This document shows positions 1-64,000 of a stretch of DNA of 64,000 bases, piece by piece (positions within the stretch are counted from its first letter, which is position 1; each line of letters opens with the position of its first letter). This DNA comes from Chloroflexota bacterium. Its GTDB lineage: Bacteria; Chloroflexota; UBA11872; VXNJ01. Both the position numbers and the translations under genes were made by a program. The notes below the pieces were generated by a model. That model saw only the letters and a list, made by a program, of their open reading frames with translations. It ran no database searches and had not been told where the DNA came from. The stretch covers positions 213,181-277,180 of the forward strand of contig JAPOWW010000004.1 of assembly GCA_026707405.1 (NCBI GenBank). Reading direction: 5' to 3'.

Positions 1-648
1 GTAAGGAGCGGTGAATCTGGCGGCGACCGAGGCCAGTTCGACCAGTTCGTCGGTATCGGCAAAGCCGCAGGGATAGTAATCGAGTCCCGTGGACAGGGCG
101 ACGGCTCCCTGCTCGAAGGACTCGGCCGTCAGGGCTTGCATAGCCTTCATTTCGTCGTTGGTCGCGGGGCGGTCCTCGAATCCGATGACTTCCGCTCGTA
201 TACACCCGTGAGGGACCATCGCCGCCACGTTGGCGGAGGTCGTTCCGTCGAACTCCGAAAGGAACTCGTCGATGCTCGACCAGCTCCAGTCGCGCCCCAG
301 CTCTCCACTGAGTCCGGCCCAGTAGCAGTGCATCTTCTCGATGTTTTCACGTGACAAAGGCGCATAGCCGATGCCGTCGAGTCCGATCAAGTCGGTTGTG
401 ACCCCTTGGTGGACCTTAGGCATGTGGTCGGGCGCCGCGAGCGCCTGGAGATCGGAGTGAGTGTGAACGTCGATGAATCCGGGACACACGACGCGTCCGC
501 CGGCGTCAATCTCACGGGCCGCAGTTCCCTGGAACCCGCCGATAAACTCGATGCGGTCGCCCGCTATGGCGACATCACTGCGGAACCAGGACATCCCAGT
601 CCCATCCACGACGTGACCGTCGCGAATAACAAGGTCGATGCCAGCCAG
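1..648 (-). CDS. amidohydrolase-superfamily N-acyl-D-amino-acid deacylase (D-aminoacylase)-like protein, N-terminal portion; gene runs off the window start
   Basis: Minus-strand translation LAGIDLVIRDGHVVDGTG...GRVVCPGFIDVHTHSD (HxH metal-binding motif of amidohydrolases) ...GLDYYPCGFADTDELVELASVAARFTAPY, open to position 1. In-frame TAG at 649-651 is followed directly by CTG. No ATG/GTG/TTG precedes the conserved N-terminus, so the start codon is unresolved. Confidence 0.6.
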   Translation of the reverse strand, partial: MAGIDLVIRDGHVVDGTGMSWFRSDVAIAGDRIEFIGGFQGTAAREIDAGGRVVCPGFIDVHTHSDLQALAAPDHMPKVHQGVTTDLIGLDGIGYAPLSRENIEKMHCYWAGLSGELGRDWSWSSIDEFLSEFDGTTSANVAAMVPHGCIRAEVIGFEDRPATNDEMKAMQALTAESFEQGAVALSTGLDYYPCGFADTDELVELASVAARFTAPY

Positions 649-838
649 CTAAATCACCTCCTGTGATGACGCGCATGACGTCATCCGCCCAGCGTTCGCT
701 CCAGCTTAACCCGCTGCTTTACATCTGAACCGGTAGAGGCCGCACATTAACTCGAACTCCGCAGTTGACAGTTTCCCCTACTCGCAGTCCGCTTGCGCTC
801 GGACCGCATGCGGGGCTTAGCTGTTTTTAGATGACGGC

Positions 839-2461
839 CTAGACCATTCGGCGATACGAATCGAAGTTGACCGGGCACTCGATGAGCGCGGAGCGGCCGC
901 GGTGCAGGTGTTCGGTCACGCTTCGCTCCAGCGCTTGGGCCGACTCGACCCTCACTCCGTCGATGCCGAGGCTCCTGGCGAGCGCGGCGTAATCGGGCGT
1001 CCCGAAATCGTTATGGGAGCCGTCTAGGGACGAGTCCTCGGCTTTCAACCGGATGAGCCCCAAGGATGAATCGACGGCCACGATCACGATTACGGCAGCT
1101 TGCGAGCGCGCCAGGGTTTCGAGCTCGCCGGCGCACATGAGCAATCCCCCGTCGCCGACCATTGACACGACCGGAGCCCCCTCCAGGTGCATTGATGCCG
1201 AGGTTGCGGCCGGAAGGCCGTAACCCATGGTAGAGAGTCCATTGGAAACCAGAAAAGTGTTGGGTTCGTAGGACGGCCAATACTGGCAGATAACGAGCTT
1301 CAGCATTCCGACATCGCAAGTAACCGGGGTGTCCCGGGGAACGGCGCGACGTATCGCGGCAAGCGCCTGATTCGGGTCCATTCCTACCGTGGTCAGCGAA
1401 CGTCTGCCCGCCTCGTCCGGTTCTCTTCCACGTACCTGACGCAAGGATTGATTCCGCGCCAGGGAGGCTCGCTCGATGCCGTCCCCCGTGCCGTTCGAGG
1501 CTTTGGCAAGCTCCGTCAGCGTCGCGCCGACGTCGCAAACGTGATGTTCGCTCGGGTAGGCCGTGTCGGGTGTCGGGTTTTCGGAGAGGCTCACGACCGG
1601 ACCGAACCGCCAGGGACGGATGAAGTCCGATCCGTCGAGACCTACGCCAAGCGTGAGTCCTGATTCGGACAGCAGACGCTCGACCCCGCCGGATCCGTAG
1701 GACGCGTAGACGCCCGCGTACAGGTCGGCGTCTGACCGATACCATCCCTTGGCCTTGGGGGTGAGCACCACGGGTACGCCCCACCGGCTTGCGAAGTCAG
1801 CACTCGCCGCAGCCACGTCGGCATTACGCGCTCCCAATCCGAGCATCAGGACGGGGTTCTCCGCGGAGCTCATTCTGTCCACGAGCTGACCGGCCACGGA
1901 CTCGACCCCGTTCGCTGCCGCGTGGATTGGTACTTCGTCCCATTTTCTGCGCTCGACCTGCGTGACCGCATCGGCGGCGGAGAGCATCAGGCAGGATGGA
2001 CCTTGCGGCCCGGCCATCGCCGCGCCCCATGCCTGTGGAAGGATCGAATGGACGTTTTCCGGTGTGATTCGAGCGGCGAGCTTGGAGACCGGATCGAAAA
2101 GCCGGACCAGGTCGAGGGTCATGTGAGTCCAGCTATCGCGCACTTCGGACGCCATGTCTCCGATCAGCGCCAGGAGCGGTGTTCGCTCCAGGTAGGAGTT
2201 GGCTACTCCGTTGACCATATTGGTAGCCCCGGGGCCGACGGTGGAGATGCATACGCCCGGTCTCCCGGCGAGTTGGGATTCGGCGTCGGCCATGTAGGCC
2301 GCGCATGATTCATGGTGCGTGAGAACGAAGTCGATTCCCACTCGCTCGGTCGCGCTTATGAGGTCGGTGACCTCGCCACCGGTCAGCCCGTAAGTTCGGG
2401 CGACATTGTTCGTCTTGAGAAAGGCCGCAACGGCTTCGGCGACTGTCCAGGTGTCCGGCAT
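839..2461 (-). CDS. thiamine pyrophosphate-dependent enzyme, acetolactate synthase large subunit (IlvB)-like
   Basis: 540 aa. N-terminal TPP-enzyme Pyr domain (GLTGGEVTDLI...THHESCAAYMA...GPGATNMVNGVANS). C-terminal TPP-binding motif GDGGLLMCAGELETLA...VIVIVAVDSSLG. Confidence 0.75.
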   Translation of the reverse strand: MPDTWTVAEAVAAFLKTNNVARTYGLTGGEVTDLISATERVGIDFVLTHHESCAAYMADAESQLAGRPGVCISTVGPGATNMVNGVANSYLERTPLLALIGDMASEVRDSWTHMTLDLVRLFDPVSKLAARITPENVHSILPQAWGAAMAGPQGPSCLMLSAADAVTQVERRKWDEVPIHAAANGVESVAGQLVDRMSSAENPVLMLGLGARNADVAAASADFASRWGVPVVLTPKAKGWYRSDADLYAGVYASYGSGGVERLLSESGLTLGVGLDGSDFIRPWRFGPVVSLSENPTPDTAYPSEHHVCDVGATLTELAKASNGTGDGIERASLARNQSLRQVRGREPDEAGRRSLTTVGMDPNQALAAIRRAVPRDTPVTCDVGMLKLVICQYWPSYEPNTFLVSNGLSTMGYGLPAATSASMHLEGAPVVSMVGDGGLLMCAGELETLARSQAAVIVIVAVDSSLGLIRLKAEDSSLDGSHNDFGTPDYAALARSLGIDGVRVESAQALERSVTEHLHRGRSALIECPVNFDSYRRMV

Positions 2462-2717
2462 TCAACTAACCGCCCGGTGACGGAAGATGTTTCAATCGGG
2501 ACTCATGGCGAGGATATGAAGTGCAAAAAGCGGTGTCAAAGGAGAGCACAATCCGTCGCTATAATCGGCCGATCAATGTTGCGGAGGTTTCGCCTGATAC
2601 AGAGTTCGGACGTGGAAGGTCCCAACAGCCGCTCCACGGGACCGTTGAATCTGTCCCGCCCGCTTTTCGTGCTACACCTTTGACGGTTCTCACTCGACAC
2701 GCAGACGTCGCGGCATA

Positions 2718-3452
2718 TTGAGTTCGGACGAAGACAAGTCTGTCCGACGTCCGGTTATCACGATAGACGGCCCGGTCGGAGCCGGTAAGACCACGGTGGC
2801 TGAGCTAGTCTCCTCAGCGCTGGGCTTCTTGTTTGTCGATACGGGCCTCTTCTACCGCGCCGTCGCGTGGCTGATGCTGCGACGGGGACTGGACCCCGGC
2901 GACGAAACTGCGGCGGCGGAGGTGGCGAGCGGGCTCGATCTGGAGTTGAAGAGGACCGTGCCCGGCGCGGTACGGCAGATGGTGGTCATCAACGGAATCG
3001 AAGCCACTGACGAGCTTTATTCGCCCGAAGTGGAGAGCGCGGTGTCGATAGTTGCGCGGAGTCCCAAGGTGAGAAAAGCCTTGCTGCCCAAACAGCGGGC
3101 GATGCTTCGGTCGGGTGGAGTGGTGGTGGCCGGACGCGACATCGGCACCGTTATCTGGCCGGAAGCCGAGCTAAAAGCCTATCTCGACGCGAGTGTCGCC
3201 GAACGTGCGCGCAGGAAATACGACGAAAGGGTTCATACGGACGGCACGGCTGACTACGACGAGATTCTCGGCCTGCTCCAAAAGCGGGACCGCATCGACA
3301 GCGGCAGAGAAGTCTCGCCTCTACGAATTCCCGAGGGGGCCGAATATATCGACACGGACGAAATGTCGGCCGAAGCGGTTGCGGAAGTCATCATCGGTAG
3401 CCTCGTCCGGAAAGTTAGAGTCAAGCCCGCAAAGTCCATAGCGTTCGACTAG
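2718..3452 (+). CDS. cmk: cytidylate kinase
   Basis: P-loop ITIDGPVGAGKTT near the N-terminus. Overall Cmk-like length and motifs. TTG start as given by the ORF track; exact start uncertain. Confidence 0.8.
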   Translation: MSSDEDKSVRRPVITIDGPVGAGKTTVAELVSSALGFLFVDTGLFYRAVAWLMLRRGLDPGDETAAAEVASGLDLELKRTVPGAVRQMVVINGIEATDELYSPEVESAVSIVARSPKVRKALLPKQRAMLRSGGVVVAGRDIGTVIWPEAELKAYLDASVAERARRKYDERVHTDGTADYDEILGLLQKRDRIDSGREVSPLRIPEGAEYIDTDEMSAEAVAEVIIGSLVRKVRVKPAKSIAFD

Positions 3453-3497
3453 GCAGTCAACCAGTGCGATCCTTCGACCGTTGAGCCGCCGTGATTG

Positions 3498-4220
3498 TCA
3501 GTCGTAGACTCCAGACGGCGCCAGGGCTGGAGTGCCGGGCGCGGGTCTGCGCTCGGGTGGCAAAATCTCCGCAATGCTGTCTTGCAGCAGCTTGGCGAGG
3601 TCCTCCAGGTCCTGCTGGCTATGTCCCCGATCTTTCCAGCGGCGCAGGTCGATGGAACGATGCACTATCACGCGGATTTTTCTGGGGCGCGGCCATAGCA
3701 TGTGAGGGGACATGGACTCGTAAGCTCCGACTACGGCCACCGGAAACACCGGCATACCCGCACGCGCGGCGCGGGCGGCCAGCTTAACGACTACGCTGTT
3801 CAATGGTCCCAGCCGGCCGGTCCGGCTGCGGCGTCCCTGGGCGGCAATACATATTCCGCGTTTGGACCTTAAGACGTGGAGCAGATTTCGCAGCGGCGCT
3901 ACGTCTCGTCCGTCACGCGTCACCGGGATCATCCCCCGAGCCCTCATCAGCGCGCCGATTACGGGTATTTTGAAGACCGAAGCTTTCATGGCCGTGACGG
4001 ACTTTGGTTTATAGGGGTCCATTACGAAGAGCGCGATAGTGTCGAGATAGCTGAAATGGCTGGTCAGCGCTATGTAGGGCGGCTCTTTTGGCGCCTCGGG
4101 ATGGAATTCGACTTCCATGCGGTGATACAGCCGCATGTACGCGCCCAGGATGGCCCTGATCGCGAGATAGTAGAACGGCTCTTTTCTGGGTGTGAGGACC
4201 GGAGTTGCCATCAGGGGCAC
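3498..4220 (-). CDS. plsC: 1-acyl-sn-glycerol-3-phosphate acyltransferase
   Basis: HX4D acyltransferase motif (TSHFSYLDTIAL). Second conserved block AAQGRRSRTG resembles the PEGTRS motif. 240 aa. Confidence 0.7.
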   Translation of the reverse strand: MPLMATPVLTPRKEPFYYLAIRAILGAYMRLYHRMEVEFHPEAPKEPPYIALTSHFSYLDTIALFVMDPYKPKSVTAMKASVFKIPVIGALMRARGMIPVTRDGRDVAPLRNLLHVLRSKRGICIAAQGRRSRTGRLGPLNSVVVKLAARAARAGMPVFPVAVVGAYESMSPHMLWPRPRKIRVIVHRSIDLRRWKDRGHSQQDLEDLAKLLQDSIAEILPPERRPAPGTPALAPSGVYD

Positions 4221-4412
4221 AGTCTAATGGGCGGCACACGCCCACCGCATTTGGCTAATGAGCGGATTCGAGTCGATGACGGAGTCTGTAGACCATCTCC
4301 GGTGTCCAACTTCCACTCCGACAGGCGATAATCAGATGGGCCTATCGCCCCTGGTTGATGCATCGATACTCCGCCCTGAGCTTGAGGCGTTAGACACCAT
4401 GATCAGATCCAG

Positions 4413-5744
4413 ATGACTTCAGCTACTCCTCCGATAGTTGCCCTTGTTGGCCGCCCCAATGTCGGCAAGTCGACCCTGTTCAACAGGATGATTGGAGCCA
4501 GGCGCGCGGTGGTCGAGGACGAACCGGGGACGACGCGCGACCGGTCGTATGGAACGCTGGAATGGAACGACGGCACGTTTCTAGTGGTGGATACCGCAGG
4601 CCTTCACGCACGCGGGCTGGATGAGGTGGCTATCGCAGCGGAAGACCAGGCCAGGATAGCTGTCGATCAAGCCGACCTGTTGGTTATGGTCGTGGACGTG
4701 ACGACATCGATAACCGATCAGGACGCGACAGTGGCCTCCGTGCTGCGAAAGAGCGGGAAACCGGTGGTGCTCGCGGTTAACAAATGCGACTCGAATCAGC
4801 GGGCCGAGCTGGTTTCGGAGTTCCACCGGCTGGGCATGGGAGAGCCGGTTCCGGTCTCGGCCTATCACGGAAACGGGGTCTTCGAGCTGATCGACCGCAT
4901 GGTGAAGGAAATACCGGAATATCCACGTGAGGAGGACGATGCCCCGCGGCCTCCCCATCTCGCGATAGTCGGCCGTCCCAATGCGGGAAAGTCCTCGCTG
5001 TTTAACCGGCTGCTCGGCGCCGAGCGCTCGCTGATAAGCGACGTTCCCGGAACTACGAGAGACTCGATAGACACCGAAATGTCTTATCGCGGCGAGCGTG
5101 TTGTTCTGGTGGATACGGCCGGCCTGCGCCGCAAAGGGCGCGTAACCCAAGGCGTGGAGAGGCATTCGGTCCTTCGCGCGCTGGCGTCGGTGCGCCGTTG
5201 CGACGTTTGCCTGCTCGTAATTGACGCCGCCGAAGGCGTGACCGATCAAGACGCGCACATAGCCGGCTACGCGCTGGAGTCGATGCGCGGACTTGCGATA
5301 GTGATATCCAAGTGGGACCTCATGCCCAAGGACAGTCCACGCCTCGCGCAGTTCGAGGAAGAGCTGACTTACAAGTTCAGGTTTATCGGTCACGCTCCGA
5401 TAGTCAAGACCTCCTCAGTCACGGGACTGAACGTGGGCCGGGTGATTCCAACCGGGCTTCAGGTTTTTGAAAGGACCCGCGTCCAGATCCCGACGAGCGA
5501 GCTAAATCGATATTTGCTAGATCGGGCGGCGAGACGAACGCCGCCGAGCCGCCGAGGGCGAATCACCAGGCTTCGATACTCAACTCAGACCGGAACGAAC
5601 CCGCCGACCTTCCGACTCTTCTTCTCGGATCCCAGAGGCATTCCCAGGGCCTACGTTCGCTATCTTGAGAACGGATTGCGTGAACAATTCGGCCTGCAGG
5701 GCGCGGCGGTTAGAATGGTCGTGCGTGGGGCGAAAGGTAGTTAA
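4413..5744 (+). CDS. der: ribosome-biogenesis GTPase Der (EngA), two tandem GTPase domains
   Basis: Two G1 motifs, GRPNVGKST and GRPNAGKSS, each followed by DTAG. C-terminal KH-like domain. 443 aa. Confidence 0.9.
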   Translation: MTSATPPIVALVGRPNVGKSTLFNRMIGARRAVVEDEPGTTRDRSYGTLEWNDGTFLVVDTAGLHARGLDEVAIAAEDQARIAVDQADLLVMVVDVTTSITDQDATVASVLRKSGKPVVLAVNKCDSNQRAELVSEFHRLGMGEPVPVSAYHGNGVFELIDRMVKEIPEYPREEDDAPRPPHLAIVGRPNAGKSSLFNRLLGAERSLISDVPGTTRDSIDTEMSYRGERVVLVDTAGLRRKGRVTQGVERHSVLRALASVRRCDVCLLVIDAAEGVTDQDAHIAGYALESMRGLAIVISKWDLMPKDSPRLAQFEEELTYKFRFIGHAPIVKTSSVTGLNVGRVIPTGLQVFERTRVQIPTSELNRYLLDRAARRTPPSRRGRITRLRYSTQTGTNPPTFRLFFSDPRGIPRAYVRYLENGLREQFGLQGAAVRMVVRGAKGS

Positions 5745-5774
5745 CCTGGCATTCTTGCCGGTGGGGCCGGTGGC

Positions 5775-6449
5775 ATGAGTGTTTTCGAGATTTTGCTGGC
5801 TATTGCGTTCCTGATTCTGTCCTATCTGGTCGGCTCCATTCCGGTCGGGTATTTGCTCGGGCGCCACTTTGCCGACAAGGACGTATTTGCCCACGGCAGC
5901 GGCAGCATGGGCATGACCAACGTCATACGCGTTCTCGGGCTGAGGGCCGGAGTCTTCGTTCTTTCCTCCGATTTGCTCAAGGGGGCGATTCCGGCGCTGG
6001 TCGTTGGGCTCGCCATGCCCAACCATCCGGAGATCCAGGCGCTGGCCGGCGTGGCCGCGGTTGCGGGGCATAGCTGGTCGGTATGGGTCGGCTTCAAGGG
6101 AGGCAAAGGACTTCTCACGGGCCTCGGTGCGGTGATTGTTATTTTCCCCACCGTGTTAATCGTGGCCGCGCCCATTGGAATCACATTGATAGTTGTCGTC
6201 AGGTACGTTTCGCTTGGATCGATCGGCGCGACTGTCGTCGCATTTGCGAGTGGAATCGTTTGGTACGTTTCAGGCTTATGGACATCCGTATGGGGACTCG
6301 TTTACGTAGGGCTCGCCGGCGCACTTATCCTCTGGCAGCACCGATCAAACATGCTTCGGCTCGCGCACGGCACCGAGTCGAGATTGGCTGCGTGGCCGAC
6401 ATACCGCCGGTCGCGGAGCAGCGAGCCAGACGAGCCGACCGGTCCCTAA
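5775..6449 (+). CDS. plsY: glycerol-3-phosphate acyltransferase PlsY
   Basis: Polytopic membrane protein with the GSGSMGMTNV (GSGNxGxTN-type) PlsY signature. Located immediately downstream of der, as in many bacteria. Confidence 0.85.
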   Translation: MSVFEILLAIAFLILSYLVGSIPVGYLLGRHFADKDVFAHGSGSMGMTNVIRVLGLRAGVFVLSSDLLKGAIPALVVGLAMPNHPEIQALAGVAAVAGHSWSVWVGFKGGKGLLTGLGAVIVIFPTVLIVAAPIGITLIVVVRYVSLGSIGATVVAFASGIVWYVSGLWTSVWGLVYVGLAGALILWQHRSNMLRLAHGTESRLAAWPTYRRSRSSEPDEPTGP

Positions 6450-6483
6450 ACCTGAACGTATTTCGGGGTTATCCGGGACTGTA

Positions 6484-7053
6484 GTGGCCGAGCGTAAGTC
6501 ACCGCCTGCCGGCGACGATTCTACGGCGACGCACTGCACGGTCCACTTGGACCGGGAGACTCTCCTGACGTGCATCAGGTGCGAACGCTCGTATTGCCGT
6601 GAGTGCATGGAGCACGTCGAAGCCGGGCTGATTTGCCACGAGTGCCTGGGCCTGCCGCCGCCGGAAGTCCAGCGTCGGAATCTCGCTATTCGCGAAGTCG
6701 TGTTCCTGACGGGTATCGCCTCGATATTCGGACTCGTGCAGCTTCTACTGTCCGCTCTCGGCCCGATTCCAATGATGCTGATCGGAGCGTTGGCCGGATG
6801 GCTGATGGGCCGCCGCCTTCGCGGTCAATGGCAGCGCGGTCTCCGGTCGGACGTATTTATGCTCGGGGCCGGCGGCGCGTTGGCTGGGACGATACTCGCC
6901 GCCATGGTGGTCGCCGGTCTGGGCGGGCTCGGCATCATCTCACTTGGAGGCGGCTCGGGCGGCCTGGGAGTCACAATAGCGCTGGTCTTGCAATCGACGT
7001 TCTATCTGGTCGGGACGATTGCCGGGCTTTTGTGGTCGGTATCCAGACGTTGA
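6484..7053 (+). CDS. zinc-ribbon domain membrane protein of unknown function
   Basis: N-terminal CxxC...CxxC...CxxC cluster (CTVHLDRETLLTCIRCERSYCRECMEHVEAGLICHEC), then 3-4 Gly/Ala/Leu-rich transmembrane helices. GTG start. TGA stop at 7051-7053 lies 1 nt before the recX GTG. Confidence 0.5.
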   Translation: MAERKSPPAGDDSTATHCTVHLDRETLLTCIRCERSYCRECMEHVEAGLICHECLGLPPPEVQRRNLAIREVVFLTGIASIFGLVQLLLSALGPIPMMLIGALAGWLMGRRLRGQWQRGLRSDVFMLGAGGALAGTILAAMVVAGLGGLGIISLGGGSGGLGVTIALVLQSTFYLVGTIAGLLWSVSRR

Positions 7054-7054
7054 A

Positions 7055-7699
7055 GTGCCCGTAGTAACGGGTTATAGCTACAAAAAGTCCCGGCGCGGTT
7101 GGGTCAGGGTGGAGTTGGACGACGGTTCATATGTATCGCTCCGTCGCGATGTCTTCGGTGAGGAAGGCTACCAAACCAACGAGGAGGTTCCGTGGGATCG
7201 CCTGCGCGACGCGGTACTGGAAAGCGAGACCAGACATGCCAAAGCCGTGGCCTACCGGTTTCTGAGCGAGCGTCCCCGAACCGTCAAGGAGATGACCGAC
7301 CGGCTCGCCAAGGAAGACTTGGGAACGAAATCAATCGAAGCGGTAGTTGCGGATCTCACTCGAAGCGGATATCTGGATGACGAGCAGTTCGCCCGATTGT
7401 GGGCCGAGAGCCGAGCAAACAACCGACCGAGGGGGCGCAGGGCCATTTCAGCGGAGCTCAGGAAGCTCGGAGTGGCCAGGGAAACTATCGAATATGTGCT
7501 GGATTCGTACTATCCCGATGATGGAGACCTTGTACGAAAGGTTGCCGTCCGCCGCGCGGAGTCGTTGCATCATCTGGACAGAGCGACTTTCCGGCGGCGG
7601 CTTGCGGGCTACTTGTCGAGACGCGGTTTCGACTATGGGACCGTGGCCCCGCTCTTGGACGAGCTATGGGAAGAATCGCCCGATTCGGAATTCGACTAG
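7055..7699 (+). CDS. recX: recombination regulator RecX
   Basis: RecX three-repeat helical pattern (AYRFLSERPRTVKEMTDRL..., LDDEQFARLWAESR..., ISAELRKLGV...). The ORF-track start (ATG 7019) overlaps the upstream gene. In-frame GTG at 7055, right after the upstream stop, gives a typical RecX length. Confidence 0.75.
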   Translation: MPVVTGYSYKKSRRGWVRVELDDGSYVSLRRDVFGEEGYQTNEEVPWDRLRDAVLESETRHAKAVAYRFLSERPRTVKEMTDRLAKEDLGTKSIEAVVADLTRSGYLDDEQFARLWAESRANNRPRGRRAISAELRKLGVARETIEYVLDSYYPDDGDLVRKVAVRRAESLHHLDRATFRRRLAGYLSRRGFDYGTVAPLLDELWEESPDSEFD

Positions 7700-9243
7700 C
7701 CAGCGACGAGCGCCCTTAGCTCCTCGATCACCTCGGGGATTTCCCCCGGCAAGTCGTCGGCGATAGCTCCGGCAGCTCCCAGCCTGTCGCCCGTTTTCTG
7801 ACCTGCAAGAGTGTGGATCAGCACTCCCAACCGCGCCGCCGGGGCGGGCTTGAGCCCTTGAGCCAGCAACGATCCGATCACTCCGGCAAGCACGTCGCCG
7901 CTGCCGGCGTGCGAGAGCGCCGGGACTGCCCAGGGACATACCACGTACGAACCGTCCGGCTCGGCCACAATCGATCCCGCTCCCTTAAGTACGACGACCT
8001 GTCCTAGCAGCCTTGCCCCCTCAAGCGCCGAGGCAAGCCGGTTGCGCTGGACCTGAATCGCGCTCGTGCCGAGCAAACGTCCCATCTCGCCCGGATGCGG
8101 GGTCACCACCAGGCTGGCCCGGCATGAAGCCAGCGTTCCGGGAGCGGGCGCACACGCATTGAGAGCGTCCGCGTCGACGACCATCGGCGTGTGGTCGGAC
8201 GCCGCTCGTATAAGCGATCTCGTGAATTCATCCGTTTCGCGGTTTCTGCCAAGTCCCGGGCCGACAACCGCGGCGTCGGCGGTCTCAATCGACTTGGCGA
8301 CCGCGTCCGAGTTGATCGCGGCGATATAGCCATCGACCTCGACAAGGTTTTCGTATGTGACGCTGCTGGTGCGTGCGGCACTTGCGGCTATGACAGGTTC
8401 GATCGATGCTAGCGACTCCATCCCGGCTCCGGTGCGAGCGGCCCCCAGGCAGGCAAGCACGGCGGCGCCGCGATAGCTTCGACACCCCGCCGCGATCAAC
8501 ACTTTCCCGTACGTACCTTTATGCCCAGTGGCCGTCCTCTCCGGAAGAGAGTTCGCTTCCTCTTCGGGCCGCAGTATTCGGCCTCGCAGTTCCGACAGGG
8601 ACTTCTCCGGTAGTCCGATGTCCGTTTCCACGAGGCGACCGCTTTTTGCCTGCGCGGGATGCAAGAGGGAGCCGACCTTTATCGGACCTGTGGCCACGGT
8701 GACATCGGCGGAGAAGGCGTTCTCGTCCGCAGCGCCTGTGTCGGCGTCGGTCCCCGACGCAACGTCACAGGCGACCCGGAGCGGTCCCGTTAGACCATCG
8801 ATTTCCTCAAGAATCCGCTGGACTTGACCGCGTAGTGGCGGCGAGCTGCCGATCCCCAACAGGCAATCGACAACGATATCTGCGTTGGCCGCGCAACGTC
8901 GGGCAAGGCCGGGTGAAAATACGATTATTCTTGCGCCGGCCTGGGCCGCGGCCTCAACAAGAGGATCGGATTCGCGGGGCCGGGATACTACTATCGTCAC
9001 CAACGCTCGGGCGCGTGCCATGTGTCGAGCGATAACCAGACCGTCGCCGCCGTTGTCCCCGGGTCCTGCCAATACCACCGCGGACTTTCCCGAAAGCCCG
9101 TTCGCCCGGGTCGATATCTCACGGAAGACGGCTGCTCCGGCGTTTTCCATAAGCCGCCCCTCGGCAATGCCGGCGCTCATGGCCGCGGCCTCCAGCTTGC
9201 GCATTTCCGAGATTGTGCAAACTCTTTCAGGGGCGGTGGTCAT
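7696..9243 (-). CDS. nnr: bifunctional NAD(P)H-hydrate repair enzyme Nnr (YjeF-N epimerase + YjeF-C ADP-dependent dehydratase)
   Basis: YjeF-N motif AGPGDNGGDGLV. C-terminal carbohydrate-kinase-like domain with GAGDVLAG. ATGA overlap with the acpS stop at 9240-9243. Confidence 0.85.
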   Translation of the reverse strand: MTTAPERVCTISEMRKLEAAAMSAGIAEGRLMENAGAAVFREISTRANGLSGKSAVVLAGPGDNGGDGLVIARHMARARALVTIVVSRPRESDPLVEAAAQAGARIIVFSPGLARRCAANADIVVDCLLGIGSSPPLRGQVQRILEEIDGLTGPLRVACDVASGTDADTGAADENAFSADVTVATGPIKVGSLLHPAQAKSGRLVETDIGLPEKSLSELRGRILRPEEEANSLPERTATGHKGTYGKVLIAAGCRSYRGAAVLACLGAARTGAGMESLASIEPVIAASAARTSSVTYENLVEVDGYIAAINSDAVAKSIETADAAVVGPGLGRNRETDEFTRSLIRAASDHTPMVVDADALNACAPAPGTLASCRASLVVTPHPGEMGRLLGTSAIQVQRNRLASALEGARLLGQVVVLKGAGSIVAEPDGSYVVCPWAVPALSHAGSGDVLAGVIGSLLAQGLKPAPAARLGVLIHTLAGQKTGDRLGAAGAIADDLPGEIPEVIEELRALVAG

Positions 9244-9611
9244 TTTGGTTTCGTGTTCCCGACCACCATGGCGATCGCCAGGTGCCTTGCATGAGTAAGG
9301 CTGATTGCAAGGTCTTCGATCCCTAAAGTTCGCGCGCGCTCTTTCGCCGCTCCGTGAAGCCGAACGTGCGGCTTGCCACGCCTGTCGGGCACGACTTCCA
9401 TCTCACGCCAACGAATCCCACGCAGACCCGTGCCGAGCGCTTTCGAGATCGCCTCTTTCGCGGCGAACCGGGCCGCCAGCTCGCGCGCGCGGCCCCTGCA
9501 ATAGCGTATTTCGCCCGGAGTGTATATACGGTTGAGGAAACGCTGACCGTGACGCTCAAGCACGCCTTCGATCCGTTCGATTTCTATGGCATCGACGCCG
9601 GTGGTCAGCAA
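9240..9611 (-). CDS. acpS: holo-[acyl-carrier-protein] synthase
   Basis: LTTGVDAIEIERIE...FAAKEAISKALGTG...ISLTHARHLAIAMVV matches the AcpS family. The ORF track extends it to 9695, overlapping the upstream gene. In-frame TTG at 9611 gives MLTTGVDAIEIERIE, the canonical AcpS N-terminus (124 aa). Confidence 0.8.
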   Translation of the reverse strand: MLTTGVDAIEIERIEGVLERHGQRFLNRIYTPGEIRYCRGRARELAARFAAKEAISKALGTGLRGIRWREMEVVPDRRGKPHVRLHGAAKERARTLGIEDLAISLTHARHLAIAMVVGNTKPK

Positions 9612-9624
9612 GGCAGTGCCACGG

Positions 9625-10953
9625 CTAGCGGCCCTCGAGCGAGACTTCCGTGACGTACGAATCGAACTCCCAGCCCGAGCCGAGCACTTCGACATGCCGG
9701 ATAAACACAGGGCGTGGATATATGGCGTGCATCAGGTCGGGGTTATCGTAGGTTACCCATTCGTAGGTCGGTACGAGGCTGGACCCCGCCACCGAGAATC
9801 CATCGGTATTCTGATGATAGAAACCGTGGTACCAAATCTGGTCCTGGCCGGCGTCGTCGACGTAATAGATTTTGATCATTATTGGGTACTCGGTGCCTGC
9901 CGATCCTCCCCCTGACAAACTCTGATAGTTGACCCTCACCCGCGCTCGCATGCCGAGGGCGGAGTAATCACGGATATCGCGGTTGATTGTCTGGGAGATG
10001 CCGGCTTCGCCGTGACGGTTTACCTGTTCGTTGCCGTTTCCGATTCTCCTGAACCGGTATGCGGAGTCCCGTTCGTAGGAGGATGCCCCGGGCGAGTCCA
10101 GATAGAACGATGATTTCGTTGTCTGCCCGTCGATGCCGGCTTCGGTTGCGACGAATGGCCGCCATGGCGACGCCGATGCCAGAGCCGTAAGCTGGGGATC
10201 GTTAAGGAGCGGGCTCATGGGTGGCAGATCGCCCCGGGGAGCGAGGTCCGCGGTATAACCGCCGCGGCCCCCGATACCCACGTTGGCCAGGTCGGAGCCG
10301 TTGAACAGGTACACCTCACCCCGTCGAACCAGTACCTCGGTGCGCTCATCCGGGAGCAACTCAATGAGGTAACTGCCTTCTACGAATTCCATCCAGCCCT
10401 GATTTGCGGCTAGCGAAAACTTCCGTTCGGACTCGTCCTGGGTGCTTGCGACTCCCAAAACGGCTCTGCCCCTGTAGAGCCGTAATCGGAGCTGTTTGAC
10501 TTCGTCGTGAAGCCAACCGCGGGCGCTCTGTTCGATAAGGACTTCCGAATTGTTGTATAGGTATATGGTGCTGCCATCGAATAGCTCCAGGAAGGCGCGG
10601 GATCCCGAGTCGGTTCCGATTCTCGATCCGGGCATTACGGGTATCGGATTGCGCAGCTGCTTCCAGGCGACTTCATTCGGGTCCTTCAATAAGACCGTGC
10701 CTTCGATCGGCTCGGCTTGAAGATTGGTATTGACGGTGATGCTTCCCAGCGCCGCGGCAATCCTGCCGGGAAGCACCAGCACGACAAGTACGAACACCGC
10801 AAACGAGCCCAGCAGAAAGATCCACGCGACCGCTCGCGTGGACCGAAATCGATCGGTCCGCCGGTCCCGGCTGGTTTCGGTCGCGGCACGGGATGGTTGG
10901 TTCACGTCGCGTTGATCCGAAAGGCGTCGTAACGATTTCTCGCGTGCCCCCAA
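9625..10953 (-). CDS. membrane-anchored protein with FecR-like beta-sandwich domain and a C-terminal domain of unknown function
   Basis: N-terminal basic tail and one TM helix (AVAWIFLLGSFAVFVLVVLVLP). Following region TVLLKDPNEVAWKQLRNPIPVMPGSRIGTD...RGEVYL resembles FecR/DUF4974 folds. Start likely downstream of 10953 because the ORF overlaps acyP. Confidence 0.45.
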   Translation of the reverse strand: MGAREKSLRRLSDQRDVNQPSRAATETSRDRRTDRFRSTRAVAWIFLLGSFAVFVLVVLVLPGRIAAALGSITVNTNLQAEPIEGTVLLKDPNEVAWKQLRNPIPVMPGSRIGTDSGSRAFLELFDGSTIYLYNNSEVLIEQSARGWLHDEVKQLRLRLYRGRAVLGVASTQDESERKFSLAANQGWMEFVEGSYLIELLPDERTEVLVRRGEVYLFNGSDLANVGIGGRGGYTADLAPRGDLPPMSPLLNDPQLTALASASPWRPFVATEAGIDGQTTKSSFYLDSPGASSYERDSAYRFRRIGNGNEQVNRHGEAGISQTINRDIRDYSALGMRARVRVNYQSLSGGGSAGTEYPIMIKIYYVDDAGQDQIWYHGFYHQNTDGFSVAGSSLVPTYEWVTYDNPDLMHAIYPRPVFIRHVEVLGSGWEFDSYVTEVSLEGR

Positions 10954-11204
10954 ATCGACCTCAGATCGTCGACCCGGGCGCCGGGCGGTCCTCTTCGGAC
11001 TGCTTTGAGAAGGTGCTCCAGCTGATTGCGCCTTCCCTCCGCAACAATTTCGAGCCGATTGTAAGTCCGGGAGTTTCGCACGTAGCCGACCAGTCCCAGG
11101 CCGTTAGCCTTTCTCATTACGAAATATCGAAAGCCTACTCCCTGCACTCTTCCAATAACGGTTGCGTGAACACTCGACGTTGTGGCTGTTCCCGATTCCC
11201 CCAT
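10902..11204 (-). CDS. acyP: acylphosphatase
   Basis: VIGRVQGVGFRYFVMRKANGLGLVGYVRNSRT...EIVAEG is the acylphosphatase signature. ATG at 11204 lies 4 nt after the ruvB stop (11209-11211). The longer ORF-track start at 11285 would overlap ruvB. Confidence 0.75.
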   Translation of the reverse strand: MGESGTATTSSVHATVIGRVQGVGFRYFVMRKANGLGLVGYVRNSRTYNRLEIVAEGRRNQLEHLLKAVRRGPPGARVDDLRSIWGHARNRYDAFRINAT

Positions 11205-11208
11205 CGGC

Positions 11209-12246
11209 CTAGAGGAGCTTCTTTTGAGCTGTTTGGGCCTCTGGATACTCGATTCCCATATGCTCGTAAGCCAATCGAGTGGCAACTCTACCTCTCGGAG
11301 TGCGGGCTATGAATCCTTGCTGCAGCAAATACGGCTCGTAGTAGTCCTCCAGGGTCACGCCGTCTTCGGCCAGAGTCGCGCCCAGCGTTTGAAGACCTAC
11401 GGGACCTCCATCGAACTTGACAATTATCGCTTCGATGATCTTCCTGTCCATGTCGTCGAGCCCGGTTGAGTCTACGTCGAGGGCCGCGAGCGCGGCTTCG
11501 GCCACTTGCCTGGTGATGCGCCCGTCGGCTTCCACCTCGGCGTAGTCGCGGACCCTGCGCAGCAGGCGGTTGCACACTCTGGCGGTGCCTCGGGACCGGC
11601 GCGCGATTTCCCTCCGCCCGCCCGGGTCGAGATCAACGTCGAGAATGGAAGCTGATCTGCCGACGATCTCCTCACATTCGTCCACGGAGTAGAAATCGAG
11701 CCGGTAAATCGCACCGAACCTGTCCCGCAGCGGCGCGCTGAGGAGACCTACCCTGGTCGTCGCACCGACGAGCGTAAAGGGCGGCAGCGCGATCCGGTAG
11801 CTTCGCGATGCCGAGCCTCTTCCCTGACCGACGACCAGATCGAGCTCGCGGTCTTCCATTGCCGGATAGAGGATCTCCTCCACCGGCTTGCCGAGCCGGT
11901 GAATCTCGTCGATGAATAGAACATCGCCTTCGTTCATGCTGTTAAGCGTGGCGGCCAAGTCTCCCGGCCGGTCCAGGGCGGGGCCGCTGGTGACGCGAAT
12001 GTTGGCGTTCATTTCGCGGGCAACAATGTGGGCTAGCGTCGTCTTACCGAGACCGGGCGGTCCACAGATCAGAATGTGGTCGACCGGCTCACCGCGTTTT
12101 TTTGCGGCCAGCAGCAGAATGCGCAGCCCGGACTTGACCTTGGACTGCCCGATGAATTCACCGTCGGCGAGCGTTCGGGGGCGCAGCGCGGCATCGTGCT
12201 GCCCCTCCAAGGTGGTCCGTTCCGGGGCGACTATCCGTTCGGCCAC
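11209..12246 (-). CDS. ruvB: Holliday junction branch migration ATPase RuvB
   Basis: AAA+ Walker [10 protein letters not shown], Walker [13 protein letters not shown]-terminal winged helix. 345 aa. Confidence 0.95.
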
Positions 12247-12275
12247 AGCAACGCTCGCGACTCTCTATGCAAGTT

Positions 12276-12854
12276 TTACCGTTTAGCCAGCGCGGTCAGC
12301 GCCGCGGATATCTGCTGCTCCACAGTCATGCCCGGTTTAGCGGAGGCCGCCGTCCCTTCCATCGCCTCGGCCCGGGAATAACCCAGCGCCAGCAAAGCCT
12401 CGATAGCCTCATCGGCTCCGTCCGGTATGGCTTGTATTGTGTCGTCGCCCACTAGCTTACCTTTTAGCTCGACGATCAGGCGCTCGGCGGTCCTGGCCCC
12501 AATGCCTGAGACTGATTGAAGGGCCTTGGCGTCGCCGCTGTTGAGCGCGCTTATCAGGCGTCCGGCGGGAAGGGCTGAAAGAACCCGCAGGGCCATTCGC
12601 GGCCCTACTCCGGAGACGGTTTTCAACGCTTCATAGGCGTCGACTTCCGTGCGATTCTCGAAGCCAAACAGCGATGGCCCCTCGTCGCTCGTGTGTATTC
12701 GCGTGTGCAGCGTGACTTCCACGCCCGGCGAAGCATATCGAGTCGCCGCGCCCTCAGTCACAAAGATCCGCAGACCGATACCGAGGCCGCGCGGCTGAAT
12801 CTCCAGCCAGTCCTCGCCCGCCCGGATTACGGTGCCGGTCACCTGGCTTATCAT
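12276..12854 (-). CDS. ruvA: Holliday junction DNA helicase subunit RuvA
   Basis: OB-fold N-terminus (MISQVTGTV...), HhH motifs (LKTVSGVGPRMALRVL; LQSVSGIGARTAERL), C-terminal domain III. Confidence 0.9.
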   Translation of the reverse strand: MISQVTGTVIRAGEDWLEIQPRGLGIGLRIFVTEGAATRYASPGVEVTLHTRIHTSDEGPSLFGFENRTEVDAYEALKTVSGVGPRMALRVLSALPAGRLISALNSGDAKALQSVSGIGARTAERLIVELKGKLVGDDTIQAIPDGADEAIEALLALGYSRAEAMEGTAASAKPGMTVEQQISAALTALAKR

Positions 12855-12912
12855 CGCCTACCTCTGACTCGACAAACCGAAGAAACCGCTAGTCTCGACA
12901 ATCGCGAGGGAC

Positions 12913-13410
12913 TCATCTACGCGAAGCCGCGAGCCTCAATCCAAGCCGATGATTGTGTATGTGGCAAATTGCGGCTGCAAGCGCGTCCGCGGCGTGATGC
13001 GGCTCCGGCGCGTTCCGCAATCCGAGAATGATCTTGACCATCTCCTGGACCCGGAGTTTATCGGCATTACCGGCTCCGGTGACCGCGTTCTTGATCTGCG
13101 GTGGCGAGTATTCGGCGACCGGAATGCCGCGCCGCGCGGCGCAGAGCATCACGACGCCGCCGGCCTGCGCAACCGAGGTGGCCGTGGATGTGTTCCGCCC
13201 GAAAACCGTCTGCTCGATGGCGACGTCGGTGACCGGGTGAGAATCGAGCACCCGTACTATGCCGTCGTGAAGCTCTAAGAGACGTTGCGGTGTGCTGTCA
13301 CGGGCGTATGTGTCCAGGCACCCGTATTCGACCAGGACCGGATCGGTTTCTCCTGCAACAAGACCGAATCCGAGGTTTGCGAGGCCTGGGTCCACTCCCA
13401 GGGTAAGCAT
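12913..13410 (-). CDS. ruvC: crossover junction endodeoxyribonuclease RuvC
   Basis: MLTLGVDPGLANLGFGLV (catalytic Asp block) ...VAIEQTVFGRN...KNAVTGAGNADK, typical of RuvC. 165 aa. Confidence 0.9.
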   Translation of the reverse strand: MLTLGVDPGLANLGFGLVAGETDPVLVEYGCLDTYARDSTPQRLLELHDGIVRVLDSHPVTDVAIEQTVFGRNTSTATSVAQAGGVVMLCAARRGIPVAEYSPPQIKNAVTGAGNADKLRVQEMVKIILGLRNAPEPHHAADALAAAICHIHNHRLGLRLAASRR

Positions 13411-13413
13411 GGC

Positions 13414-14169
13414 TCAGGCGGCCGCGTAGGTGGCTACGAGGTCTTCGGTGATATTCAGGTTTGTATCTACTTTGCGGACGTCGTCCAGCTCTTCGAGACT
13501 GGAAACAAGCCTCAGCACTTGCAAAGCGCCGCGCTCCTCTGCGTCCACCGGACTCGACGCGACTCGTCCCAACTCGGCCTGGTCGATCTCGAGTCCCTCG
13601 TTGACCAGCTTCTTGCGCACCTCGTCAAGCATATGGGGCTTGGTCCAGACGTAGACCAGCGAGTCGTCGATCTCAACGTCGTCGGCGCCCGATTCGGCGG
13701 CGATCATGAATATATCGTCCGGGTCGGCGCCGTTAGCCTTTACCACGATTTCGCCGCGTCGCTCGAACATCCAGGCGACGCTTCCGGAGCCGGCCATGTG
13801 ACCGCCGGACGTTTCGAGTACGTTGCGAATCTGCGCCACGGACCGGTTGCGGTTGTCGGTCAATACGTCGATAAAGAGCGCGATGCCGCCGGGGCCGTAA
13901 CCTTCGTAAGCAAGATCGAACATTTCGGGCGCGCCCTTGTCTTCGCCGACGCCGCGCTTGATGGCCTTTTCGATGTTTGCGCTGGGCATGTTGGCCGCTT
14001 TGGCCCGCTGCACGGCCAGCCGGAGCCGGTAATTGGAGTCCCGGTCAGCGCCGCCCAGCCGCGCCGCGATCATGATCTCTTGGGACAGCTTGGAGAAAGC
14101 GCGTCCGCGTTTGGCGTCGGCCGCGGCCTTTTGACGCTTGATGGTGGACCATTTCGAGTGACCAGACAT
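13414..14169 (-). CDS. yebC: YebC/PmpR-family probable transcriptional regulatory protein
   Basis: MSGHSKWSTIKRQKAAADAKRG...is the hallmark YebC N-terminus. Precedes ruvC-ruvA-ruvB, the conserved arrangement. Confidence 0.9.
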   Translation of the reverse strand: MSGHSKWSTIKRQKAAADAKRGRAFSKLSQEIMIAARLGGADRDSNYRLRLAVQRAKAANMPSANIEKAIKRGVGEDKGAPEMFDLAYEGYGPGGIALFIDVLTDNRNRSVAQIRNVLETSGGHMAGSGSVAWMFERRGEIVVKANGADPDDIFMIAAESGADDVEIDDSLVYVWTKPHMLDEVRKKLVNEGLEIDQAELGRVASSPVDAEERGALQVLRLVSSLEELDDVRKVDTNLNITEDLVATYAAA

Positions 14170-14293
14170 CTGACTTCGTCTACCGCCCTTGATATCCTTG
14201 AGTTGATATCCGATTTTGAGATTCTACTTTAGCGAGGCATGCTCCAAATGTGCGGGAGTCTTTCGCGAGCGCGCGTAGAACAATTGGGATTCC

Positions 14294-14791
14294 ATGGACT
14301 CTAGCGATTTCATACCCCTGCTTCTAACGGCGATAGCGGGCTTCTTTATCGCCATGATGTTCTCGAAAATCTGGGTGCCTTTCGCCAAGCCGCCTCCCGG
14401 TGTGGAAGTTCACTCGACCAAGCTCGGATTTCTTCAGAAAGTCATGGTCCATCGCTGGCATCTGCTGATCGTGCTCGGGCTCGCGAATCTGGGGAGCATC
14501 CCCGGCATCGAGGTCCCCGGCATACCTGCTAATGCGCTGGTGCTGATAATCCTCTTCGTGATTCTGATAGTCGTGCTGCCGACCCGATACAGGTTCACAG
14601 CTGAGGGCTTTGCGCTGGGACGGGGACGGATAATGCCCTGGAAGGACTTCAAGCGCTATCGCTTGGGGCCGGGACGCATCCAGTTCGAGACCAAGGGCGA
14701 GAATCCCAAGCGAGTGGATATTTTCGTAACTAACGTTCAGCAGCAGGCGCTGCGGCCCGTAATCAAGCGCTATTTCCGGGCTGGGCCTTAG
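14294..14791 (+). CDS. small membrane protein (two TM helices, basic PH-like C-terminal tail), unknown function
   Basis: Two clear hydrophobic helices and a Lys/Arg-rich C-terminus. Balanced coding composition, unlike the Arg-rich antisense ORF 14324..15286. Stop overlaps the rarA stop on the opposite strand. Confidence 0.5.
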   Translation: MDSSDFIPLLLTAIAGFFIAMMFSKIWVPFAKPPPGVEVHSTKLGFLQKVMVHRWHLLIVLGLANLGSIPGIEVPGIPANALVLIILFVILIVVLPTRYRFTAEGFALGRGRIMPWKDFKRYRLGPGRIQFETKGENPKRVDIFVTNVQQQALRPVIKRYFRAGP

Positions 14792-16122
14792 TCCGAATCG
14801 GAGTCGGTTCCGCTTACGCTTCGTAGCCGCTTCGTGATCTCGACTTCGTATCCACTTGAAGACGGCGCGTAAAAGCGGACACCCTTCAGAGACTCGGGCG
14901 TGTAGTCCTGTTCGACGAAGTGACCGGGATAGTCGTGTGCGTATTTGTAGCCTTGCCCGTAGCCCAGCGCCCTGGCGCCTGAGAACGCCTCGTTTCGGAG
15001 ATGGAGCGGGACCGTCAGATCGGCGCCCGCATCTATAGCGGCGCGGGCGGCTTGCAAGGCTTTTCCAGCGGAGTTGCTCTTGGGCGCGGTCGCCAGATAG
15101 ATGGTCGCCTGGGCCAGCGCGTAAGTCGCCTCCGGCAGACCCAGCCGTTCGACTGCCTGATATGCGGCGAGCGCCACCGATATGGCCCGCGGATCGGCGT
15201 TTCCTACGTCTTCGGAAGCCAGGATGAGTAGCCGTCGGGCTATGAATTCCGGCTGCTCGCCGGCGTGCAGCATCTTTGCCAGCCATAGCACGCTCGCGTC
15301 GGGGTCCGAACCGCGGAGGCTTTTGATGAAGGCCGAAATCGTGTCGTAGTGCTCGTCGGCCTTACGGTCGTAGCGGACGTGTCGAACCAAAACCGATCGT
15401 TCTACCGTGTCCAACTCGATGGTTTCGACACATTCGTCGATTGCAAGCTCCGCAGCCGCGTCGAGCCAGTTGAGGGCGATCCGCGCGTCGCCCCCGGAAC
15501 GGTCGGATATGAACCGTTTGGCGTCTCCGGATATCTCCAGCCCCAAGCCGCCAAGTCCCCGATCGGCGTCCGAAAGCGCCCGCTCCAGGATTCGCTCGAT
15601 CAGGTCCTGGGAGAGCGGGTTCAATCTGAGGACGCGAACCCGGCTGAGCAGCGGCGCAATGACCTCGAAATAGGGATTTTCGGTAGTGGCTCCCCAAAAC
15701 ACCACAGTCCCGTCTTCAACATAGGGAAGCAGCGCGTCCTGCTGGGACTTGCTGAAACGGTGCACTTCGTCCACGAACAGCAGGGTGTTCCGCTGATGCA
15801 GCTTGAACTCGTCTTGCGCCGACCTGGCCGCCGCCTTGATGTCCGCCACCCCGGCGGTCACGGCGCTGAGGGCTATGAAACGGCTCTCGGTAGCCGCCGC
15901 GGCCAGCGTCGCCAGGGTTGTCTTGCCGCTGCCCGGCGGTCCCCACAAGAGCGCCGACCATAGACGGTCGCGTTCGAGAGAGACCCAGAGCGGTCGACCG
16001 GGGTCCAGTAAGTGTTCTTGTCCCGCGAATTCGTCGAGCGATTCGGGACGCATCCGCGCGGCGAGCGGCGTCGATTTGAGTCTTGCATCGGCCGACGCGT
16101 GATCGAACAGATCGGGATTCAA
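14788..16122 (-). CDS. rarA: replication-associated recombination protein A (MgsA/RarA AAA+ ATPase)
   Basis: Walker A GPPGSGKTT, Walker B LLFVDEVHRF, MgsA helical lid and C-terminal domain. 444 aa. Confidence 0.9.
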   Translation of the reverse strand: MNPDLFDHASADARLKSTPLAARMRPESLDEFAGQEHLLDPGRPLWVSLERDRLWSALLWGPPGSGKTTLATLAAAATESRFIALSAVTAGVADIKAAARSAQDEFKLHQRNTLLFVDEVHRFSKSQQDALLPYVEDGTVVFWGATTENPYFEVIAPLLSRVRVLRLNPLSQDLIERILERALSDADRGLGGLGLEISGDAKRFISDRSGGDARIALNWLDAAAELAIDECVETIELDTVERSVLVRHVRYDRKADEHYDTISAFIKSLRGSDPDASVLWLAKMLHAGEQPEFIARRLLILASEDVGNADPRAISVALAAYQAVERLGLPEATYALAQATIYLATAPKSNSAGKALQAARAAIDAGADLTVPLHLRNEAFSGARALGYGQGYKYAHDYPGHFVEQDYTPESLKGVRFYAPSSSGYEVEITKRLRSVSGTDSDSD

Positions 16123-17717
16123 AGGAGCGCCCGCAAGAACTCCCTGATCCGGTCTCCGTTGCCGCGCGCGCCCTCGACCAATTCGTCATCGACCGGACCG
16201 CGCCTGTACCTTGCGTGGACGAACGCCTGTGTCAGCTCGGTGACGTCGGAGGCGTTCGACTCGCAGGCTTCCAGGAGATTCCGCTGGTACTCGATGGCGG
16301 TCTGGTTCGGGCTTCGCGCTATACCTGATCGCTCCGCCTCGCGCAGCGTGTTCAGGTAGATTCGCAGAATGCGCTCGCGGTTTGACAGCGCTTCAGCCGC
16401 CAGACCTCCCGAGAAAACCGAGGCTTTGCGGATACCCATCGCGTTCATTCCCCAGGCGGCCGCCTGTTCGCCTACCAACCTCAAAGCTTCGCCCGAAAGC
16501 TGTAGCAGCGAGGCCAGTCCGAGCAGGATGGACTTGAGGACTGCACCCAGCCCGGTCAGCACGATACTGAGCAGCTTGCCGATCTTCCATTGAGGGCGGG
16601 CGCTTGTGACACGTTTGTAGATGAGGAAGGCGGTGAAAGCCAGCACGGCCCACATAATCGCCGCCTGCAAAGACAGAAGAGCTGAGCCGTCGCTACCGGC
16701 GACCTCTGATACTGGTTGCGCGGCGGGGGCTTCAGGCACCGAGGAACCGCTGAATTGCAGCAGTGAAATCAGCTTGCCGAGCAGCGCGATCACCGCCACA
16801 AACGGAAGCATCAGGATCTGCCAGGCGACGAATACGACTTTGACCAGACCCGCCCAGAAGCCTTGGGCGTTCGGTATTTGGAAGCCGGGAATGAAAAGCG
16901 CGATCAGCAGCGCGAATCCGAGAACGAACAGGCTTGAACGGACCCAGTTTTCGGTGATCCCGGAAGCCTGCCGGGCGAGCTGCATCGACCAGGTGGAGGT
17001 CTGCCGGACGAGGTTTGCGTAGCTGTGCAGCACCAGCAACCCTATGAAATAGAACACGAGGATGGTCAGCGGAGCGGCCGGCGATACCACGGGCAAGTCG
17101 CCGCGCATTATCCCGCCGGCGGTCACCGCGGTAGTTGCTGTAAGGATCCCCCCTCCCGCGAATCCAACGGCCGTAATCTTGCCGACCGCGGCCTTTCGGT
17201 CGATCCAGCGCGCGCTGCTGGTCATCCAGCCGTAGTACTCAGGCGAGTTCACCGACGGAGGTATCTCGCTCTGCTGAGGATGGAGCTGCTCGATGTTGCG
17301 GGCCAGGAATGCGGCCGCCTGCCAGATAACGGCCAGGATCACGATCATGAGTATTGTCGACGTGTCCATGATTGCGAAGAACGATCCGATGAACCAGCCG
17401 TCTCGCTCGAAGTCGACGCCGGAGCCGCCCTGAACGATCCCAAGTCCGCGCAGGACCAAGAGCGAAGGAACGGCGAAAACGAGCCAGTCTTTCCATCCCG
17501 GTTTGTCGCCGCGCGCGCCCTGTCCCCGCATGAAGATGAAGAGACTTACGAGGAAGTTGCTCAACATCAGAGCGAAGGCCAGCCACGATTGCTGTGACGA
17601 GACACCGATTGCCATGAAGCCGAAGCCTAGGCCCAGCGCCAGCGTGCCAAAGCAAACCGACGCCAGCGACGCCAGGATCAGCCTGCTATATGGCCGCTCG
17701 ACCGTCTCGCCAGACAT
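16119..17717 (-). CDS. polytopic membrane protein with C-terminal DUF4129-like domain (MoxR/DUF58-associated)
   Basis: About 12 predicted TM segments. C-terminal soluble tail (...IEYQRNLLEAC...LTQAFVHARYRRGPVDDELVEGARG...) resembles DUF4129, the protein usually encoded after MoxR+DUF58. Overlaps rarA by 4 nt and DUF58 by 32 nt. Confidence 0.55.
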   Translation of the reverse strand: MSGETVERPYSRLILASLASVCFGTLALGLGFGFMAIGVSSQQSWLAFALMLSNFLVSLFIFMRGQGARGDKPGWKDWLVFAVPSLLVLRGLGIVQGGSGVDFERDGWFIGSFFAIMDTSTILMIVILAVIWQAAAFLARNIEQLHPQQSEIPPSVNSPEYYGWMTSSARWIDRKAAVGKITAVGFAGGGILTATTAVTAGGIMRGDLPVVSPAAPLTILVFYFIGLLVLHSYANLVRQTSTWSMQLARQASGITENWVRSSLFVLGFALLIALFIPGFQIPNAQGFWAGLVKVVFVAWQILMLPFVAVIALLGKLISLLQFSGSSVPEAPAAQPVSEVAGSDGSALLSLQAAIMWAVLAFTAFLIYKRVTSARPQWKIGKLLSIVLTGLGAVLKSILLGLASLLQLSGEALRLVGEQAAAWGMNAMGIRKASVFSGGLAAEALSNRERILRIYLNTLREAERSGIARSPNQTAIEYQRNLLEACESNASDVTELTQAFVHARYRRGPVDDELVEGARGNGDRIREFLRALL

Positions 17718-18924
17718 TCATTCCCTCCCGTCCCGCGACCGCGTGCGCTTCTATGCCCGCCGCGGCGGCGAGCGCCTTAGATTTCGAAGCGCCGAGCGCG
17801 TCGGTGAAGACCGCCGTGACATTGTGCCCCGCTTTCTTTCTGTCGAGAAGCGACCGTATTAGCTCGGCGTTACCGTTGCCGGTCACCACTATTAGCGTCG
17901 AGCCCCACGAGAGCCTGAGCGAGCCGGCGCGTAGCTCGTCTCCTATGGCTTCGCCTTCGAGCAAGCCGACTCTGGCCAGCAGGGCCAGAATCTCCATGAG
18001 ATGCTTGCGGCCCTTACCCACCGGCACCCGCGGCCGCCGTGAACCGCGGATCCTGCGCGCGCGCTCAGCCGGTATCGCCCGGCCGCCCACCATCACCCTG
18101 TCGAGACCATTGACGATCACGCCGACGGACTGCCTGTCTGATATCAAGGCGGAAGCGAGCGACGCGGCCACGACTATGCCGAGTTCGCTGGAGAAGCTGA
18201 CCCACTCCCTGGAATAGCCGCTAGGGTTAAGGTCGACGAAGATCGTCACTTCGTGACTTACCGCCGGTTCAAGCTGCCTAACGTGAATGATCCCCGTTCG
18301 GGCCGAGACCTTCCAGTTGATCATCCTCGGGCTGTCCGAAGGCTTGTATTCCCGGCAGCCAATCACTCTGGACGGATCCTCGTAGAGAATCTTCGGCGTC
18401 TTAATCGTGCCAAACGGCGTGGTCGAAGGCAGCCCCAGTTTGTCGAGCGGCACGATTTCCGGATAGACGATCACGTTTACGGGCCGGTCGAGACCGACCT
18501 GACGCTGCGCGAAGCCGAAAACGTCTCCGTACCGGGCCTCGAGCGGCCCGACGGGGTGGTAGCCCCGTCGGTTGCCGGACAGTTCATAGTCAATATCCAC
18601 ACTCGAACGCGGCTTGATGGCGATCACCCGGCGCATCACTTCGTAAGTCGCGAGCTCGTGCGGGAGCGTTTCGCGAACGTTGAGCCAGGGAATGGGCAAG
18701 AAGCTCCTGTTTTGCAGCGAAATCGTGACCGGGATCTTCTCCCCCAGAAATGCCCTGCCAGGCAGCTTCCTGCTGAGGCGGAGTCCGCGGCCGATGCTCC
18801 AGATCCAGAGCTTGCTCGCGGCGAAGATTCCAACGATTACGTAAACGAGTACGAAGAAGATGCCGAAGCCTGTTATGAGTCCCGCGGCGAGTAGCAGAGC
18901 CGCCGACACGAGGATGCCGGCCAC
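17686..18924 (-). CDS. DUF58 domain protein (vWA-like, MoxR-associated)
   Basis: Two N-terminal TM helices followed by a DUF58/vWA-like region (VTIFVDLNPSGYS...). Located 3 nt downstream of the MoxR ATPase gene. Confidence 0.7.
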   Translation of the reverse strand: MAGILVSAALLLAAGLITGFGIFFVLVYVIVGIFAASKLWIWSIGRGLRLSRKLPGRAFLGEKIPVTISLQNRSFLPIPWLNVRETLPHELATYEVMRRVIAIKPRSSVDIDYELSGNRRGYHPVGPLEARYGDVFGFAQRQVGLDRPVNVIVYPEIVPLDKLGLPSTTPFGTIKTPKILYEDPSRVIGCREYKPSDSPRMINWKVSARTGIIHVRQLEPAVSHEVTIFVDLNPSGYSREWVSFSSELGIVVAASLASALISDRQSVGVIVNGLDRVMVGGRAIPAERARRIRGSRRPRVPVGKGRKHLMEILALLARVGLLEGEAIGDELRAGSLRLSWGSTLIVVTGNGNAELIRSLLDRKKAGHNVTAVFTDALGASKSKALAAAAGIEAHAVAGREGMNVWRDGRAAI

Positions 18925-18927
18925 GGG

Positions 18928-19938
18928 CTATGACGCCAGTACTACTTCGGTGTCGGCGAGCACGGCGCCGGTTATGTCCTCGGCGGAGAATCCCCTGAGC
19001 GCGCTCTCCGGATCGACGAGGATGCGGTGCGTCAAAACGTCTGCGGCGACTTCCTTTACGTCGTCGGGCAGAACGTAGTCCCGCCCGCGAATTGCCGCAA
19101 GAGCCTGCGACGCCGCGAACAGCGCGAGCGACCCCCTGGTACTTGATCCGAGAGCCACGTTGGGATGATTCCGCGTCGACCGCGTTAGCGCCAGGATGTA
19201 GTCGGCAACCGTGTCGTCTACGTGAACCTGCCCGACGTCATTCTGCAATTCAGCCAGCAGACTCGTGTCCGTTACGGCGCCAATCGAATGGACCGGATGC
19301 CCGGAGACTTGATCGTAGAGAATGCGCTTCTCCTCATCGGTCGTGGGGTAACCGAGACTCAGCTTCATGAAAAACCGGTCTAACTGCGCTTCCGGAAGCG
19401 GGAAGGTGCCTTCGTATTCGACGGGGTTTTGCGTGGCCACCACGAGGAAAGGCTTGGGGAGTGCGTAGGTGACGCCGTCAGCCGATACCTGATTTTCCCC
19501 CATGCACTCGAGCATCGCCGACTGCGTTCTGGGTGTGGCGCGGTTGATTTCGTCGGCCAGCAAGACGTTGGCGAATACGGGACCTTCCTTGAATTCGAAC
19601 TCGGACGACTTGCTGTTGAAAACAGAGACTCCGGTTACGTCGTTGGGCAACAGGTCGGGAGTGAACTGAATGCGTTTGAACGTGCCGCCCAGCGAAATTG
19701 CGAGCGCCCGCGCGAGCATGGTCTTGCCTGTGCCGGGCAAGTCCTCCAGGAGCACGTGGCCCCGGCATATAAGGGCGACGATGATCTTCTCGATCTCCGC
19801 CTGCTTGCCGACTATTACTCTGCCGATGTTTTCGCTGACTTTTTTGGAAAAGTCTACGTAGGCGGACTGATCCAGGCGCTGCCCCCAAATCCGGTCGATG
19901 CGATTACCGGTCCGGTCGCTCCCCAGCGTCACTTGCAC
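18928..19938 (-). CDS. MoxR-family AAA+ ATPase
   Basis: VIVGKQAEIEKIIVALICRGHVLLEDLPGTGKTMLARA (Walker A), [19 protein letters not shown] (Walker B / sensor), AAA lid. GTG start. Confidence 0.9.
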   Translation of the reverse strand: MQVTLGSDRTGNRIDRIWGQRLDQSAYVDFSKKVSENIGRVIVGKQAEIEKIIVALICRGHVLLEDLPGTGKTMLARALAISLGGTFKRIQFTPDLLPNDVTGVSVFNSKSSEFEFKEGPVFANVLLADEINRATPRTQSAMLECMGENQVSADGVTYALPKPFLVVATQNPVEYEGTFPLPEAQLDRFFMKLSLGYPTTDEEKRILYDQVSGHPVHSIGAVTDTSLLAELQNDVGQVHVDDTVADYILALTRSTRNHPNVALGSSTRGSLALFAASQALAAIRGRDYVLPDDVKEVAADVLTHRILVDPESALRGFSAEDITGAVLADTEVVLAS

Positions 19939-20082
19939 GGTTGGGGCAAGCGAATATTAACAACCATCCGGATTCGCGCATCCCATGTCGTGAAGTAAAG
20001 GGCGCAAACTTGAGTAAGGCCATAGCTTGAAATAGCCTGTTCCTGCACTTGGCGGTGTAGAGACCGCCTGTACTGGTTAGAG

Positions 20083-21162
20083 ATGGACATGCCAGCGACG
20101 AATTTGCGCATACCTGGACCGACCCGGCTTCCCGAAGAAATTCTTATCGAATGCTCCCGGCAGATGATCAATCATCGGGGGCCCGACTTCGGTCGCCTGC
20201 TCCGAGAGATAACCGACAGCGCTCGCGAGTTTTTCGGCACGCGCGGCGACGTTTTCCTTCTCGGAAGTTCGGGTACGGGCGCTATGGAGGCGTCGATCGT
20301 TAATTTCTTTTCTCCCGGCGACCGTGTCCTGGCCATCGTGGGCGGAGTTTTTGCCGACCGTACCCGAGCGCTGGCGGAGGCCTTCGGTCTGCAGGTCGAG
20401 GTGCTTAAGGTTGAGCTTGGCGAGGCCGTCGACCCGGAGGAAGTGAAGACATGGCTCGACTCCGGCGAATACCGCGGAGTGTTCCTCACGCAAAACGAGA
20501 CATCGACCGGCGTGACGAACGACGTTAAAGGCGTGGGGGAGGCGAAAGGGAGCCGGGACCTGTTGTTCATCGTGGACGGCGTCAGCTCCGTCGGGGCGAT
20601 TCCGCTGGAAATGGACACCTGGCGCGTGGACGTGGCGTTCACGGCATCCCAAAAAGCCCTGATGGCGCCGCCTGGGGCGGCGCTGCTGGCGGTGACCGAG
20701 CGCGCCTGGCGATTTGGCCGTGAAGCGGCCTGCCCGCGTTTCTATTTCGATCTGCGTTCGATAAGTGATGCGCTCGATCAGGGGCAATATCCCTGGACGC
20801 CGCCTCTGCCTGTCTGCTTTGCTTTGCGGGCCGCGATGGAGCGCCTGGCGTCAGCCGGGCTTGAGAGCGTGTTTGACCGTCATCGCCAATATGGCGAGTT
20901 TGTGCGTGAGCGGATTGTCGCGGCGGGTCTGGAGTTGTTTGCATCGAACGGTTCAGCGTCGAATACCGTCACCGCCGTGCGGTTTCCCGATGGCGCCGAT
21001 TCCGCGGCCTTCATGGCCCGCGCACAACGTGAGCACGACACGATCTTCGGTGGAGGCGAGGGTGAGCTTCGAGGCCGCATATTCCGCATCGGACACATGG
21101 GGCTGATCGACCTCCAACCGCTTGCCGACGCCGTCGACGTCGCGGCGCGGCTGCTGAAGTGA
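20083..21162 (+). CDS. class V aminotransferase (alanine-glyoxylate / serine-pyruvate aminotransferase family)
   Basis: PLP-fold with FTASQKALMAPPGAA (Schiff-base Lys block of AGXT-family enzymes). 359 aa. Confidence 0.8.
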   Translation: MDMPATNLRIPGPTRLPEEILIECSRQMINHRGPDFGRLLREITDSAREFFGTRGDVFLLGSSGTGAMEASIVNFFSPGDRVLAIVGGVFADRTRALAEAFGLQVEVLKVELGEAVDPEEVKTWLDSGEYRGVFLTQNETSTGVTNDVKGVGEAKGSRDLLFIVDGVSSVGAIPLEMDTWRVDVAFTASQKALMAPPGAALLAVTERAWRFGREAACPRFYFDLRSISDALDQGQYPWTPPLPVCFALRAAMERLASAGLESVFDRHRQYGEFVRERIVAAGLELFASNGSASNTVTAVRFPDGADSAAFMARAQREHDTIFGGGEGELRGRIFRIGHMGLIDLQPLADAVDVAARLLK

Positions 21163-21914
21163 TGGCTGTGTCTTCCGCGAAAGCATCGGCAAACCGGCTG
21201 CGGGAAATGCTTCAAGCGTCGGCCACGCCCGAGAGGGCGGCCGGCGAGGCGAAGTATCTCAAGCTGAAGGACCGCGAGAACCTTGGCGTCGACGCCCCAT
21301 CTATTCACAAGATCGCTCTGGAATATGTTGGAGAGTTTGGGCTGCCCAGGGATTTGAGCGTGATCGACGGCTGGTTCTGGGCCAGCCTGGAAGAGGCGAC
21401 CTGCGCCATCAAGTTCATGTCGGGTCAGCCCTCATTTACGGCGGCTACGTGGGCGGTAGTGGAAGGGTGGTGCGCGACTCCAGACACGTGGGCGCTGGCC
21501 GATCCGATATCGATGGTCCTTACGGCCGGCCATCTGGAGGAGGGCGTGATCTCCGAGGAAACGCTGCGCGAGTGGAGCTTGCGCGAAGAACCGTTCTGGT
21601 TTCGCCGGATCGCGCTCGTCACCACGACCACGCTCAACGGGGGTTTAAGCAAGCTGGCCCGCGCACGGATGGGAAGGCTGGGACGCGTGCCAGATATCGG
21701 TAGCGTTCCACGCCCCCGGCTTACGCTCGATCTGCTCGAAGCGAGCATTCACGATAAGCGCCACTTCATCCGGCTCGGAATCGGCTGGGCGTTGCGCATT
21801 CTGGCCGACGTCGCCCCTGACGAAACGGCGGAGTTCGTATCGACGCATAGGGCGAGAATCACGAAAGCGATGCTGACTAAAGCCCGGCTGGGCGAAGATG
21901 GCCGCCGTCTGTAG
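21159..21914 (+). CDS. DNA alkylation repair enzyme (AlkD/AlkC-like HEAT-repeat glycosylase family)
   Basis: AEKYLKLKDRENLGVDAPSIHKIA...EPFWFRRIALVTT... pattern as in pfam08713 proteins. ATGA overlap with the preceding aminotransferase stop. Confidence 0.55.
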   Translation: MMAVSSAKASANRLREMLQASATPERAAGEAKYLKLKDRENLGVDAPSIHKIALEYVGEFGLPRDLSVIDGWFWASLEEATCAIKFMSGQPSFTAATWAVVEGWCATPDTWALADPISMVLTAGHLEEGVISEETLREWSLREEPFWFRRIALVTTTTLNGGLSKLARARMGRLGRVPDIGSVPRPRLTLDLLEASIHDKRHFIRLGIGWALRILADVAPDETAEFVSTHRARITKAMLTKARLGEDGRRL

Positions 21915-22022
21915 CGCGTGACCAATTCGCCGCGGCTGCGTCCGAGCCTTCGGTCCTGACGTCCTGTTCTCTCCTACAATCTTCCGGAGGCAGTCCGAGG
22001 CATTTCTATTTCAGGAGTCCCA

Positions 22023-22940
22023 ATGACAAGGTCCGTCGTGGACCGTTTTGATGAGTTCGAACTGGCGGGCGCGCCAGTCAGCCTGGATGCGGACATCGTC
22101 CGACGGACGGTTGCCGCCGCACTGGCCGAAGACATCGGCGACGGCGACATTACCTCGGAAACGGCAGTGCCGGAAGACATTCGCGTAAAGGCTCTCGCGA
22201 TCTCCCGCGAACCGGGCGTGCTGGCGGGAATCGAAGTCTTTGAAGCCGTGTTTCGCCAGGTTTCCTGTGAAGTGCAGGTCGACCGAATCCTTGCCGACGG
22301 GCAGTCGTTCGATGCACGGGAGACGCTGGCGGTCGTGACCGGAATGGCCAGGCCGATACTGACGGCGGAGCGGATAGCGCTGAATTTCCTTCAGCGCATG
22401 TGCGGAATAGCTACTCAGACGGCCAGGTACGTCGAAGCGGTCAAGGGTACCGGCACGACCATCCTCGATACCAGGAAAACCGTGCCCGGGCTTCGGATTT
22501 TCGACAAGTATTCGGTGCGCGCCGGCGGGGGCGCAAACCACCGCATGGGGCTTTTCGACGCCGCGCTGATCAAGGACAACCACATTGCCGCGGCAGGATC
22601 GCTTAATGAGGCTGTTTCGCGCGTTCGACATTCGGCAGGCGAGCGTGCCAGGTTCATTGAAGTAGAGTGCGATACTCTGAATCAGGTCGCGGAATGTCTT
22701 GAGATTGGCGTGGGCTTGATATTGCTCGACAATATGAACGTCGACCAAATGGCGCGCGCGGTGACGCTTGCCGCCGGAAGGGCTAAGCTCGAAGTGTCCG
22801 GGAATGTTGGCCTTCATAACGTGAGGGAGATTGCGGAAACCGGCGTCGATTACATTTCGGTGGGATCGCTGACGCACTCAGTAACGGCGCTCGACATAGG
22901 CTTGGATATTCGCCAGTCCGACCGGCCGGCCAATGAGTGA
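22023..22940 (+). CDS. nadC: nicotinate-nucleotide pyrophosphorylase [carboxylating] (quinolinate phosphoribosyltransferase)
   Basis: N-terminal and TIM-barrel domains with conserved blocks ILDTRKTVPGLR, GGGANHRMGLFDAALIKDNH, LLDNM, EVSGNV. Confidence 0.9.
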   Translation: MTRSVVDRFDEFELAGAPVSLDADIVRRTVAAALAEDIGDGDITSETAVPEDIRVKALAISREPGVLAGIEVFEAVFRQVSCEVQVDRILADGQSFDARETLAVVTGMARPILTAERIALNFLQRMCGIATQTARYVEAVKGTGTTILDTRKTVPGLRIFDKYSVRAGGGANHRMGLFDAALIKDNHIAAAGSLNEAVSRVRHSAGERARFIEVECDTLNQVAECLEIGVGLILLDNMNVDQMARAVTLAAGRAKLEVSGNVGLHNVREIAETGVDYISVGSLTHSVTALDIGLDIRQSDRPANE

Positions 22941-23262
22941 CCTGGATTTCACGCGGCAATACAGAACGCCTCACTCCGAGGGGTACCTGCTCAGCTTGCG
23001 CGGCGACGAATTGGGCAGGGTCGACTTGCATTACGGCTTCGAGTCGATATTCGCCACGCTGGTGCTTGTAAGAGAGGTTCGCGAGTCTCAGATACTTAAT
23101 CTCATCGAGGAGATCGACGAGCGCATCGCGCTTTCCGCCGAGTCTACGCGAGACGACTTTTGCGTGACGGTCTATCAGGGCAGGGAAATCGGGTTCTACA
23201 CCGACGACTATTTGGCGGAACACCGGCGGCGAGAACGCGGCGAAGCCAACGGTCAGGAGTAA
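22933..23262 (+). CDS. hypothetical acidic protein (109 aa)
   Basis: ORF with balanced composition, overlapping the nadC stop by 8 nt. No recognisable motif. Confidence 0.3.
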   Translation: MSDLDFTRQYRTPHSEGYLLSLRGDELGRVDLHYGFESIFATLVLVREVRESQILNLIEEIDERIALSAESTRDDFCVTVYQGREIGFYTDDYLAEHRRRERGEANGQE

Positions 23263-23271
23263 GCCTAAAGC

Positions 23272-23805
23272 CTAGGCCTTGATGCCCTGCTTGCTCTCCA
23301 TCTCAAGCAGCCTTCGCTTCAGATCAATACCGGCGGCGTAGCCTCCAACCTCCCCATTTGCCGATACGACTCGATGGCACGGAACGAATACGAGTGCGGG
23401 GTTGGAGCCGAGCGCCGCGCCCGCCGCGCGGGCGTATTTTCGTGCCGGATATCCAGCCGACTGCGCCACCCAACCGTAGGTCCGCGTCTCGCCCTTGGGA
23501 ATGAGTTGACAGGCCCGCCAGATTTTCCTTTGGAAGTCCGTTCCCTCCAGATCGAGGCCAGGCGTACTTCCGGCCGCGCCGGCAAGCCGTTCCCGCAATA
23601 GCTCGAGCCACGGTCGGGCGGGTTGGGCATCGATTGCCCGCCGTCCCGGCAGGCTCGCCTGTAGCGCTGCCGCTGCTTCGGCCGCGCTCGACTGCCCGAT
23701 TGTGGAGGCGATCAAACGTCCCGAACGCGCGGCTACGCCGCACCATCCCCAGCCATCGACTTTGTCTACGGCGATATGGTCCAAGTCCGTGATCGATTCG
23801 ACCAC
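23272..23805 (-). CDS. ogt: methylated-DNA--protein-cysteine methyltransferase
   Basis: Active-site PCHRVV plus the helix-turn-helix DNA-binding block (TYGWVAQSAGYPARKYARAAGAALGSNPALVFVPCHRVV). GTG start 2 nt after the upstream MoxR stop. Confidence 0.85.
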   Translation of the reverse strand: MVESITDLDHIAVDKVDGWGWCGVAARSGRLIASTIGQSSAAEAAAALQASLPGRRAIDAQPARPWLELLRERLAGAAGSTPGLDLEGTDFQRKIWRACQLIPKGETRTYGWVAQSAGYPARKYARAAGAALGSNPALVFVPCHRVVSANGEVGGYAAGIDLKRRLLEMESKQGIKA

Positions 23806-23807
23806 GA

Positions 23808-24755
23808 TCAGGCGGCCGTTGCCCCGGGAACCGCAATCGTGTCCAGGATTTCCTGGACCACGTCGCGCGTATCGACATTGCGTATTCGGGCCGCCGGACT
23901 AACTATCAGTCGATGCGCCAGCGTTGGCACGCACAGATGCTTTACGTCGTCTGGAATTACGTAGTCGCGTCCCCGGAAGCTGGCCAGGACTTGAGCGCCT
24001 CTGAACAGGGCCAGGCTGCCCCGGGTACTCGCTCCGAGATATATCTCCCGATGGTCTCGCGTGGCGCGCACGAGGTCCACGATGTATTCCCGCAGGACCG
24101 CGTCGACGTATATGTCTTTGATCTCTTCCTGTATTTGCAGCAGGTCCTCAATCCCGATCACCTGCTCCAACTCTTCGATCGGCTGCGTATGTAAGTGAGC
24201 CTCTATGACCTCAAGCTCGTCGGCGCGGCTCGTGTATCCCATGCTGATGCGCATAAAGAAGCGGTCAAGCTGCGACTCCGGCAGCGGGTAGGTCCCCTCA
24301 TATTCGATGGGGTTCTGAGTTGCCATAACCAGGAAGGGTTCCGGCAAGTTGTAAGTCACTCCGTCGACCGTGACCTGCTGCTCCTCCATCGCTTCGAGAA
24401 GCGAGGACTGGGTCTTGGGCGTGGCCCGATTGATCTCGTCCGCCAGAACGATCTGGGCCATTATCGGCCCCGGTCGAAACTCAAATTCAAGCGTTTTCTG
24501 GTTGAAGATCGAAACTCCGGAAACATCGCTAGGCAGGATGTCAGGCGTGAACTGGACGCGCTTGAAGGTGCACCCTATGGATTGGGATATAGCTTTTGCC
24601 AGGGTGGTCTTGCCGACGCCCGGAACGTCCTCGATAAGGACGTGTCCTCGAGCGACGAGGGCGACCAGTACCAGTTCTACCACGTCGGGCTTTCCCAGAA
24701 TGACTTTCTCTACGTTTTCACTGACTCTTCGTGCGATGTTGCGAATGTCTTGCAT
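23808..24755 (-). CDS. MoxR-family AAA+ ATPase (second paralog)
   Basis: [57 protein letters not shown]. About 60-65% identical to the MoxR at 18928-19938 over the ATPase core. ATG at 24755 ([11 protein letters not shown]...) preferred over the ORF-track start at 24794. Confidence 0.9.
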
Positions 24756-24895
24756 AACTTCCCCCGGACATCGAAATGGAGAACGATAGGTCAACTAGCT
24801 CGTTTGGCTGCGCGCATTCTAACTGTTTCTAAGGCGACGTTCGCCAATCGCCTTTGACAGCGTCCGTCTGGAGGTCTAGTCTCGAATCCCGCAGC

Positions 24896-24968
24896 GCGGG
24901 TATGGTTCAATGGCAGAACGCAACCTTCCCAAGGTTGAAATGCGGGTTCGATTCCCGCTACCCGCTCC
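24896..24968 (+). tRNA. tRNA-Gly (anticodon CCC)
   Basis: Cloverleaf by eye: acceptor GCGGGTA/TACCCGC, D-stem GTTC/GAAC, anticodon stem CAACC/GGTTG with loop TTCCCAA, T-arm GCGGG-TTCGATT-CCCGC, discriminator T then CC. Confidence 0.85.
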
Positions 24969-24993
24969 TACGCGAGCCTAGGGCAAGCGTTTT

Positions 24994-27390
24994 CTATTCG
25001 GCTCTCTTCGGCAATACGAACTGCCTGAGCGATTCGGTTCCCAGCACGAGCAATCTGCCGTCCAGCTCGCTTATCCAAAGCGCCCGAATGTCGGAAAAGA
25101 AGTTGTCGGCGCCGCGATAGATGAACTGGCGCACGAACCGCCCTTCATTGCCGTCGCGCTTGTCGATTTCGACGATGCGGTTGTTGCCGTCGTCGACCAC
25201 GTAAAGGCTCTCCGCGGTGGTATCCGTGTACACGCGGGTGGCTTTGGTGATCGGGCGGTCCAGCCCGCTGATCTGAAACCGCAATTTCTTGCCGCCCCGG
25301 TACCGCTCGATCGTGTTGTCGGACAGGAGCACGAAAATGTCGCCGTCTATAGCCATGTCTATGGCGGTGCTGATGTCGACGTCCTCCGACGGATCGAAGT
25401 AGTCGATAGGGTCGACTTCGTACCCATTGGCGGTCGGCTGGTATTTGTGAATTCGATTGGCGGCGGGGTCCAGGATGTACATGTTGTTGTTGAAGTTGTC
25501 GACCGCGACCGGGAGTTTCCATTGTTCGGTTCCGCTGACCCTTAACAGCTGCGGGGAGCGATCGGGGACGATGCTGTACACGTTGAATTCGCTGTCAATC
25601 ACCAGCAGACTCAACTCGCGCGCGACCATGCCGATGATGTTCGTGACGGCGGCTTGACCGACCTGCTCTCCTTCACGGAGCACGACAGAGCCGCGTTTAG
25701 CCGCGCGATATTCGATCAGCCTCTTATCGACGGCGTCGATTACGTACTGGACGTCCTGTCTAACTTCGAGCTGGGGAACAATCCTTGCTATACCGACCCC
25801 AGTGTCGTTGAACTCATCGATCGTGGCGCTCGTAACGAGGCGATAGACCTGGTTAAGACGGTCTTGCTCGGCCTGTATCTGTGCGAGAAGACGGTTAACT
25901 TCACCTTCGTTGTAGCCCGCGTCGATCGCCTGGTTGGCCGCGTCGATCGCATCCTGCAACCCTGCCAGAGCGGGGACTCTTTCTCTTTCTCGCACTGCCG
26001 CGTCGAAATAGCGTTTCGCCTCGGCGAATGAGTTTGCGGCGCTCCCCAGCGGCGCGGTTTGCTCAGGTTCGGCCCTCGTTTCGACCTGTCTTTCTGACTG
26101 CGGCGTTTGATTCGTTGCGACGCTGGGCGATTCGTCTCTTCGAATCGCCAGTATCAGTAGTACGGCGACGAGGGCTACTACCGAAAAGAGCAGGAGTATC
26201 GAGCCCGTCCCAAAGCGTGACCGCGAGCGGCCTCCGGAGGCCAGTGAATCACGACCGCCGAACAGCGACATGAAGACTCCTCGAACTCCGCCCCTTCCGG
26301 GATCGTCCACATCGGGCCACGGTTTGAGCACGGTATCTCGTTTCGATTCCATTACCTGTCTGTTCAGTTCGTCCAACTCTTCAGGCCCGCCGGCTATCGC
26401 CTGCCGCCGCCGCTCGTAGTCGGTCATGGGCGGACTATCGAATCCCGTCTGTCTGGCATATGGGGATGATTCGGAGGTGTCTTGCGGTCGTGACGCGAAG
26501 ACTCTGACGATGCCTTTCAAGGCCATCACCGGCAGCACAAGGACTAGCAGCAACATGCCTATTACGAATTCGCCGATCTTCGCTGCGGCGCCTTTGGAAG
26601 GACGCCCCGCCGCCGTTGCGCCCGCCTGGGCGGTGCGCCAGTCAGGTTCCAGACCGGCTGCGCGGCCTTCCGGCGCGACCGGCGGCCTGGGCCGCGTAGT
26701 GGTTTGCCGCGGCGGGCGTGCGGCTGGGCGATCGAACGCCTCCGGCACTGCAGCGGATTCCGGCTTCAGGATGAGCACGTCGCAATCGACGGCGCCGCGT
26801 TGCGCGGCCAACGCGGCTATCTGGTACGCGGAGTCTTCGGGCGGGTAGCGGACCAGAAGCCCGCGGATTTCCCTTTCGTGCAGAACACCGGCCACAACCG
26901 AGGAAGTCAGGACGATCAAGTCGCTTTCCGTCAGGTCCGCCCGGAGGATCTCTATTTCCTTGTCAAACGGCAGGCCGTCGTCAGGGGTCGTAATGTCGGT
27001 TCCCGGTTCGGGGCGCGCGTTAAGCCGGTTATCCCGAAAAATGAAGAGCTGCGTCGGTGGAAGCTGGGCTATGAACAAATCCTTGCCGCGTACCACAACG
27101 CCAGTGCTTCCCAGATCGAGCCGCTCTTCGTTGGGACGGGCCGCCGCTGCCGCCGCGCTCGAGCCAGCCCTCATGCATCGCATCAGACTGGATATCGCGC
27201 TACTGGTGTCGCCGGAGTAGTAGGCGCGGACGGCGGCGTCGGCGAAATGCGAGCACAGCCGCTCGTTTCCGCCCTCCAGCACAAGATATAGGTGGCCGGC
27301 CGATCCGCCGACCGGCGGGTCGGCGATTCTTATTCTCGAGCTTGCCAGTCCGGGCTGGCCGTGAAGAAAGCTAGCCTGTGCGAATTCCAA
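24994..27390 (-). CDS. membrane protein: N-terminal cytoplasmic PP2C-like (probably catalytically degenerate) domain, two TM helices, C-terminal NHL-repeat beta-propeller
   Basis: N-terminal region parallels PP2C blocks (LVLEGGNE vs ADGMGG; GSTGVVVRGKDLFIAQLPPTQLFIFRDNRL vs GTTAV...GDSRAYLLRDGEL; LIVLTSSVV vs LLCSDGL) with metal-ligand positions substituted. TM helices FVIGMLLLVLVLPVMAL and ILLLFSVVALVAVLLILAI. C-terminal repeats YVVDDGNNRIVEIDK and MYILDPAANRIHKY are NHL-like. Confidence 0.5.
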   Translation of the reverse strand: MEFAQASFLHGQPGLASSRIRIADPPVGGSAGHLYLVLEGGNERLCSHFADAAVRAYYSGDTSSAISSLMRCMRAGSSAAAAAARPNEERLDLGSTGVVVRGKDLFIAQLPPTQLFIFRDNRLNARPEPGTDITTPDDGLPFDKEIEILRADLTESDLIVLTSSVVAGVLHEREIRGLLVRYPPEDSAYQIAALAAQRGAVDCDVLILKPESAAVPEAFDRPAARPPRQTTTRPRPPVAPEGRAAGLEPDWRTAQAGATAAGRPSKGAAAKIGEFVIGMLLLVLVLPVMALKGIVRVFASRPQDTSESSPYARQTGFDSPPMTDYERRRQAIAGGPEELDELNRQVMESKRDTVLKPWPDVDDPGRGGVRGVFMSLFGGRDSLASGGRSRSRFGTGSILLLFSVVALVAVLLILAIRRDESPSVATNQTPQSERQVETRAEPEQTAPLGSAANSFAEAKRYFDAAVRERERVPALAGLQDAIDAANQAIDAGYNEGEVNRLLAQIQAEQDRLNQVYRLVTSATIDEFNDTGVGIARIVPQLEVRQDVQYVIDAVDKRLIEYRAAKRGSVVLREGEQVGQAAVTNIIGMVARELSLLVIDSEFNVYSIVPDRSPQLLRVSGTEQWKLPVAVDNFNNNMYILDPAANRIHKYQPTANGYEVDPIDYFDPSEDVDISTAIDMAIDGDIFVLLSDNTIERYRGGKKLRFQISGLDRPITKATRVYTDTTAESLYVVDDGNNRIVEIDKRDGNEGRFVRQFIYRGADNFFSDIRALWISELDGRLLVLGTESLRQFVLPKRAE

Positions 27391-27660
27391 GTGTCGACCC
27401 GCAGTCTAGTGATTCGGAATTGCCAAGCCTGGCCCCATAATGGAACCTCGCCTCCCAAGGCTTGGCGAAGTATAGCGCCAGCCTGTTTTGAGGGGCTTCT
27501 GGAAATCTGTCGAAATCATTGACTGTATTTGATATCGTTGCATTACCGCAGTACTTCTGGTGACATTGTTCACTTGTGGCCTTTGGACTCGTTTACGATC
27601 ATATAGGTTGTACACATGTTTCGATGTCGGTCAATAGCGCTGTAAGGTTGTGAGAGTTAA

Positions 27661-27675
27661 AAGGAGGTAGCGATA
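27661..27675 (+). promoter_or_regulatory. Shine-Dalgarno AAGGAGG plus in-frame non-canonical AUA start of infC
   Basis: AAGGAGG at 27661-27667 and ATA at 27673-27675 in the infC frame. Upstream leader 27391-27660 is markedly AT-rich. Confidence 0.55.
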
Positions 27676-28212
27676 GCTAAGGACAGTAGGGAACTTCGAG
27701 TTAACGAGAGGATTCATATTCGGCAGGTCCATCTGATTGACGACAGAAATGTCTCAATGGGAACGGTGCCGACAGACCAGGCTTTGAGAATGGCGCGCGA
27801 ACGGGGGCTCGATCTTGTAGAAGTCTCTCCGACTCAGCGCCCACCCGTAGCAAAGATCCTCGACTACGGGAAATTCAAGTATGAGCAGAATCGGAAGGAC
27901 CGGGAGAACCGAAAGCACCAGAAGGCCGGCGAGGTCAAGGAAGTTCGCTTTCGACCTCTTACAAGCGATCACGACGTGAACTTCAAAGTCCGAACGATGC
28001 AGAAGTTCCTCAAGGCCGGCAACAAGGTCAAGGTCACTGTTCGTATGCGCGGCCGCGAGCGTATACATCCAGAGCTGGCTGCGACCCTTTTGACTAAGGT
28101 TGTCGACAAGCTCAAGCATCTTTCAACCGTAGAGCGTCCTGTTTCGGCGGAACGGTCGGACCAGATAAGCATCATCCTTTCTCCGGTACGCGGCGCTTCG
28201 AGCGGGAAGTAG
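27673..28212 (+). CDS. infC: translation initiation factor IF-3
   Basis: The ORF track starts at ATG 27757 (MGTVPTDQALRMARERGLDLVEV...), but the IF-3 N-domain (KDSRELRVNERIHIRQVHLIDDRN) is encoded in-frame upstream with no canonical start. Frame opens after TAA 27658-27660. ATA at 27673 with a perfect SD is the best start. C-terminal IF-3 domain KEVRFRP...VKVTVRMRGRE is clear. Confidence 0.85.
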   Translation: MAKDSRELRVNERIHIRQVHLIDDRNVSMGTVPTDQALRMARERGLDLVEVSPTQRPPVAKILDYGKFKYEQNRKDRENRKHQKAGEVKEVRFRPLTSDHDVNFKVRTMQKFLKAGNKVKVTVRMRGRERIHPELAATLLTKVVDKLKHLSTVERPVSAERSDQISIILSPVRGASSGK

Positions 28213-28290
28213 ATTTCTCGCGGTGCCGCAATGCCCTGGCGCGTTTTCGCGACCCGCGGAATTGCAGCCTCCCCAATAGGTCCAGGCTAA

Positions 28291-28914
28291 TTGCAGGTCA
28301 ATGTTCGCTGGCACGACGAAGAAGTGCCCCGACCCGGGGGCGGCGGTACTTACGTTCGGCAGGTAGCCTGGATCGTAAGCGAAGATATCGGAGAGGACAG
28401 GGTTCGCTATCTGGCTTACCTGGGCGCGAACCCCCGTGTCACGAAAGACCTGAAACTCGAGTTCGGTGCTCTCTATCCGGAACTTGAGGTCGATTGGGAC
28501 GAGCTTGAAGCGCTGGTCGAAAAGCCCAAAACTCGGGTTCAAGACCTCACGTACGACGAGCTTGCCTTCCGGATGCGATCGATACTCGGCGAACACGAGT
28601 ACGAAATGGACGCCGTTGATACCGAATTCGGCCGCGGATGGCACAGACCGCTAAAGGAGCTGGAAAAGCTGCTCGGCAGCCCATCCGTGATAGCAAGATT
28701 CGAGCGCACTTCCGGATCTGTTTTTCGGTACTTGTGCGAATCGCATCCAGATTATGCGTATGCCGTGCTAAAAGTGAGGCTATTATTAGAGTCGCGAACC
28801 GATGAGCTTAGCGCTCTGGTAAAGGGCGAGGCGAAATTTGGAAAGGGTGGAAAAGCCCGTGAGCGTCGGGACTACTATGTCAAGGCTCTTCAATACCATG
28901 TAGGCGGAGGCTAG
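28291..28914 (+). CDS. hypothetical protein (207 aa), no recognisable domain
   Basis: Coding-like composition. Followed by a clean intrinsic terminator. Start TTG 28291 or GTG 28324. Confidence 0.45.
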   Translation: MQVNVRWHDEEVPRPGGGGTYVRQVAWIVSEDIGEDRVRYLAYLGANPRVTKDLKLEFGALYPELEVDWDELEALVEKPKTRVQDLTYDELAFRMRSILGEHEYEMDAVDTEFGRGWHRPLKELEKLLGSPSVIARFERTSGSVFRYLCESHPDYAYAVLKVRLLLESRTDELSALVKGEAKFGKGGKARERRDYYVKALQYHVGGG

Positions 28915-28939
28915 CCGCTTAGGCGGCTTCCGCCATGAG

Positions 28940-28966
28940 TCCGGTTTCGCAACCGGGCTTTTTTTG
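28940..28966 (+). terminator. rho-independent terminator
   Basis: Hairpin CCGGTT-tcgc-AACCGG followed by the T-run CTTTTTTTG, directly after the stop of the 28291..28914 ORF. Confidence 0.7.
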
Positions 28967-29002
28967 TTTGTTCAAAAGCAACCTGATCGTAAGGAGTTGA
29001 AA

Positions 29003-30796
29003 ATGTGGATGAAGCGCACGGCCACGTGCGGCGAGCTGCGCGCCGACCGCGTCGGAGAGGAAGTGATTCTCAACGGCTGGGTCAACCGGCGGCGCGACCA
29101 CGGCGGCCTTATCTTCATCGACTTGCGGGACCGATACGGCATCACCCAGGTGGTATTCAGCCCTAAACGGTCTCCGGAGGCTCACGCCGCCGGCCAGGAG
29201 CTTCGTGCCGAATACGTTATCGCGGTCAAAGGGGCGGTCGCCGAACGGCCGCCCGGAACCCAAAACTCCGAACTGGCCACAGGTGCGGTGGAGGTGCAAG
29301 CGGCGCGGCTCGAGCTATTGGCCAAATCGGAGACTCCCCCGTTTTACATAAACGAAGAGGTCGACGTGGACGAGACTCTGCGGCTCAAGTACCGCTATCT
29401 CGATCTGCGCCGCGCGCGGCAGCGTGAAAACATCATCCTGAGACACGACCTTGTGACGTTGATTCGCGACTACATGAACGAACGTGACTTTCTGGAGATC
29501 GAGACGCCGATCCTGGTCAAAAGCACTCCCGAAGGCTCGCGCGACTTCATCGTGCCTAGCCGCGTCCACAAAGGCTCCTTCTATGCTTTGCCGCAATCAC
29601 CGCAGCAGATGAAGCAGATCCTGATGATCGCGGGCTTCGACCGGTACTACCAGATCGCCCGCTGCTTTCGGGACGAGGACCCGAGGGCCGACCGTTCGCT
29701 AGAGCACACCCAGCTGGACGTCGAGATGGCCTTCGTCGAAGAATCGGATGTCATGCAGACGATCGAGGGGCTTCAGTACCGCATAGTCGAGGAACTGAGT
29801 GGCAAGAGGATAAAGGAAAAGCCGTTTCCCAAGATCACCTTGCGAGACGCGCTGGCCTACTACGGCAAGGACAACCCCGACCTTCGGTTCGACATGAAGC
29901 TGAAGGACCTGAGCGACGCCGTGCGTGGCGGCGGATTTCGCGTCTTCGATCGGGTCCTCGACCAGGGCGGCGTCGTTAAGGCTTTGCCGCTGCCGGGATG
30001 CGCGCATTACTCTCGCGGCCAGGTCGACGATCTGGCCGAAACGCTCAAGAGGTTCGGGGCGAAGGGCCAGATCTCGGTTTCGCGGGTTGGCACGGAACAC
30101 CGAAGTCCGGTCAAGTCCGCCCTTGGAGACAGACTGTTTGGGGCTGTCATCTCCGAGTTGGAGCTTGGGGACGGCGATCTGGCGTTAATCGTGGCCGACA
30201 AGGCGGAAGTCGCCAACGCCTCGCTTGGCATTTTGCGCGAGATTATGGGCGACCGGCTCGGACTGCGTGATAAGAGCGAAATGGCGTTCGCGTGGGTCGT
30301 CGGGTTCCCGGTCCTGGAACCCGTCGAAGGCGAGGACAAGTTCACCTTTTCGCACAACCCGTTTTGCGGAGTGGTCGACGGAGACGAGAGCTTGCTCGAC
30401 ACAAGCCCACTATCCGCCGGATCGAAACAGTACGACCTGGTTTGCAACGGCTTGGAGCTTGGCGGTGGCAGCGTGCGTATCCACGACGCTCAACTACAAC
30501 GGAAGATCTTCCGGCTGCTGGGGTATACGGACGGGCAGATCGAGGACCAATTCGGCGGGATGCTGCGAGCGTTCGATTTCGGCGCGCCGCCGCACGGCGG
30601 CATCGCTATGGGGATAGATCGCGTCGCCATGCTGTTGCGAGACACCGATAACCTACGCGAGATCGTGGCCTTCCCTAAAACTCAGGAAGGCGTGGACCTG
30701 GCGCAGCGTGCCCCGTCTGCCGTAACCGCCGAACAACTGGACGAGCTTGGTCTGATTCTCGACGAAGAACCCGAACCGATCTCCTACGCGGACTGA
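29003..30796 (+). CDS. aspS: aspartate--tRNA ligase
   Basis: Class IIb aaRS: N-terminal OB anticodon-binding domain, motif 1 (LEIETPIL), motif 2 (FRDEDPRADR), GAD insertion, motif 3 (GGGSVRIHD / GIDRV). ATG 29003 preceded by AAGGAG at 28991-28996. Confidence 0.95.
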   Translation: MWMKRTATCGELRADRVGEEVILNGWVNRRRDHGGLIFIDLRDRYGITQVVFSPKRSPEAHAAGQELRAEYVIAVKGAVAERPPGTQNSELATGAVEVQAARLELLAKSETPPFYINEEVDVDETLRLKYRYLDLRRARQRENIILRHDLVTLIRDYMNERDFLEIETPILVKSTPEGSRDFIVPSRVHKGSFYALPQSPQQMKQILMIAGFDRYYQIARCFRDEDPRADRSLEHTQLDVEMAFVEESDVMQTIEGLQYRIVEELSGKRIKEKPFPKITLRDALAYYGKDNPDLRFDMKLKDLSDAVRGGGFRVFDRVLDQGGVVKALPLPGCAHYSRGQVDDLAETLKRFGAKGQISVSRVGTEHRSPVKSALGDRLFGAVISELELGDGDLALIVADKAEVANASLGILREIMGDRLGLRDKSEMAFAWVVGFPVLEPVEGEDKFTFSHNPFCGVVDGDESLLDTSPLSAGSKQYDLVCNGLELGGGSVRIHDAQLQRKIFRLLGYTDGQIEDQFGGMLRAFDFGAPPHGGIAMGIDRVAMLLRDTDNLREIVAFPKTQEGVDLAQRAPSAVTAEQLDELGLILDEEPEPISYAD

Positions 30797-30828
30797 AATG
30801 GCCCGGCTCCTTGCCGCGGTCTGCCGGT

Positions 30829-30867
30829 CCCTCTGCCCCAGATCGCGGCAGGGCAGGGCTGTTTTTC
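30829..30867 (+). terminator. putative intrinsic terminator downstream of aspS
   Basis: GC-rich stem CTGCCC...GGGCAG followed by the T-run GTTTTT at 30862-30866. Confidence 0.4.
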
Positions 30868-31498
30868 GAAATGAGAAATCCTGTTCACGATACGACCGTG
30901 AGCGGTGATAATAGGGAGACGCTCGACGCCGCTCGGTATGTCACGCGGGTTGCGTTCCAACATTTCTAATCGGGGAGCTTGGCTGGTGGCGGTATCGGCC
31001 GCATAGGCTGTTAACGTCGGCCGCGGGCACCCACCTGGTAGATCCAGGGGACGAATTTCAGTGGCAGCCGGCGGCCGTGGAGCGTCGCCTCGCTATGCTG
31101 AACAGCGTCTGTCTCTCAGCTTCGCGTGGAGACCGTTTCGGAGCGCACCGGGCGCCGGTGCGCTCAACACTTTGATGGGCTCTATGGCTTCGTCCGCGAC
31201 GCGGCGGAAAACCGGACAGATCGGCTCGGCGTATTCATAACCAAACAGTCCTGGTCTGTTGTGGGGACTAACACGTGCCGTTACTTTGTCGTTGCCATTG
31301 GGCTGTCCGGCCCAATACTCAAACAAACGTTCGTAAGACGTAATCGGTGTGATAACGTTCGCAGCGCCGAGTTTCGCGTCGAGAGAAAGCCGGGTAATTC
31401 CTTTCGGCGTTCTCGCGGCGGGCTTCGGAATCAGCTCACCGGCTGCTGACAACCGGCTCGGCAGTCGCTGGCATTGCGCTTCGAGAAGAGATGCCCCA

Positions 31499-32062
31499 TT
31501 GCGAAACGTCAATGACGGTCTTCTGGCGGACCGAATAGCAATCGGCGACGAGCGCGCGCTCGCGGAGTGTTACGACAGGTTCGCGGGGATCATAAACGGT
31601 CTGGCACGCAGTGCGTTGGGCGCCGCCGCAGCCGAAGAGATCGTACAGGAGACCTTCCTGCGGGTCTGGTCGAGAGCCTCGACTTATGTTCCCGAAAAAG
31701 GAAGCCTCAACGCCTGGGTAATGCGTATTGCGAGAAACCTGATTATCGACGAGCTTCGCCGCCGGAAGAGCCGCCCGTCCGCGCGTCTGACGTGGGAATC
31801 GATCGAGGACACCGAAGAACGCATCGCGTCCGAGCCTGACGAGGAAGTGTGGCAGACCGAGCTCCGGGCGGCGGTCAGAGCGGCTTGCGACGAGCTGACG
31901 AGCGACCAGAAGGCGGTCATCGCGCTTGCCTACTTTGGCGGATTGACACAGTCCCAAGTCGCCAGGGAGCTTGGCATACCCCTCGGAACGGTCAAAACGA
32001 GGACCAGAGCCGCGCTCTTCAAGCTCCGGGACATTATGGCCGGGGGGGACCTTTGGACGTAG
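31499..32062 (+). CDS. ECF (sigma-70 family) RNA polymerase sigma factor
   Basis: Region 2 (ERALAECYDRFAG...ETFLRVW) and region 4 HTH (LTSDQKAVIALAYFGGLTQSQVARELGIPLGTVKTR). The ORF-track start at 31349 is probably too long; TTG 31499 gives a typical ECF N-terminus. Confidence 0.8.
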   Translation: MRNVNDGLLADRIAIGDERALAECYDRFAGIINGLARSALGAAAAEEIVQETFLRVWSRASTYVPEKGSLNAWVMRIARNLIIDELRRRKSRPSARLTWESIEDTEERIASEPDEEVWQTELRAAVRAACDELTSDQKAVIALAYFGGLTQSQVARELGIPLGTVKTRTRAALFKLRDIMAGGDLWT

Positions 32063-32066
32063 TCGC

Positions 32067-32819
32067 GTGAACGACGAAAGGCTTCAAGAACTGCTCGCCG
32101 CCGCTGCGCTGGGTACACTCGACGAATCCGAGCGCGCCGCGCTCGACAAGGCGCTGGTCGAAGATCCGTCTCTCCACGATGAGCTTGATGGGCTCTATGA
32201 GACCGCAGCCTTGCTCGCCTGGGGCGCTGAACCGGTTCGCCCCCGTCTTGAGATTCGCCAAGCCGTATTGCGCCGGGCGCGGGACGCCCGCGTCGAAGAG
32301 CCGCGGCCGGCCACTGGCTGGAGAAACTCCCTCTCGCTGATATTTGCGGGACTGTCCGCCGTGGCCGTCGCCGCGGCTGTGGTTATAGCGGTACTGCTGG
32401 GCGGCCGCCTTGCCGAAATGGAAGGCGCGGCAGTCGCGGGGCGCGAGCGCGCCTCGAAGCAGGTGGCGGCTCTACAAACGCTGGTGGAAGATGGAGGCGC
32501 CGGCATCACGCTCAGCGGAACCGAGAACGCGCCTGATGCGACCGCGTTCCTCTTGATGACAAGCGACAAGAACGTCGCCGTGCTCATTTGCAGCGGTCTT
32601 AAGAAACTGTCACCGGATCGCGCCTACCAGCTATGGCTCGCCAATCCCGACGGAAAGATGAGCGGCGGCATGTTAAATGCCGACTCAGACGGATTTGCCA
32701 TGATGGTCGTGGAAAGTCCCATGCCGTTTTCCATGTTCCAGTCGTTTGGAGTTACCGTGGAGCCAGCCGAGGGGAGTCCAGGGCCTACAGGCGACATGGT
32801 GCTGGGCAGCGACGCGTAG
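32067..32819 (+). CDS. anti-sigma factor, RskA-like (N-terminal anti-sigma domain, TM helix, C-terminal RskA domain)
   Basis: GTG 32067 lies 4 nt after the sigma stop. N-terminus VNDERLQELLAAAALGTLDESERAAL. TM LSLIFAGLSAVAVAAAVVIAVLL. C-terminus YQLWLANPDGKMSGGMLN...GVTVEPAEGSPGPTGDMVL matches the anti-sigma-K/RskA C-domain. Confidence 0.7.
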   Translation: MNDERLQELLAAAALGTLDESERAALDKALVEDPSLHDELDGLYETAALLAWGAEPVRPRLEIRQAVLRRARDARVEEPRPATGWRNSLSLIFAGLSAVAVAAAVVIAVLLGGRLAEMEGAAVAGRERASKQVAALQTLVEDGGAGITLSGTENAPDATAFLLMTSDKNVAVLICSGLKKLSPDRAYQLWLANPDGKMSGGMLNADSDGFAMMVVESPMPFSMFQSFGVTVEPAEGSPGPTGDMVLGSDA

Positions 32820-32872
32820 CCGCTGTCTCAACGTCAAAGAAACGCAAGCTTCGTAGCTCGGCAAGCCCGAAT

Positions 32873-34690
32873 TCAGGTTGAAGACTGCGGTACGAGGTCT
32901 TCATCGAGATCGGCTTCGTCCACCGAGAACCCCAGTCTGTACAGACGCTCGTAGTAGCCGCCCGCGTTGACCAGTTCGTCATGAGTACCTTGCTCCACTA
33001 TCCTGCCGTGGTCCATGACGATTATCCGATCGGCGTTTCTGACGGTAGAGAGCCGGTGAGCTATCACTATCGACGTTCGCCCGCGCATGAGGCGCTCCAG
33101 CGCCTTCTGAATGACTGCCTCGGTCTGCGTGTCAACGTTGCTTGTGGCTTCGTCGAGGACCAATATCTTCGGATCGTTCAGTACCGCCCTGGCGAACGAG
33201 ACGAGCTGCCGCTGGCCCACTGACAGCCGCGCCCCGCGTTCATGCACGACCGTGTCGTAGCCGAAGTCCATGTCCATCACCTGCTCGTGCAGGTTGACCA
33301 CCTTGGCGGCGGATATGACTTCCTCGTCCGAAGCGTCGGGTCTGCCAAACGTGAGGTTGTCGCGGATGCTGCCGGAAAATAAGAACGGGTCCTGAAGCAC
33401 CAGGCCGATCTGCGCTCTCAGCGATGCTTGCTCGACGCTTCGTATGTCGATTTCGTCTATCTCGATACTGCCGCCTGTCACGTCGTAGAAGCGGTGCAGG
33501 AGGTTCACGATAGTCGTCTTACCGGATCCCGTGGCTCCGACCAGAGCGATCGTTTCTCCCTGCCTGGCCCGAAACGAGACGTTCCGAAGGACCGGCTGGC
33601 CTTTCACGTATTCGAAGCCCACGTCAACGAACTGGACCCGGCCTTCGATCGCCGACATGGCCGGAGCGTCGGCCTGATCTTTTACCTTCGGTTCCTCGTC
33701 CAGAAGGCCGAATATCCGCTCGCCCGACGCCATAGCCGACTGCAAGAGGTCGAATCTCATGCCAAGCTCCTGGACCGGCTGGAACAACCGCTCGATGTAG
33801 AGAAGGAATGCCGTTACCGTTCCAAGCTCCAGCATGGAGTCCCCGAGCACGAGACGGCCGCCGACCCAGAGCACGAGACCCACGGCGATGGCCGTTAGCA
33901 AGTCGACGCCCGGAATCACGGTGACTCCGACCAGACGCGACCGCCTGTGGGCCTTGAGCTCCCGCTCCGACACTCCGAAAAACAGGGCGTTGTTCTCGGA
34001 CTCGCGGGTAAATGCCTGCGTGATTTTGACGCCCAGGATGCTCTCGGCCAGATTCGCGTTGGTCTCCGAGACGAGCTGCCGTACTTTGCGATAGGACCTC
34101 AGCGCCTGAACTTCGAAGATCGCCGCGCCTACGAGCAATAGCGGTAACACCACGAGCGTCGCCAACGCGAGCTGCCAGCTCAACGCGAACATCACGGCCA
34201 CGATTCCGACGATCATGATCAGGTCGGTGACGGTTCCGACAACCCCCTCCGTCAGGACTTCGTTGAGGGAGTTCACATCGCTGGTAAAGCGCGATATCAG
34301 CGAGCCGGTGTTCCGCGTGTCAAAGAAAGCAAGCGACAACGACTGCATCCGCTTGAAGAGCCGCGTTCGGATGTCGTAAAGCACTTTCTGGCCTACCTGA
34401 GCCAGAAGCCAGGTCTGCAACCCGATGGCCACCGATCCGCCGGCTGTGGTCGCCAGGTAGATAACGCTCAGCGCCGACAGCAGAGTAATGTTCTCGCCGG
34501 CGATTCCCTCATCGATAGCCAGCTTGACGAGTACCGGCTGCACGAGATTCATGGCGGTTATGCCGAGGGCCAGGAATCCGGCGCCGAGAGCCCTCCGGCG
34601 ATAAGGGGTCAGGAACGAGAGCAGTCGAAGCGCTATTCCGCTATTGAACCCCGCGCGTTCAACGTCGTCTTCGGTGCGGTAGTAGATCAT
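32873..34690 (-). CDS. ABC transporter ATP-binding protein/permease (type I exporter half-transporter)
   Basis: Six-TM exporter domain plus NBD with Walker A GATGSGKTT, signature LSVGQRQL, Walker B ILVLDEATS. 605 aa. Confidence 0.9.
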   Translation of the reverse strand: MIYYRTEDDVERAGFNSGIALRLLSFLTPYRRRALGAGFLALGITAMNLVQPVLVKLAIDEGIAGENITLLSALSVIYLATTAGGSVAIGLQTWLLAQVGQKVLYDIRTRLFKRMQSLSLAFFDTRNTGSLISRFTSDVNSLNEVLTEGVVGTVTDLIMIVGIVAVMFALSWQLALATLVVLPLLLVGAAIFEVQALRSYRKVRQLVSETNANLAESILGVKITQAFTRESENNALFFGVSERELKAHRRSRLVGVTVIPGVDLLTAIAVGLVLWVGGRLVLGDSMLELGTVTAFLLYIERLFQPVQELGMRFDLLQSAMASGERIFGLLDEEPKVKDQADAPAMSAIEGRVQFVDVGFEYVKGQPVLRNVSFRARQGETIALVGATGSGKTTIVNLLHRFYDVTGGSIEIDEIDIRSVEQASLRAQIGLVLQDPFLFSGSIRDNLTFGRPDASDEEVISAAKVVNLHEQVMDMDFGYDTVVHERGARLSVGQRQLVSFARAVLNDPKILVLDEATSNVDTQTEAVIQKALERLMRGRTSIVIAHRLSTVRNADRIIVMDHGRIVEQGTHDELVNAGGYYERLYRLGFSVDEADLDEDLVPQSST

Positions 34691-36456
34691 CCGGGATTGC
34701 CACCGGAGGCCGGACGCCCGTCGATTTCGAGCGCTTCGGCGGGCGACTGGAGCAGGTTGATTCGATGGTAGAGACCCCTGGCGGCGAGCAGCGCCTCGTG
34801 TGTTCCACGCTCTACGATCTTGCCGGCGTCCATGACGACGATCTCGTCGCAGTTCATAACGGTCGATACCCGCTGGCCGATCAGAATAGTCGTCCGGCCG
34901 CTAAACGCTTCTTGCAACTCTTCCCGGATGAGACGTTCGGTGGCCGTGTCCAGGCTCGCGGTGGAATCGTCCATGATCAGGACTCCAGCGTTCATCAGCA
35001 GCGCGCGCGAGATCGTCACGCGCTGGCGCTGTCCGCCGGACAGACCGACCCCGCGCTCGCCTACGATAGTGTCGTACCTATCCGGCAGGGCGTCGATGAA
35101 CCGTCCGGCCTGCGCTTGTTCGGCGGCCGCGACAATCGCGTCCAGCCGGGCGCTCGGTCTGGCGAACGCAATGTTCTTAGCCATTGTGTTCGAAAACAGG
35201 TAGGCGTCCTGAGGCACCATGGCGATCCGGCTTCGCAGCCAGTGGAGGTCGAGATCGCGTACGTCCGTTCCATCGAAGGTGAGATGCCCCGAGGAAACGT
35301 CGTAGAAGCGCATGATGAGGTTTATGAGCGTCGTCTTGCCGGAACCTGTCGGGCCGATAATGCCCAAGGTTTGCCCTGGCTCGATGACCAGATTGATGTC
35401 TCGAAGCTGAGGAGCGCCTCGACCGTAGGCGAAGGTGACGTGGTCGAATTCGACGCGACCTCGAACTGCGCGGGGCGCAAGCGCGCCTGCCTTGCTGGCG
35501 ATTTCGGGTTTGGTGTCCAAGACTTCGAACAGACGTTCCGCCGATGCGATGGCCAGTTGGAGCCGCTGGACGATGAACCCGATTCGCCGGGACGGCGGAG
35601 CCAGTCGAACGAAGTAGTAGTAGAACGCTATCAACGCCCCCACCGAGACCACGTCGGTGATAACGAGATAGCCGCCCAGCCAAATGACGGCCACCGTCCC
35701 CAGACTCGACAGGAAGAGCATCAGCGGAAAGAAGACCGACCAGTTCCGCATGGCGGCCAGCATGTTGTCGTTGAGCTGCCGGACCGACCCCGAATAGCGC
35801 TCGATCTGCCGAGGTTCCTGCGCGAATGCCTTCACGACTCGCACGCCGGTCAGGTTCTCGGTCAGGACCGCTGTCATCTCACCCCTTTGGGCCTGCACTC
35901 TGCGCCAAAGCTGACGAATGACCTTTCCGAATTTCAACGCGGTCCCAACCATCACCGGCAGCGTGACCATGGCGAGGACCGCCAACTGCCAGTTGGTGAG
36001 GACCATGGCGATGAAGACGACCACGAACGTTCCGGTGACGGTGATGATTTGAAAGAGACCCATGCCGACGGCCATGCGCGCCGACTCGATGTCGCTGACT
36101 GCGCGTGAGATCAGGTCGCCGGAGTTCGCTCTGTCGTAATACGAATAGGAGAGTGTCTGTAGATGGCTGAAATACTCGTTTCGCATGTCGCGCGAGACCT
36201 TGTGCGCCATGTACTGAATCAGGAAGTCGTGCACCGCCGTAAGTACTCCGCGGGCGATCAGCAGTCCCGCTGCCGTGGCGGCAAAAGCCAGTATGAGCGT
36301 TGTGTTCTGGTCGGCGATTCCTCGGTCGATCGCCAGGCGTATGGCCTGAGGTCCGGCCACGTCGGCGGCGATGGCGCCCACCCAGGCGAGCAGTCCCCCG
36401 GCGATGTATAACTTGTGCGGCCGCTGATAGCTGAGAAGCCGAAGAAGCGTCTTCAG
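34687..36456 (-). CDS. ABC transporter ATP-binding protein/permease (type I exporter, partner of the downstream gene)
   Basis: NBD with GPTGSGKTT, LSGGQRQRV, LIMDDSTASLD. The ORF track begins at GTG 36381 inside TM1. The in-frame sequence upstream (..HLKTLLRLLSYQRPHKLYIAGGLLAW) is a typical exporter N-terminus with no canonical start. 5' end uncertain; see findings. Confidence 0.85.
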   Translation of the reverse strand: MKTLLRLLSYQRPHKLYIAGGLLAWVGAIAADVAGPQAIRLAIDRGIADQNTTLILAFAATAAGLLIARGVLTAVHDFLIQYMAHKVSRDMRNEYFSHLQTLSYSYYDRANSGDLISRAVSDIESARMAVGMGLFQIITVTGTFVVVFIAMVLTNWQLAVLAMVTLPVMVGTALKFGKVIRQLWRRVQAQRGEMTAVLTENLTGVRVVKAFAQEPRQIERYSGSVRQLNDNMLAAMRNWSVFFPLMLFLSSLGTVAVIWLGGYLVITDVVSVGALIAFYYYFVRLAPPSRRIGFIVQRLQLAIASAERLFEVLDTKPEIASKAGALAPRAVRGRVEFDHVTFAYGRGAPQLRDINLVIEPGQTLGIIGPTGSGKTTLINLIMRFYDVSSGHLTFDGTDVRDLDLHWLRSRIAMVPQDAYLFSNTMAKNIAFARPSARLDAIVAAAEQAQAGRFIDALPDRYDTIVGERGVGLSGGQRQRVTISRALLMNAGVLIMDDSTASLDTATERLIREELQEAFSGRTTILIGQRVSTVMNCDEIVVMDAGKIVERGTHEALLAARGLYHRINLLQSPAEALEIDGRPASGGNPG

Positions 36457-36472
36457 GTGTGCACCATTTGTT

Positions 36473-37621
36473 CTACTCGGGCTTGCCCCCGGCGGCTTCG
36501 CCTATCACTTCTTGCGGGTGTTCTTCCGTTGGCGAATCGGACGGCGTACGGTCTGCTTCGGCTTTGCGAACGACGGAGACCCATCTCGTGTAAGCAGCCC
36601 TAATCGCAAAGTAGACGAGCGCTCCGAATGGGACCGCAAATACCGCTCCCCAGAATCCGGCCGCAGCCGTTCCCACAAGCACCGAGGCGATGACGACCAG
36701 CGGGTGAATTCCCACCGCGCTGCCAATCACTCTCGTCTTTACGACGTTTTCGAGGATCACCTGCACGGCCAGCAGCGCTATTCCGACCCACAGCGCGACC
36801 GTCGGGGAGGTAAGAAGCGCAACGAGGACCGGAGCCAGGATGCCCAATACGGGGCCCGCGAACGGAACGGCGAGCACCAGACCCGAGAAGATCGCGATGA
36901 CGATCACGTAGTCGAGACCCGCGATCAACATGACCACCGCAACAGCTATTCCGAACAATGTCGACTCGGTCAGCTGGCCGCGCAGGAAGCCCGCGAACGT
37001 TACCTCCACGGCCTGCACCGCCTGTCGGAACTCCGCTCCCCAAACGCCCGGCAGCGACTTCTCGAAACGGGCCAGCGCCCTGTCCCAATCGAGCACCAGG
37101 TAGAACGACACGATCAGCGTCATGAAGAAGACCAGCACCGCCGTCGCAATTCCGGTCAGTGCACCAATCAGGCCGCTCAGGGCGGTCGCGCCAAGGTCGG
37201 CAAAGTTCGATCCGAGATCGCCCAGGGCGTCCTTCAGCGCCGATTCCGGTATACCGATGCTCTCCAGCCATTGAGTAACGTCGTCGATCCAGCGCTGAAC
37301 GTCGTCGCCGTAGTCGCCGATCCGCGTGGTGATGCCCGCCAGGTCGTGCAGCACCGGCGGCACCACGAACAAGGCGGCGGCGACGCTGGCTCCCGCCAGC
37401 GCGAGATAGACGATGGCTGTCGCCGGAAATCTCGACAGCTTGAGGCGTTCCAGGCGCCGGACCGTCGGAGAGACGGCGAAACTCACGATCCAGGCGAGCA
37501 AAAAGATGAGGATCGCCGTACCGAACTGGCCGCCCAGATTCCATAAAAACTGCCCAAGCCAGACGACCGCCACGGCGATGCCGAGCAGGAGTAAGGCGTT
37601 CTGCAGCTTTTTGGAGTCCAA
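36473..37621 (-). CDS. AI-2E family transporter (PerM/YhhT-like, UPF0118)
   Basis: Eight-TM membrane protein with conserved AI-2E blocks (FYLVLDWDR..., AVPFAGPVLG...). 382 aa. Confidence 0.8.
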   Translation of the reverse strand: MDSKKLQNALLLLGIAVAVVWLGQFLWNLGGQFGTAILIFLLAWIVSFAVSPTVRRLERLKLSRFPATAIVYLALAGASVAAALFVVPPVLHDLAGITTRIGDYGDDVQRWIDDVTQWLESIGIPESALKDALGDLGSNFADLGATALSGLIGALTGIATAVLVFFMTLIVSFYLVLDWDRALARFEKSLPGVWGAEFRQAVQAVEVTFAGFLRGQLTESTLFGIAVAVVMLIAGLDYVIVIAIFSGLVLAVPFAGPVLGILAPVLVALLTSPTVALWVGIALLAVQVILENVVKTRVIGSAVGIHPLVVIASVLVGTAAAGFWGAVFAVPFGALVYFAIRAAYTRWVSVVRKAEADRTPSDSPTEEHPQEVIGEAAGGKPE

Positions 37622-37665
37622 GCAGCCCTCGCGGCCCCGAGCGCCTAGCAGCTAAAAGATAGATT

Positions 37666-38562
37666 CTACCGGTTCAGAGAGGGTTCCCCGTCAATCTCGC
37701 CGTGTTCCAGGTACTTTCCGGCCAGTCCGCGAACCCATGCGATGCCCTCGGTGACGAACTCTTCCGAGGTGTCTTTTCTAATCGTCGGTTCGAAGACTAT
37801 GGAAACTTCGGGATTGGCCTTCGCAACCTCTCCAATCACTCGCTCGACGTCCGCGTATCCGTCATCCGTGCGGTGAGAGGGGTGCACGGGTATGTGACCG
37901 AATTTGGCGAACTCTTCTCCGGAGCTAATGTTCCAGACGTGCATTGAAGCGACGTGCGGCGCAAGAACCCCAACTGCGGCGTGCTCGTCGCCGTTGTGGA
38001 TTTGAGCCCAGCGATGAAGGTGCCCCGTGTCGAGGCATAGCTTGAGCGGCGGGTTGGACTCGATCAGCTCGGCGAATCCGGCCGGCTGATGGAACGATCC
38101 GTGATATCCGAGAAACTCGATATGGACCTCCACGCCGTGCCGCACGGACGCTTCAGCCATCCACCCGGCGGCCTCATGGGCAAGCGTCCGCGCCGAGTCG
38201 AAGTCGATGGGTTCTTTCGAATCGGCCACGTGCGTGACCGCGAACCGGCAGCCCGTCTCGGCGGCTCGGCGCAGCGAATCATCGAGCCACTCGAACGATC
38301 TCTTACGGGCGGATGCGTCAGGATGCAGGAACAAACTTGACCGCGGCCGCTCGAATCCCCGCCACGGGGAGATGTAGGGATGATGCACGCTCAAGCCCAC
38401 GCCGCGCCGGGCGATTCCGGCGGCCAGATCTCGATATCCATCGACTGTGCAGAGCAACAGTTGCCAGTCGGTCAACCCCACGTTGTACATGCCTCGCTTT
38501 GCCAGTTTCGCCTGCCGCCAGTCGTGGAAATCAAAGCCGGGCCAGAGGTTATCCATGTTCAT
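37666..38562 (-). CDS. sugar phosphate isomerase/epimerase (xylose isomerase-like TIM barrel) family protein
   Basis: TIM-barrel pattern with metal-ligand His/Glu blocks (VHIEFLGYHG, CLDTGHLHRW). Confidence 0.65.
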   Translation of the reverse strand: MNMDNLWPGFDFHDWRQAKLAKRGMYNVGLTDWQLLLCTVDGYRDLAAGIARRGVGLSVHHPYISPWRGFERPRSSLFLHPDASARKRSFEWLDDSLRRAAETGCRFAVTHVADSKEPIDFDSARTLAHEAAGWMAEASVRHGVEVHIEFLGYHGSFHQPAGFAELIESNPPLKLCLDTGHLHRWAQIHNGDEHAAVGVLAPHVASMHVWNISSGEEFAKFGHIPVHPSHRTDDGYADVERVIGEVAKANPEVSIVFEPTIRKDTSEEFVTEGIAWVRGLAGKYLEHGEIDGEPSLNR

Positions 38563-38669
38563 GTGTTGCCTAAATCCTCAATCCTTTAGTTCGGACGGCT
38601 GATCGCGGTCGCCGTCAAATACAATCGATAGAGCAGCCAGTTAGCCATAATTGATTCCGGCGGCCGCCA

Positions 38670-40601
38670 TTGTTAACTGTCGAAGCCATAGATGAAAAGC
38701 TCCACGCTTTGCCGGCCAAGCCGGGCGCTTACCTCTTCAAGAACGCGGCCGGTCAGGTCCTCTACGTTGGCAAGGCGGCCTGCCTCAGAACTCGCGTCCG
38801 CTCGTATTTTGGAGGTCAGCGCGGCTTTTCGCCGAAGACCGTTAGTCTCGTTCAGGCTGTGCAGGATATCGAGACCCTCGTCACCGATTCCGAGATCGAA
38901 GCGCTCCTTCTTGAAATCAATCTAATCAAGCGCCACCGTCCCCGCTACAACATCATGTTCAGGGACGACAAGCAGTATCTTTACATAAAAATAACGACCG
39001 GCGAGACGTACCCGCGCGTGTTCACGACTCGCAAGATCACCCGTGACGGCTCGCGCTATTTCGGACCTTTCACAAGCGCAAAGGCGCTTCGCCAGACGCT
39101 CAAGCTGCTAAACAGGCTGTTCCCGTATCGGACGTGCTCACTGGATATGGCCAAAGAGTGGGACCGTCCCTGCCTCAAATATCACATCGAGCTTTGTAAC
39201 GGACCCTGCATACGCGTCGTTACGCCGGAGGTATATCGAGGCGTGATCGATCAGACAATCGATTTCCTCGAAGGGCGCGCCGACTACGTGGTCGACAAGA
39301 TGCGTGAGTCGATGGAAATCGCGGCGGCGGAGCTGAAGTTCGAGGCCGCGGCGCTCATGCGCGATCGCATCAGGTCGATAGAGAAGGTGATCGTCGAGCA
39401 GAAGATGGTCGATCCGCGGCGCGGCGACCGGGATGTGGTGGGTATAGCACGCGACGGCCGCGAGGCGATGGGGCAGGTGCTCAACGTGCGCAACGGCAAA
39501 GTCGTGGGGCAGGAGACCTATCGGCTGCAAGTGACGGGCGGCGAGACCGATGAGGAGATTACGTCCGAGTTCGTTCGCGAGTACTACCATCGCGCGCCGG
39601 AGGTGCCCAGGGAGATTCTGCTCCCGACCGGAGTGAACGACGGTGAAATTCTCACAGCGTGGCTTCAGACGTTGAGGGAAGGGTCCGTACGCCTGCGCGT
39701 CCCCAAGCGCGGCGTTCTGAGACGGCTTGTCAAGCTGGCCGAGTCCAACGCCGGTGAAACACTCGAGGCCGACCGGACCATTCTTCTCAATAGCTCGCGG
39801 CGGCTCAGGCACGCGCTCCTCGAGGCGGGCCAAGCACTGGACCTTCCACGCTTGCCCCGGCGGATCGAATGTTATGACATCTCGCACATTCAGGGGTCGT
39901 TGACGGTCGCTTCGATGGTCGTCTTCGAGGATGGCGTGCCCAAGAAGGGCAAATATCGACGGTTCAAGATCAGAGGATCGGCCAACGACGACTTCGCGGC
40001 CATGCGCGAGGTGATTCGCCGCCGGTTCAAGCGGCTCGCCGAGGCCGGCGGTCGGAAAGACGGAGGAGGACTCGGCGTCCGGGCGCTCAAGCGCGTGCCG
40101 CTTACCGACTTCGATCCCGCCGCGCCGCTTCCCGAGACCGCGGAGGAATCGGTCGGCACCAGCAAAGAGTGGAACTCAGTCCCCGACCTAATACTCATCG
40201 ATGGCGGCAAAGGGCAGCTTTCGGCGGCGTTGAAGGCGATGTACGAGGTTGGCGTCGAGGGCTTGCCCACAGCCGCGATCGCAAAGAAACGCGAAGAGCT
40301 TTTCTTGCCGGGAAATCCCTCGCCGATTCTGTTACCGGCTTCGTCGGACGGACTTCACCTTTTGCAGCGCATCCGCGACGAGGCGCATAGATTCGCGGTC
40401 AGCTTTCACATCCGTCTCAGGACGAAGGCTGGCCGGAGATCGATTCTCGACGAAATCCCCGGGATCGGCCCGAAACGCAAGCGCGCCTTGTACCGCAAGT
40501 TCGGTTCGTTGACCCGCATCCGCGAAGCCGGAGTCGAGGAGCTGGCGAGTGTCAAGGGCATGAGCAAACCGGCCGCCATGGCGCTCAAGGAATCGCTTTA
40601 G
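38670..40601 (+). CDS. uvrC: excinuclease ABC subunit C
   Basis: N-terminal GIY-YIG (PGAYLFKNAAGQVLYVGKA...), UvrBC-interaction domain, RNase H-like endonuclease domain, C-terminal (HhH)2. 643 aa. Confidence 0.95.
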   Translation: MLTVEAIDEKLHALPAKPGAYLFKNAAGQVLYVGKAACLRTRVRSYFGGQRGFSPKTVSLVQAVQDIETLVTDSEIEALLLEINLIKRHRPRYNIMFRDDKQYLYIKITTGETYPRVFTTRKITRDGSRYFGPFTSAKALRQTLKLLNRLFPYRTCSLDMAKEWDRPCLKYHIELCNGPCIRVVTPEVYRGVIDQTIDFLEGRADYVVDKMRESMEIAAAELKFEAAALMRDRIRSIEKVIVEQKMVDPRRGDRDVVGIARDGREAMGQVLNVRNGKVVGQETYRLQVTGGETDEEITSEFVREYYHRAPEVPREILLPTGVNDGEILTAWLQTLREGSVRLRVPKRGVLRRLVKLAESNAGETLEADRTILLNSSRRLRHALLEAGQALDLPRLPRRIECYDISHIQGSLTVASMVVFEDGVPKKGKYRRFKIRGSANDDFAAMREVIRRRFKRLAEAGGRKDGGGLGVRALKRVPLTDFDPAAPLPETAEESVGTSKEWNSVPDLILIDGGKGQLSAALKAMYEVGVEGLPTAAIAKKREELFLPGNPSPILLPASSDGLHLLQRIRDEAHRFAVSFHIRLRTKAGRRSILDEIPGIGPKRKRALYRKFGSLTRIREAGVEELASVKGMSKPAAMALKESL

Positions 40602-40616
40602 CCCGACCGCTCTGGG

Positions 40617-41624
40617 CTATTCGACCGCGATCGGCCTGCCGGTGCGGTTTGATTCGTAGGCCGCCATCACGACTTTGAAATTTCTATAGCCTTCCTCGAA
40701 CGGAACGGGCGGGGGGGCGCCGGATTCGAGCGCATCGGCGTATTCCTCGAATAGCGGGGCAAACGAACCGGATTCTTCTGCGGGTACGTCGGGATAGCTC
40801 CAGTCGTCGCCCCGCAGCACGGCGAGTTGCCGTCCTTCATGATCGAACAGGATGCTTCCTTTGTCACCGTGAATTTCCTGCACGCGTTTGGCCGCCCCGA
40901 CGCTCCATCCGATGAGTATCTGACTCGTTCCCCCGTTGGCGTGAGTCAACGTCGCCACAACCGTGTCTTCGACCTCGATATCGCGCACGAACGTTCCCAG
41001 CCGGGCGTACACCTCGGTAACCGGCGAGCCCAGGTAGGCGGCGGCGGAATAGAGACTGTGATAGGCGTTGTCGATAAGCGCGCCTCCGCCGCCCGTGCTG
41101 GTCCGCGTGCGCCAGTCGGGATCATATGCCTTGGCGCCCGGCCAGTGGCTGTCCGACAGACTTTCGATGCGTACCAGGAACGGTCTGCCGATGCCGCCTT
41201 CGTCGATCACCCGCAAAGCGGCGCTCGAACTGGCCGAATAGAGGTAGTTGTGGATTATGCAGGCGGGCGCGCCGGACTTCGCGACCGCAGCCATGATTTC
41301 GTCGGCTTCTTTCAGCGACGTTGCCATCGGCTTTTCCATGAGGATCGCTTTTCCCGAGGCGGCCGCCGCCACGCACGAGTCGCGGTGCAAAAAATGGGGA
41401 ACGGCCATGTCGACGAGATCAATGCTGTCGTCTCGCAACAGATCGTTCCAGGTGGAATAGCGGCTAACTGGAGGCACCCCGAAGCGGCCGCCTATCAGAT
41501 CGCGCCGCTCTTCGGATGGATCGGCGACCGCTACGATTTCGAAGCGGTCGCGTAGCCGTTCAAAGGCCGGCGCGTGGCCCTCTTCTACGATCCGTCCACA
41601 GCCTACGATTCCGACGCGTATCAC
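40617..41624 (-). CDS. Gfo/Idh/MocA-family NAD(P)-dependent oxidoreductase
   Basis: Rossmann N-terminus MIRVGIVGCGRIVEEGHAPA, EKP motif (MEKPMA), C-terminal alpha/beta domain. Confidence 0.85.
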   Translation of the reverse strand: MIRVGIVGCGRIVEEGHAPAFERLRDRFEIVAVADPSEERRDLIGGRFGVPPVSRYSTWNDLLRDDSIDLVDMAVPHFLHRDSCVAAAASGKAILMEKPMATSLKEADEIMAAVAKSGAPACIIHNYLYSASSSAALRVIDEGGIGRPFLVRIESLSDSHWPGAKAYDPDWRTRTSTGGGGALIDNAYHSLYSAAAYLGSPVTEVYARLGTFVRDIEVEDTVVATLTHANGGTSQILIGWSVGAAKRVQEIHGDKGSILFDHEGRQLAVLRGDDWSYPDVPAEESGSFAPLFEEYADALESGAPPPVPFEEGYRNFKVVMAAYESNRTGRPIAVE

Positions 41625-41648
41625 GTTAAAGCCGCGCGCGTCGCGTAA

Positions 41649-42500
41649 CTAATTGTTCTCGGCGCCGACGTCGAAGCCGAGAACGTCGGTCATAAACCGG
41701 GTGTTCACTTCCAGGCTCTGCCGCGGCGTCGTCTGCGAGCGGTCGAGCTCGACTGTAAGCCAACCGTCGAAGTCAGCCCTACGCAGCGCCTCGATCATCG
41801 CGACGATGTCGACCGTTCCCTGGTCCAGCTCGCTGAAAAACGCCAGCGTCGGCGCCAGTCCGTCGTGCGGCACGGCGGCTTCGGGCGTGTCGAGCTCGGG
41901 CGAGTAGTTCTTCATGTGGGCATAGATGATTATGTCGGCGTAGGTCTCAGCCACTTCGACCGGATCGTCCCCCGCCTTGGCTATGTGGGCGGGGTCGAGG
42001 ACCATCTTCACCAGGCTGGTGTCCACCTGATCGTAGAACTCGGTGATCTCGTCCCGGTTCTGGATCACCGTATTCCAGTGCGGGTGTACTCCGACCGCGA
42101 CGCCCATGTCCCGGGCGCCCTCGCATATTCGGGTCACGACCCGCGCCATCTGCGCGATCTCGGCGCTGCTGGGTCCGCCTTCCGGACGCCGCCCCGGGCC
42201 GAGCACGAGATGATGGGAGTCCATGCGCTCCAGGAATCCGGCGACCTTGAGGTTGTAGTCGATTACCTCGGTTTCGGCGGACGGATCGTGCATAAGACCG
42301 CCGCCATAGAGCCCCGAGAGCTGCAAGTTTCGCTCGGCTAGCATCGACTGGAGCTCGTCCTCGCGTCCGTCGAAATCGTCGACCACGTAGGCGAACGTCT
42401 CCATGCCCAGGTATCCGAAATCCCGGATATCGTCGAGCGCCTCAATCAGATTCTCGGCGCCCCACGTTATCTGGTGAACGGAGCAGCGAAACCGGGCCAT
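41649..42500 (-). CDS. sugar phosphate isomerase/epimerase (xylose isomerase-like TIM barrel)
   Basis: Conserved blocks GMETF, VGVHPH, VLDPAHIAKAG, IYAHMKN. Confidence 0.8.
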   Translation of the reverse strand: MARFRCSVHQITWGAENLIEALDDIRDFGYLGMETFAYVVDDFDGREDELQSMLAERNLQLSGLYGGGLMHDPSAETEVIDYNLKVAGFLERMDSHHLVLGPGRRPEGGPSSAEIAQMARVVTRICEGARDMGVAVGVHPHWNTVIQNRDEITEFYDQVDTSLVKMVLDPAHIAKAGDDPVEVAETYADIIIYAHMKNYSPELDTPEAAVPHDGLAPTLAFFSELDQGTVDIVAMIEALRRADFDGWLTVELDRSQTTPRQSLEVNTRFMTDVLGFDVGAENN

Positions 42501-42523
42501 GGGTGGCTAACTAGAGCCTGTTT

Positions 42524-43495
42524 TCACGCCCAGTAGGCCACGCCCGCGGGTTCGGTCATCAGGACTTCCTGCAGGAGCTTGACGCCCTTTTCGAGGCCCT
42601 CGTTGGGCGACATCAGGCTGTCTTCGTGCTCGATGCTCAAGACGCCGTCGTAGCCGATCATCCGAAGCTCGCTGATCATGTCCTTCCAAACGGTGAGGTC
42701 GTTTCCGTAGCCGAGCGACCGGAAGATCCACGAACGGTTGATCTCGTCCGTGTACGGCTTGGTATCGAGTACGCCGTTGACTCTGGTGTTGGCCGAGTCC
42801 ACGCGCGTGTCCTTGGCGTGGAAGTGGTGCATCGCCCCGGCTTTGCCGATTTCACGGATCGCCGCCGTAGCGTCGATGCCTTGCCAGAACAGGTGGCTCG
42901 GATCGAAGTTGGCTCCGATCTCCGGGCCTACGGCGTCGCGCAGGCGCAAGAGCGTCTCCGGGTTGTACACGGCGAATCCGGGGTGCATCTCGAATCCGAT
43001 TTTCGAGACCCCGTGATCGCGGGCGAACGCCGCCGACTCCTGCCAGTACGGAATCAGGACCTCGTTCCACTGCCACTCCAGAATTTCCGGGTAGTCCGGC
43101 GGCCACGCGCATGTAACCCAGTTGGGGTATTTCGCGCCTTCGTGGTCGCCCGGGCAGCCCGAGAACGTGATTACCGTGTCGACTCCCATCTTCTCGGCCA
43201 GGCGCATGGCGTTCCGCTCGTCTTCGACGTGCTCGGCGGCGATGTCCTTGTTCGGATGAACAGGATTGCCGTGCATGCTAAGCGCCGAGACCTCCAGGTT
43301 GTGCTCGGCCAGCGTCGCTTGGAGGGCGTCGATTTTGGCCGGATTGGCAAGCAGGTCCTTGGCGTTGCAATGAGCGTTGCCGGGATATCCTCCGCAGCCA
43401 AGCTCCACCGCTTCGACTCCGAGTCCGGATAGGTACGTAAGGACCTTCTCGAATGGCTGATCGCTCATCAGAACCGTGAATACGCCGATTTTCAT
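42524..43495 (-). CDS. sugar phosphate isomerase/epimerase (xylose isomerase-like TIM barrel)
   Basis: Blocks AVELGCGG, FEMHPGF, NFDPSHLFWQG, HHFHAKD. Confidence 0.8.
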   Translation of the reverse strand: MKIGVFTVLMSDQPFEKVLTYLSGLGVEAVELGCGGYPGNAHCNAKDLLANPAKIDALQATLAEHNLEVSALSMHGNPVHPNKDIAAEHVEDERNAMRLAEKMGVDTVITFSGCPGDHEGAKYPNWVTCAWPPDYPEILEWQWNEVLIPYWQESAAFARDHGVSKIGFEMHPGFAVYNPETLLRLRDAVGPEIGANFDPSHLFWQGIDATAAIREIGKAGAMHHFHAKDTRVDSANTRVNGVLDTKPYTDEINRSWIFRSLGYGNDLTVWKDMISELRMIGYDGVLSIEHEDSLMSPNEGLEKGVKLLQEVLMTEPAGVAYWA

Positions 43496-43534
43496 CTGTC
43501 TAGCCTCCCTTTGCGCCCCGGCGGCGCCGCGCCG

Positions 43535-44737
43535 CTAATACGAAATCTCGACACGCGAGCCTCCGTTGTCCGAAGACCTCGCGATCGAGTCCATGATGAC
43601 ATCACACTTGTAGCCGTCTTCGAATGTCGCCCCCAGCGGCGCCACGTCCTTGTCGTTGACTATGCAGTCGAGGAAGTGGTGCAGTTCATGGGCGAACGTG
43701 TGCTCCCATCCGATTATGTGCCCGTGCGGCCACCAGTGTTCCCAGTATGGATGGTCCGCCTCAGTGACGAGCACGTTTCGGAACCCGCCGGCCTGCGACG
43801 GCTGAGTGTCGGCGAGGAATACCTCAAGCTCGTTGAGACGTTCCAGGTTGAACGAAATCGAACCCTTGGATCCGTTGATCTCGAACGTGTTCAGGTTTTT
43901 CCGGCCCATCGCGAAGCGCGTGGCTTCCATCGTCCCGATGGCGCCGTTTTGAAACTCGAAGAGGCTGACGAATGCGTCGTCAACGTCAACCGGGCCCGTC
44001 TTCGAGGAGTCGTCCTCCAGGGGCCTTTCCTTGATGAAGGTCTTGAGCAGGCCGTTAACAGCCTTGGGTTCGCCGATGAGGAATCGCGCCAGGTCGATTA
44101 TGTGCGCGCCCAGGTCGCCCAGCGCTCCGCTTCCCGCTATGGCCTTGTCCAGACGCCACACCCTGGGAAACTGCGGATCGATGATCCATTCCTGACAGTA
44201 TCTGGCGCGGAAATGGAAGATATCGCCCAGGTGTCCCGCCTGAATCAGCTCCCGGGCCTGCACGATTGCGGGCACGAAGCGGTAGTTGAAGCCGCACATG
44301 TGCTTGACTCCCGCGGCCTCGGCGGCTTCGAGCATTGCTCTCGACTCGTCGGGGTTCCTGCCAAGGGGTTTCTCGCAAATCACGTGCTTTCCGGCCTGGG
44401 CCGCCGCGATGCTCGGCTCGGCGTGGAGATTGTTAGGCCCGCCGTTATCGAGAACCTGTACATCGCTGTCGGAAATCAGATCGCGCCAATCGGTGCAGTG
44501 CCGCTGGAATCCGAAGCGCTTGGCGGCGTCGGCGACCGGTCCCTCGGAGCGTCCGGCGATGTTGACGAGCACCGGATTTGCCGCGGGCGGGTACATCATG
44601 TAGGCGAGCTTCTTGTATCCGTTGGCGTGCGCCTTGCCCATGAAGGCGTAGCCGAGCATTCCGATGCCTATCGATGGGATTTCTCCCGCCGAGTCCGAAA
44701 CGCTTCCCATCGTCGTGAAACCGACATCGTCTGCCAT
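43535..44737 (-). CDS. Gfo/Idh/MocA-family oxidoreductase
   Basis: Rossmann IGIGMLGYAFMGKAHA, EKP motif (CEKPLG), long C-terminal dimerisation domain. N-terminal extension may be over-called. Confidence 0.85.
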   Translation of the reverse strand: MADDVGFTTMGSVSDSAGEIPSIGIGMLGYAFMGKAHANGYKKLAYMMYPPAANPVLVNIAGRSEGPVADAAKRFGFQRHCTDWRDLISDSDVQVLDNGGPNNLHAEPSIAAAQAGKHVICEKPLGRNPDESRAMLEAAEAAGVKHMCGFNYRFVPAIVQARELIQAGHLGDIFHFRARYCQEWIIDPQFPRVWRLDKAIAGSGALGDLGAHIIDLARFLIGEPKAVNGLLKTFIKERPLEDDSSKTGPVDVDDAFVSLFEFQNGAIGTMEATRFAMGRKNLNTFEINGSKGSISFNLERLNELEVFLADTQPSQAGGFRNVLVTEADHPYWEHWWPHGHIIGWEHTFAHELHHFLDCIVNDKDVAPLGATFEDGYKCDVIMDSIARSSDNGGSRVEISY

Positions 44738-44824
44738 GTGAGGCCCTCCGGTGAGCGGCCTTCCTTCCGTACGCGAAAGCCCTATCGGCGTGGGCGGAAA
44801 ACGTACCGCAAACCCCGCCGGTTA

Positions 44825-44850
44825 GCAAACGCCGGACACTCGGCGTTTGC
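44825..44850. promoter_or_regulatory. perfect 26-bp palindrome GCAAACGCCG-gacact-CGGCGTTTGC (candidate operator or hairpin) in a divergent intergenic region
   Basis: 10-bp perfect inverted repeat with a 6-nt spacer, 88 bp upstream of the minus-strand oxidoreductase start (44737) and about 200 bp upstream of the ZIP transporter gene. Confidence 0.3.
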
Positions 44851-45048
44851 CGCCGCAACCGGACGCGGCATTCGGTTTCGAGCCCGTGGACAGGCTGTTT
44901 AACGCACTGATTCCATCACAAGAATGTCCGGCTCTCTGCGGGATCTACATTTGGCCTGGGCAATTGACAGTTCGTAGTATTTCTCAATTCGGCTACCAGT
45001 TCCAACGGCGTCGGCGTTGATGTTTTGTAGATACGTGAGGGGCTAGCT

Positions 45049-45918
45049 ATGGAGCTTCTACCGGTCAAGCTGCTCGCCGGTCTTGGGATCATTGCGGTAA
45101 CGGTGATCGGCGGCGCCATTCCCCTCCTTGCGGCCAGCCGCCAGGTAGGCTGGCGGTTCTTCTCGCTGGGCAACGCCTTCGCCGGTGGAATCTTCCTTGG
45201 GGTCGGTTTCATTCACTTACTGCCCGAGGGGATTCATGAGCTGGAAGAGGTCGTCGACTACCCGCTGGGAGCGCTGCTGGCGGCGATAGGCGTTGGCCTT
45301 CTTCTTCTAATCGATCGCGTGATCTTCGACCGTGGACACGGACATGGTCACGGCGAAGTCCCGGCGGGTGGGGCGCCCCAGGGGGCCATCTACCCGTACA
45401 TGCTGCTCGTTCTTCTGTCGATCCATTCGATCGCCGCGGGTATCGCGCTCGGACTTGAGGAGCACTTGACGACCGTGATCATCCTTGTAATTGGAATCCT
45501 GTCTCATCAGGGTTCGGAGGCCTTCGCGTTCGTGGTCAGCACTCACGCCGCGGGACTCGAGGCAAGACGCCAGAAGATCATGCTGACGATCCTTTCCCTG
45601 ACCGTTCCCGTGGGGATCCTCGCGGGTTTGGCAACTTCAACCGCCTTGTCCGAGATGAGCGACGTGAGAAGTCTCATCGAAGGCAGTTTCGTCGCGTTCG
45701 CGGCGGGGACCTTCATCTACGTTGCGATCATCGACATCATCCACGAGGAGTTCGCCAGGAGAGAGGTGCGCGTGGCGAGGTTCGTCATGAGTGTCCTTTC
45801 CGGAGACGACGACGTACCGATGCCGACGGTGGACAGGGACCGAGTTGCGAAATTCGTGCTGATAGCTGCGGGTATCGCCTTAATGGCGGTCGTAGCCCTG
45901 TTCGCCGAGCACCACTAG
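45049..45918 (+). CDS. ZIP-family (ZupT-like) divalent metal transporter
   Basis: Eight-TM protein with His-rich loop HGHGHGH and conserved ZIP metal-binding helices (HSIAAGIALG, SHQGSEAFAF). Confidence 0.85.
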   Translation: MELLPVKLLAGLGIIAVTVIGGAIPLLAASRQVGWRFFSLGNAFAGGIFLGVGFIHLLPEGIHELEEVVDYPLGALLAAIGVGLLLLIDRVIFDRGHGHGHGEVPAGGAPQGAIYPYMLLVLLSIHSIAAGIALGLEEHLTTVIILVIGILSHQGSEAFAFVVSTHAAGLEARRQKIMLTILSLTVPVGILAGLATSTALSEMSDVRSLIEGSFVAFAAGTFIYVAIIDIIHEEFARREVRVARFVMSVLSGDDDVPMPTVDRDRVAKFVLIAAGIALMAVVALFAEHH

Positions 45919-46255
45919 AGCGCAGGAGAACGCTCTCCTCCAAGGGGCGATGGTTCCGGTCGGCTCTTGAGCGCAAGTGGAACCTCCTCGTCTGTTAGAG
46001 GAACTAGACGGAGCTATCCAGACACCGGATATCCGCGTTGGGAGGTCGTCAGGCTTGCGCACACCCCGGTGACGGCGCGCTCGTAGGACCGTTAGAAACG
46101 GTACCTCTGCTCACCGAGCCTATCCCGATGGATGGTCTTCTACCCCGAAACTGATTTGAAGACGGGGGCAAGTCCGGATGCTCACGGGACTAACATAGTC
46201 GGCAGTAGAAGCCTTGGGGGCAGGTCACGACCAATGGGTATGTGGAGGATGACCG

Positions 46256-46558
46256 TTGACTACGACCAACGCACTGGATGACCCGTTCGAAGAAGCAGAA
46301 AGAGGTCTGGACTGGCTTGAAAAGCTCGAGGCCTTGCAGGTCCGCGCTGCGTCCGACCGAGCTGCCTATGAAGTTGCAGAGTACGTGATGAAACTGCGCA
46401 CGGCAGTTACCGAGTTGGCCGGCAACCGTACCGTCTCCGAGTTGGGTGACGACGTTGGAACGGAAACCGTGCGACTGGTGGAGGAGTTGCGACGGGCGGG
46501 CGACGTTGATGTATGGAACACAAGAATACGTCCTGCGCTTTTGAAGACGGACTCCTAA
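46256..46558 (+). CDS. hypothetical small helical protein (100 aa)
   Basis: TTG start preceded by GGAGGA at optimal spacing. Balanced acidic/helical composition. No known motif. Confidence 0.4.
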   Translation: MTTTNALDDPFEEAERGLDWLEKLEALQVRAASDRAAYEVAEYVMKLRTAVTELAGNRTVSELGDDVGTETVRLVEELRRAGDVDVWNTRIRPALLKTDS

Positions 46559-46967
46559 ACAAACCGCAATTCCGTCCGCTTGTTCCCACCTCAGCAGACG
46601 GGGATTACGATCATGTCTATCACTCTTGGAGACACGCTGTACGCCGTCAAGTGATCCCAGCGGCAGTCTGCGCTGTTAGTGACCTGTCCCCAAGGCTTAG
46701 ACCGCCATCGCGTCAGAGGCGTGTAGCGACCTCAGTCGACTCCCCGGATTGATCCTGTACATGGGCAGCTTTCGGTCTTCGGTTCCCCCATTTACGAGAT
46801 TACGCGGTTTGCCTGTGAATCGTTCCGTCGGCGACTTCGAGACTTTGCTTGTTGGGATGGAACGAATTAGTCGGCGGCTAGCGGATTGTTGGGGCTCTGA
46901 TCGTGATGGCGAACGCTACACGGGATTAGGTCGACCATCCCAATGGAGCGTCGGGCGCGATGAGTGG

Positions 46968-48206
46968 TTAGCGGATACCCGCCGGGCGTTCGGAGTCGAG
47001 TGCTTCCTCGCTCGATCGTGAGAAGAGCCGCAGGGCCGCGAACGCTCCTGCGGCCACAAACGCGACAGCGGCGACGTGCATCAGCGGCAGCACGCCCGTC
47101 CAGTCGCCCAACAGGGTTGCGAGTCCCATTCCGCCGACCATCGTAAGCGCCTGGGTGGTGCTGAAGGCGCCGAAGACCCGGCCCCGGTAATCGTCGCTCA
47201 CGCCCCGATGCAGCAGCGTCTGCGCGCTTACGAAAAAGGCCACAATTGGCGCCCCCAGGATTGTGGTGAGCACGATCGCAAACGCCAGATTCGGAGAGTT
47301 GACGATGGCGACTAACAGCACGGCCATGCCGACCGCTCCGAGCGGAATCAATCGAGAGGGTTGCAGATTGCGTCCCAGTTGACTCAAGAGCAGTCCCGCG
47401 GCCAGTCCTCCACCCGCCTGCGCCGCGAGCAGCGAGCTCAATTGCAGCGCGCCCCCGCCGAAGACTTCGGCGACGAAGACGATCATGAGCGCGTTTAGGA
47501 TTCCAAGTCCGAACATGGCCGTTCCGACGGAAATGAAGACCGCCGAATGCCGGCGGTTGTGGGCCACGAGTCTCAATCCGCCCAGCCATTCGGTCCAGAT
47601 TCCGACCGTTCCCTGCTGACCCGCCGCGTTGTCGCGCCGCCGTGGAACGGAAATGAGCATGATGACGGCGGCCGACATTGCGTAGGTCACCGCGTCGAGC
47701 AGCAGCACGCTGCTGACTCCCAGAATGCCGATCAGCGCGCCGCCGAGAGGCGGGCCGATCAGACGGGTCAGGTTTTCAGTCGTCGCGTTAAGGGAGTTGG
47801 CGGTGACAAGCTGCTGCCTCTTAACAAGCTGGGGGAGGACCGCGTTCTTGGCCTGGTTGAAGAATTGAGATACCGACGATTCCAAGAATGCGAGCGGAAA
47901 TATCAGCCAAAGCTGCTCCGCCGCAATAGCGCCCAGCAGCACGATGACGATCGCGGCCCGAAGAAAGTCGGCGATGATCATCGTCCGCTTGCGGTTCCAA
48001 CGGTCCACGAAAACGCCGGCTACCGAACCGACCAGCAGTCTCGGAAGCACGTTGCTAATGAACATCGCGCCGGTCGCCAGAACCGAACCTGTCTGCTCGT
48101 ATATGTAGATCGGCAGGGCAATGAAGATGACCCAATCGCCGGTCATCGAGATGAGCTGGGCAAGCCAGAGCAGCGTGAAGTTGCGGTTGCGGAGCGTTTC
48201 AACCAT
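46968..48206 (-). CDS. MFS transporter (12 TM)
   Basis: Conserved motif A region (GVFVDRWNRKR), 12 predicted helices. 412 aa. Confidence 0.85.
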   Translation of the reverse strand: MVETLRNRNFTLLWLAQLISMTGDWVIFIALPIYIYEQTGSVLATGAMFISNVLPRLLVGSVAGVFVDRWNRKRTMIIADFLRAAIVIVLLGAIAAEQLWLIFPLAFLESSVSQFFNQAKNAVLPQLVKRQQLVTANSLNATTENLTRLIGPPLGGALIGILGVSSVLLLDAVTYAMSAAVIMLISVPRRRDNAAGQQGTVGIWTEWLGGLRLVAHNRRHSAVFISVGTAMFGLGILNALMIVFVAEVFGGGALQLSSLLAAQAGGGLAAGLLLSQLGRNLQPSRLIPLGAVGMAVLLVAIVNSPNLAFAIVLTTILGAPIVAFFVSAQTLLHRGVSDDYRGRVFGAFSTTQALTMVGGMGLATLLGDWTGVLPLMHVAAVAFVAAGAFAALRLFSRSSEEALDSERPAGIR

Positions 48207-48280
48207 TTGCGCCCCCCGGCATGGCCGTCAACTTACAGCCTTCACCTTAGCGAACTTTCGCCGTCACCGGAGAGCCGGGT

Positions 48281-49627
48281 CTACGCCGGAATCTTGACCT
48301 CCCGGCTCCAGGCCAACTTTTCCCTCAGGTAGTCCATCAGCTCGGCGGTCGAAACTCTGTCTTGGACCAGCGTGTCCCTGTCCCGGACCGTGACCGCGCC
48401 GTCCTCCAGCGAGTCGAAATCCACCGTCACGCAGTAGGGGGTCCCGGCCTCGTCTTGCCGCCTGTACCTGCGCCCGATAGCGCCGGTTTCGTCGTAGTAG
48501 GTCAGCCATTCAGAGCGGGCGAGGTCCTGGAGCTCCTTGGCCATTACTTGCAACGGCTCGCGTTTGATCAGTGGAAAGAACGCGACTTTGACGGGGGCTA
48601 AACGCGGGTCCAGCCTGAGTACCGTTCGGCGCTGCATCTTGCCGGAGGCCGAGGGCACTTCTTCCTCGTGGTAGGCGTCGGTCAGGAAGGCCAGCGCGCA
48701 GCGGTCGACGCCGACGGACGGCTCCACGACCCACGGCAAGACATGTTGGCCGGTTGCGTCGTCGAAATAGGTCAAGTCCCTGCCCGAGACCTCCTGATGC
48801 CTCCCCAGGTCGTAGTCTCCGCGATTGGCAACGCCCTCCAGCTCGGCCCGGCCGAACGGGTAGTCGTACTCGATGTCCGTAGTGCCGCGGGAGTAGTGGG
48901 CAAGCTCGGCTTTGTCGTGGGCGCGCAGATGCAGCTTGTCCGAATTGAGTCCATACCGCCGGTACCAGCTGAGCCGCTCGGATATCCAGTATTTGAACCA
49001 CTTTTCGTCCTCACCAGGAGGTATGAAGTACTCCATCTCCATCATTTCGAATTCCCGGGTGCGGAAGATGAAATTGCCGGTGGTGATCTCGTTTCTGAAC
49101 GCCTTGCCGATCTGGGCTATTCCGAACGGCAGCTTCATGCGGGAGCTTTGCTGGACGTTGCGGAAGTTGGCGAAGATGGCCTGGGCGGTCTCCGGTCGCA
49201 GGTAGGCGGCCGAGGCGTCGTCTTCGACCGGGCCGACGAACGTCTTGAACATGGTGTTGAACTGCCTGACGTCGGTCAGCTCTCCGGCGCATTCCGGGCA
49301 GGCTTCCCTGTCGATCTGATCGGCCCTGAAACGGCGCTTGCACTGCTTGCAGTCGACCAGAGGGTCCGAGAAGTGCTCCAGGTGGCCGGACGCCTGCCAG
49401 ATGTTGGGATGCGACAGTATCGCCGAATTGAGTCCCACCACGTCATCCCGCGCCGTAATGGTGTCTCGCCACCAGGCCTGCTTGATGTTCATCAGAAGCT
49501 CGGCCCCCAGCGGCCCATAGTCCCAAGTGCTCGCGAAACCGCCGTAGATCTCGGAGTTCGGGTATACGTAGCCGCGGCGCTTGCACAGCGACACGAGCTT
49601 TTCCATCGAATTCAAGTTGTCACTCAT
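48281..49627 (-). CDS. glyQS: glycine--tRNA ligase (dimeric class II GlyQS type)
   Basis: MEKLVSLCKRRGYVYPNSEIYGG...WDYGPLGAELLMNIKQAWW matches alpha2-type GlyRS. C-terminal anticodon-binding domain present. ATG 49627 with upstream AAGGA preferred over the extended ORF-track start at 49756. Confidence 0.9.
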   Translation of the reverse strand: MSDNLNSMEKLVSLCKRRGYVYPNSEIYGGFASTWDYGPLGAELLMNIKQAWWRDTITARDDVVGLNSAILSHPNIWQASGHLEHFSDPLVDCKQCKRRFRADQIDREACPECAGELTDVRQFNTMFKTFVGPVEDDASAAYLRPETAQAIFANFRNVQQSSRMKLPFGIAQIGKAFRNEITTGNFIFRTREFEMMEMEYFIPPGEDEKWFKYWISERLSWYRRYGLNSDKLHLRAHDKAELAHYSRGTTDIEYDYPFGRAELEGVANRGDYDLGRHQEVSGRDLTYFDDATGQHVLPWVVEPSVGVDRCALAFLTDAYHEEEVPSASGKMQRRTVLRLDPRLAPVKVAFFPLIKREPLQVMAKELQDLARSEWLTYYDETGAIGRRYRRQDEAGTPYCVTVDFDSLEDGAVTVRDRDTLVQDRVSTAELMDYLREKLAWSREVKIPA

Positions 49628-49668
49628 TGCGTTCCTTTTTCGGGATCGGGCAGTTAGGGATTCGTTTC

Positions 49669-50451
49669 CTAAACCGGCCGTGGGGCGTTGTGTGTGCGGG
49701 AGCGATCCAGCAGCGACGCCGATCTCAGCATGCCTCCCAGCACCTGGTTCAGGCAAGCCGTGTGAATCCGTTCCAGCTCGGCGTCGAGGGCGGCGTTGGA
49801 ATTGAGGCGGGCGGCCGTCCCGATCTCCTGAGTTTCGAGCCAGCGCATCACCTTTATTGCCGACGGAGAAATCGTCAGCGCCGCCCCGTCCGAATCACAT
49901 GTGTGGCACATTACCCCGCCAAGGCCGGGCGAAAACTGGTTGATCACCTCTTTCAGGCCGCCGCCGCAGTTGACGCATGACTCCAGATGCGGACGGTACC
50001 CGAGTCTGCTCAAAGCGTGAAGCTCAAACTGCCTTAGGTGGATGGACCGGCGCTCGTCTTCCGAGGCTAGCAGCCGGATTGTCGCGAGCAAGAGCGCGAA
50101 CAGCTCCGGGTCAGGCTCGCCGACAAGCGTGAGTCGGTCGACGACCTCCGCCGCCCAGGAGGCCTCTGCAAATCGGTCTAGATCGTTCGACATTGTCGGG
50201 AAGATTTCTATCGCTGTCGCTTGGGTCAGAACGTCGAGATTGGTTCCCACGGCCAGATAGACATCTACGTGCGTGAAAAGCTCGATATGACCTGCCAGAC
50301 GGCTTTTCGTACGGCGCACCGACTTTGCGACCGCCCTGCGTTTGCCGAACTCGCGGGTATAGAGCGTGACAATCCTGTCCGCTTCGCCGAGGTTCGACCG
50401 GCGCAGCAGTATTGCTTCCGCTCTGTATGATTTCGACCTTTGGAGCCGCAT
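49669..50451 (-). CDS. recO: DNA repair protein RecO
   Basis: N-terminal OB-fold (EAILLRRSNLGEADRIVTLYTREFGK), C-terminal zinc-binding CxxC...CxxC (CVNCGG...CHTC). Upstream of glyQS as in Firmicute/Chloroflexi-type era-recO-gly arrangements. Confidence 0.85.
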   Translation of the reverse strand: MRLQRSKSYRAEAILLRRSNLGEADRIVTLYTREFGKRRAVAKSVRRTKSRLAGHIELFTHVDVYLAVGTNLDVLTQATAIEIFPTMSNDLDRFAEASWAAEVVDRLTLVGEPDPELFALLLATIRLLASEDERRSIHLRQFELHALSRLGYRPHLESCVNCGGGLKEVINQFSPGLGGVMCHTCDSDGAALTISPSAIKVMRWLETQEIGTAARLNSNAALDAELERIHTACLNQVLGGMLRSASLLDRSRTHNAPRPV

Positions 50452-50564
50452 GTCTTGGATCTCGATATCCAGGCGCCCAACCGCGAGATTGAAGTGGTTG
50501 CGCTGCGCCTACAAGCCATTATATGAGCCGCCAAACCCGCTTGGAGGCCAACCCGTGACGAGCG

Positions 50565-51431
50565 ATGACTGAAGCCGCGATTGGCCTGGTGCTCGCTTCG
50601 GCGGTGCTGCATTCGACCTGGAACTACATGGCCAAGCGATCGACGGACAATCTCCTGTTCCTCTGGCTCGCTGCCGCTGCAGGACTGGTTCTGTTCACGC
50701 CGGCCTTCATCCTGGTGGTTCAGGACAATCCGGTTCCGCTTGCGGGCTGGGTCTTCATAGGTCTTTCGTCGGTCGTACACGTCATGTATTTCGTCCTGCT
50801 CGGCGGGGCGTATTCGCGCACCGACCTCTCGGTCGTGTATCCGCTGGCCAGAGGAACAGGCCCGATATTCGTCCTGGTCCTTTCCATCGCTATTCTGCGC
50901 GAACTCCCTTCGCTGCTTGGCTTGCTGGGGATCCTGGCTGTCGTAGTTGGCGTATACCTGATTCAGGCAAGCGCTCTGACCTTCAATGCTCTCGGCGCGC
51001 CGCTTCGTGCAATCGTGTCGTCGGGGTCGCGATGGGCGCTGCTGACCGGACTGACTATTGGGCTGTATTCGATCATCGACAGCGCCGGCGTCCGGCACGT
51101 ACACCCCCTCGTATATATGTACCTGTGGTCAGTCGGAACGTTCGCGATCATCGCTCCCTGGATGGCGCCGCGAGTACGCAAGGCGCGGGGGTTGAAGCGT
51201 GAGGCCGTATGGATATTCGCGGCAGGCGCTCTTATGTTCGGCGCCTATGTTCTGGTATTGACGGCTTTGCAAACCTCCAGCGTGAGCTACGTTGCCGCGG
51301 CGCGCGAGACGAGCATTGTGTTTGCGGCGATCTACGGCGGACTGCTTCTGCGCGAAGGCGTCGGTCCGGCTCGAATTCTGGGAGCCTGCCTCGTCGCATC
51401 CGGTGTCGCGCTTATAGGAATCGCCGGCTAG
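50565..51431 (+). CDS. EamA/DMT-family transporter
   Basis: Ten-TM protein with two EamA repeats. 288 aa. Confidence 0.8.
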   Translation: MTEAAIGLVLASAVLHSTWNYMAKRSTDNLLFLWLAAAAGLVLFTPAFILVVQDNPVPLAGWVFIGLSSVVHVMYFVLLGGAYSRTDLSVVYPLARGTGPIFVLVLSIAILRELPSLLGLLGILAVVVGVYLIQASALTFNALGAPLRAIVSSGSRWALLTGLTIGLYSIIDSAGVRHVHPLVYMYLWSVGTFAIIAPWMAPRVRKARGLKREAVWIFAAGALMFGAYVLVLTALQTSSVSYVAAARETSIVFAAIYGGLLLREGVGPARILGACLVASGVALIGIAG

Positions 51432-51517
51432 CGAGGGGTTGTGGGACATTTTGCCGGCTCGTGCGAACAGCTAGACGCGGCGTGGGTTTAGCCCTGTGGG
51501 CCTCCTTTGCCTTCCGG

Positions 51518-52801
51518 CTATGCCCCAGCCGGAGTCCTCGCAACCCTGAGTCTGCGGATTCGCGTGTTTTCGACGCGCAATACCTCGACGGTCGCCCCAT
51601 TTACCGAGATGCGGTCGCCTTCGTCTGGAACGCGGCCCAGCGTTACGAAGACCAATCCGGCTATGGTGTCGGCTTCGTCGAAAGTTAGCTGTAAGTCCAT
51701 TTCGTCGTTCAGATCGGCGATGCTGAACTTGCCGTCGACCACCGCCTCGTTTTCGTTGAGAGCGATGAAACTGGTCAGTTCGCGGTCGGACTCGTCGGCG
51801 ATTTCGCCCACGATTTCTTCGATGATGTCCTCCATCGTGACGATTCCGGCGGTATCGCCGTATTCGTCGACCACTACGGCAAGGTGAACTCTGTTGTTTT
51901 GCATGTCGGCCAAGGCGTCATCGACCATCTTGGCTTCCGGAACGAAATGGGGATCGCGCATCACCGTGTCTACCATGGCGGGCGTCTGTTCGCCGTCGTT
52001 CATGCTGGCCGCGATGTCGCGCACGGAGACCGTTCCTACGACTCGGTCGATGGAGTCCTGGTAGACGGGAATTCTGGAGAATCCCCGCACCAGCGCCAGT
52101 TTCAGCGCCTCCGTTATCACCGTTCCGGTCGGCACCATCACTACGTCTGGGCGCGGCGTCATTATCTGTCGCACGGCGCGGTTATGGAGGTCGAAGACGC
52201 CGTGAATCATCTCGACCTCTTCCTGATCGATAGTGCCGCGCTTCTCGCCTTCTTCGAGCAAGATTCGCACTTCCGCGTCGGTGACCGCGGGCAGGGAGAC
52301 GCGACGGCTGGACCCCATAAGTCGCAACAGGAACCCGCTCGCCCCCTCGAGCACGGACACGATCGGGGCCAAAACGCGAGCGATGATGCTGACGGGAGCC
52401 GAGATTCGGAGGGCGAAGCTCTCGGCGTTTTGCAGCGAGAGAGACTTAGGGACTATTTCGCCGCCGACTATAGATATGAATGCCGCGACGAGCGTCACGA
52501 TCACCACCGCCACAGCGTCGTTGGGGATCAGCCTGGCGAGCTCAGGCCCCAGATTTACGGCTCCAACCGCGCCGGCAAAGAACCCGAGAATTGTGATGGC
52601 GATCTGGATCGTTGCGAGGAATCTGTGCGGATTATCCAGGAAGGCCTGGACCCGTCTGGCCCCGGCGTTACCCTGGGCGACAAGCTCCTGTATCCGGCTT
52701 GGCCTGACTGAAACAACGGCAGTCTCCGCGGCTGCGAAAAAGCCGTTGGCTAGCGTCAGGGCGAAAATCGCTATGAGGCTGGCCCAACTAGCGGGTTCCA
52801 A
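51518..52801 (-). CDS. hemolysin-family protein (CNNM/DUF21 transmembrane domain + CBS pair + CorC_HlyC)
   Basis: N-terminal DUF21 TM region, tandem CBS domains (IMTPRPDVV...; HLAVVVDEYGDTAGIVTMEDIIEEIVGEI), C-terminal transporter-associated domain. Confidence 0.85.
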   Translation of the reverse strand: MEPASWASLIAIFALTLANGFFAAAETAVVSVRPSRIQELVAQGNAGARRVQAFLDNPHRFLATIQIAITILGFFAGAVGAVNLGPELARLIPNDAVAVVIVTLVAAFISIVGGEIVPKSLSLQNAESFALRISAPVSIIARVLAPIVSVLEGASGFLLRLMGSSRRVSLPAVTDAEVRILLEEGEKRGTIDQEEVEMIHGVFDLHNRAVRQIMTPRPDVVMVPTGTVITEALKLALVRGFSRIPVYQDSIDRVVGTVSVRDIAASMNDGEQTPAMVDTVMRDPHFVPEAKMVDDALADMQNNRVHLAVVVDEYGDTAGIVTMEDIIEEIVGEIADESDRELTSFIALNENEAVVDGKFSIADLNDEMDLQLTFDEADTIAGLVFVTLGRVPDEGDRISVNGATVEVLRVENTRIRRLRVARTPAGA

Positions 52802-52893
52802 GAATGGAACCGAACCTCCTGGTGTGCGCGACGCTCAGTGTCGTCTGCGCTGGGCTCGTTGAGCGCCTCAGACCCTATAACTCGGCGGTCTGA

Positions 52894-53838
52894 CTAGCTG
52901 AACAACGCGCTTACTGACTCGTGCCGGTGAATCCTGTCGATGGTCTCCGCGAAGATCCGCGCGGTAGAGCACACTTCTATCTTACTATCGGGCGGGCGTT
53001 GGTTTGGGATCGGTATCGTATCGGTCACCAAAATACTCTTGAGTCTCGAAGATTCCAACACTTTAACCACGTCTTCGGTGAAGTCGGCGTGCACCGCGCA
53101 GGCGTGGACCTCTTTGGCGCCTCCTTCGAGCAGCGAGTCGGCGGCAGTGATAAGCGACTTCCCGGTTGAAATGATGTCGTCGATGATTATCGCCACTCGC
53201 CCCCTCACGTCGCCCACGAGGTGAAGAGGGGTCACGTCATCGGGCGTGTCGCGGCGCTTGAACACCACAAACAGGTCAGACCCGCCGAGCCTGCGGCTGA
53301 AGTCCTCGGCCCGCGCCACGCCGCCGGCGTCCGGCGAGCCGACCACGGCGTTATCGAGCGCCAGCTCTTTTACCTTTTCTCCCAGCAGTCCGGCCGCTCT
53401 GAGGTGGTCGACGGGTATGTCGAAAAAGCCTTCGATGGCGGGCGCGTGCAGATCCATAGTGAGGATTCGGTCGGCGCCGGCCACGGCCAAAAGGTTGGCG
53501 ACGAGCTTGGCCGAGATGGGTTCCCTGCCCGCGGTCTTCTTTTCCTGGCGCGCGTAACCGAAGTAAGGGACCACGGCGGTTATTCGGTCCGCTGAAGCCC
53601 TGCGAACGGCGTCCATCATTATCAAGAGCTGCACCAGGTTTTTATCGACCGGCGCGCATACGGACTGAACGAGGAACACGTCGAGCCCCCGGACGTTCTC
53701 CTCAATGCGGACCCGCGTCTCGCCGTTGGGGAACGAGGCGACGTAAGACCGTCCCAGCGGAACCCCAAGATGCTTGGCTGTAAGCCTGGCCAGCTCCGGA
53801 TTGGAGGACCCCGAGAAAATCTTAAGGGTTCTGGCCAT
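52894..53838 (-). CDS. prs: ribose-phosphate pyrophosphokinase
   Basis: Conserved PRPP synthetase motifs (KIFSGSSNPELA, VVPYFGYARQE, DLHA, PRPP-binding loop IIDDIISTGKS). Confidence 0.95.
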   Translation of the reverse strand: MARTLKIFSGSSNPELARLTAKHLGVPLGRSYVASFPNGETRVRIEENVRGLDVFLVQSVCAPVDKNLVQLLIMMDAVRRASADRITAVVPYFGYARQEKKTAGREPISAKLVANLLAVAGADRILTMDLHAPAIEGFFDIPVDHLRAAGLLGEKVKELALDNAVVGSPDAGGVARAEDFSRRLGGSDLFVVFKRRDTPDDVTPLHLVGDVRGRVAIIIDDIISTGKSLITAADSLLEGGAKEVHACAVHADFTEDVVKVLESSRLKSILVTDTIPIPNQRPPDSKIEVCSTARIFAETIDRIHRHESVSALFS

Positions 53839-53846
53839 TATTCGGA

Positions 53847-55256
53847 CTAGCCCTCGTCTTCGCTGTCTACAGGCTTGATTCGTTTCAGCCGCGCTGGAAC
53901 GCCGTAGGACAGCGCTCCGTCGGGGATATCCCGGGTCACGACCGAGCCGGCTCCAATAGTCGCCCCACGTCCTACCGAGATCGGGGCAACGAGCATCGCG
54001 CCGCTGCCGACGAACGCATGGTTTCCGATGAGCGTTCGATGCTTATCTCGCCCGTCGAAGTTGCACGTGACCGCCCCGGCGCCAATGTTGACGCCGTCTC
54101 CAACGTCGGCATCCCCAAGATAGCCGAAATGCCCCATGAGAGTATCGGCGCCGATTCTGGAGTTCTTTATCTCGGCGTAGTTGCCGATATGCGCCCCGTC
54201 GCCAACGACCGCCTCCTGTCGAATATGCGAAAACGGGCCTACCGTTACGTTGTTGCCTAGTCGGGAATTCTTGACGACGGATTGTCGCACAACGCAGCCT
54301 TTGCCTATCGTCGAATCGACTATCTCGGTCGCCGGTCCGATCGAGCAATCCGCGTCTATAACGGTGTTTCCGCGCAAGAATGTTCCCGGCTGGATTTCGG
54401 TGTCCCGGCCCGCCTGAACGGTGTCGTCCACGTAGGTCGCTTGCGGATCGCGGACCGTCACTCCCGCCAGCATCAGCTCTTCCAGCTTGCGGGTCCGTAT
54501 GATTCGCTCCGCCCGCGCCAACTCGATCCGGTCATCGCAGCCCATCCCTTCCAACGGATCGTCCAGCGTCAGGCACTCCACCTCCCTGCCCTGCGCGATC
54601 GCCATGGCGACGAGGTCGGTGAGCAGCGTCTCTCCCTTTGCCGGATCGGGAGTGAGCCGCGAAATGTTTCGCCACAGCCATGCCGAGTCGAAGACCACGA
54701 TTCCGGTGTTGATCTCGCGGACGCCAAGCTCGTCTGCCGTTGCGCCCGCCGCCTCGACGATACGTTTTACCTTTCCGCTTCCGTCGCGCAAGACTCGCCC
54801 GTATCGCGCCGGGTCGTCCGGGATCGCCGAGAGTACCACTATCGCGGCTTGCGAGATCTCTCGCTCGTCGAGCATTCGGACAACCGTCGATGGCGTCAGC
54901 AGGGGCGTGTCGGCGAACAGCACGAACGTCGAGGCCGACTTGCCGTGCTGGTTCGGCGCGGCCTGCGCGGCGGCGTATCCCGTGCCGTAACCTCGCGTGC
55001 CCTGTTCGACGACCTCCGCCTCTGGCATGAGGTCGCGCATCCGCGCGGCGCTCTCATTGCCGGCGACGACTGTTATCGGGCTCAGCGAAAGCGATACGCA
55101 CAGCTTTAGTGGGTAGCCGACCAGGGTCCTCCCTGCGAGCGTGTGCAGCGGCTTGGGAGTCTTTGACTTCATCCGCGTGCCATGACCTGCCGCGAGGATG
55201 ACCGCGGAGGCGCGCGCAGCGGCGCTCAGCTTACGCCGATCGCTTTCATCGACCAC
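53847..55256 (-). CDS. glmU: bifunctional UDP-N-acetylglucosamine pyrophosphorylase / glucosamine-1-phosphate N-acetyltransferase
   Basis: N-terminal nucleotidyltransferase (ILAAGHGTRMKS) and C-terminal left-handed beta-helix hexapeptide repeats. Upstream of prs, as is common. Confidence 0.9.
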   Translation of the reverse strand: MVDESDRRKLSAAARASAVILAAGHGTRMKSKTPKPLHTLAGRTLVGYPLKLCVSLSLSPITVVAGNESAARMRDLMPEAEVVEQGTRGYGTGYAAAQAAPNQHGKSASTFVLFADTPLLTPSTVVRMLDEREISQAAIVVLSAIPDDPARYGRVLRDGSGKVKRIVEAAGATADELGVREINTGIVVFDSAWLWRNISRLTPDPAKGETLLTDLVAMAIAQGREVECLTLDDPLEGMGCDDRIELARAERIIRTRKLEELMLAGVTVRDPQATYVDDTVQAGRDTEIQPGTFLRGNTVIDADCSIGPATEIVDSTIGKGCVVRQSVVKNSRLGNNVTVGPFSHIRQEAVVGDGAHIGNYAEIKNSRIGADTLMGHFGYLGDADVGDGVNIGAGAVTCNFDGRDKHRTLIGNHAFVGSGAMLVAPISVGRGATIGAGSVVTRDIPDGALSYGVPARLKRIKPVDSEDEG

Positions 55257-55359
55257 GGCGAACGGCGCGGCGCGCCGGCAGCGTCCGCGCCCCGATCGCG
55301 TTTCTCATCCCGACATTCTCCCGCCTGACGGTCATTCCCTGCTTGCGGATGGGCAGTGC

Positions 55360-55433
55360 GGCTGGGGCGGTAGGATTCGAACCTACGAATGCCGGCTCCA
55401 AAGGCCGGTGCCTTACCGCTTGGCGACGCCCCA
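55360..55433 (-). tRNA. tRNA-Gln (anticodon TTG)
   Basis: Reverse complement TGGGGCGTCGCCAAGCGGTAAGGCACCGGCCTTTGGAGCCGGCATTCGTAGGTTCGAATCCTACCGCCCCAGCC. Anticodon stem CCGGC/GCCGG with loop CTTTGGA. Closely resembles E. coli tRNA-Gln. Confidence 0.9.
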
Positions 55434-55520
55434 TTCAGTTCATGCTAGGAGCGGCATGAAAACAGCGTCAAGCACACAGGCCCATGTAGCGCCGCCGGCT
55501 GGCGGTCCTTGCCGTGAGTT

Positions 55521-56027
55521 CTATTGAACGTCTTCGGCGCTCACTAATATCACGTCTCCATTTTGGACCGGTCCAGGCCGGATCACGCGAGCGTACCAGC
55601 CCCGGCGACCTATCATCGCTCTGATGAACTCCGTGACGCGCGCCCGACCGACGTAAGGCAGCAATCGCAGGTTCGCGCAAGGCTGGCAGGCCTCGGTTAT
55701 CTCCAGATCCGCCTCGCCGATTCGGACCCGCGTTCCCGGGGGAAGGTCGGCATAGCCTATGCCGATGGTCGTGATGTTCTCGCCTATGTGTCCGGGCTCC
55801 ACCGGCCAGCCGTCGGCCTGAATCTCGTGGAGAGTTTCCAGCGGCATGATCAGGACGGCCATGTTGGGAGTGCCGCCCTTGGCCTCGGTGCGGTACCGGT
55901 TGAAGTCGCCGGCCAGACCGTTTGCGGTAATTTCGGCCGAGGGCACGGCTTGCTTGGGCAGCCCCCGCTCGCCGGTCACCTTTGGTTTGACGTTCAGTGA
56001 ATGAACCCGGCCTTCGATCACGGCCAT
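55521..56027 (-). CDS. MOSC domain-containing protein (YiiM-like)
   Basis: MOSC beta-barrel region with conserved Cys in ITEACQPC. 168 aa. Confidence 0.7.
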   Translation of the reverse strand: MAVIEGRVHSLNVKPKVTGERGLPKQAVPSAEITANGLAGDFNRYRTEAKGGTPNMAVLIMPLETLHEIQADGWPVEPGHIGENITTIGIGYADLPPGTRVRIGEADLEITEACQPCANLRLLPYVGRARVTEFIRAMIGRRGWYARVIRPGPVQNGDVILVSAEDVQ

Positions 56028-56176
56028 GCGCTTTCCATCATCTGGCTATGCACTCGGGTTAACAGTCTAAGGGCCGGTCTACCGCTCCGCGACCGAGCGT
56101 GCGGGGCGACATCTCGGAAAAGTACCGGAAAGCGCGCCTCCGCTGCTGACTGTTCAAATGACGCTTGCGTTGAAGC

Positions 56177-56252
56177 TGGTGCCGAGAGTCGGAATTGAAC
56201 CGACGACACATGGATTTTCAGTCCACTGCTCTACCGACTGAGCTATCTCGGC
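56177..56252 (-). tRNA. tRNA-Phe (anticodon GAA), CCA encoded
   Basis: Reverse complement GCCGAGATAGCTCAGTCGGTAGAGCAGTGGACTGAAAATCCATGTGTCGTCGGTTCAATTCCGACTCTCGGCACCA. Anticodon loop CTGAAAA. Near-identical architecture to E. coli tRNA-Phe. Confidence 0.9.
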
Positions 56253-56496
56253 TTGCCGCTTTGGCGGCGTAATAAGAGTCTAGCGAACGGTCGGCGGACT
56301 TGTATCCATCGCACAAAAGAGATGCAGGCGAAGATGGTTCGTGGAGTGCCAACGCCAAGTGCCGCTCGCACAGCCGGACCCATATCTTCCGGAATCTCCC
56401 CAGTCCCGAGACCAGGTTGCTGGACTTGGCGATACGGCGGGACAGCTACATGATCGAACGCCGCTACTGCTCCGACGCCCGGCGTCGCGCGAGAGC

Positions 56497-57678
56497 CTAG
56501 CGCACTGCCTTGTAAGCCTTGTACGCGCCGCGCGATAACGTCGAGAAGGCATTGGCGAAACTAAAAAGCCGGCGGCGGTCCGGCAGGAATTCGGCAGCGT
56601 CCAGATCTTCGATGGCCGCCAGTGTTCTGCGCAGGCTGACTTCCGCCAGCCGACGGCTCCGGTCAAATGGCAAGTCCACGCCGCCGCACAGGAAGACCGC
56701 GACCACGAGGCGGCCCAGCACATATTCTCGATAGAGGCGCCAGCATTCTTCGAAGGTGAAGTCGTTGACTCCCATACCGCAAAGGATGTCGTGGTACTCC
56801 TCCAGCGATTCGCGCTCGATCTGGCGGCGGACTTCGGTCGAAACGCTGCTGCCAAGAAGGAAGGCCACGTCCCACAAGCCGCAGGCAAGCCCGCTGATCT
56901 GCCAGTCGACCAAGGTCAGGTCTTCGCTGGCGCCGGGGCCGAAGAACATGTTGTCCAGCCGGAAGTCGCCGTGTACGAAGGTCTTGGGTCCGGCCGCGGC
57001 CTCGCCGATATGGTCGGCGACCCGCGGCCCGTAGGCTTCGGCCAGGCGGCGCATCTCGTCCGAGAAGGCGTCGCCGAAGCGATTTAACGTCGGAACAAGG
57101 CTTGCCAAATAGACGATCTGCAGTAATGGCCGGTACTTCGCGGCAAAGATGTCGTGCAAACCGGATAGCGGCGGCCGGTCTACCTTGTTCCAATAGTGTC
57201 CGTGCAGTTTGGCAGCCGCGCGGATGGCGCGTTTTGCGTGCTCCCCGCTGGCGCCTTCTATCTCGTCGAACACGTCCATGCCGCGAAGGTCTTCGAGCAC
57301 CAGGACGAAGCGGTGGCTGCTCGCTTCGAAGTCGCCGTAGAGCAGCCTCGGTGATCGGAGCGGGCTGTGCCGCGACAGGTGGCGATAGTACGCGTATTCT
57401 CGCCTGTAGAGCCGTTGCCATTTGCCCATGCGGAGAGTCTTGCGGTGGGTGCTGGGCAGCTTAACGACGACGGACTCCGGCGCGGCGCGGGCGTCGTCGC
57501 GATAGGTCAGGTGGCAGCGCAGGATCTCCGCCAAGATGCCGACTCCGGCGCCGATGTCTTTGACAACGACGTCCTCTATCGCCGGAAGACCGGACGCGGC
57601 GCCCGCTGTCAGCGCCTGCCGTAGCCATTCAGCGGTTATAGCGTTTCTGTTTTCGGGTATTGCCGGACTGCTCGCCAC
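56497..57678 (-). CDS. phosphotransferase-family protein (APH/ChoK/EcKL-like kinase fold)
   Basis: Brenner-type catalytic motif HGDFRLDN and downstream D-W motif (LVDWQ) typical of aminoglycoside/choline/ecdysteroid-kinase-like enzymes. 393 aa. Confidence 0.7.
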   Translation of the reverse strand: MASSPAIPENRNAITAEWLRQALTAGAASGLPAIEDVVVKDIGAGVGILAEILRCHLTYRDDARAAPESVVVKLPSTHRKTLRMGKWQRLYRREYAYYRHLSRHSPLRSPRLLYGDFEASSHRFVLVLEDLRGMDVFDEIEGASGEHAKRAIRAAAKLHGHYWNKVDRPPLSGLHDIFAAKYRPLLQIVYLASLVPTLNRFGDAFSDEMRRLAEAYGPRVADHIGEAAAGPKTFVHGDFRLDNMFFGPGASEDLTLVDWQISGLACGLWDVAFLLGSSVSTEVRRQIERESLEEYHDILCGMGVNDFTFEECWRLYREYVLGRLVVAVFLCGGVDLPFDRSRRLAEVSLRRTLAAIEDLDAAEFLPDRRRLFSFANAFSTLSRGAYKAYKAVR

Positions 57679-57867
57679 GCGCCCTATCCCGTGTTTGTTT
57701 CAGCCGCCAGTCTAATGTCGCGGAGAATCAGCCCAAGCCTAGTCCATCATCGTGACTTGAGAAGAGGGCCGCCCCTGCGCCACTCAAATAGGCTCGTCAG
57801 GATATCTTCAAATTGCCGGGTGAAGCTGCTAAGCGCCATGGGTGGCCCGGTTCTAACGGGCCGGCGG

Positions 57868-57943
57868 TGGTGGGCGATGCAGGGCTCGAACCTGCGACCT
57901 CTACGGTGTAAACGTAGCGCTCTCCCGGCTGAGCTAATCGCCC
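57868..57943 (-). tRNA. tRNA-Val (anticodon TAC), CCA encoded
   Basis: Reverse complement GGGCGATTAGCTCAGCCGGGAGAGCGCTACGTTTACACCGTAGAGGTCGCAGGTTCGAGCCCTGCATCGCCCACCA. Anticodon stem CTACG/CGTAG with loop TTTACAC. Confidence 0.9.
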
Positions 57944-58085
57944 GGCATGGCTCCGTGGAGCCGATGCTGGAATTCCCCTCGGCGCAGACTGGCGAAGCGA
58001 GCGCGGACCACGCGCGCGATGTACGCATAGTCCGCCGTTCGCACAGGCCGGGTGCCGCCCGCCTTCTTATCGCTATTCCCTAAGG

Positions 58086-58952
58086 CTAGGGCCCCGCTCC
58101 GCTCGGCTGCCCCGCGTTCACGAACACGGGCAGTCCGGTATTCGGGCTAACCGGAACGTATATCACGTTGCCGTCTTTCTGCTCGGCGAGATTCTCGATG
58201 TAAAGGAACTGCAGGTACTCCGGAGTCAGGGTGGAGTTGATCAGCTCCTGCGCATCCCTTATTCCCGCGGCTTCCTCGCGTCGGCGGTTCGCCTCCTCCG
58301 TAGCCTCTTCAACCCGGAACCGGCGTTCCTGGATCTGCTGCTCGGCGGCGAGCTTCGATTCGATCGCCTGTTGAATCACCGGGGGAAGCGCCACGTCTCT
58401 CAGCAGCACGCGCTCGACCGTTACTCCACGCGGATCCAGGTCCGCGATCAGCGAGTCCTGTATCTCGACACCGACGCGTTCGCGCGCCACGTTATAGAGG
58501 TCCTCGGCGGTGTACTGGGCGACGACGTCCCGGATTGCGTTGCGGATTGCCGGACGAATGATGATTCCTCGGTAGTCAGGGCCTATCGTGCTGAAAACGA
58601 TAGGGGCTTGATCGGGCTGTAGGGAGAACCACACCGTGAGGTCGAGTCCGACGGTCAGTCCTTCCGAAGTAAGCGTCCGAATCGTGTCGCCTGCCACCAG
58701 CGATTGTTCTTCGGCGACCGATCCCATGGTGAACTGCTGAGTCCGTACGCTCATAGTTTCCAACGCCGCCCACGGCGCCTTGAAGGTCAGTCCCGGCTGC
58801 CTGGGTGTGGTGTCGACGACACCGAACGTGTGGATAACTCCTACTTCACCGACGCCGACTATCCGGATGCTGAAGAGTGCCAAGAGAAGCACAACGGCTA
58901 TTCCCAGCACCGTGATGCCGAGTGCGGTAGACCCCATTCGCGATTGCACCAT
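58086..58952 (-). CDS. SPFH/Band 7 (prohibitin-like) membrane protein
   Basis: N-terminal TM anchor followed by the SPFH domain (GEVGVIHTFGVV..., coiled-coil EQQIQERRFRVEEATEEANRRREEA). Confidence 0.85.
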   Translation of the reverse strand: MVQSRMGSTALGITVLGIAVVLLLALFSIRIVGVGEVGVIHTFGVVDTTPRQPGLTFKAPWAALETMSVRTQQFTMGSVAEEQSLVAGDTIRTLTSEGLTVGLDLTVWFSLQPDQAPIVFSTIGPDYRGIIIRPAIRNAIRDVVAQYTAEDLYNVARERVGVEIQDSLIADLDPRGVTVERVLLRDVALPPVIQQAIESKLAAEQQIQERRFRVEEATEEANRRREEAAGIRDAQELINSTLTPEYLQFLYIENLAEQKDGNVIYVPVSPNTGLPVFVNAGQPSGAGP

Positions 58953-59278
58953 CCTGTTTCCTCCTAGGCTGCTAGCGGCTCGACTCTCATCGGGGTGTTG
59001 CTCGCGTGGCGGCCATTGGCGTGGTAGTTAATGTCCGATTACTTCGCCAATATGATGGTAGCACTTCCACCCGTTCGCGGTGGTCATAATCGTGAAGATT
59101 CGATCCTCCCATAACACCTCTGGCTTTAGGAGCGCATTCGCCGTAAATTTGGAATTGAAACGTTCGCGGATCGTGAGTTCGGTATAGCGTCCGTGTTTGC
59201 GAGTTTGCGGCAGTTGCTCCGGCAAGAAAGGACTCGATTAAATCGCCTACGCGTAACTTACTGACTCGACGACGCCTT

Positions 59279-60649
59279 TTGGGCGGGATGGCGGGATATG
59301 CCGCTGTTTTGGCAATCGCCGGATGCAACGGCGACGAACCGCCCTCCCCGGAAGTCCCATCCCCGCCCAAGCAACGGCAAGTGGCTGTGCCGACCGTGGC
59401 CGCCCCGACCGTGGCCGCGCCTACCGCGGAGCCTCCACCGGCTCCAACCTCACCAGCTGCCAAGGCGGCAACCACGGCGCCACCTCCGCCGACTCCGACG
59501 ACCGAAGCCGCGCCCACCGCTGAGGCCTCGCCGACGGCCGAGGCGGAAGCGGAGGCCGAGCCAACGCCCACTCCCGAAGTCGCCGTTACCAAAGAGGCCC
59601 AAGAGCCGGTAACCGGCGGGCTGAGACCACTAGAGGCATACGGCTTCCAGGCCCACCTCTATAACCAGGACCGGTCGCTTCTCACGCGTCTTACCAGGGA
59701 GGCCGGCTTCGATTGGCTCAAGCAGCAGGTCGTCTGGTTCTATACCGAGCCCGAGCAGAAAGGCGGTTATGACTGGCGTGAGCTGGACAAGGTCGTGACC
59801 GCCGTTAATGACGCCGGCCTTAAGTTCCTGATTAGCGTCGTTAGAGCGCCTACTTGGGCGCTTAACGGCCGCGATCACGGGCCTCCGGAGAATCTGGCGG
59901 ATCTGACCGATTTCATGCAGGCGCTGTCCAGCAGGTACCGGGGACATGTTCACGCGTACGAAGTGTGGAACGAAGCGAACCTCTCCCGCGAATGGGGATA
60001 CGGCCGCCTGAACGCCGGTGAGTTTGTCGAGTTGCTGGGCGCGGGACACCGTGGAATCAAGGCAGGCGATCCCGACGCGGTCATCATAGGCGGCGCGCTC
60101 ACGCCCGCCGGAGACGTGGATGTTCCCGATCAGAAGATCCAGGCCATCGACGATCTGCGATTCTTGCGGCAGATGTACGAGTACAACGGCGGGGTGGTAA
60201 GGGACTATTTCGACGCCTGGGGAATGCATCCCGGCGGGTTCAACAACGCGCCCGACCAGGCGATGGGGTCCGACAGAGGGAACGGCTGGAACGGCCATCA
60301 CAGCTTCTACTTTCTGCGGTTCACCGAGCACCGCCAGGTGATGGAGGAGTTTGGCGACGGCCACAAGCCCATCTGGTTCACCGAGTTTGGCTGGAGCACT
60401 GAAAACCAAGATCCGAACTATGGCTTCGGCAAAGACAACTCCGAGCAAGACCAGGCGGATTTCCTGGTCAGGGCGTTCGATGTGATCAGAGCCGACTTTC
60501 CCTACGTGACGCATATGTTCGTCTGGAATCTGAATTTCCAGATGGTCGTCGGACCGGAAGATGAAAAGTATCCGTTCGGCGTCATCAAGAGCGACGGCAG
60601 CCCGAGACCCGCCTACGAAGCATTGAAGACGATGGACAAGGGGCGTTAG
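59279..60649 (+). CDS. secreted lipoprotein with Pro/Ala/Thr-rich linker and C-terminal glycoside hydrolase (GH5-like TIM barrel) domain
   Basis: Lipobox LAIAG-C. About 90-aa PAT-rich low-complexity linker. Catalytic-core-like blocks YEVWNEAN (acid/base NE) and IWFTEFGWS (nucleophile E). True start possibly upstream (in-frame TRRRLLGG Tat-like motif with no canonical start). Confidence 0.6.
   Translation: MGGMAGYAAVLAIAGCNGDEPPSPEVPSPPKQRQVAVPTVAAPTVAAPTAEPPPAPTSPAAKAATTAPPPPTPTTEAAPTAEASPTAEAEAEAEPTPTPEVAVTKEAQEPVTGGLRPLEAYGFQAHLYNQDRSLLTRLTREAGFDWLKQQVVWFYTEPEQKGGYDWRELDKVVTAVNDAGLKFLISVVRAPTWALNGRDHGPPENLADLTDFMQALSSRYRGHVHAYEVWNEANLSREWGYGRLNAGEFVELLGAGHRGIKAGDPDAVIIGGALTPAGDVDVPDQKIQAIDDLRFLRQMYEYNGGVVRDYFDAWGMHPGGFNNAPDQAMGSDRGNGWNGHHSFYFLRFTEHRQVMEEFGDGHKPIWFTEFGWSTENQDPNYGFGKDNSEQDQADFLVRAFDVIRADFPYVTHMFVWNLNFQMVVGPEDEKYPFGVIKSDGSPRPAYEALKTMDKGR
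59390..59418 (+). repeat. short tandem repeat (two near-perfect copies of CCGACCGTGGCCGC, period 15) inside the PAT-rich linker coding region
   Basis: Encodes VAAPT-VAAPT within the low-complexity linker of the lipoprotein. Confidence 0.5.
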
Positions 60650-60696
60650 GCACCCAAACCCCGTATAGTCTCAAAATATCCGGTCTCGTAGCGCTT

Positions 60697-61752
60697 TTGG
60701 GGGACAAGAGCATGACGGACGAACGAATTGGCCTGGGATTCATAGGCGCGGGCGACATCGTGCGGACGCGCCATCTGCCCGGTTTCGACAAGATCCCAGG
60801 AGTCGAGTTTGCCGCTGTGGCGAACAGGAGCCGCGAGTCGGCGTCGCGCGTCGCCGCCGATTTTGGGATCGCGGACGTCTGCGGCGACTGGCGGGAGGTA
60901 ATAGACCACCCTAACGTCGACGCGGTCGTTATCGGTACGTGGCCCTACAAGCACAGCGAGTATGGGATCGCTGCACTTGAAGCTGGCAAGCACGTGTTCA
61001 GCCAGGCGCGCCTGGCCATGGACGCGGCCGATGCCCGGAGGATGGTCGCGGCGGCTGCTGAATCCGGCCTGACCACGATGGTCTGTCCGCCGCCGCACGG
61101 CATGAGGGTCGAGCCGACCGTAATGCGTATGGTCGCCGATGGCTTTCTCGGCGACCCGGTGCACGTAGTCGTCCGGCACTTTCAGCCCAGCTACATGGAA
61201 GCGGCGACCCCGCTCCATTGGCGTCAGATCTCCGAGTATTCCGGCTTCCACACCCTTACCTTGGGCATATTCGCCGAGATCGTCGGCAGGTGGTTCGGGT
61301 ACGCAGCCGAAGTATCTGCAGTCGACGCGACTTTCACGCCTGAGCGGCCACTGATCGACGGTTCGGGTTCCGGGGCCGTGGGCCGGCCCGACTCGGTCTT
61401 CATCGCCGGTCGAATGGAAAGCGGCGCGACTCTGTCCTATGCATTCAGCGGCGTCGTCGGCGCTCCGTCCGGAAACGTCATCGAGGGATACGGGCTGAGC
61501 GGATCGCTTCGATACCTTGAAGATGAAGACGTCCTGCTGGCGGCGTCGGCTCCTGACTGGGTCGAGGAAGAGGTCCAGATCGCGCCTGGCGATGAGGGCG
61601 GCTGGCGGGTCGAAGAGGAGTTCATCCAGGCGATCAGAGAGGGCCGCAGCGGCAACCCCTCCTGGGAAGAAGGGTTGAAGTATATGCAGTTTGTAGAAGC
61701 TGTTGAAGAATCGGCGCGTACAGGCCGGTCGGCGTCAGTCTCTTCGGTCTAG
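60697..61752 (+). CDS. Gfo/Idh/MocA-family oxidoreductase
   Basis: Rossmann RIGLGFIGAGDIVRTRHLP, conserved EAGKHV, C-terminal domain. 351 aa. Confidence 0.85.
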   Translation: MGDKSMTDERIGLGFIGAGDIVRTRHLPGFDKIPGVEFAAVANRSRESASRVAADFGIADVCGDWREVIDHPNVDAVVIGTWPYKHSEYGIAALEAGKHVFSQARLAMDAADARRMVAAAAESGLTTMVCPPPHGMRVEPTVMRMVADGFLGDPVHVVVRHFQPSYMEAATPLHWRQISEYSGFHTLTLGIFAEIVGRWFGYAAEVSAVDATFTPERPLIDGSGSGAVGRPDSVFIAGRMESGATLSYAFSGVVGAPSGNVIEGYGLSGSLRYLEDEDVLLAASAPDWVEEEVQIAPGDEGGWRVEEEFIQAIREGRSGNPSWEEGLKYMQFVEAVEESARTGRSASVSSV

Positions 61753-61757
61753 GCTCA

Positions 61758-62621
61758 ATGGTCCGGTATCAGGATCGGTGGGTGACGGCTGACGGCCTTC
61801 GGACGCGGTACTGGGAGATCGGCGAGGGGCCGCCGGTTATCTTGCTTCACGGTATCGGCGCGCACGCCGGTTTCTGGCGGGCGTCTATACCGGCGCTTTC
61901 GGACACCTATCGAGTCATTGTCCCGGACCTGTGCGGCAGCGGTCGAAGCGAAGTCCCGCGCGAAGTTTCGCGAGCGGTCTTCGTCGGCTGGCTCGCCGGT
62001 TTCATCGACGCCGTAGGGGCGTCGCCGGCGAGTCTTGTGGCGAGTTCGATGGGAGGCGCAATAGCGCTCGCCGCCGCGCTCGACCATCGCGAAAAGGTCC
62101 AGACGCTCATTCTTGTGGATCCCGTGGGCCTCGGCAGGAGCGTGGGATACGCGTTCCGCGTCGCCAGCATACCTATCGTGGGCGAGCTCGTGGTGCCGTC
62201 GGATGCCAAAGGCATTCGCCGTCAGCTGCTGCGGCTCAGCTATGACGACGACTGGCTCTCGGACGATCTGACAGCGGAAACCGAGGAGCTCGCTCGGGAT
62301 CGGGAGCACAGGCGCTTCTTCTTCAAGTCGCTTCGCTGGGGGGTAAGCTGCATTCGTGGGATGCGCCCATCCACCCTGCTGGCTGACGAGCTTCGGAATC
62401 TCTCGATTCCCGTGCTAGTAGTCTGGGGGCGGCACGACGGCGTTTTTCCGGTTAAGCTGGCGAAAGTTGCCGCGGAACGAATACGTGGAGCCGACCTGGT
62501 TGTGATGGACCGTTGCGGGCACATGCCTCATCTCGAGCGCCCCGAGGAGTTCAATGCCCACGTTCGTCGGTTTCTACAGTCGGCGTTGACACCATCTGGC
62601 ACGCCGCCGAGCCCGAACTGA
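61758..62621 (+). CDS. alpha/beta-fold hydrolase
   Basis: HG oxyanion motif (ILLHGIGAHAG), nucleophile elbow ASSMGG, C-terminal catalytic His (CGHMPHLERPEEF). Confidence 0.8.
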   Translation: MVRYQDRWVTADGLRTRYWEIGEGPPVILLHGIGAHAGFWRASIPALSDTYRVIVPDLCGSGRSEVPREVSRAVFVGWLAGFIDAVGASPASLVASSMGGAIALAAALDHREKVQTLILVDPVGLGRSVGYAFRVASIPIVGELVVPSDAKGIRRQLLRLSYDDDWLSDDLTAETEELARDREHRRFFFKSLRWGVSCIRGMRPSTLLADELRNLSIPVLVVWGRHDGVFPVKLAKVAAERIRGADLVVMDRCGHMPHLERPEEFNAHVRRFLQSALTPSGTPPSPN

Positions 62622-62674
62622 CGTTGGCGTTCGTTTTACCCGCTTCAGCTTCAGACTTAATGTAGGGACATTAA

Positions 62675-63451
62675 ATGAGATTTGGCGTCGTGACGGGATC
62701 AGAGACCTTGGCAGCAGCCCGGGATATCGGGTTCGATTTCGTGGAAATACCGCTTGCCCGCGAGGTCAGCCCGCTTTTGAGCCGGAGTGAGCGAGCCGCC
62801 AAGAGCAAATTGCTCGCGGACGCGCCACTTCCCGTGGAAGCCGGCTGCGTGTTCTTCCCCGCGGAGATGAAGGTCATTGGTCCAGATACGAACGACTCCG
62901 CGGTGACGGAATATGTGTCCGCCGTTCTGGATAGGTGCTCGGAACTGGGAATGGAAATCGTCGTCTTCGGAAGCGGGAACTCTCGCAATATTCCCGACGG
63001 ATTCCCGATTGAACAGGCCGAAGATCAGGTGGATGCTCTCTTGCAGATGATGGGCGATGAGGCGCAAACGCGGGGGATGACCGTGGTCATCGAGCCGCTC
63101 AACACCGGGGAGTGCAACTGGATTAACTCGGTGGAAGAGGCGGCGGACATCGTGGCGCGAATCGACCATCCCAACGTCAAGGTGCTAGCCGATCTCTACC
63201 ATATTTCCGTCGAAAAGGAGGGCTTTCACGGCATGCTTGGGGCAGGCTACGACGTGGAGCACGTGCACGTGTCGAGCGCCGACCGCAGTCCTCCCCGGGA
63301 AGACGGCGCCGACTGGACTTCGATGTTCCGGGCCTTGAAGGCCCTCGGTTACGACTCGCGCCTGTCGATGGAGTGCCGTTGGACAGACTTCGAACGAGAA
63401 GCGCCTGACGCGCTCGCCTTCCTCAAGCGGGCGTGGGACGAGGCCTTTTGA
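62675..63451 (+). CDS. sugar phosphate isomerase/epimerase (xylose isomerase-like TIM barrel)
   Basis: Blocks DFVEI, VVIEPLN, LADLYHISVEKEG, HVHVSSADR. Confidence 0.8.
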   Translation: MRFGVVTGSETLAAARDIGFDFVEIPLAREVSPLLSRSERAAKSKLLADAPLPVEAGCVFFPAEMKVIGPDTNDSAVTEYVSAVLDRCSELGMEIVVFGSGNSRNIPDGFPIEQAEDQVDALLQMMGDEAQTRGMTVVIEPLNTGECNWINSVEEAADIVARIDHPNVKVLADLYHISVEKEGFHGMLGAGYDVEHVHVSSADRSPPREDGADWTSMFRALKALGYDSRLSMECRWTDFEREAPDALAFLKRAWDEAF

Positions 63452-63512
63452 TTGTGAGCCGGGCCGTGACTCTTGGAATCAGCAAGAATGAACAGGGCGG
63501 GAACGGGAGGAA

Positions 63513-64000
63513 TTGACCATAGAAGATAAACAGCGGTGCAAATGGGCCAACGTCAGCCCTGAGATGTCCGTATATCACGACGAAGAATGGGGCGTGCCTC
63601 CGGCGGACGACGACGCCTACTTCGAGTCCCTGACGCTGGAGATCTTCGAGGCCGGTCTCAACTGGACGCTCATCTTCAACAAACGGGAAGGTTTCAGGGC
63701 CGCATTCGACGGGTTCGCCGTGGAGGCCGTCGCGGAGTATTCGGACGACGACGTGGAACGCATCATGGCTTCCCCGGACATCGTGCGAAATCGCCGGAAG
63801 ATCGTTGCCAGCATCGCCAACGCTCAGCGGTTTCGGGAGCTTCAGATAGAGAATGGCTCCTTTAGAGACTGGCTCGAAGGTCTTGAAGGCGATGAACCCG
63901 CGCTGATCGCCGAATTGAGAAAGCAGTTCAAGTTCGCGGGACCGTCTGTCTCTCGCAGCTTCCTTCACGACGTGGGCAGGACTCCCGAGCCTCACTATCC
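63513..64000 (+). CDS. tag: DNA-3-methyladenine glycosylase I (partial, continues beyond window end)
   Basis: KQRCKWAN...YHDEEWGVP...FESLTLEIFEAGLNWTLIFNKREGFRAAFDGF matches the Tag family, including the N-terminal Cys of the zinc snap motif. TTG 63513 preferred over ATG 63564, which would delete that Cys. Confidence 0.8.
   Translation, partial: MTIEDKQRCKWANVSPEMSVYHDEEWGVPPADDDAYFESLTLEIFEAGLNWTLIFNKREGFRAAFDGFAVEAVAEYSDDDVERIMASPDIVRNRRKIVASIANAQRFRELQIENGSFRDWLEGLEGDEPALIAELRKQFKFAGPSVSRSFLHDVGRTPEPHY

Follow-up and report, generated by a model that had tools for sequence, protein, structure and literature searches.

The window, by which we mean the whole stretch of 64,000 nucleotides that was analysed, belongs to a Chloroflexota MAG (GCA_034428555.1) and carries on its minus strand a compact block of four genes: moxR, a DUF58 gene, a DUF4129 gene and rarA, in the order in which they would be transcribed. 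The features of the block and its borders, with the basis of each assignment in brackets, are as follows.

19939-20082, divergent intergenic region of 144 bp that separates moxR from a class-V aminotransferase gene and presumably holds the operon promoter (ORF map and sequence)
18928-19938, minus strand, moxR, 336 aa, MoxR-family AAA+ ATPase (Pfam, PDB match, motifs)
17686-18924, minus strand, DUF58 gene, 412 aa, GTG start (Pfam, hydropathy)
17686-17717, minus strand, dual-coding DUF58/DUF4129 overlap of 32 nt, from the DUF4129 ATG at 17717 to the DUF58 stop at 17686
16119-17717, minus strand, DUF4129 gene, 532 aa, polytopic membrane protein (Pfam, hydropathy, AlphaFold)
16119-16122, minus strand, overlap of the DUF4129 stop with the rarA start, TTGA, 4 nt (sequence), a likely termination-reinitiation site
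14788-16122, minus strand, rarA, 444 aa, TTG start (Pfam, 3PVS match, motifs)
14294-14791, plus strand, mem165, a convergent membrane ORF of 165 aa that bounds the operon (ORF map and sequence)

In the ORF map, all four minus-strand reading frames were found at exactly the coordinates given by a first-pass annotation of this DNA, and the junction sizes reported there (a gap of 3 nt between the moxR stop and the DUF58 GTG, followed by overlaps of 32 nt and 4 nt) agree with what can be read from the sequence. Only the type of the last junction had to be corrected: it had been described as ATGA, whereas the sequence reads cTTTGAa, so that the overlap is TTGA and rarA starts with TTG. The start of moxR itself is ambiguous, with two public gene calls placing it at GTG 19938 or GTG 19932 (336 or 334 aa). 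The DUF4129 ATG at 17717 is preceded at a distance of 6 nt by a GGAGG Shine-Dalgarno sequence, the MSGETxERP stretch at the N-terminus of its product is invariant in the homologue alignment, and the same 32-nt overlap with DUF58 is called in loci L009, L014, and L025. At the other end of the block, mem165 runs into the rarA 3' end with a convergent overlap of 4 nt. Its product belongs to no known family, as searches of Pfam and NCBIfam returned no match, and the ORF is kept in L004-L008, L014, L019, L020, and L021.

Judged by its sequence, the moxR product is a MoxR-proper-type AAA+ ATPase with an adjacent DUF58 partner gene. It matches the Pfam families AAA_3 (5e-63) and AAA_lid_2 (7.9e-23) as well as PDB 2R44 (7.1e-75), and contains the P-loop PGTGKT and the Walker B motif VLLADE. 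The DUF58 protein matches its own family (PF01882) over residues 190-273 at 4.4e-15, with 55.9 bits against a cutoff of 23.4. Its hydropathy profile indicates a hydrophobic N-terminal anchor at residues 1-45, with the vWA-like domain after it. A motif search of this protein found neither a DxSxS nor a Dx[ST]x[ST] MIDAS, and the corresponding strand end reads VDLNPSGYS.

The third protein of the block matches DUF4129 (PF13559) at its C-terminus, over residues 454-518 of 532 (9.5e-13, 48.5 bits against a cutoff of 24.8). Twelve transmembrane segments had been claimed for it, but a Kyte-Doolittle plot gave 9-10 hydrophobic spans and an AlphaFold model built from a 9-sequence alignment, of low overall confidence (mean pLDDT 51, pTM 0.28), placed ~10-11 long helices ahead of the C-terminal domain. 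The sole confidently modelled part lies over ~451-530, where ten-residue blocks average pLDDT 79-89. Taken together, the predictions suggest a polytopic protein of about 10-11 helices with a helical C-terminal DUF4129 domain at ~445-531. According to its Pfam family description, DUF4129 typically accompanies transglutaminase-like proteins. A hidden transglutaminase core was rejected, as Pfam at E<=5 returned nothing but DUF4129 for six family members, the window protein among them. No match to the DUF4129 protein was found in a sequence search of the PDB or in a tblastn search of plasmids, and next to nothing on DUF4129 was found in the literature. An exhaustive profile search returned 728 representatives of the DUF4129 family at E<=1e-30, compared to just 13-15 homologues by word-indexed protein searches, and a metagenome scan with a 6-sequence DUF4129 alignment returned 4 loci. 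The genomic context described below covers the nearest part of this family of 728.

Few DNA-repair ATPases are as conserved as RarA, and few are as poorly understood. From its sequence, the rarA product is a canonical replication-associated recombination protein A of the RarA/MgsA/WRNIP1 AAA+ family: it matches MgsA_C (2e-66), AAA_assoc_2 (3.8e-21), AAA (3.8e-13), and RuvB_N (1.5e-11) in Pfam, aligns over its full length with the E. coli RarA/MgsA structure 3PVS (4.3e-112, residues 18-442 against 14-440), and carries a Walker A motif GPPGSGKT at residue 61 and a Walker B motif LLFVDE at residue 114. No extra domain was found by Pfam. The RarA proteins of B. subtilis and E. coli are tetramers that bind the SSB C-terminus and have DNA-dependent ATPase activity (PMC6101539, PMC5389604). 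The N-terminus of the window protein, DLFxH...PLAARMRP, is conserved across relatives in the alignment, and no start codon other than the TTG lies upstream of it. The NCBI gene call begins instead at an internal ATG, giving a protein of 421 aa from which this N-terminus is lost. The TTG start restores it and is therefore useful for annotation.

We then considered how the block is distributed. In every one of the 12 loci where a full-length DUF4129 homologue was placed in context, rarA lies directly downstream with a stop/start overlap, at 51-96% RarA identity to the window protein; the same four-gene order and overlap are seen in L027. The overlap is of the NTGA type in seven of the 12 (with TTG, GTG or ATG as the start), ATGACTGA/ATGACTAA in four and 17 nt long in one. 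Upstream, the block is flanked by a divergent aminotransferase gene, a co-directional htrA or rsfS, and downstream by mem165, a TPP enzyme gene or other genes. Because both flanks vary while the block persists, the four genes behave as one unit. The tight co-directional unit proposed by the first-pass annotation is thus borne out, both by the junction geometry and by the conserved overlap in related loci, and the adjacency of rarA to the module is not peculiar to this genome.

Since all 12 related loci keep the overlap, co-transcription and translational coupling of the four genes are a reasonable reading of the sequence. In most lineages rarA has a weak or poorly spaced Shine-Dalgarno sequence, and its start in the window is a TTG, which fits reinitiation. 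A programmed frameshift at CTC-CTT-TGA that would yield a DUF4129-RarA fusion was also considered and rejected: only a -1 shift reaches the rarA frame, no slippery heptamer is present, and the differing junctions of relatives (GTGA, ATGA, ATGACTGA) contradict it as well. Scans for signals were uninformative, with no consensus sigma-70 site between 14000 and 20300 against 2.0 expected, and with two terminator-like sites between the genes against 5.5 expected from shuffles.

The adjacency might instead be purely historical, with rarA served by a promoter of its own within the 3' end of DUF4129, and with an overlap that reflects nothing but genome compaction. Close packing is indeed common here: of the 17 same-strand junctions at the locus, seven overlap and 12 are <=15 nt, and these include pairs of unrelated genes such as acylphosphatase/FecR-like and ACPS/YjeF. 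Moreover, in relatives that lack the module, rarA is found 63-102 nt behind htrA and must therefore be expressible without the module. Against this, in the window, where rarA starts with TTG and lacks a well-spaced Shine-Dalgarno sequence, its independent initiation would be inefficient, the overlap geometry is held while the start codon shifts among TTG, GTG, and ATG, and, as weak evidence, the sigma-70 scan found no promoter-like site. We regard independent expression of rarA as unlikely.

The module-less relatives are related Chloroflexota in which htrA-rarA occurs with a clean absence of moxR, DUF58, and DUF4129 (L016, L017/L018, and L026), in L016 with yebC-ruvCAB after the pair. A trypsin-PDZ (HtrA) gene also stands directly upstream of the complete block, on the same strand, in L009, L014, L020, L022, L025, and L027, and is missing from this position in the window clade and in L021. 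In L010, whose RarA falls in a different clade (93% bootstrap), rarA lies 1.5 kb downstream of the module between unrelated flanks. The persistence of the overlap despite changes of flank, together with L010, is more than a purely accidental juxtaposition would predict. Neighbour-joining (NJ) trees of RarA, HtrA, and their concatenation had backbones without resolution, which limits the claim to at least one gain or loss event for the module genes. Of the two, loss is favoured because the module lies near rarA in L010 as well, which belongs to the outgroup clade. On the best reading of these data, the four-gene operon is a clade-specific, vertically inherited arrangement of uncultured Chloroflexota.

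Whether RarA is functionally coupled to the module is a separate matter. Such coupling would mean that RarA cooperates with the membrane MoxR/DUF58/DUF4129 proteins or is under their control, for example through RarA being tethered or remodelled at the membrane, or through the module acting on membrane-attached replication or repair complexes. It would account for the stop/start overlap being kept in all 12 loci though both flanks vary and for the proximity of rarA to the module in L010, and it gains from the many DNA-repair genes nearby (an AlkD-like gene, ruvCAB, and recX) and from a second MoxR paralogue in the window, directly behind which, within 2 nt, follows the DNA-repair gene ogt. On the other side, the module is absent from related genomes that have rarA in the same place, and outside the clade the two part company altogether: rarA was found in none of six MoxR-DUF58(-DUF4129) modules (L013, L023, L024, Thermomicrobium roseum, Bacillus, and Nonomuraea), and MoxR or DUF58 genes were found within 6 kb in none of 13 rarA loci of other phyla. 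RarA itself carries no extra domain, and in an alignment of module-linked and module-less copies no column separates the two groups. With no such column, and with the L016 RarA at the orthologous position, an operon-specialised RarA paralogue was rejected. Unrelated genes often overlap at this locus, rarA of E. coli likewise begins 10 nt behind lolA, and no MoxR-RarA link was found reported in the literature. We consider functional coupling very unlikely. The suggestion in the first-pass annotation that the linkage hints at a membrane-associated or chaperone-linked role for RarA is not supported, on the same points, namely the module-less htrA-rarA relatives, the separation outside the clade in all six and all 13 cases, and the lack of any RarA column that tracks the module.

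A looser connection can be imagined, in which htrA, the MoxR module, and rarA form a stress regulon that responds to, for instance, heat or oxidative stress and couples envelope quality control with the rescue of stalled forks; the link would then be one of timing and not of physical interaction. The HtrA genes directly upstream of the block in six loci and of rarA itself in L016, L017, and L026 are in favour of such a regulon, as are the degQ-rarA overlap of Sinorhizobium meliloti and the lolA-rarA arrangement of E. coli (see below). It is weakened by the absence of htrA at this position in the window clade and L021, and by an HtrA neighbour at only 1 of the 13 rarA loci of other phyla, and we hold co-regulation of this kind to be distinctly unlikely. 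The broadest proposal is that in this Chloroflexota lineage MoxR modules are wired to genome maintenance, as a membrane-anchored chaperone or protease system controlling or localising repair factors, or that the block is a dedicated operon linking envelope stress to replication stress. It is prompted by the string htrA-moxR-DUF58-DUF4129-rarA and by the second moxR with its ogt, and appears to us highly improbable. If true, it would place RarA in a membrane-proximal setting not known from model bacteria.

On balance, we think that the block is probably a vertically inherited four-gene transcription unit in which the link of rarA to the module is positional, with shared expression at most. The moxR, DUF58, and DUF4129 genes would encode a membrane-anchored MoxR AAA+ module composed of the ATPase, a vWA-like adaptor, and a polytopic partner whose DUF4129 domain is predicted to be cytoplasmic. 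This module would be a peptidase-less variant of the known MoxR-vWA-YebA/transglutaminase operon, and may remodel membrane-proximal proteins or aid in their degradation. Transcripts of an ordinary housekeeping rarA would arise by read-through from moxR's promoter, and RarA would be made mainly by ribosomes that end at the DUF4129 stop and reinitiate at the overlapping TTG, GTG or ATG, with no physical or mechanistic partnership between RarA and the module being implied. What the genes are, how their junctions are built and how far the arrangement is conserved can be read from the data directly, whereas co-transcription, reinitiation and what the module does biochemically are inferred.

What the data show is thus an operon variant specific to one clade, in which reinitiation downstream of a membrane-protein gene probably accounts for rarA expression, and the locus offers a natural test case for translational coupling. 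The four-gene operon is not evidence for a new function of RarA, nor does anything point to RarA cooperating with the membrane MoxR module instead of simply occupying the last place on its transcript. Modules of the MoxR-DUF58-DUF4129 type occur commonly and, to our knowledge, have not been assigned a function. Were RarA truly linked to the module, both would gain a testable context.

Among known systems, the block resembles the MoxR-vWA-YebA-like TGL operon, a three-gene unit in connection with which Snider and Houry (2006) are reportedly also named, in its order of MoxR, a vWA-like (DUF58) protein, and a polytopic membrane protein. It differs from that operon in that its third protein has no TGL core and about 10-11 helices instead of 8, its DUF58 protein lacks a canonical MIDAS, and rarA is appended through a stop/start overlap. 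The mechanistic model for the TGL operon is one of membrane-proximal protein unfolding or degradation (Zhang & Aravind 2012, PMC3495828). A MoxR ATPase with a vWA-type partner, as in the window, is also found in RavA-ViaA and in the MoxR-vWA-beta-propeller (bpMoxR) ternary conflict systems (Kaur et al. 2020, PMC7159879). The window MoxR matches both families weakly (3.6e-07 to PF20030 bpMoxR; 24 bits against a cutoff of 681 for the NCBIfam RavA model), and, unlike in the bpMoxR systems, its neighbours include no beta-propeller, effector, kinase or FHA partner. An anti-phage or conflict system was rejected, since PADLOC gave only a P-loop-level TRIP13 match (1e-4) and the beta-propeller and effector partners are absent. 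In Thermomicrobium roseum DSM 5159, a cultured relative of the Chloroflexota, TRD_RS12235-12245 are annotated as MoxR family ATPase, DUF58, and DUF4129 genes and stand in the same order with overlapping junctions (identity to the window proteins 53% for MoxR and 31% for DUF58), but the gene behind them is a convergent aminotransferase and not rarA.

For rarA, two comparisons apply. In E. coli K-12, whose RarA is 46% identical to that of the window, rarA again sits in the tail of a co-directional string, ftsK-lolA-rarA-serS, 10 nt behind the envelope-chaperone gene lolA; there, however, the upstream genes are unrelated to MoxR, DUF58 or DUF4129, and the junction is a short gap with no overlap. 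In Sinorhizobium meliloti, the HtrA-family gene degQ overlaps the start of rarA by 4 nt with no MoxR module present, an arrangement not seen in the Microvirga or Novosphingobium loci and similar to the htrA-rarA pairs of the module-less Chloroflexota. A minor lead is that rarA turns up repeatedly behind genes related to the envelope (htrA/degQ, lolA).

The ORF map reproduced exactly the placement of the four minus-strand genes proposed in the first-pass annotation:

18928-19938, minus strand: moxR, MoxR AAA+ ATPase (Pfam AAA_3 5e-63, AAA_lid_2 8e-23)
17686-18924, minus strand: DUF58 protein (Pfam match at 4.4e-15)
16119-17717, minus strand: DUF4129 membrane protein, 532 aa, in which Pfam recognizes DUF4129 alone, at the C-terminus (9.5e-13, residues 454-518)
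14788-16122, minus strand: rarA (Pfam AAA, AAA_assoc_2, MgsA_C 2e-66)

The window RarA aligned over its whole length to E. coli RarA/MgsA, for which a structure has been solved (3PVS, 4e-112), and the MoxR aligned to 2R44 (7e-75); in a motif search the Walker motifs of both were undamaged, and Pfam detected no additional domain in RarA. The DUF4129 protein was not borne out as a 12-TM protein: it has approximately 10-11 helices (9-10 spans by hydropathy), and its AlphaFold model is of low confidence outside the DUF4129 domain. Read from the sequence, the 3-nt moxR/DUF58 gap and the 32-nt DUF58/DUF4129 overlap are as had been described, the latter junction carrying GGAGG 6 nt upstream of the DUF4129 ATG; moxR itself has two candidate GTG start codons 6 nt apart. 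The 4-nt overlap of the DUF4129 gene with rarA also stands, but it reads TTGA rather than ATGA, and rarA begins with TTG. TTG is the right start for rarA, since no other start codon lies 5' of the N-terminal DLFxH...PLAARMRP segment, which is kept in every RarA relative compared. The ENA call (444 aa, TTG start) agrees with the homologues, whereas the NCBI call begins at an internal ATG (16053 versus 16122), giving 421 aa and losing the conserved N-terminus.

The adjacency of rarA to the moxR-DUF58-DUF4129 module, which might have been peculiar to this genome, recurs across the clade. An identical DUF4129 sequence is found on contigs of Chloroflexota MAG GCA_034428555.1, and the whole 11-gene neighbourhood is kept in five other GTDB Chloroflexota species (DUF4129 62-95% identical), which, taken alone, indicates only lineage synteny. 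The four-gene order is also kept in loci from other genomes, namely L009/L022, L020 and L021 (DUF4129 29-35% and RarA 51-57% identical to the window), L014/L025 (RarA 67%) and L027 (RarA 60%). In L009, L014, L020, L022, L025 and L027 the upstream neighbour is a trypsin-PDZ (HtrA) gene running in the same direction, against a divergent aminotransferase in the window clade; downstream, mem165 (a 165-aa membrane ORF), a gene for a TPP enzyme or some other gene follows. Each of the 12 loci analysed has the stop codon of the DUF4129 gene overlapping the start of rarA, through an NTGA junction in seven (the start codon alternating between TTG, GTG and ATG), ATGACTGA or ATGACTAA in four and a 17-nt overlap in one. 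Because order and overlap are kept while both flanks differ, we regard the four genes as an evolutionary unit in the clade. The DUF4129 protein evolves fast (62% identity where RarA has 71%). In L027 (ERZ21829470 contig_37), moxR, the DUF4129 gene, QRPTase and the TPP enzyme are each broken into two ORFs, more likely by long-read assembly frameshift errors than as real pseudogenes.

In public gene calls, 7 of the 17 same-strand junctions at the locus overlap and 12 are at most 15 nt; tight pairs include the functionally unrelated acylphosphatase/FecR-like, ACPS/YjeF and DNA-alkylation repair/aminotransferase, and two convergent pairs overlap by 4 nt. With overlaps so frequent, also between unrelated genes, the 4-nt overlap is normal for this compact genome and no evidence of shared function. 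The TTG-started window rarA lacks a well-spaced Shine-Dalgarno sequence; among the loci compared, only L021 has a good AAGGAG 5 nt before rarA. The DUF4129/rarA overlap would be compatible with translational reinitiation.

The surroundings of the block in the window, and the repair genes among them, are as follows:

14294-14791, plus strand: mem165, membrane ORF convergent to rarA, the two 3' ends overlapping by 4 nt
upstream of moxR: 144-bp intergenic region, then a class-V aminotransferase gene in divergent orientation and an AlkD-like gene for DNA-alkylation repair
23272-23805, minus strand: Ogt/MGMT-type gene (DNA_binding_1 4.4e-29), 2 nt after the second moxR
23808-24755, minus strand: second MoxR paralogue (AAA_3 4.5e-65, bpMoxR 4.7e-11); the pair spans 23272-24794
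24896-24968, plus strand: tRNA-Gly(ccc), between the 798-aa ORF and the second moxR
24994-27390, minus strand: 798-aa ORF without Pfam or PADLOC matches, conserved in L009, L016 and L026 with lengths of 787-806 aa
30918-31087, plus strand: 6S RNA (SsrS), at 48.5 bits barely above the Rfam gathering score of 46.4
DNA-repair genes: ogt, the AlkD-like DNA_alkylation gene (21159-21914), rarA and yebC-ruvC-ruvA-ruvB, with recX a few kb further

With a divergent gene upstream and a convergent ORF downstream, the four genes form a well-delimited co-directional block; yebC-ruvC-ruvA-ruvB follows beyond mem165 on the minus strand. Consensus promoter and terminator scans gave no above-chance sites across the block, which has no bearing either way on an internal promoter. 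mem165, which has no family match in Pfam or NCBIfam, occurs in the window clade and in L014/L025, L020 and L021, but not in L009, L027 or the three loci that lack the module. Positions 11209-23805, with the downstream block seen in L001, are unusually rich in DNA-repair genes. The second moxR and Ogt/MGMT-type pair also occurs in L009, L016, L018 and L026; as this moxR precedes a repair gene, both window MoxR genes lie directly upstream of one.

Three related genomes (RarA ~60% identical) cleanly lack the three module genes. L016 keeps the full surrounding block (bpMoxR-ogt, QRPTase, htrA, rarA, yebC-ruvCAB, ACPS, YjeF, recX), while L017/L018 and L026 retain the portion upstream of rarA and have different downstream genes; in all of them rarA lies 63-102 nt after htrA. 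Neighbour-joining trees built from RarA, from HtrA and from their concatenation gave the module-less lineages no supported grouping and did not resolve the backbone, which limits the claim to the module having been gained or lost at least once. Of the two, loss is favoured, since L010, whose RarA belongs to a different clade (93% bootstrap), also has the module near rarA, with a gene for a RarA-methyltransferase fusion 1.5 kb downstream of it and with unrelated flanks. This fusion (L010 11154-13409, 751 aa) carries a C-terminal methyltransferase-like domain; the best NCBIfam scores of the window RarA are to models of such ~730-aa fusions (PRK13341 series), and copies on Nostoc plasmids carry the annotation 'RarA/unknown domain fusion protein'. 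No rarA was found within 8 kb of six outside MoxR-DUF58 modules (L013, Roseiflexaceae L023, L024, the genes annotated MoxR/DUF58/DUF4129 in Thermomicrobium roseum, Bacillus and Nonomuraea), and none of 13 rarA loci from Cyanobacteriota, Actinomycetota, Pseudomonadota, Bacteroidota, Bacillota and Fusobacteriota had a MoxR or DUF58 gene within 6 kb. In the RarA alignment, no column was fixed in module-linked copies yet different in module-less ones.

In one Chloroflexota clade the four genes thus make up a conserved operon, probably co-transcribed and coupled in translation. The membrane-associated role for RarA that had been read into the linkage finds no support and meets several counter-indications, and the literature searched yielded no MoxR-RarA link. 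Elsewhere, rarA often sits at the tail of a gene string, after genes for envelope functions or proteolysis, 13 loci being too few to judge this against chance. In E. coli K-12 it begins 10 nt after lolA (ftsK-lolA-rarA-serS), the gene before it in Sinorhizobium meliloti, an independent case, encodes a DegQ-family protease and overlaps it by 4 nt, and in Enterococcus raffinosus an NlpC/P60 gene stands ahead of it. In Tsukamurella tyrosinosolvens (L030 1372-7272), circularly permuted ATP-grasp, transglutaminase-family and hypothetical genes precede rarA and alaS-ruvX follows; here a transglutaminase-related system again lies upstream of rarA.

A profile search returned 728 representatives of the ~530-aa DUF4129 family at E<=1e-30, one labelled Anaerolineales; our genomic-context comparison covers the nearest relatives within this large family. 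PADLOC gave no defence-system match, and a motif search of the window DUF58 found no canonical DxSxS MIDAS motif. An HtrA-family protease gene lies directly upstream in most lineages, the HtrA/DegQ gene standing before the module, or before rarA if the module is absent, in L009, L014, L016, L017, L020, L022, L025, L026, L027 and L034 (4601-7305); no HtrA homologue was found within the 64-kb window. That HtrA supplies proteolysis to the module is no more than a speculative possibility, as htrA also persists without the module.

Among described systems, the nearest is the MoxR-vWA-YebA-like transglutaminase operon, proposed to be a membrane-proximal, ATP-dependent protein degradation system in which the vWA protein recruits substrates, MoxR unfolds them and the transglutaminase-like domain cleaves them (Zhang & Aravind, PMC3495828). 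In contrast, the third protein of the window module has DUF4129 and no transglutaminase-like core, none being detected in it or in five homologues at permissive thresholds. On balance, we lean towards a housekeeping rarA that would be tied to a peptidase-less MoxR-DUF58-DUF4129 membrane module by position and expression only. What is new is a variant of a known operon type: a MoxR module without a peptidase, with rarA appended.

Follow-up and report, generated by a model that had tools for sequence, protein, structure and literature searches.

Introduction

MoxR ATPases of the MRP subfamily are typically, although not obligatorily, encoded next to a DUF58/vWA partner, and the canonical operons of this subfamily have the order moxR-DUF58-vWA or transglutaminase. 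One example is yeaC-yeaD-yebA of B. subtilis, another the aaa-atp/duf58/tgm core of the bifidobacterial PFNA cluster (PMC8430577). The VWA genes of Synechococcus sp. NKBG15041c are genomically distant from the gene for its MRP-subfamily protein SyMRP, for which ATP-dependent general chaperone activity and a role in stress tolerance were reported (PMC11432383). NorQ-NorD and RavA-ViaA belong to other MoxR subfamilies, in which a MoxR hexamer remodels its target via a VWA adaptor (PMC9976466, PMC13036017). Regarding the O6-alkylguanine-DNA alkyltransferases (Ogt/MGMT), which are consumed in repair, the disposal of the alkylated protein in bacteria, and in organisms beyond those studied, is yet to be established (PMC10779285).

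Here we describe a gene pair from an uncultured Chloroflexota bacterium (GCA_026707405.1, contig JAPOWW010000004.1), in which a gene for an MRP-subfamily MoxR ATPase, moxR2, is followed directly by ogt. The window, i.e., the whole stretch of DNA that was analysed, comprises 64 kb; loci from other genomes are designated by the letter L and a number. The pairing is previously undescribed, no paper connecting MoxR with alkyltransferases having been found in a literature search, and it represents a variation on the MoxR operon theme. MoxR2 shares with the canonical MRP operons the AAA_3 and AAA_lid_2 ATPase with all of its motifs, but ogt stands in place of a cis DUF58, vWA or transglutaminase gene and is the only operon partner; the other MoxR gene of the window, moxR1, has the canonical DUF58 neighbour, and two further clades of MoxR loci (B and C) retain the full operon and add ogt to it. 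Like SyMRP, MoxR2 is an MRP-subfamily MoxR that lacks a nearby partner gene, although SyMRP is cyanobacterial, has no reported link to ogt and is compared with MoxR2 by subfamily, not by orthology. NorQ-NorD and RavA-ViaA fall into the same AAA+ clade as MoxR2 but have an obligatory VWA partner, for which there is no counterpart beside moxR2, and their clients are metalloenzymes or respiratory complexes rather than a DNA-repair protein. The Ogt of the window shares PF01035, the PCHR cysteine, the tyrosine, the arginine finger and the asparagine hinge with M. tuberculosis OGT (4BHB) and with E. coli Ogt and Ada-C; it differs in an N-domain that is not recognised by PF02870 and carries a WGWCG motif, and its gene lies in a MoxR operon instead of alone or in an ada-type operon.

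Two assignments to conflict or defence systems were considered and rejected. The ternary MoxR-vWA-beta-propeller conflict system (PMC7159879) does not fit the locus, given that the bpMoxR profile (PF20030) yielded 42 bits versus 218 for AAA_3 and that a vWA gene is missing. The matches obtained with PADLOC were marginal, and none was significant.

Gene and protein features

The longest open reading frame of moxR2 (328 aa) extends on the minus strand from TTG 24794 to TGA 23810-23808. The likely start of the gene is ATG 24755, which yields a protein of 315 aa (23808..24755, minus strand); an SD-like GGGGGAAG (24765-24758) is located just 5' of this codon, and all gene callers and the homologs concur. 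TTG 24794 is probably not a start codon, because it is part of a TTGACC hexamer within an invariant intergenic block. This block (24775-24830) was identified in a comparison of three strains and includes TTGACC (24794-24789) and TAGAAT (24821-24816); the surrounding intergenic region (24756..24895, minus strand) holds the probable promoter and 5' UTR of moxR2. The promoter is placed here from the conserved block; a consensus sigma-70 scan of both strands returned no site, even upstream of moxR2. The scan is uninformative on an internal ogt promoter, as is the strain comparison, which showed no excess conservation in the 3' end of moxR2.

Based on its profile matches, MoxR2 is an MRP-type MoxR protein with an ATPase core (AAA_3, PF07726; 217.8 bits) followed by a lid domain (AAA_lid_2, PF17863; 83.1 bits), and its best solved relative is the MoxR structure 2R44 (260 bits). 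The translation contains an intact Walker A (GVGKT), Walker B (LADEINR), sensor 1 (ATQNP), arginine finger (LDRF) and sensor 2 (STRGS), and these motifs align with MoxR1 free of gaps. MoxR2 is predicted to be a functional member of the hexameric ATPase/chaperone class. The gene is the most strongly constrained of the neighbourhood: compared with L003 and L005, about 35 synonymous changes and no amino-acid change were observed (dN = 0 at dS 0.13-0.16), whereas dN/dS in the same strain comparison was about 0.1 for MoxR1, 0.13-0.2 for NadC and about 0.29 for Ogt.

The adjoining ogt gene (23272..23805, minus strand) starts with GTG and encodes an O6-alkylguanine-DNA alkyltransferase of 177 aa, with scores of 100.6 bits for PF01035 and 92.1 bits for TIGR00589 (cutoff 46.4). 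In an alignment with M. tuberculosis OGT (4BHB) the PCHR active site, the tyrosine, the arginine finger and the Asn-Pro of the asparagine hinge are all retained, and PCHR is invariant among the 14 MoxR-linked Ogt sequences. The protein is not one of the alkyltransferase-like (ATL) proteins, which have the acceptor cysteine replaced and lack transfer activity, because this cysteine is present in PCHR; it is predicted to be an ordinary, catalytically competent suicide alkyltransferase. The N-terminal ribonuclease-like domain (PF02870) was not detected in this Ogt by profile search, and a relative from clade C yielded a weak match to it; the length of the protein and a G-W motif agree with a divergent N-domain. 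The Ogt proteins of the MoxR2 clade (clade A, see below) carry a distinctive N-terminal motif, WGWCG(V/T)AA, which is absent from those of clades B and C.

The two genes are joined by a stop-start junction (23803..23810, minus strand) that reads TGA-tc-GTG, i.e., the GTG start of ogt at 23805 follows two bases after the TGA of moxR2, just as had been noticed in a previous reading of the letters alone (the sequence-only reading), and no SD-like purine run is found 5-12 nt before the GTG. Such closeness of stop and start, with a distal gene that lacks its own SD, is the mark of a translationally coupled pair, and the ribosomes that translate ogt are most likely those that have terminated on moxR2 and reinitiate (TGA-nn-GTG). 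A gap of 2 nt is ordinary in this region: within a stretch of 21 kb, 7-8 of the 13 co-directional neighbour pairs are separated by at most 4 nt or overlap. Some of these, e.g., aminotransferase-alkD and DUF4129-rarA, join genes for which a functional link is not obvious.

Genomic context

The canonical unit of the window, moxR1-DUF58-DUF4129 (16119..19938, minus strand, assigned by domain matches), starts with moxR1 at 18928-19938, downstream of which the DUF58 and DUF4129 genes are located; it is a possible source of a partner in trans for MoxR2. The distance between the two MoxR genes is 3.9 kb, in line with the 4 kb given by the sequence-only reading. The same reading had put their identity at 60-65%, which proved too high, as 52% was measured over 299 aa. 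Its remark that moxR2 lacks a vWA/DUF58 partner holds: the gene downstream is ogt, and the sole DUF58 match in the 64-kb window is the partner of MoxR1, with none beside moxR2. MoxR2 is 60-67% identical to MoxR proteins of other Chloroflexota, i.e., above the 52% to MoxR1, whose own nearest relatives are MoxR proteins linked to DUF58 and DUF4129 (60-63%). The two are therefore ancient paralogs, each being closer to the MoxR proteins of other organisms than to the other. The DUF4129 gene is overlapped at its end by 4 nt (16119-16122) by rarA/mgsA (14788-16122, minus strand), so the moxR1 unit also ends in a tightly joined gene of DNA metabolism.

A tRNA-Gly(CCC) gene (24896..24968, plus strand) is present upstream of moxR2, as had been noted, but it lies on the opposite strand and does not belong to moxR2. 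In the relatives this tRNA gene always follows the 3' end of the gene for a protein of 798 aa and moves or inverts along with it, so it delimits the moxR2-ogt unit on the upstream side and is no part of it. The 798-aa gene (24994-27390, minus strand) encodes a conserved membrane protein whose C-terminus is rich in repeats and for which two membrane segments are predicted, and the tRNA-Gly(CCC) that comes after it in the relatives is convergent. The protein gave no Pfam match and no vWA match, and its N-terminus gave a weak match to PP2C-like phosphatases. As a hidden vWA partner of MoxR2 it was dismissed on these grounds, on account of the opposite-strand tRNA gene in between, and because in L086, L008 and L182 the gene is displaced or inverted while moxR2 and ogt stay paired.

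On the other side of the pair lies a gene for a hypothetical protein of 109 aa (hyp109; 22933-23262, plus strand), for which no family was matched. It has an overlap of 8 nt with the nadC stop and is convergent with ogt, only 9 nt separating the two stop codons; it is strongly constrained (dN/dS about 0.04) and occurs in most but not all lineages of clade A. An AlkD-like gene of DNA-alkylation repair (PF08713; 21159-21914, plus strand), which shares an ATGA overlap with the stop of the preceding class-V aminotransferase gene, is located 1.4 kb from ogt, so that two alkylation-repair genes occur within 2.7 kb. It is also found in L086/L087 (65% identity), and in L088 and L182 its place is taken by nadB. 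Downstream of aspS, a 6S RNA (RF00013) was detected at 30918-31087 (plus strand) with 48.5 bits versus a gathering score of 46.4.

Conservation of the gene pair

Clade A, the clade of MoxR2, was delimited by neighbour-joining (bootstrap 77, with 100 for an inner node), and nine of its lineages were examined. The sequence-only reading had proposed a search for moxR-ogt pairs in other genomes; in all nine lineages ogt is located directly after moxR2, with a spacing of -4 to +177 nt, and in seven of the nine the genes overlap or are at most 4 nt apart. Within the window strains (the window and L001-L005; MoxR2 identity 100%) the junction is TGA, 2 nt and GTG. A GTGA overlap is found in L086/L087 (85%) and a TTGA overlap in L088 and L006, which together with L089 and a 782-kb JGI contig show 73% identity; the JGI contig has a 4-nt overlap according to the called coordinates. 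L008 (73%) and L182 (71%) have spacers of 177 and 130 nt, respectively. TGA, 4 nt and ATG make up the junction in L092 (69%) as well as in L172-L176 (67-69%). In total, more than 100 orthologs of MoxR2 were found at an identity of at least 67%.

The clade is a deep one, given that the identity of AspRS within it drops to 57%, the level seen between classes, while MoxR2 holds at 71%; the identity of Ogt drops to 36-52%. By its AspRS the organism is placed in the Chloroflexota and no further, as matches from several classes showed similar identities. Both flanks have changed. Directly upstream of moxR2 there is a 4-kb island insertion or an inversion, and downstream of ogt hyp109 is either present or absent; the pair is never split. 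In L086 (1000-4900) and L087 (68-4820) the insertion of about 4 kb lies between tRNA-Gly and moxR2 and contains small ORFs of unknown function and a gene for an SRAP (abasic-site crosslinking) protein, and in L087 also a transposase, so that it resembles an island integrated beside a tRNA gene. The wider block of aspS, infC, the 798-aa gene and nadC is syntenic in clade A as well, which makes conservation a weaker argument either way. As judged from these comparisons, the adjacency of moxR2 and ogt is real and ancient in a deep, uncultured lineage of the Chloroflexota.

Related operons and other contexts

Two further clades, mostly labelled Dehalococcoidia, link MoxR with Ogt in another arrangement, in which ogt is appended as the fourth gene to moxR-DUF58-transglutaminase(+DUF4129). 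These are clade B (L062/L064/L068/L069) and clade C (L060/L066/L025/L102/L105), each with a bootstrap of 100. The four-gene operon is present in L025, L102, L105, L060, L062, L068 and L069, and L066 is rearranged; in five of the seven loci of clades B and C the start of ogt overlaps the transglutaminase stop (ATGA or GTGA). Because the protein is too short and evolves too fast for a phylogeny linking clades A, B and C, bit scores were used for the comparison of Ogt. According to these scores the proteins of B and C are mutually related, whereas those of A are related to neither, being no nearer to B and C than to unrelated Ogt. The deep nodes of the MoxR neighbour-joining tree have bootstrap values of 0-35. 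Together with the Ogt scores, this leaves either one ancient linkage, with the middle genes later deleted from clade A, or two separate recruitments of ogt.

Regarding MoxR loci in general, the canonical DUF58 neighbour is present at 65 of 76 informative genome loci. In two unbiased scans DUF58 was found directly downstream at most of the informative loci; 18 loci had neither DUF58 nor ogt, ogt was adjacent at three, and at seven it ended a full operon. The MoxR proteins closest to clade A from outside have either a DUF58 gene or neither a DUF58 neighbour nor ogt. Those without either are a clade of 322-aa proteins and the Chloroflexia loci L010, L012 and L097. The former (L007/L009/L090, e.g., L090 4612-5559) is 70% identical to MoxR2, and a convergent gene of the Cas6 family takes the place of DUF58 or ogt. 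In L012 (7168-11574) a Chloroflexaceae MoxR, 64% identical to MoxR2 and without a DUF58 neighbour, is followed by a gene with a photolyase FAD domain and, 3.8 kb further on, by an Fpg/Nei-like gene named from its PELPEVE N-terminus only. A DNA-repair theme around such orphan MoxR genes was considered and judged incidental, as the photolyase- and Fpg-like genes of L012 are missing from its relatives L010 and L097 and the SRAP gene of L086/L087 belongs to a transposase-bearing island beside a tRNA gene. Downstream of the MoxR gene at L120, L128 and L129, the transglutaminase and DUF58 genes are on the opposite strand and convergent, i.e., the canonical operon is present in an inverted version. 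Three other Chloroflexota ogt genes, picked from the homolog list, are all found in unrelated contexts, two with an overlap into a neighbour that is likewise unrelated (hicB in one case and a 60-aa ORF in the other).

Interpretation

The reading that we favour, and hold to be probable with considerable room for doubt, is that moxR2 and ogt form a conserved two-gene operon in which ogt rides on the expression of moxR2. A promoter in the 140-nt region between the tRNA gene and moxR2, for which the block at 24775-24830 is the candidate, would give rise to a single transcript covering both genes. MoxR2 would be translated from its own SD, and ribosomes that end at its TGA would restart at the GTG two bases on, ogt having no SD of its own. 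MoxR2 itself would act as a chaperone, either on its own or together with the product of another locus, for which the DUF58/DUF4129 pair at a distance of 4 kb is a possibility, and would have no direct relation to Ogt at the protein level. By drawing on the promoter and the translating ribosomes of a housekeeping gene with steady expression, ogt would secure a basal supply of a protein that repairs O6-alkylguanine stoichiometrically and is consumed in doing so. This reading agrees with the local frequency of equally tight pairs, with the unrelated contexts and overlaps of the other Chloroflexota ogt genes, and with the precedent of SyMRP, an MRP MoxR that is a general chaperone in vitro although no VWA gene lies near its own (PMC11432383). 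It is less at ease with a pair that has outlasted a divergence at which most gene order decays, and with ogt also closing the canonical moxR operons of clades B and C. Since clade-A Ogt is not specially related to that of B and C, the association may even have arisen twice, an outcome not expected from hitch-hiking alone.

These same observations speak for a functional module, in which MoxR2 would be a dedicated AAA+ remodeller that extracts or unfolds alkylated or DNA-crosslinked Ogt, or assists its folding or loading, as the sequence-only reading had suggested. The deep conservation of the pair despite rearranged flanks, the second and possibly independent association of ogt with full MoxR operons and the N-terminal motif specific to clade-A Ogt would all suit such a module, and it stays attractive because the fate of alkylated alkyltransferase in bacteria has yet to be established (PMC10779285). 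Still, neither a MoxR2-Ogt fusion nor co-variation was found, Ogt evolves fast while MoxR2 is nearly frozen, and the spacers of 130-177 nt in L182 and L008 indicate that tight coupling is not obligatory; moreover, for the nearest MoxR proteins outside clade A (the 322-aa clade, L010/L012 and the genome of L011), ogt lies at another site or is missing from the vicinity. A chaperone-client link between MoxR2 and Ogt is accordingly possible but rather unlikely, and the module as a whole is given about the same low standing. Somewhat less likely again, as an account of origin that is compatible with expression-riding, is that an ancestral moxR-DUF58-transglutaminase-ogt operon lost its two middle genes in clade A. 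The four-gene operon does exist in clades B and C, the deep MoxR nodes permit a sister relation of A to B/C, and P0034, a MoxR2-like protein of 71% identity, is labelled Dehalococcoidia by NCBI, as are those clades. MoxR2 is, however, nearer to DUF58-linked or orphan MoxR proteins without ogt (64-67%) than to those of B and C (56-63%), the nearest orphan clades lack ogt, and clade-A Ogt scores no higher against that of B and C than against unrelated Ogt. The idea of a gene-duplication remnant, also raised by the sequence-only reading, is rejected: a recent or decaying copy of moxR1 that came to lie beside ogt by chance is highly improbable. Nothing but the distance of 3.9 kb and the missing DUF58 partner speaks for it; against it stand the 52% identity, the affinity of MoxR1 to other DUF58-DUF4129-linked proteins, the numerous orthologs of MoxR2, its intact motifs and a constraint tighter than that on MoxR1.

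Implications

Few clients are known for the widespread MRP-type MoxR ATPases, and the moxR-ogt pair is a cheaply testable candidate for a client and its chaperone. At its boldest, and with a probability that we consider small, a MoxR AAA+ system could serve several Chloroflexota lineages as a machine for the disposal or remodelling of alkylated or DNA-trapped Ogt; it would be a bacterial counterpart of the ubiquitin-proteasome degradation of eukaryotes, with the MoxR of clade A freed from DUF58/vWA adaptors. If co-expression is all that ties the two genes together, the locus would be a clean case of a strongly constrained MRP MoxR without a cis partner, and of a repair protein, consumed stoichiometrically, whose basal level is maintained through the expression of a housekeeping gene.

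Follow-up and report, generated by a model that had tools for sequence, protein, structure and literature searches.

A large family of Chloroflexota and CPR-like membrane proteins combining a degenerate PP2C-fold domain with a six-bladed NHL propeller

The 64,000-nucleotide stretch of Chloroflexota DNA analyzed here (the whole of which is referred to as the window) contains, on its minus strand, a gene for a 798-residue membrane protein (the window protein), whose frame is open throughout from 27390 to 24994. The following features were recognized in the gene and its product:

24994-27390, minus strand: whole gene, with 798 codons plus a stop codon (24994-24996) and a TTG start at 27390, from the ORF list and translation
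26755-27390, minus strand: PP2C/PPM-fold domain with a degenerate active site (residues 1-212)
26566-26754, minus strand: Pro/Ala/Arg-rich linker, poorly conserved and predicted to be disordered (residues 213-275)
26509-26565, minus strand: first hydrophobic segment (VIGMLLLVLVLPVMALKGI, with LVLP conserved; residues 276-294; Kyte-Doolittle value 2.5)
26200-26508, minus strand: juxtamembrane region with the conserved motif YERRRQAIAGGPEEL (residues 295-397; alignment A1)
26143-26199, minus strand: main transmembrane helix (ILLLFSVVALVAVLLILAI; residues 398-416; Kyte-Doolittle value 3.4)
25855-26142, minus strand: disordered linker of acidic, Ser, Thr and Pro residues (417-447) and three-helix stalk (448-512)
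24997-25854, minus strand: six-bladed NHL-type beta-propeller (residues 513-798)

The TTG start is kept in the closest genomes of the clade comparison, together with the initial residues (M)EFAQAS, and the sister clade has an ATG at the corresponding position. Scanning one genome per species gave 25 loci, of which 21 are in Chloroflexota MAGs with a full-length orthologue (782-810 aa, 34-97% identity). Because the frame is open and the length is conserved in all orthologues, a division into two separate genes is ruled out, and the large membrane protein noticed from the sequence is real and the product of a single gene. Used as a single sequence, the window protein matched nothing in Pfam or NCBIfam at a limit of E ≤ 10, and among the PDB sequences its one, marginal match was Pizza, a designed NHL protein (E = 0.09). 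The hand alignment with PP2C phosphatases behind the original prediction could therefore be neither confirmed nor refuted from the single sequence, and profiles were needed.

When 1.84 billion cluster representatives were searched exhaustively with HMMER, 7114 matched at E ≤ 1e-3, 2990 at E ≤ 1e-10 and 264 at E ≤ 1e-30; ordinary PP2C or NHL proteins may be among the weaker of these. The best 150 cluster representatives are mostly 650-880 aa long and were matched in two stretches. The N-terminal domain (N-domain) is present in 131 of them, and all but three of the remaining 19 are shorter than 600 aa and are probably fragments. The family was seen in Chloroflexota and in CPR-like genomes (including Parcubacteria); all of the names found were "hypothetical protein", with the labels Limnocylindria, Anaerolineae and unclassified Chloroflexota. 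No Pfam or NCBIfam model covers the family, as checked on the window protein and its relatives. Literature searches turned up no account of an architecture of PP2C plus NHL propeller, and a 2025 survey of the domain combinations of bacterial PP2Cs (PMC12088040) mentions neither NHL nor propellers. Thus, with no curated model and no paper with this architecture found, the view that the protein belongs to an undescribed family is upheld. It is a large family without a name, in which both domains are of known kinds, and what is new is their combination and the family-wide decay of the phosphatase.

With a profile of 14 sequences covering residues 1-225, only PP2C phosphatases were matched among the PDB sequences, namely tPphA (E = 3.6e-9), PstP (3.4e-7), Stp1 and PppA. 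The family profile of 45 sequences matched tPphA at 6.7e-25, PppA at 2.8e-16 and PstP at 1e-13, and hhalign aligned the domain over 205 columns, with 95.6% probability, to P0181, a bona fide PP2C carrying Pfam PP2C_2 and PP2C. The N-domain has the PP2C fold (a beta-sandwich flanked by helices) together with detectable sequence homology, and the PP2C relationship originally proposed for it is borne out by both profiles, by hhalign and by the fold. The curated Pfam and NCBIfam thresholds for PP2C, PP2C_2, SpoIIE and Stp1 were not reached by the window protein; the best match among the relatives (E = 2.9e-11) fell far short of the Stp1 cutoff, and the Pfam models SpoIIE and PP2C were each matched, weakly, by one of the 45 relatives. 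Compared with tPphA or P0181, the flap has some 22 fewer residues, and the model is of low confidence there.

The linker that follows the N-domain shows low conservation in alignment A1, and residues 213-235 have a pLDDT of about 41. Segment 398-416 is the one hydrophobic segment common to the whole family. Exactly one hydrophobic segment lies between the domains in 110 of 135 full-length relatives, L020 (the most divergent syntenic orthologue) has only one, and a hydrophobic stretch near the N-terminus is found in only one family member. In those 110 relatives, the mean number of Lys plus Arg residues is 3.5 in the N-side flank versus 1.9 in the C-side flank, with the N-side being the richer in 76 and the poorer in 14. 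The single span and the positive charge on its N-side suggest that the propeller is probably outside the cell, and the parsimonious reading of these sequence features is that the N-terminus probably lies in the cytoplasm. Residues 295-397, whose Arg-rich end comes just before the membrane span, would then be cytoplasmic as well. On this reading, the family as a whole would have the layout of PstP (N-terminal PP2C, one span and an extracellular C-domain), while the window protein has an additional hydrophobic segment.

The original prediction had two transmembrane helices leading to an extracytoplasmic region. Two hydrophobic segments do exist and the propeller is probably extracytoplasmic, but two spanning segments would put the PP2C-like domain and the propeller on the same side of the membrane; the relatives support the word "extracytoplasmic", whereas "periplasmic", which was also used, goes beyond this evidence. 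We regard segment 276-294 as probably a clade-specific extra that is membrane-associated or re-entrant, a full membrane span being unlikely. If both segments did span in this clade, as a hairpin, the PP2C-like domain and the propeller would both be cytoplasmic and a loop of about 100 residues would be outside. The hydrophobicity of the two segments (2.5 and 3.4 on the Kyte-Doolittle scale), which are conserved in the window and sister clades, agrees with such a hairpin, but L020 and the 110 relatives have one span, and of the two flanks of the second segment only the preceding one is positive. The numbers of Lys plus Arg are 3 before versus 0 after in the window protein and 3-7 versus 0-3 in most other two-segment members, and this charge distribution places the loop inside, contrary to the hairpin, which is therefore unlikely.

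The catalytic residues were mapped by hhalign against P0181, and the same reference was used to tabulate 138 N-domains of the family. In the window protein, the canonical motifs have the following counterparts:

Motif I (Asp of NED): A16 in hhalign and R21 in MAFFT, with no acidic residue aligned
Motif II (Asp of DGxGG): E39, followed by a two-residue deletion
GDSR: P111-P112-T113-Q114, with P112 at the position of the GDS Asp
Motif VIII (SDG): S163-S164-V165, with S164 at the position of the Asp
Motif XI (DN): D202-C203, with D202 as the sole retained Asp

The window protein does not retain the set formed by the conserved acidic metal ligands, the GDS Asp and the phosphate-binding Arg. The same holds widely in the family: the position of the GDS Asp is occupied by Pro in 109 of the 138 N-domains, that of the SDG Asp by Ser, Thr, Arg, Pro or Gly and never by Asp (0/138), and the Arg of GDSR is replaced by Leu, Val, Gln or Ala. 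None of the five canonical Asp residues is kept in 115 N-domains, and one is kept in the other 23. The replacements quoted earlier for the window protein (LEGGNE at 38-43, PPT at 111-113 and TSS at 162-164) are all present, and the ligand loss that they were taken to indicate is family-wide, but SDG aligns with S163-S164-V165, one residue off TSS. Judged by its sequence, the N-domain is a pseudo-phosphatase, and the predicted loss of the active site extends throughout the family, in support of the earlier suggestion.

The position of the motif II Asp is occupied by Glu in 77, Asp in 19 and Gln in 15 of the 138 N-domains, and is thus acidic in 96, while an Asp lies one column off the motif XI position in 68. 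Since two former ligand positions are often acidic, the old cleft may, with low probability, still bind a metal or ligand. These acidic residues, together with the Gly of GDS, whose retention in 111 N-domains suggests selection on the old cleft, would also be expected of an active but atypical phosphatase or hydrolase, in which Glu39 and Asp202, and perhaps others, hold a single metal. We consider such an enzyme improbable, because the SDG Asp is found in no N-domain, the GDS Asp is mostly replaced by Pro, neither the motif I Asp nor the phosphate-binding Arg is present, Glu39 is replaced by Gln in the sister clade, and the flap needed for binding of the substrate and the third metal is truncated.

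The AF2 model of residues 421-798 (pLDDT 75) consists of the disordered linker, three long helices (28-47, 51-70 and 75-92 in the model numbering, with pLDDT 90-94) and about 24 beta-strands; it is the one confident model of five for the C-terminal region, the other four having pLDDT of 48-58. Six blade motifs of the Y-V-x-D...N-x-R-I type were found near residues 548, 594, 637, 677, 729 and 771, and the two NHL repeats quoted in the original prediction, MYILDPAANRIHKY (637-650) and YVVDDGNNRIVEIDK (730-744), are both present. The fourth repeat (around 677) contains the sequence IDMAIDGD, which is invariant in alignment A1 from the window genome to a Parcubacteria protein. The top Foldseek match of the C-terminal region was the lumenal Trx-NHL part of SOQ1 (7djk, E = 2.6e-9), followed by the NHL domains of TRIM2, TRIM3 and Brat (about 1e-8, with a TM-score of about 0.58 on the target). 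Among the PDB sequences, the family profile matched Pizza (7.9e-14), the NHL domain of Thin (3.1e-11) and the PknD sensor (1RWI, 4.4e-9), and, more weakly, SOQ1 (1e-5) and TRIM71 (5e-5). The Pfam NHL model was matched by five of the 45 relatives (best E-value 2.2e-6), though not by the window protein as a single sequence, and the six-bladed DUF5128 model by four. The C-terminal region thus has both the fold of a six-bladed propeller and the NHL repeat signature, and the NHL propeller first recognized by eye is shown by the AF2 model, Foldseek and the family profile to be six-bladed. Both domains are therefore confirmed by the searches with profiles and structures, although the single sequence gave no curated match to PP2C or NHL.

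When the window and sister clades are compared, the identity is about 55% in the last 300 or so residues, which make up most of the propeller, versus about 32% in the N-domain. The residues conserved family-wide in the propeller are Y638, D682, D733 and R738, which we take to be structural positions of the NHL repeat consensus. A further possibility is that the propeller is itself an enzyme, a six-bladed lyase or lactonase of the NHL/SGL type, with the cytoplasmic domain left as a regulatory or anchoring remnant. A weak profile match to peptidyl-alpha-hydroxyglycine alpha-amidating lyase (E = 2e-4), an SGL match in one of the 45 relatives and the invariance of the acidic motif IDMAIDGD point in this direction. 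The four family-wide residues, being presumably structural, and the best matches, all to binding-type NHL domains (PknD, TRIM, Brat and SOQ1), argue against it and make an enzymatic propeller very improbable.

In all of the syntenic Chloroflexota loci, infC is divergent from the gene, with unk207 and aspS beyond it. The downstream genes are moxR, ogt and a quinolinate phosphoribosyltransferase gene (nadC-like). In the window, the gene for a MoxR (AAA_3) ATPase is located 199 bp downstream on the same strand, and ogt is next. A second, complete MoxR-DUF58-DUF4129 operon is found at 16119-19938. Distant members of the family are flanked by a bPH_2-domain gene and smpB, or lie close to tsaB-like, rplJ and rplY genes. 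The search for neighbouring Ser/Thr kinases that the original prediction proposed was negative: no kinase, FHA or STAS gene was present among the neighbours examined, either in the window or around the distant relatives, and the linkage to Hanks kinases or cell-division genes expected of a PstP-like gene was not seen among the window ORFs examined. The neighbours are housekeeping genes, and they indicate no functional partner. PADLOC gave no match for the protein, and a role as a defence system was rejected on this basis.

The position of the MoxR gene raised the alternative that the protein acts as the sensor in a threat-sensing system linked to MoxR, of the MoxR-vWA-beta-propeller ternary type or the Esr type, with the adjoining MoxR as its partner; this MoxR passes the Pfam bpMoxR threshold (42 bits versus a cutoff of 27), and a pseudo-phosphatase-FHA protein occurs in the Esr pathway alongside MoxR, vWA and propeller sensors (PMC13622651). 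This is highly improbable, because no vWA or DUF58 gene accompanies the adjoining MoxR as a ternary system would have it, the moxR-ogt pair is on the opposite side of infC in L020, a 5-kb insertion separates the gene from moxR in L004, MoxR is nearby in none of the 11 distant metagenome loci found with alignment A1, PADLOC was negative, the surroundings are of the housekeeping kind, and the propeller is the most conserved part rather than a diversifying one. MoxR was accordingly rejected as a partner at the level of the family.

The N-domain is most similar, in both sequence and structure, to PstP (Rv0018c) and the group-I PP2Cs tPphA, Stp1 and PppA. The order of the parts also follows PstP, with the PP2C domain at the N-terminus and then a linker, a membrane span and a probably extracellular domain. 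The window protein differs from PstP in the loss of the metal ligands and the phosphate-binding Arg, in its shortened flap, in the NHL propeller that probably forms its extracellular part, and in that no pknA/pknB-type kinase gene is found among the neighbours examined. As the nearest active relatives found are the PstP-like proteins P0181 and P0182 (about 100 bits), in which a membrane span joins PP2C to an extracellular domain, the most plausible ancestor of the family is a membrane-anchored PP2C of the PstP kind. The propeller recalls the extracellular sensor of the mycobacterial kinase PknD (Rv0931c), a single-span membrane protein with a six-bladed NHL propeller on its outer side, where the propeller of the family probably lies as well; Pizza and PknD (1RWI) were matched by the same blade columns of the profile (7.9e-14 and 4.4e-9). 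The cytoplasmic module of PknD, however, is an active Hanks kinase, whereas that of the window protein is a dead phosphatase fold, and the propeller of the window protein is preceded by the three-helix stalk.

Several other PP2C-fold pseudo-phosphatases have been described, including TAB1, the C-terminal domain of RssB, PHLPP2 and EsrG1, and none of them has a specific sequence relationship to the family. To our knowledge, the four have neither a membrane anchor nor a fused extracellular sensor. SOQ1 of the Arabidopsis thylakoid is a membrane-spanning protein whose NHL propeller and domain of the HAD phosphatase superfamily lie on opposite sides. This situation is different from that of the window protein, since SOQ1 has a HAD rather than a PP2C fold, carries a Trx-like domain before the NHL propeller and is eukaryotic, and the resemblance is one of analogy only.

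Taken together, we lean, with modest confidence, toward a receptor-like pseudo-phosphatase scaffold, with the PP2C pseudo-enzyme inside the cell and the NHL propeller outside, which would bind rather than dephosphorylate. The propeller is the best-conserved part and so probably binds a conserved ligand or partner, which would be extracellular or in the cell envelope. The dead PP2C domain probably binds a cytoplasmic partner without hydrolysis, such as a Hanks-type kinase or a protein carrying phospho-Ser/Thr, and the PP2C fold and the conserved G-P-A loop at the old cleft would have been kept for this binding. The protein could then serve as a scaffold, a decoy or a "reader", in the manner of TAB1 and RssB. 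Far more tentatively, the family may represent an ancient single-span receptor of Chloroflexota and Patescibacteria (CPR), in which the propeller would sense an envelope ligand and the dead PP2C domain would pass the signal on by capturing phospho-Ser/Thr proteins or kinases, in place of removing their phosphate; we hold this to be possible, though doubtful.

The family is a widespread, unannotated variant of the membrane-anchored PPM proteins. The Ser/Thr signalling of bacteria has been catalogued mainly through kinases and PP2C phosphatases that are detectable with Pfam, and the family escapes such censuses because it matches neither Pfam nor NCBIfam. Hundreds of sequence clusters have a fixed architecture in spite of the missing annotation, and the family merits a domain-family definition that would replace "hypothetical" in genome annotation. 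If the scaffold reading, that of a dead PP2C binding module joined to an extracellular NHL sensor, is true, these proteins would be a type of membrane receptor with a pseudo-enzyme output, and an accessible case for studying the function of bacterial pseudo-phosphatases in poorly studied phyla (Chloroflexota and CPR). Should the reading as an ancient receptor also be true, they would be a bacterial counterpart of the receptor-type pseudo-phosphatases and a new class of component in Ser/Thr signalling. As to the organisms themselves, the bin names (RHO, COS and SB) of many of the MAGs with orthologues resemble those of sponge-microbiome MAGs, and some of these Chloroflexota are probably sponge-associated.

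Beside the large gene encoding the window protein lies a MoxR ATPase gene that is joined to ogt, and a second MoxR gene set is found about 5 kb from this first one:

23272-24794, minus strand: gene pair of an 'orphan' moxR (AAA_3 ATPase) and ogt (6-O-methylguanine DNA methyltransferase)
16119-19938, minus strand: complete classical-type MoxR operon (MoxR-DUF58-DUF4129), the second MoxR gene set

The ogt gene begins 2 nt past the moxR stop codon, and no vWA or DUF58 partner gene is present beside this moxR in the window. The moxR-ogt pairing is kept in all 21 of the Chloroflexota loci with full-length orthologues of the window protein, including L020 (the locus of the most divergent syntenic orthologue), where the two genes stay paired although they have been relocated away from the large gene.

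Two features on the plus strand concern infC and the region that follows it:

27661-28212, plus strand: infC (IF3), from the ORF list and a Pfam IF3_N match
28291-28914, plus strand: 207-aa ORF between infC and aspS

The start of infC in the ORF list is the ATG at 27757, and the Pfam IF3_N alignment to its product opens at profile position 20. The in-frame sequence upstream of this ATG reads KEVAIAKDSRELRVNERIHIRQVHLIDD. Because the ATA codon at 27673-27675 sits 5 nt downstream of a GGAGG Shine-Dalgarno sequence, this non-canonical codon is probably the true start of IF3; the protein would then be about 179 aa long, versus 151 aa from the ATG. Autoregulation of infC is a known phenomenon, with which an ATA start would fit. 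The 207-aa ORF, which stands where rpmI-rplT usually follow infC, had no match in Pfam, NCBIfam or PADLOC, and is found with 40-100% identity in every Chloroflexota locus that spans the infC-aspS position.

Among distant members of the family, contigs L024 and L025 are labelled 'uncultured Pseudomonadales', and the surroundings of their family genes look like those of CPR (Patescibacteria), with ftsH, a stand-alone 5'-3' exonuclease, bPH_2, smpB and trxB. A fragment 70% identical to the window protein (P0010) is labelled 'Gammaproteobacteria bacterium'. All three probably come from MAG contigs that were mis-binned or mislabelled. In L024, L025 and L033, all CPR-like, smpB lies about 40-50 bp downstream of the family gene on the same strand, and in L025 and L033 a bPH_2-domain gene precedes the family gene; in another group of members, the family gene is flanked by a tsaB-like gene and rplJ. 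These recurring translation-gene neighbours may be a simple effect of small, housekeeping-rich genomes.

Elsewhere in the window, three further features were recognized:

31349-32819, plus strand: ECF-type sigma-70 factor gene overlapping an RskA-type anti-sigma factor gene
43511-44902, plus strand: candidate ORF of 463 aa, no Pfam match
59279-60649, plus strand: candidate ORF of 456 aa, no Pfam match

The first is an ordinary sigma/anti-sigma pair, and each of the two candidate ORFs overlaps another long ORF that runs antisense to it.

Follow-up and report, generated by a model that had tools for sequence, protein, structure and literature searches.

[quoted passage not shown] The frame is shut by an in-frame TAA at 27658-27660 (plus strand) and is then open as far as the TAG at 28210-28212, and direct reading finds ATG, GTG and TTG all absent from it between this TAA and the ATG at 27757-27759. 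Because of this a mechanical list of open reading frames opens infC at 27757 only, which gives a product of 151 amino acids. The initial annotation, made from the letters of the window, had proposed instead that infC initiates at a noncanonical AUA codon, and had described both the open frame without ATG, GTG or TTG and a perfect Shine-Dalgarno (SD) sequence before an in-frame ATA. Direct reading bears out each of these elements: AAGGAGG occupies 27661-27667, five nucleotides (TAGCG) precede the ATA at 27673-27675, the TAA lies four codons upstream of the ATA, and the ATG at 27757 is in the same frame. The explanation that we favor, with a probability of roughly 0.92, is that translation starts at AUA 27673 under the direction of the SD sequence, that the coding sequence extends from 27673 to 28212 (179 amino acids and the stop codon), and that the IF-3 so produced would repress its own synthesis in the manner described for E. 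coli. The proposal of an AUA start now finds support in the alignment of protein domains, in the bracketing of the start, in the predicted SD duplex, in related genomes and in a product of 179 amino acids held by NCBI.

The interval in which the start must fall is short, extending from the TAA at 27658 to approximately amino acid 6 and reading AAG GAG GTA GCG ATA GCT AAG GAC AGT AGG; before the conserved domain is reached, at amino acids 6-10, ATA 27673 is the sole codon of the type AUN or NUG. When the 17 nucleotides upstream of each candidate are scored against a generic anti-SD, ACCUCCUUU (the 3' end of this organism's own 16S rRNA lies outside the window), the duplex predicted at ATA 27673 amounts to -13.1 kcal/mol, as compared with -2.5 to -6.4 kcal/mol at the later ATT and CTG candidates and +0.2 kcal/mol, that is no SD at all, at ATG 27757. 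The 64 kb contain the heptamer AAGGAGG 5 times when both strands are counted, and by our own estimate (∼5/128000 multiplied by ∼6 positions) the chance that it occurs at a working spacing from one given codon is ∼2e-4. Ile codons, counted with a crude filter of open reading frames, comprise 247 ATA, 212 ATT and 648 ATC, and the rarity of ATA is not used as an argument here.

Several other weak codons could in principle serve as the start, namely AAG 27679, AAG 27661, ATT at 27712, 27718 or 27736 and CTG 27733. The first of these falls within the same SD window as the ATA, and codon 21 is TTG in two of the related loci introduced below (L083 and L085), where gene callers have chosen it and arrive at products of 159 amino acids. 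However, AAG 27679 is spaced 11 nucleotides from the SD and AAG 27661 is inside it; the second base of AAG is not that of AUG, and AAG is not known to be an established start codon in bacteria. The downstream ATT and CTG codons combine the weak SD pairing noted above with a location inside the conserved domain, and in relatives they are exchanged for synonymous codons (ATT/ATC; CTG/TTG/CTT/CTA), in contrast to codon 1. Initiation at any codon of this group is therefore, by the SD spacing and conservation just described, very unlikely.

Translation from the ATA recovers a complete protein. The product of 179 amino acids matches Pfam IF3_N (PF05198) at amino acids 10-79, covering profile positions 1-70 of 70 with E = 9.7e-29, and IF3_C (PF00707) at amino acids 87-171 with E = 3.8e-26; the score with TIGR00168, the infC equivalog of NCBIfam, is 188 bits (cutoff 60), the match beginning at amino acid 6. 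IF-3 chains in the PDB match over amino acids 5-173 (E = 3e-37), and in the solved structures residue 2 of T. thermophilus IF3 pairs with amino acid 6 while residue 10 of the E. coli protein pairs with amino acid 5. The gene product thus has what is expected of an IF-3, with both IF3_N and IF3_C, a Lys-rich linker and a length of ∼170-180 amino acids, and the two domains are complete only if the frame is read from its 5' end. The segment between the TAA and ATG 27757 encodes AKDSRELRVNERIHIRQVHLIDDRNVS, corresponding to the N-terminal tail and domain of IF3, so that the conserved IF-3 N-domain which the initial annotation had placed upstream of the first ATG is indeed there, and the alignment with orthologues that it had called for has been carried out, with the 28 extra residues aligning both with orthologues and with the solved structures.

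It is against this background that the most conventional alternative has to be judged, in which the start is simply the first canonical codon, ATG 27757, and IF-3 has 151 amino acids. This ATG is the earliest in the frame, and automated gene calling in the closest relative likewise gives a product of 151 amino acids (P0003). A start there would, however, remove the N-terminal tail together with IF3_N profile positions 1-19 of 70, and it would have to proceed with no SD. The two starts also differ in the peptides that they predict, with AKDSRELRVNERIHIR... expected from the ATA and absent from a Met 27757 product.

Related genomes speak to the same issue. Loci L081-L098 are from Chloroflexota metagenome assemblies of independent samples and were found by protein search, the DNA then being fetched; together with the window they provide nine distinct lineages at 60-100% protein identity (60-97% for the relatives). 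The codon aligned with ATA 27673 is ATA in eight of the nine and ATC in the remaining one (L088), and the SD is kept in all relatives as GAGGAGG, AAGGAG, AGGAG or GGAGA, 5-8 nucleotides before the start. By comparison, the sequence 5' of the SD diverges, with insertions and deletions. The distance from the start back to the in-frame stop amounts to 4 codons in the window and in L081/82, which share the position of the TAA, to 7 codons in L083/84 and to anything from 26 to more than 60 in the other relatives; since it varies in this way the upstream frame is not conserved. No canonical start precedes the conserved domain in the window, L081/82 or L083/84.

Downstream of the ATA the situation is very different, as can be appreciated from the synonymous and nonsynonymous changes in codons 2-28 relative to the window, which number 9/0 for L081, 11/4 for L083, 16/3 for L089 and 13/7 for L095, with third positions dominating. 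Synonymous changes predominate in the seven closer lineages; the proportion is reversed (7/14) only in L093, the most distant at 60% identity. This pattern of substitution indicates that the 28 codons upstream of ATG 27757 are under purifying selection. Of the 8 other lineages, just the closest retains ATG at codon 29, the remaining 7 having ATT, ATC, CTG, ATA or CTC in its place. Orthologues starting at Met 27757 would have spoken against the AUA start, as the initial annotation had recognized; the relatives instead keep the SD and ATA or ATC and mostly lose the ATG. We therefore regard ATG 27757, the internal Met codon picked by gene callers restricted to ATG, GTG and TTG, as highly improbable as the true start. 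The comparison of these sequences places the start at ATA 27673 and shows both that this start is conserved and that the protein read from it is intact.

The same loci dispose of the concern that a canonical start has been lost through sequencing error, be it in a misassembled gene or in what would then pass for a pseudogene. Nothing favors an assembly error beyond the missing canonical start, and the SD with ATA or ATC, followed by an intact frame, recurs in the independent assemblies L081/L082, L083/L084, L085/L086/L087, L088, L089, L090-92, L093/94 and L095-98. Sequencing error is therefore excluded, and the probability that we attach to this explanation as a whole is negligible.

The product of 179 amino acids has in fact already been called in public annotation, albeit as annotation and not by experiment, and is in this sense already known. 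NCBI records MCY3800979.1 and MCY3937614.1, members of the 90% cluster to which the nearest relative belongs, are described as 'translation initiation factor IF-3 [Chloroflexota bacterium]', comprise 179 amino acids and begin M-AKDSRELRVNER. Compared at the protein level they are identical to our reading of the window at 178 of 179 positions, the sole difference being Met for Ile at codon 1, and they probably derive from the same organism as the window. Elsewhere in the clade the calls are not uniform. For one gene family there are at least eleven automated product lengths between 131 and 212 amino acids (131, 140, 148, 151, 159, 161, 170, 173, 188, 202 and 212), and a call of 218 occurs among the close relatives as well, an inconsistency that also weakens the weight to be given to the call of 151 amino acids in the closest relative. 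Records for L095-L098 (GCA_030744875.1 and others; P0015), MDP6349832.1 and its relatives, have 173 amino acids counted from a GTG at codon 10 (MNGRIHIRQV), and in these loci the SD and ATA are conserved nine codons before the annotated GTG. With 173-residue records from a GTG standing beside those of 179 residues, the public records of this clade do not agree with one another. The main value of the present analysis lies in correcting this annotation: IF-3 calls in the clade are in part too short and in part over-extended, the short ones losing part of the N-domain, and the product of 179 amino acids that PGAP-style annotation already gives in some records should be extended across the clade.

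In order to place the locus in a wider context we have surveyed 80 infC loci of other species obtained from a scan of genome contigs, all with no more than 52% identity to the window protein and including Dehalococcoidia, Actinomycetota, Bacillota, Alphaproteobacteria, Gemmatimonadota and others. Every in-frame candidate 5' of the conserved domain was ranked by SD pairing, and by this heuristic the best start is ATC in 31 loci, ATA in 29, ATT in 12, CTG in 1 and a canonical codon in 7, so that an AUH codon comes first in 72 of the 80 (∼90%). In 37 of the 80 the stop-bounded frame offers no canonical option at all. A noncanonical start is thus not unusual for infC and is an already documented property of the gene. 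It has been reported as ATT in Listeria (PMC13068326), as ATA in F. johnsoniae, by LC-MS/MS and mutagenesis and against an erroneous genome annotation (PMC7797042), and as AUA behind an extended SD in S. aureus, by ribosome profiling with retapamulin (PMC13009471). One statement in PMC5499595 is shown to be too narrow by the 29 loci of 80 with ATA as best start and by these experimental ATA cases. Having an AUH codon, a suitably spaced SD and phylogenetic conservation of both, the window gene is on sequence grounds to be grouped with the noncanonical AUH-start infC genes, and Chloroflexota joins the phyla whose IF-3 gene keeps such a start, in this case an AUA preceded by a near-perfect SD.

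Each of the well-described cases resembles the present one in part. Closest is S. aureus, where a strong, extended SD likewise directs initiation to AUA, where the offsetting of a weak codon by a strong SD has been remarked upon and where autoregulation is proposed by analogy with E. coli (PMC13009471); it belongs to Bacillota and has the support of ribosome profiling, whereas the start in this Chloroflexota gene is known from comparative evidence only. F. johnsoniae shares the ATA start and the conserved N-terminal residues 5' of a mis-annotated canonical start (PMC7797042), the mis-annotation being of the kind seen in the relatives here, but Bacteroidetes ribosomes operate without SD pairing while the window infC has a near-perfect and conserved SD. 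The E. coli gene, with an AUH start on the IF-3 gene and SD-directed initiation, is the template for the feedback that we propose, although its codon is AUU and that of the window is AUA. The AUU start of E. coli infC underlies IF-3 autoregulation (PMC5499595, citing Butler 1987; Brombach & Pon 1987; Sacerdot 1996; Sussman 1996), and it is in E. coli only that infC autoregulation has been directly shown.

Extending these precedents to the window, the 30S subunit would be positioned at AUA 27673 by the strong AAGGAGG five nucleotides upstream, and initiator tRNA would decode the AUA with a mismatch at the third position, as we infer from established knowledge, to give an IF-3 of 179 amino acids starting with (f)Met; with Ala at position 2, the initiating Met is probably removed. 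IF-3 destabilizes 30S initiation complexes on codons other than AUG, GUG and UUG, so that high levels of the factor would reduce initiation on its own mRNA and low levels would raise it, a negative feedback like that of the AUU-initiated infC of E. coli, and the strong SD would compensate for the weak AUA codon. Both the decoding by fMet-tRNA and the IF-3-dependent repression are put forward by analogy, the autoregulation through AUA being taken from E. coli.

The AUA might alternatively set no more than a low constitutive level of translation, with no IF-3 feedback in this organism. The direct demonstration of feedback in E. coli alone is compatible with this, as is the surprisingly good translation in vitro of mRNAs starting with AUA under most conditions (PMC5499595), and a very strong SD could override discrimination. 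On the other hand, an AUH start in such a large majority of infC loci from many phyla would be difficult to account for without a link to the discriminating activity of IF-3, and noncanonical starts are otherwise very rare among bacterial genes (PMC5499595). We consider the absence of feedback unlikely, though less so than the other alternatives. In view of the in vitro results the strength of IF-3 discrimination may differ between AUA and AUU, and the main uncertainty in our preferred explanation, an SD-directed AUA start with feedback, is a quantitative one, namely the degree to which AUA is disfavored by IF-3 in this organism. The AUH start in Chloroflexota infC is consistent with a very widespread feedback logic and opens no new question.

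The region upstream of infC, 27391-27672, is a divergent intergenic region between a minus-strand gene of 798 amino acids and infC. Its AT-richness, remarked upon in the initial annotation as conspicuous for this genome, is real: the GC fraction is 0.482 as compared with 0.610 for the window, just 0.28% of 282-nucleotide windows are as low, and this lowest-GC stretch is the sole sustained one in the 64 kb for which the 282-nucleotide GC is ≤0.50. The accompanying suggestion of a promoter and leader is plausible. An alignment of the nine lineages (A1) reveals a conserved block, TCGAAATCATTGACTGTATTTGATATCGTTGC, at 27510-27541 (plus strand), which is likely the infC promoter. It contains an extended -10 element, TGaTATCGT, at 27530-27538, a -35-like TCGAAA at 27510-27515, 17 nucleotides upstream, and a conserved TTGAC at 27519-27523. 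Three positions, G27531, A27534 and T27538, are invariant in 9/9 sequences, the first being the G of the TG motif and the others the second and sixth bases of the -10 hexamer TATCGT. Transcription would proceed from this extended -10-like element, with a start implied near 27545 and a leader of ∼128 nucleotides. A stricter scan for the sigma-70 consensus returned 0 sites in 27250-28400, and it is therefore the conservation pattern in A1, and that pattern only, which argues for the promoter.

The leader shows little sign of regulatory structure. The minimum free energy of 27545-27700 is no better than that of shuffled sequences (z = -0.44), RNAalifold applied to the leader of six relatives gives 7 pairs with no covariation, and a riboswitch or attenuator in the infC leader is accordingly unsupported. 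Rfam searches of 27350-27800, both at the gathering threshold and at E ≤ 10, return noise only (SNORD88 and a lncRNA fragment) and no RF00558. Two short upstream reading frames are not conserved: in MFRCRSIAL (27616-27645, in frame with infC) the ATG is changed to ATA in L081, and MSVNSAVRL (27623-27652) is kept in L081 and lost from L083 on. Terminator-like hairpins on the plus strand at 27299-27325 lie inside the coding region of the minus-strand 798-residue gene and are irrelevant to infC. Also conserved in the intergenic region is GAAGTATA (plus strand) at 27469-27474, which on the minus strand reads TATACT, and TATAAT in L090; to judge from this sequence it is likely the -10 element of the divergent gene, ∼80 nucleotides before its start.

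As regards gene order, infC lies in thrS-infC-rpmI-rplT in E. coli, and in Bacillus a regulatory leader, the L20 leader (Rfam RF00558), precedes infC-rpmI-rplT. The window differs from both. Unlike the E. coli gene, infC here has its own putative promoter region in a divergent intergenic stretch and is followed by a gene of ∼207 amino acids and then aspS; an organization of the Bacillus type is not found either, with no match to RF00558 and no rpmI-rplT 3' of infC. The ORF of ∼207 amino acids (28291-28914, plus strand) begins 78 nucleotides 3' of infC, where rpmI-rplT normally sit, and wherever a relative's contig reaches that far, infC is again followed by an ORF of similar size, in most cases with aspS next. 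The layout as a whole, from the 798-residue gene on the minus strand through infC and the ∼207-residue gene to aspS, recurs in most relatives, and judged by gene order infC is outside its usual infC-rpmI-rplT context in this Chloroflexota clade.

Neither neighbor has a recognizable family: the ∼207-residue ORF gives no sequence match in Pfam, NCBIfam or the PDB, and the 798-residue ORF (24994-27390, minus strand), conserved at 756-878 amino acids in relatives, gives none in Pfam or NCBIfam. By eye the latter combines a region rich in Pro and Ala with a hydrophobic segment and with a repeat-like part at the C-terminus. No terminator-like site was found between infC and the ∼207-residue ORF, and cotranscription is therefore possible. 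It is tempting to suppose that the ∼207-residue partner is a translation-associated factor coregulated with IF-3, or that AUA has been selected for a different set-point of the IF-3 feedback, but these are speculations to which we give only a slim chance.

Structural RNA genes are also present in the window. Directly 3' of aspS, positions 30918-31087 (plus strand) match 6S/SsrS RNA (RF00013) with 48.5 bits, the gathering score being 46.4. Four tRNA genes, at 24896-24968 on the plus strand and at 55360-55433, 56177-56252 and 57868-57943 on the minus strand, are those for Gly(CCC), Gln(TTG), Phe(GAA) and Val(TAC), and the tRNA-Gly gene ends 26 nucleotides from the 3' end of the 798-residue gene on the opposite strand.
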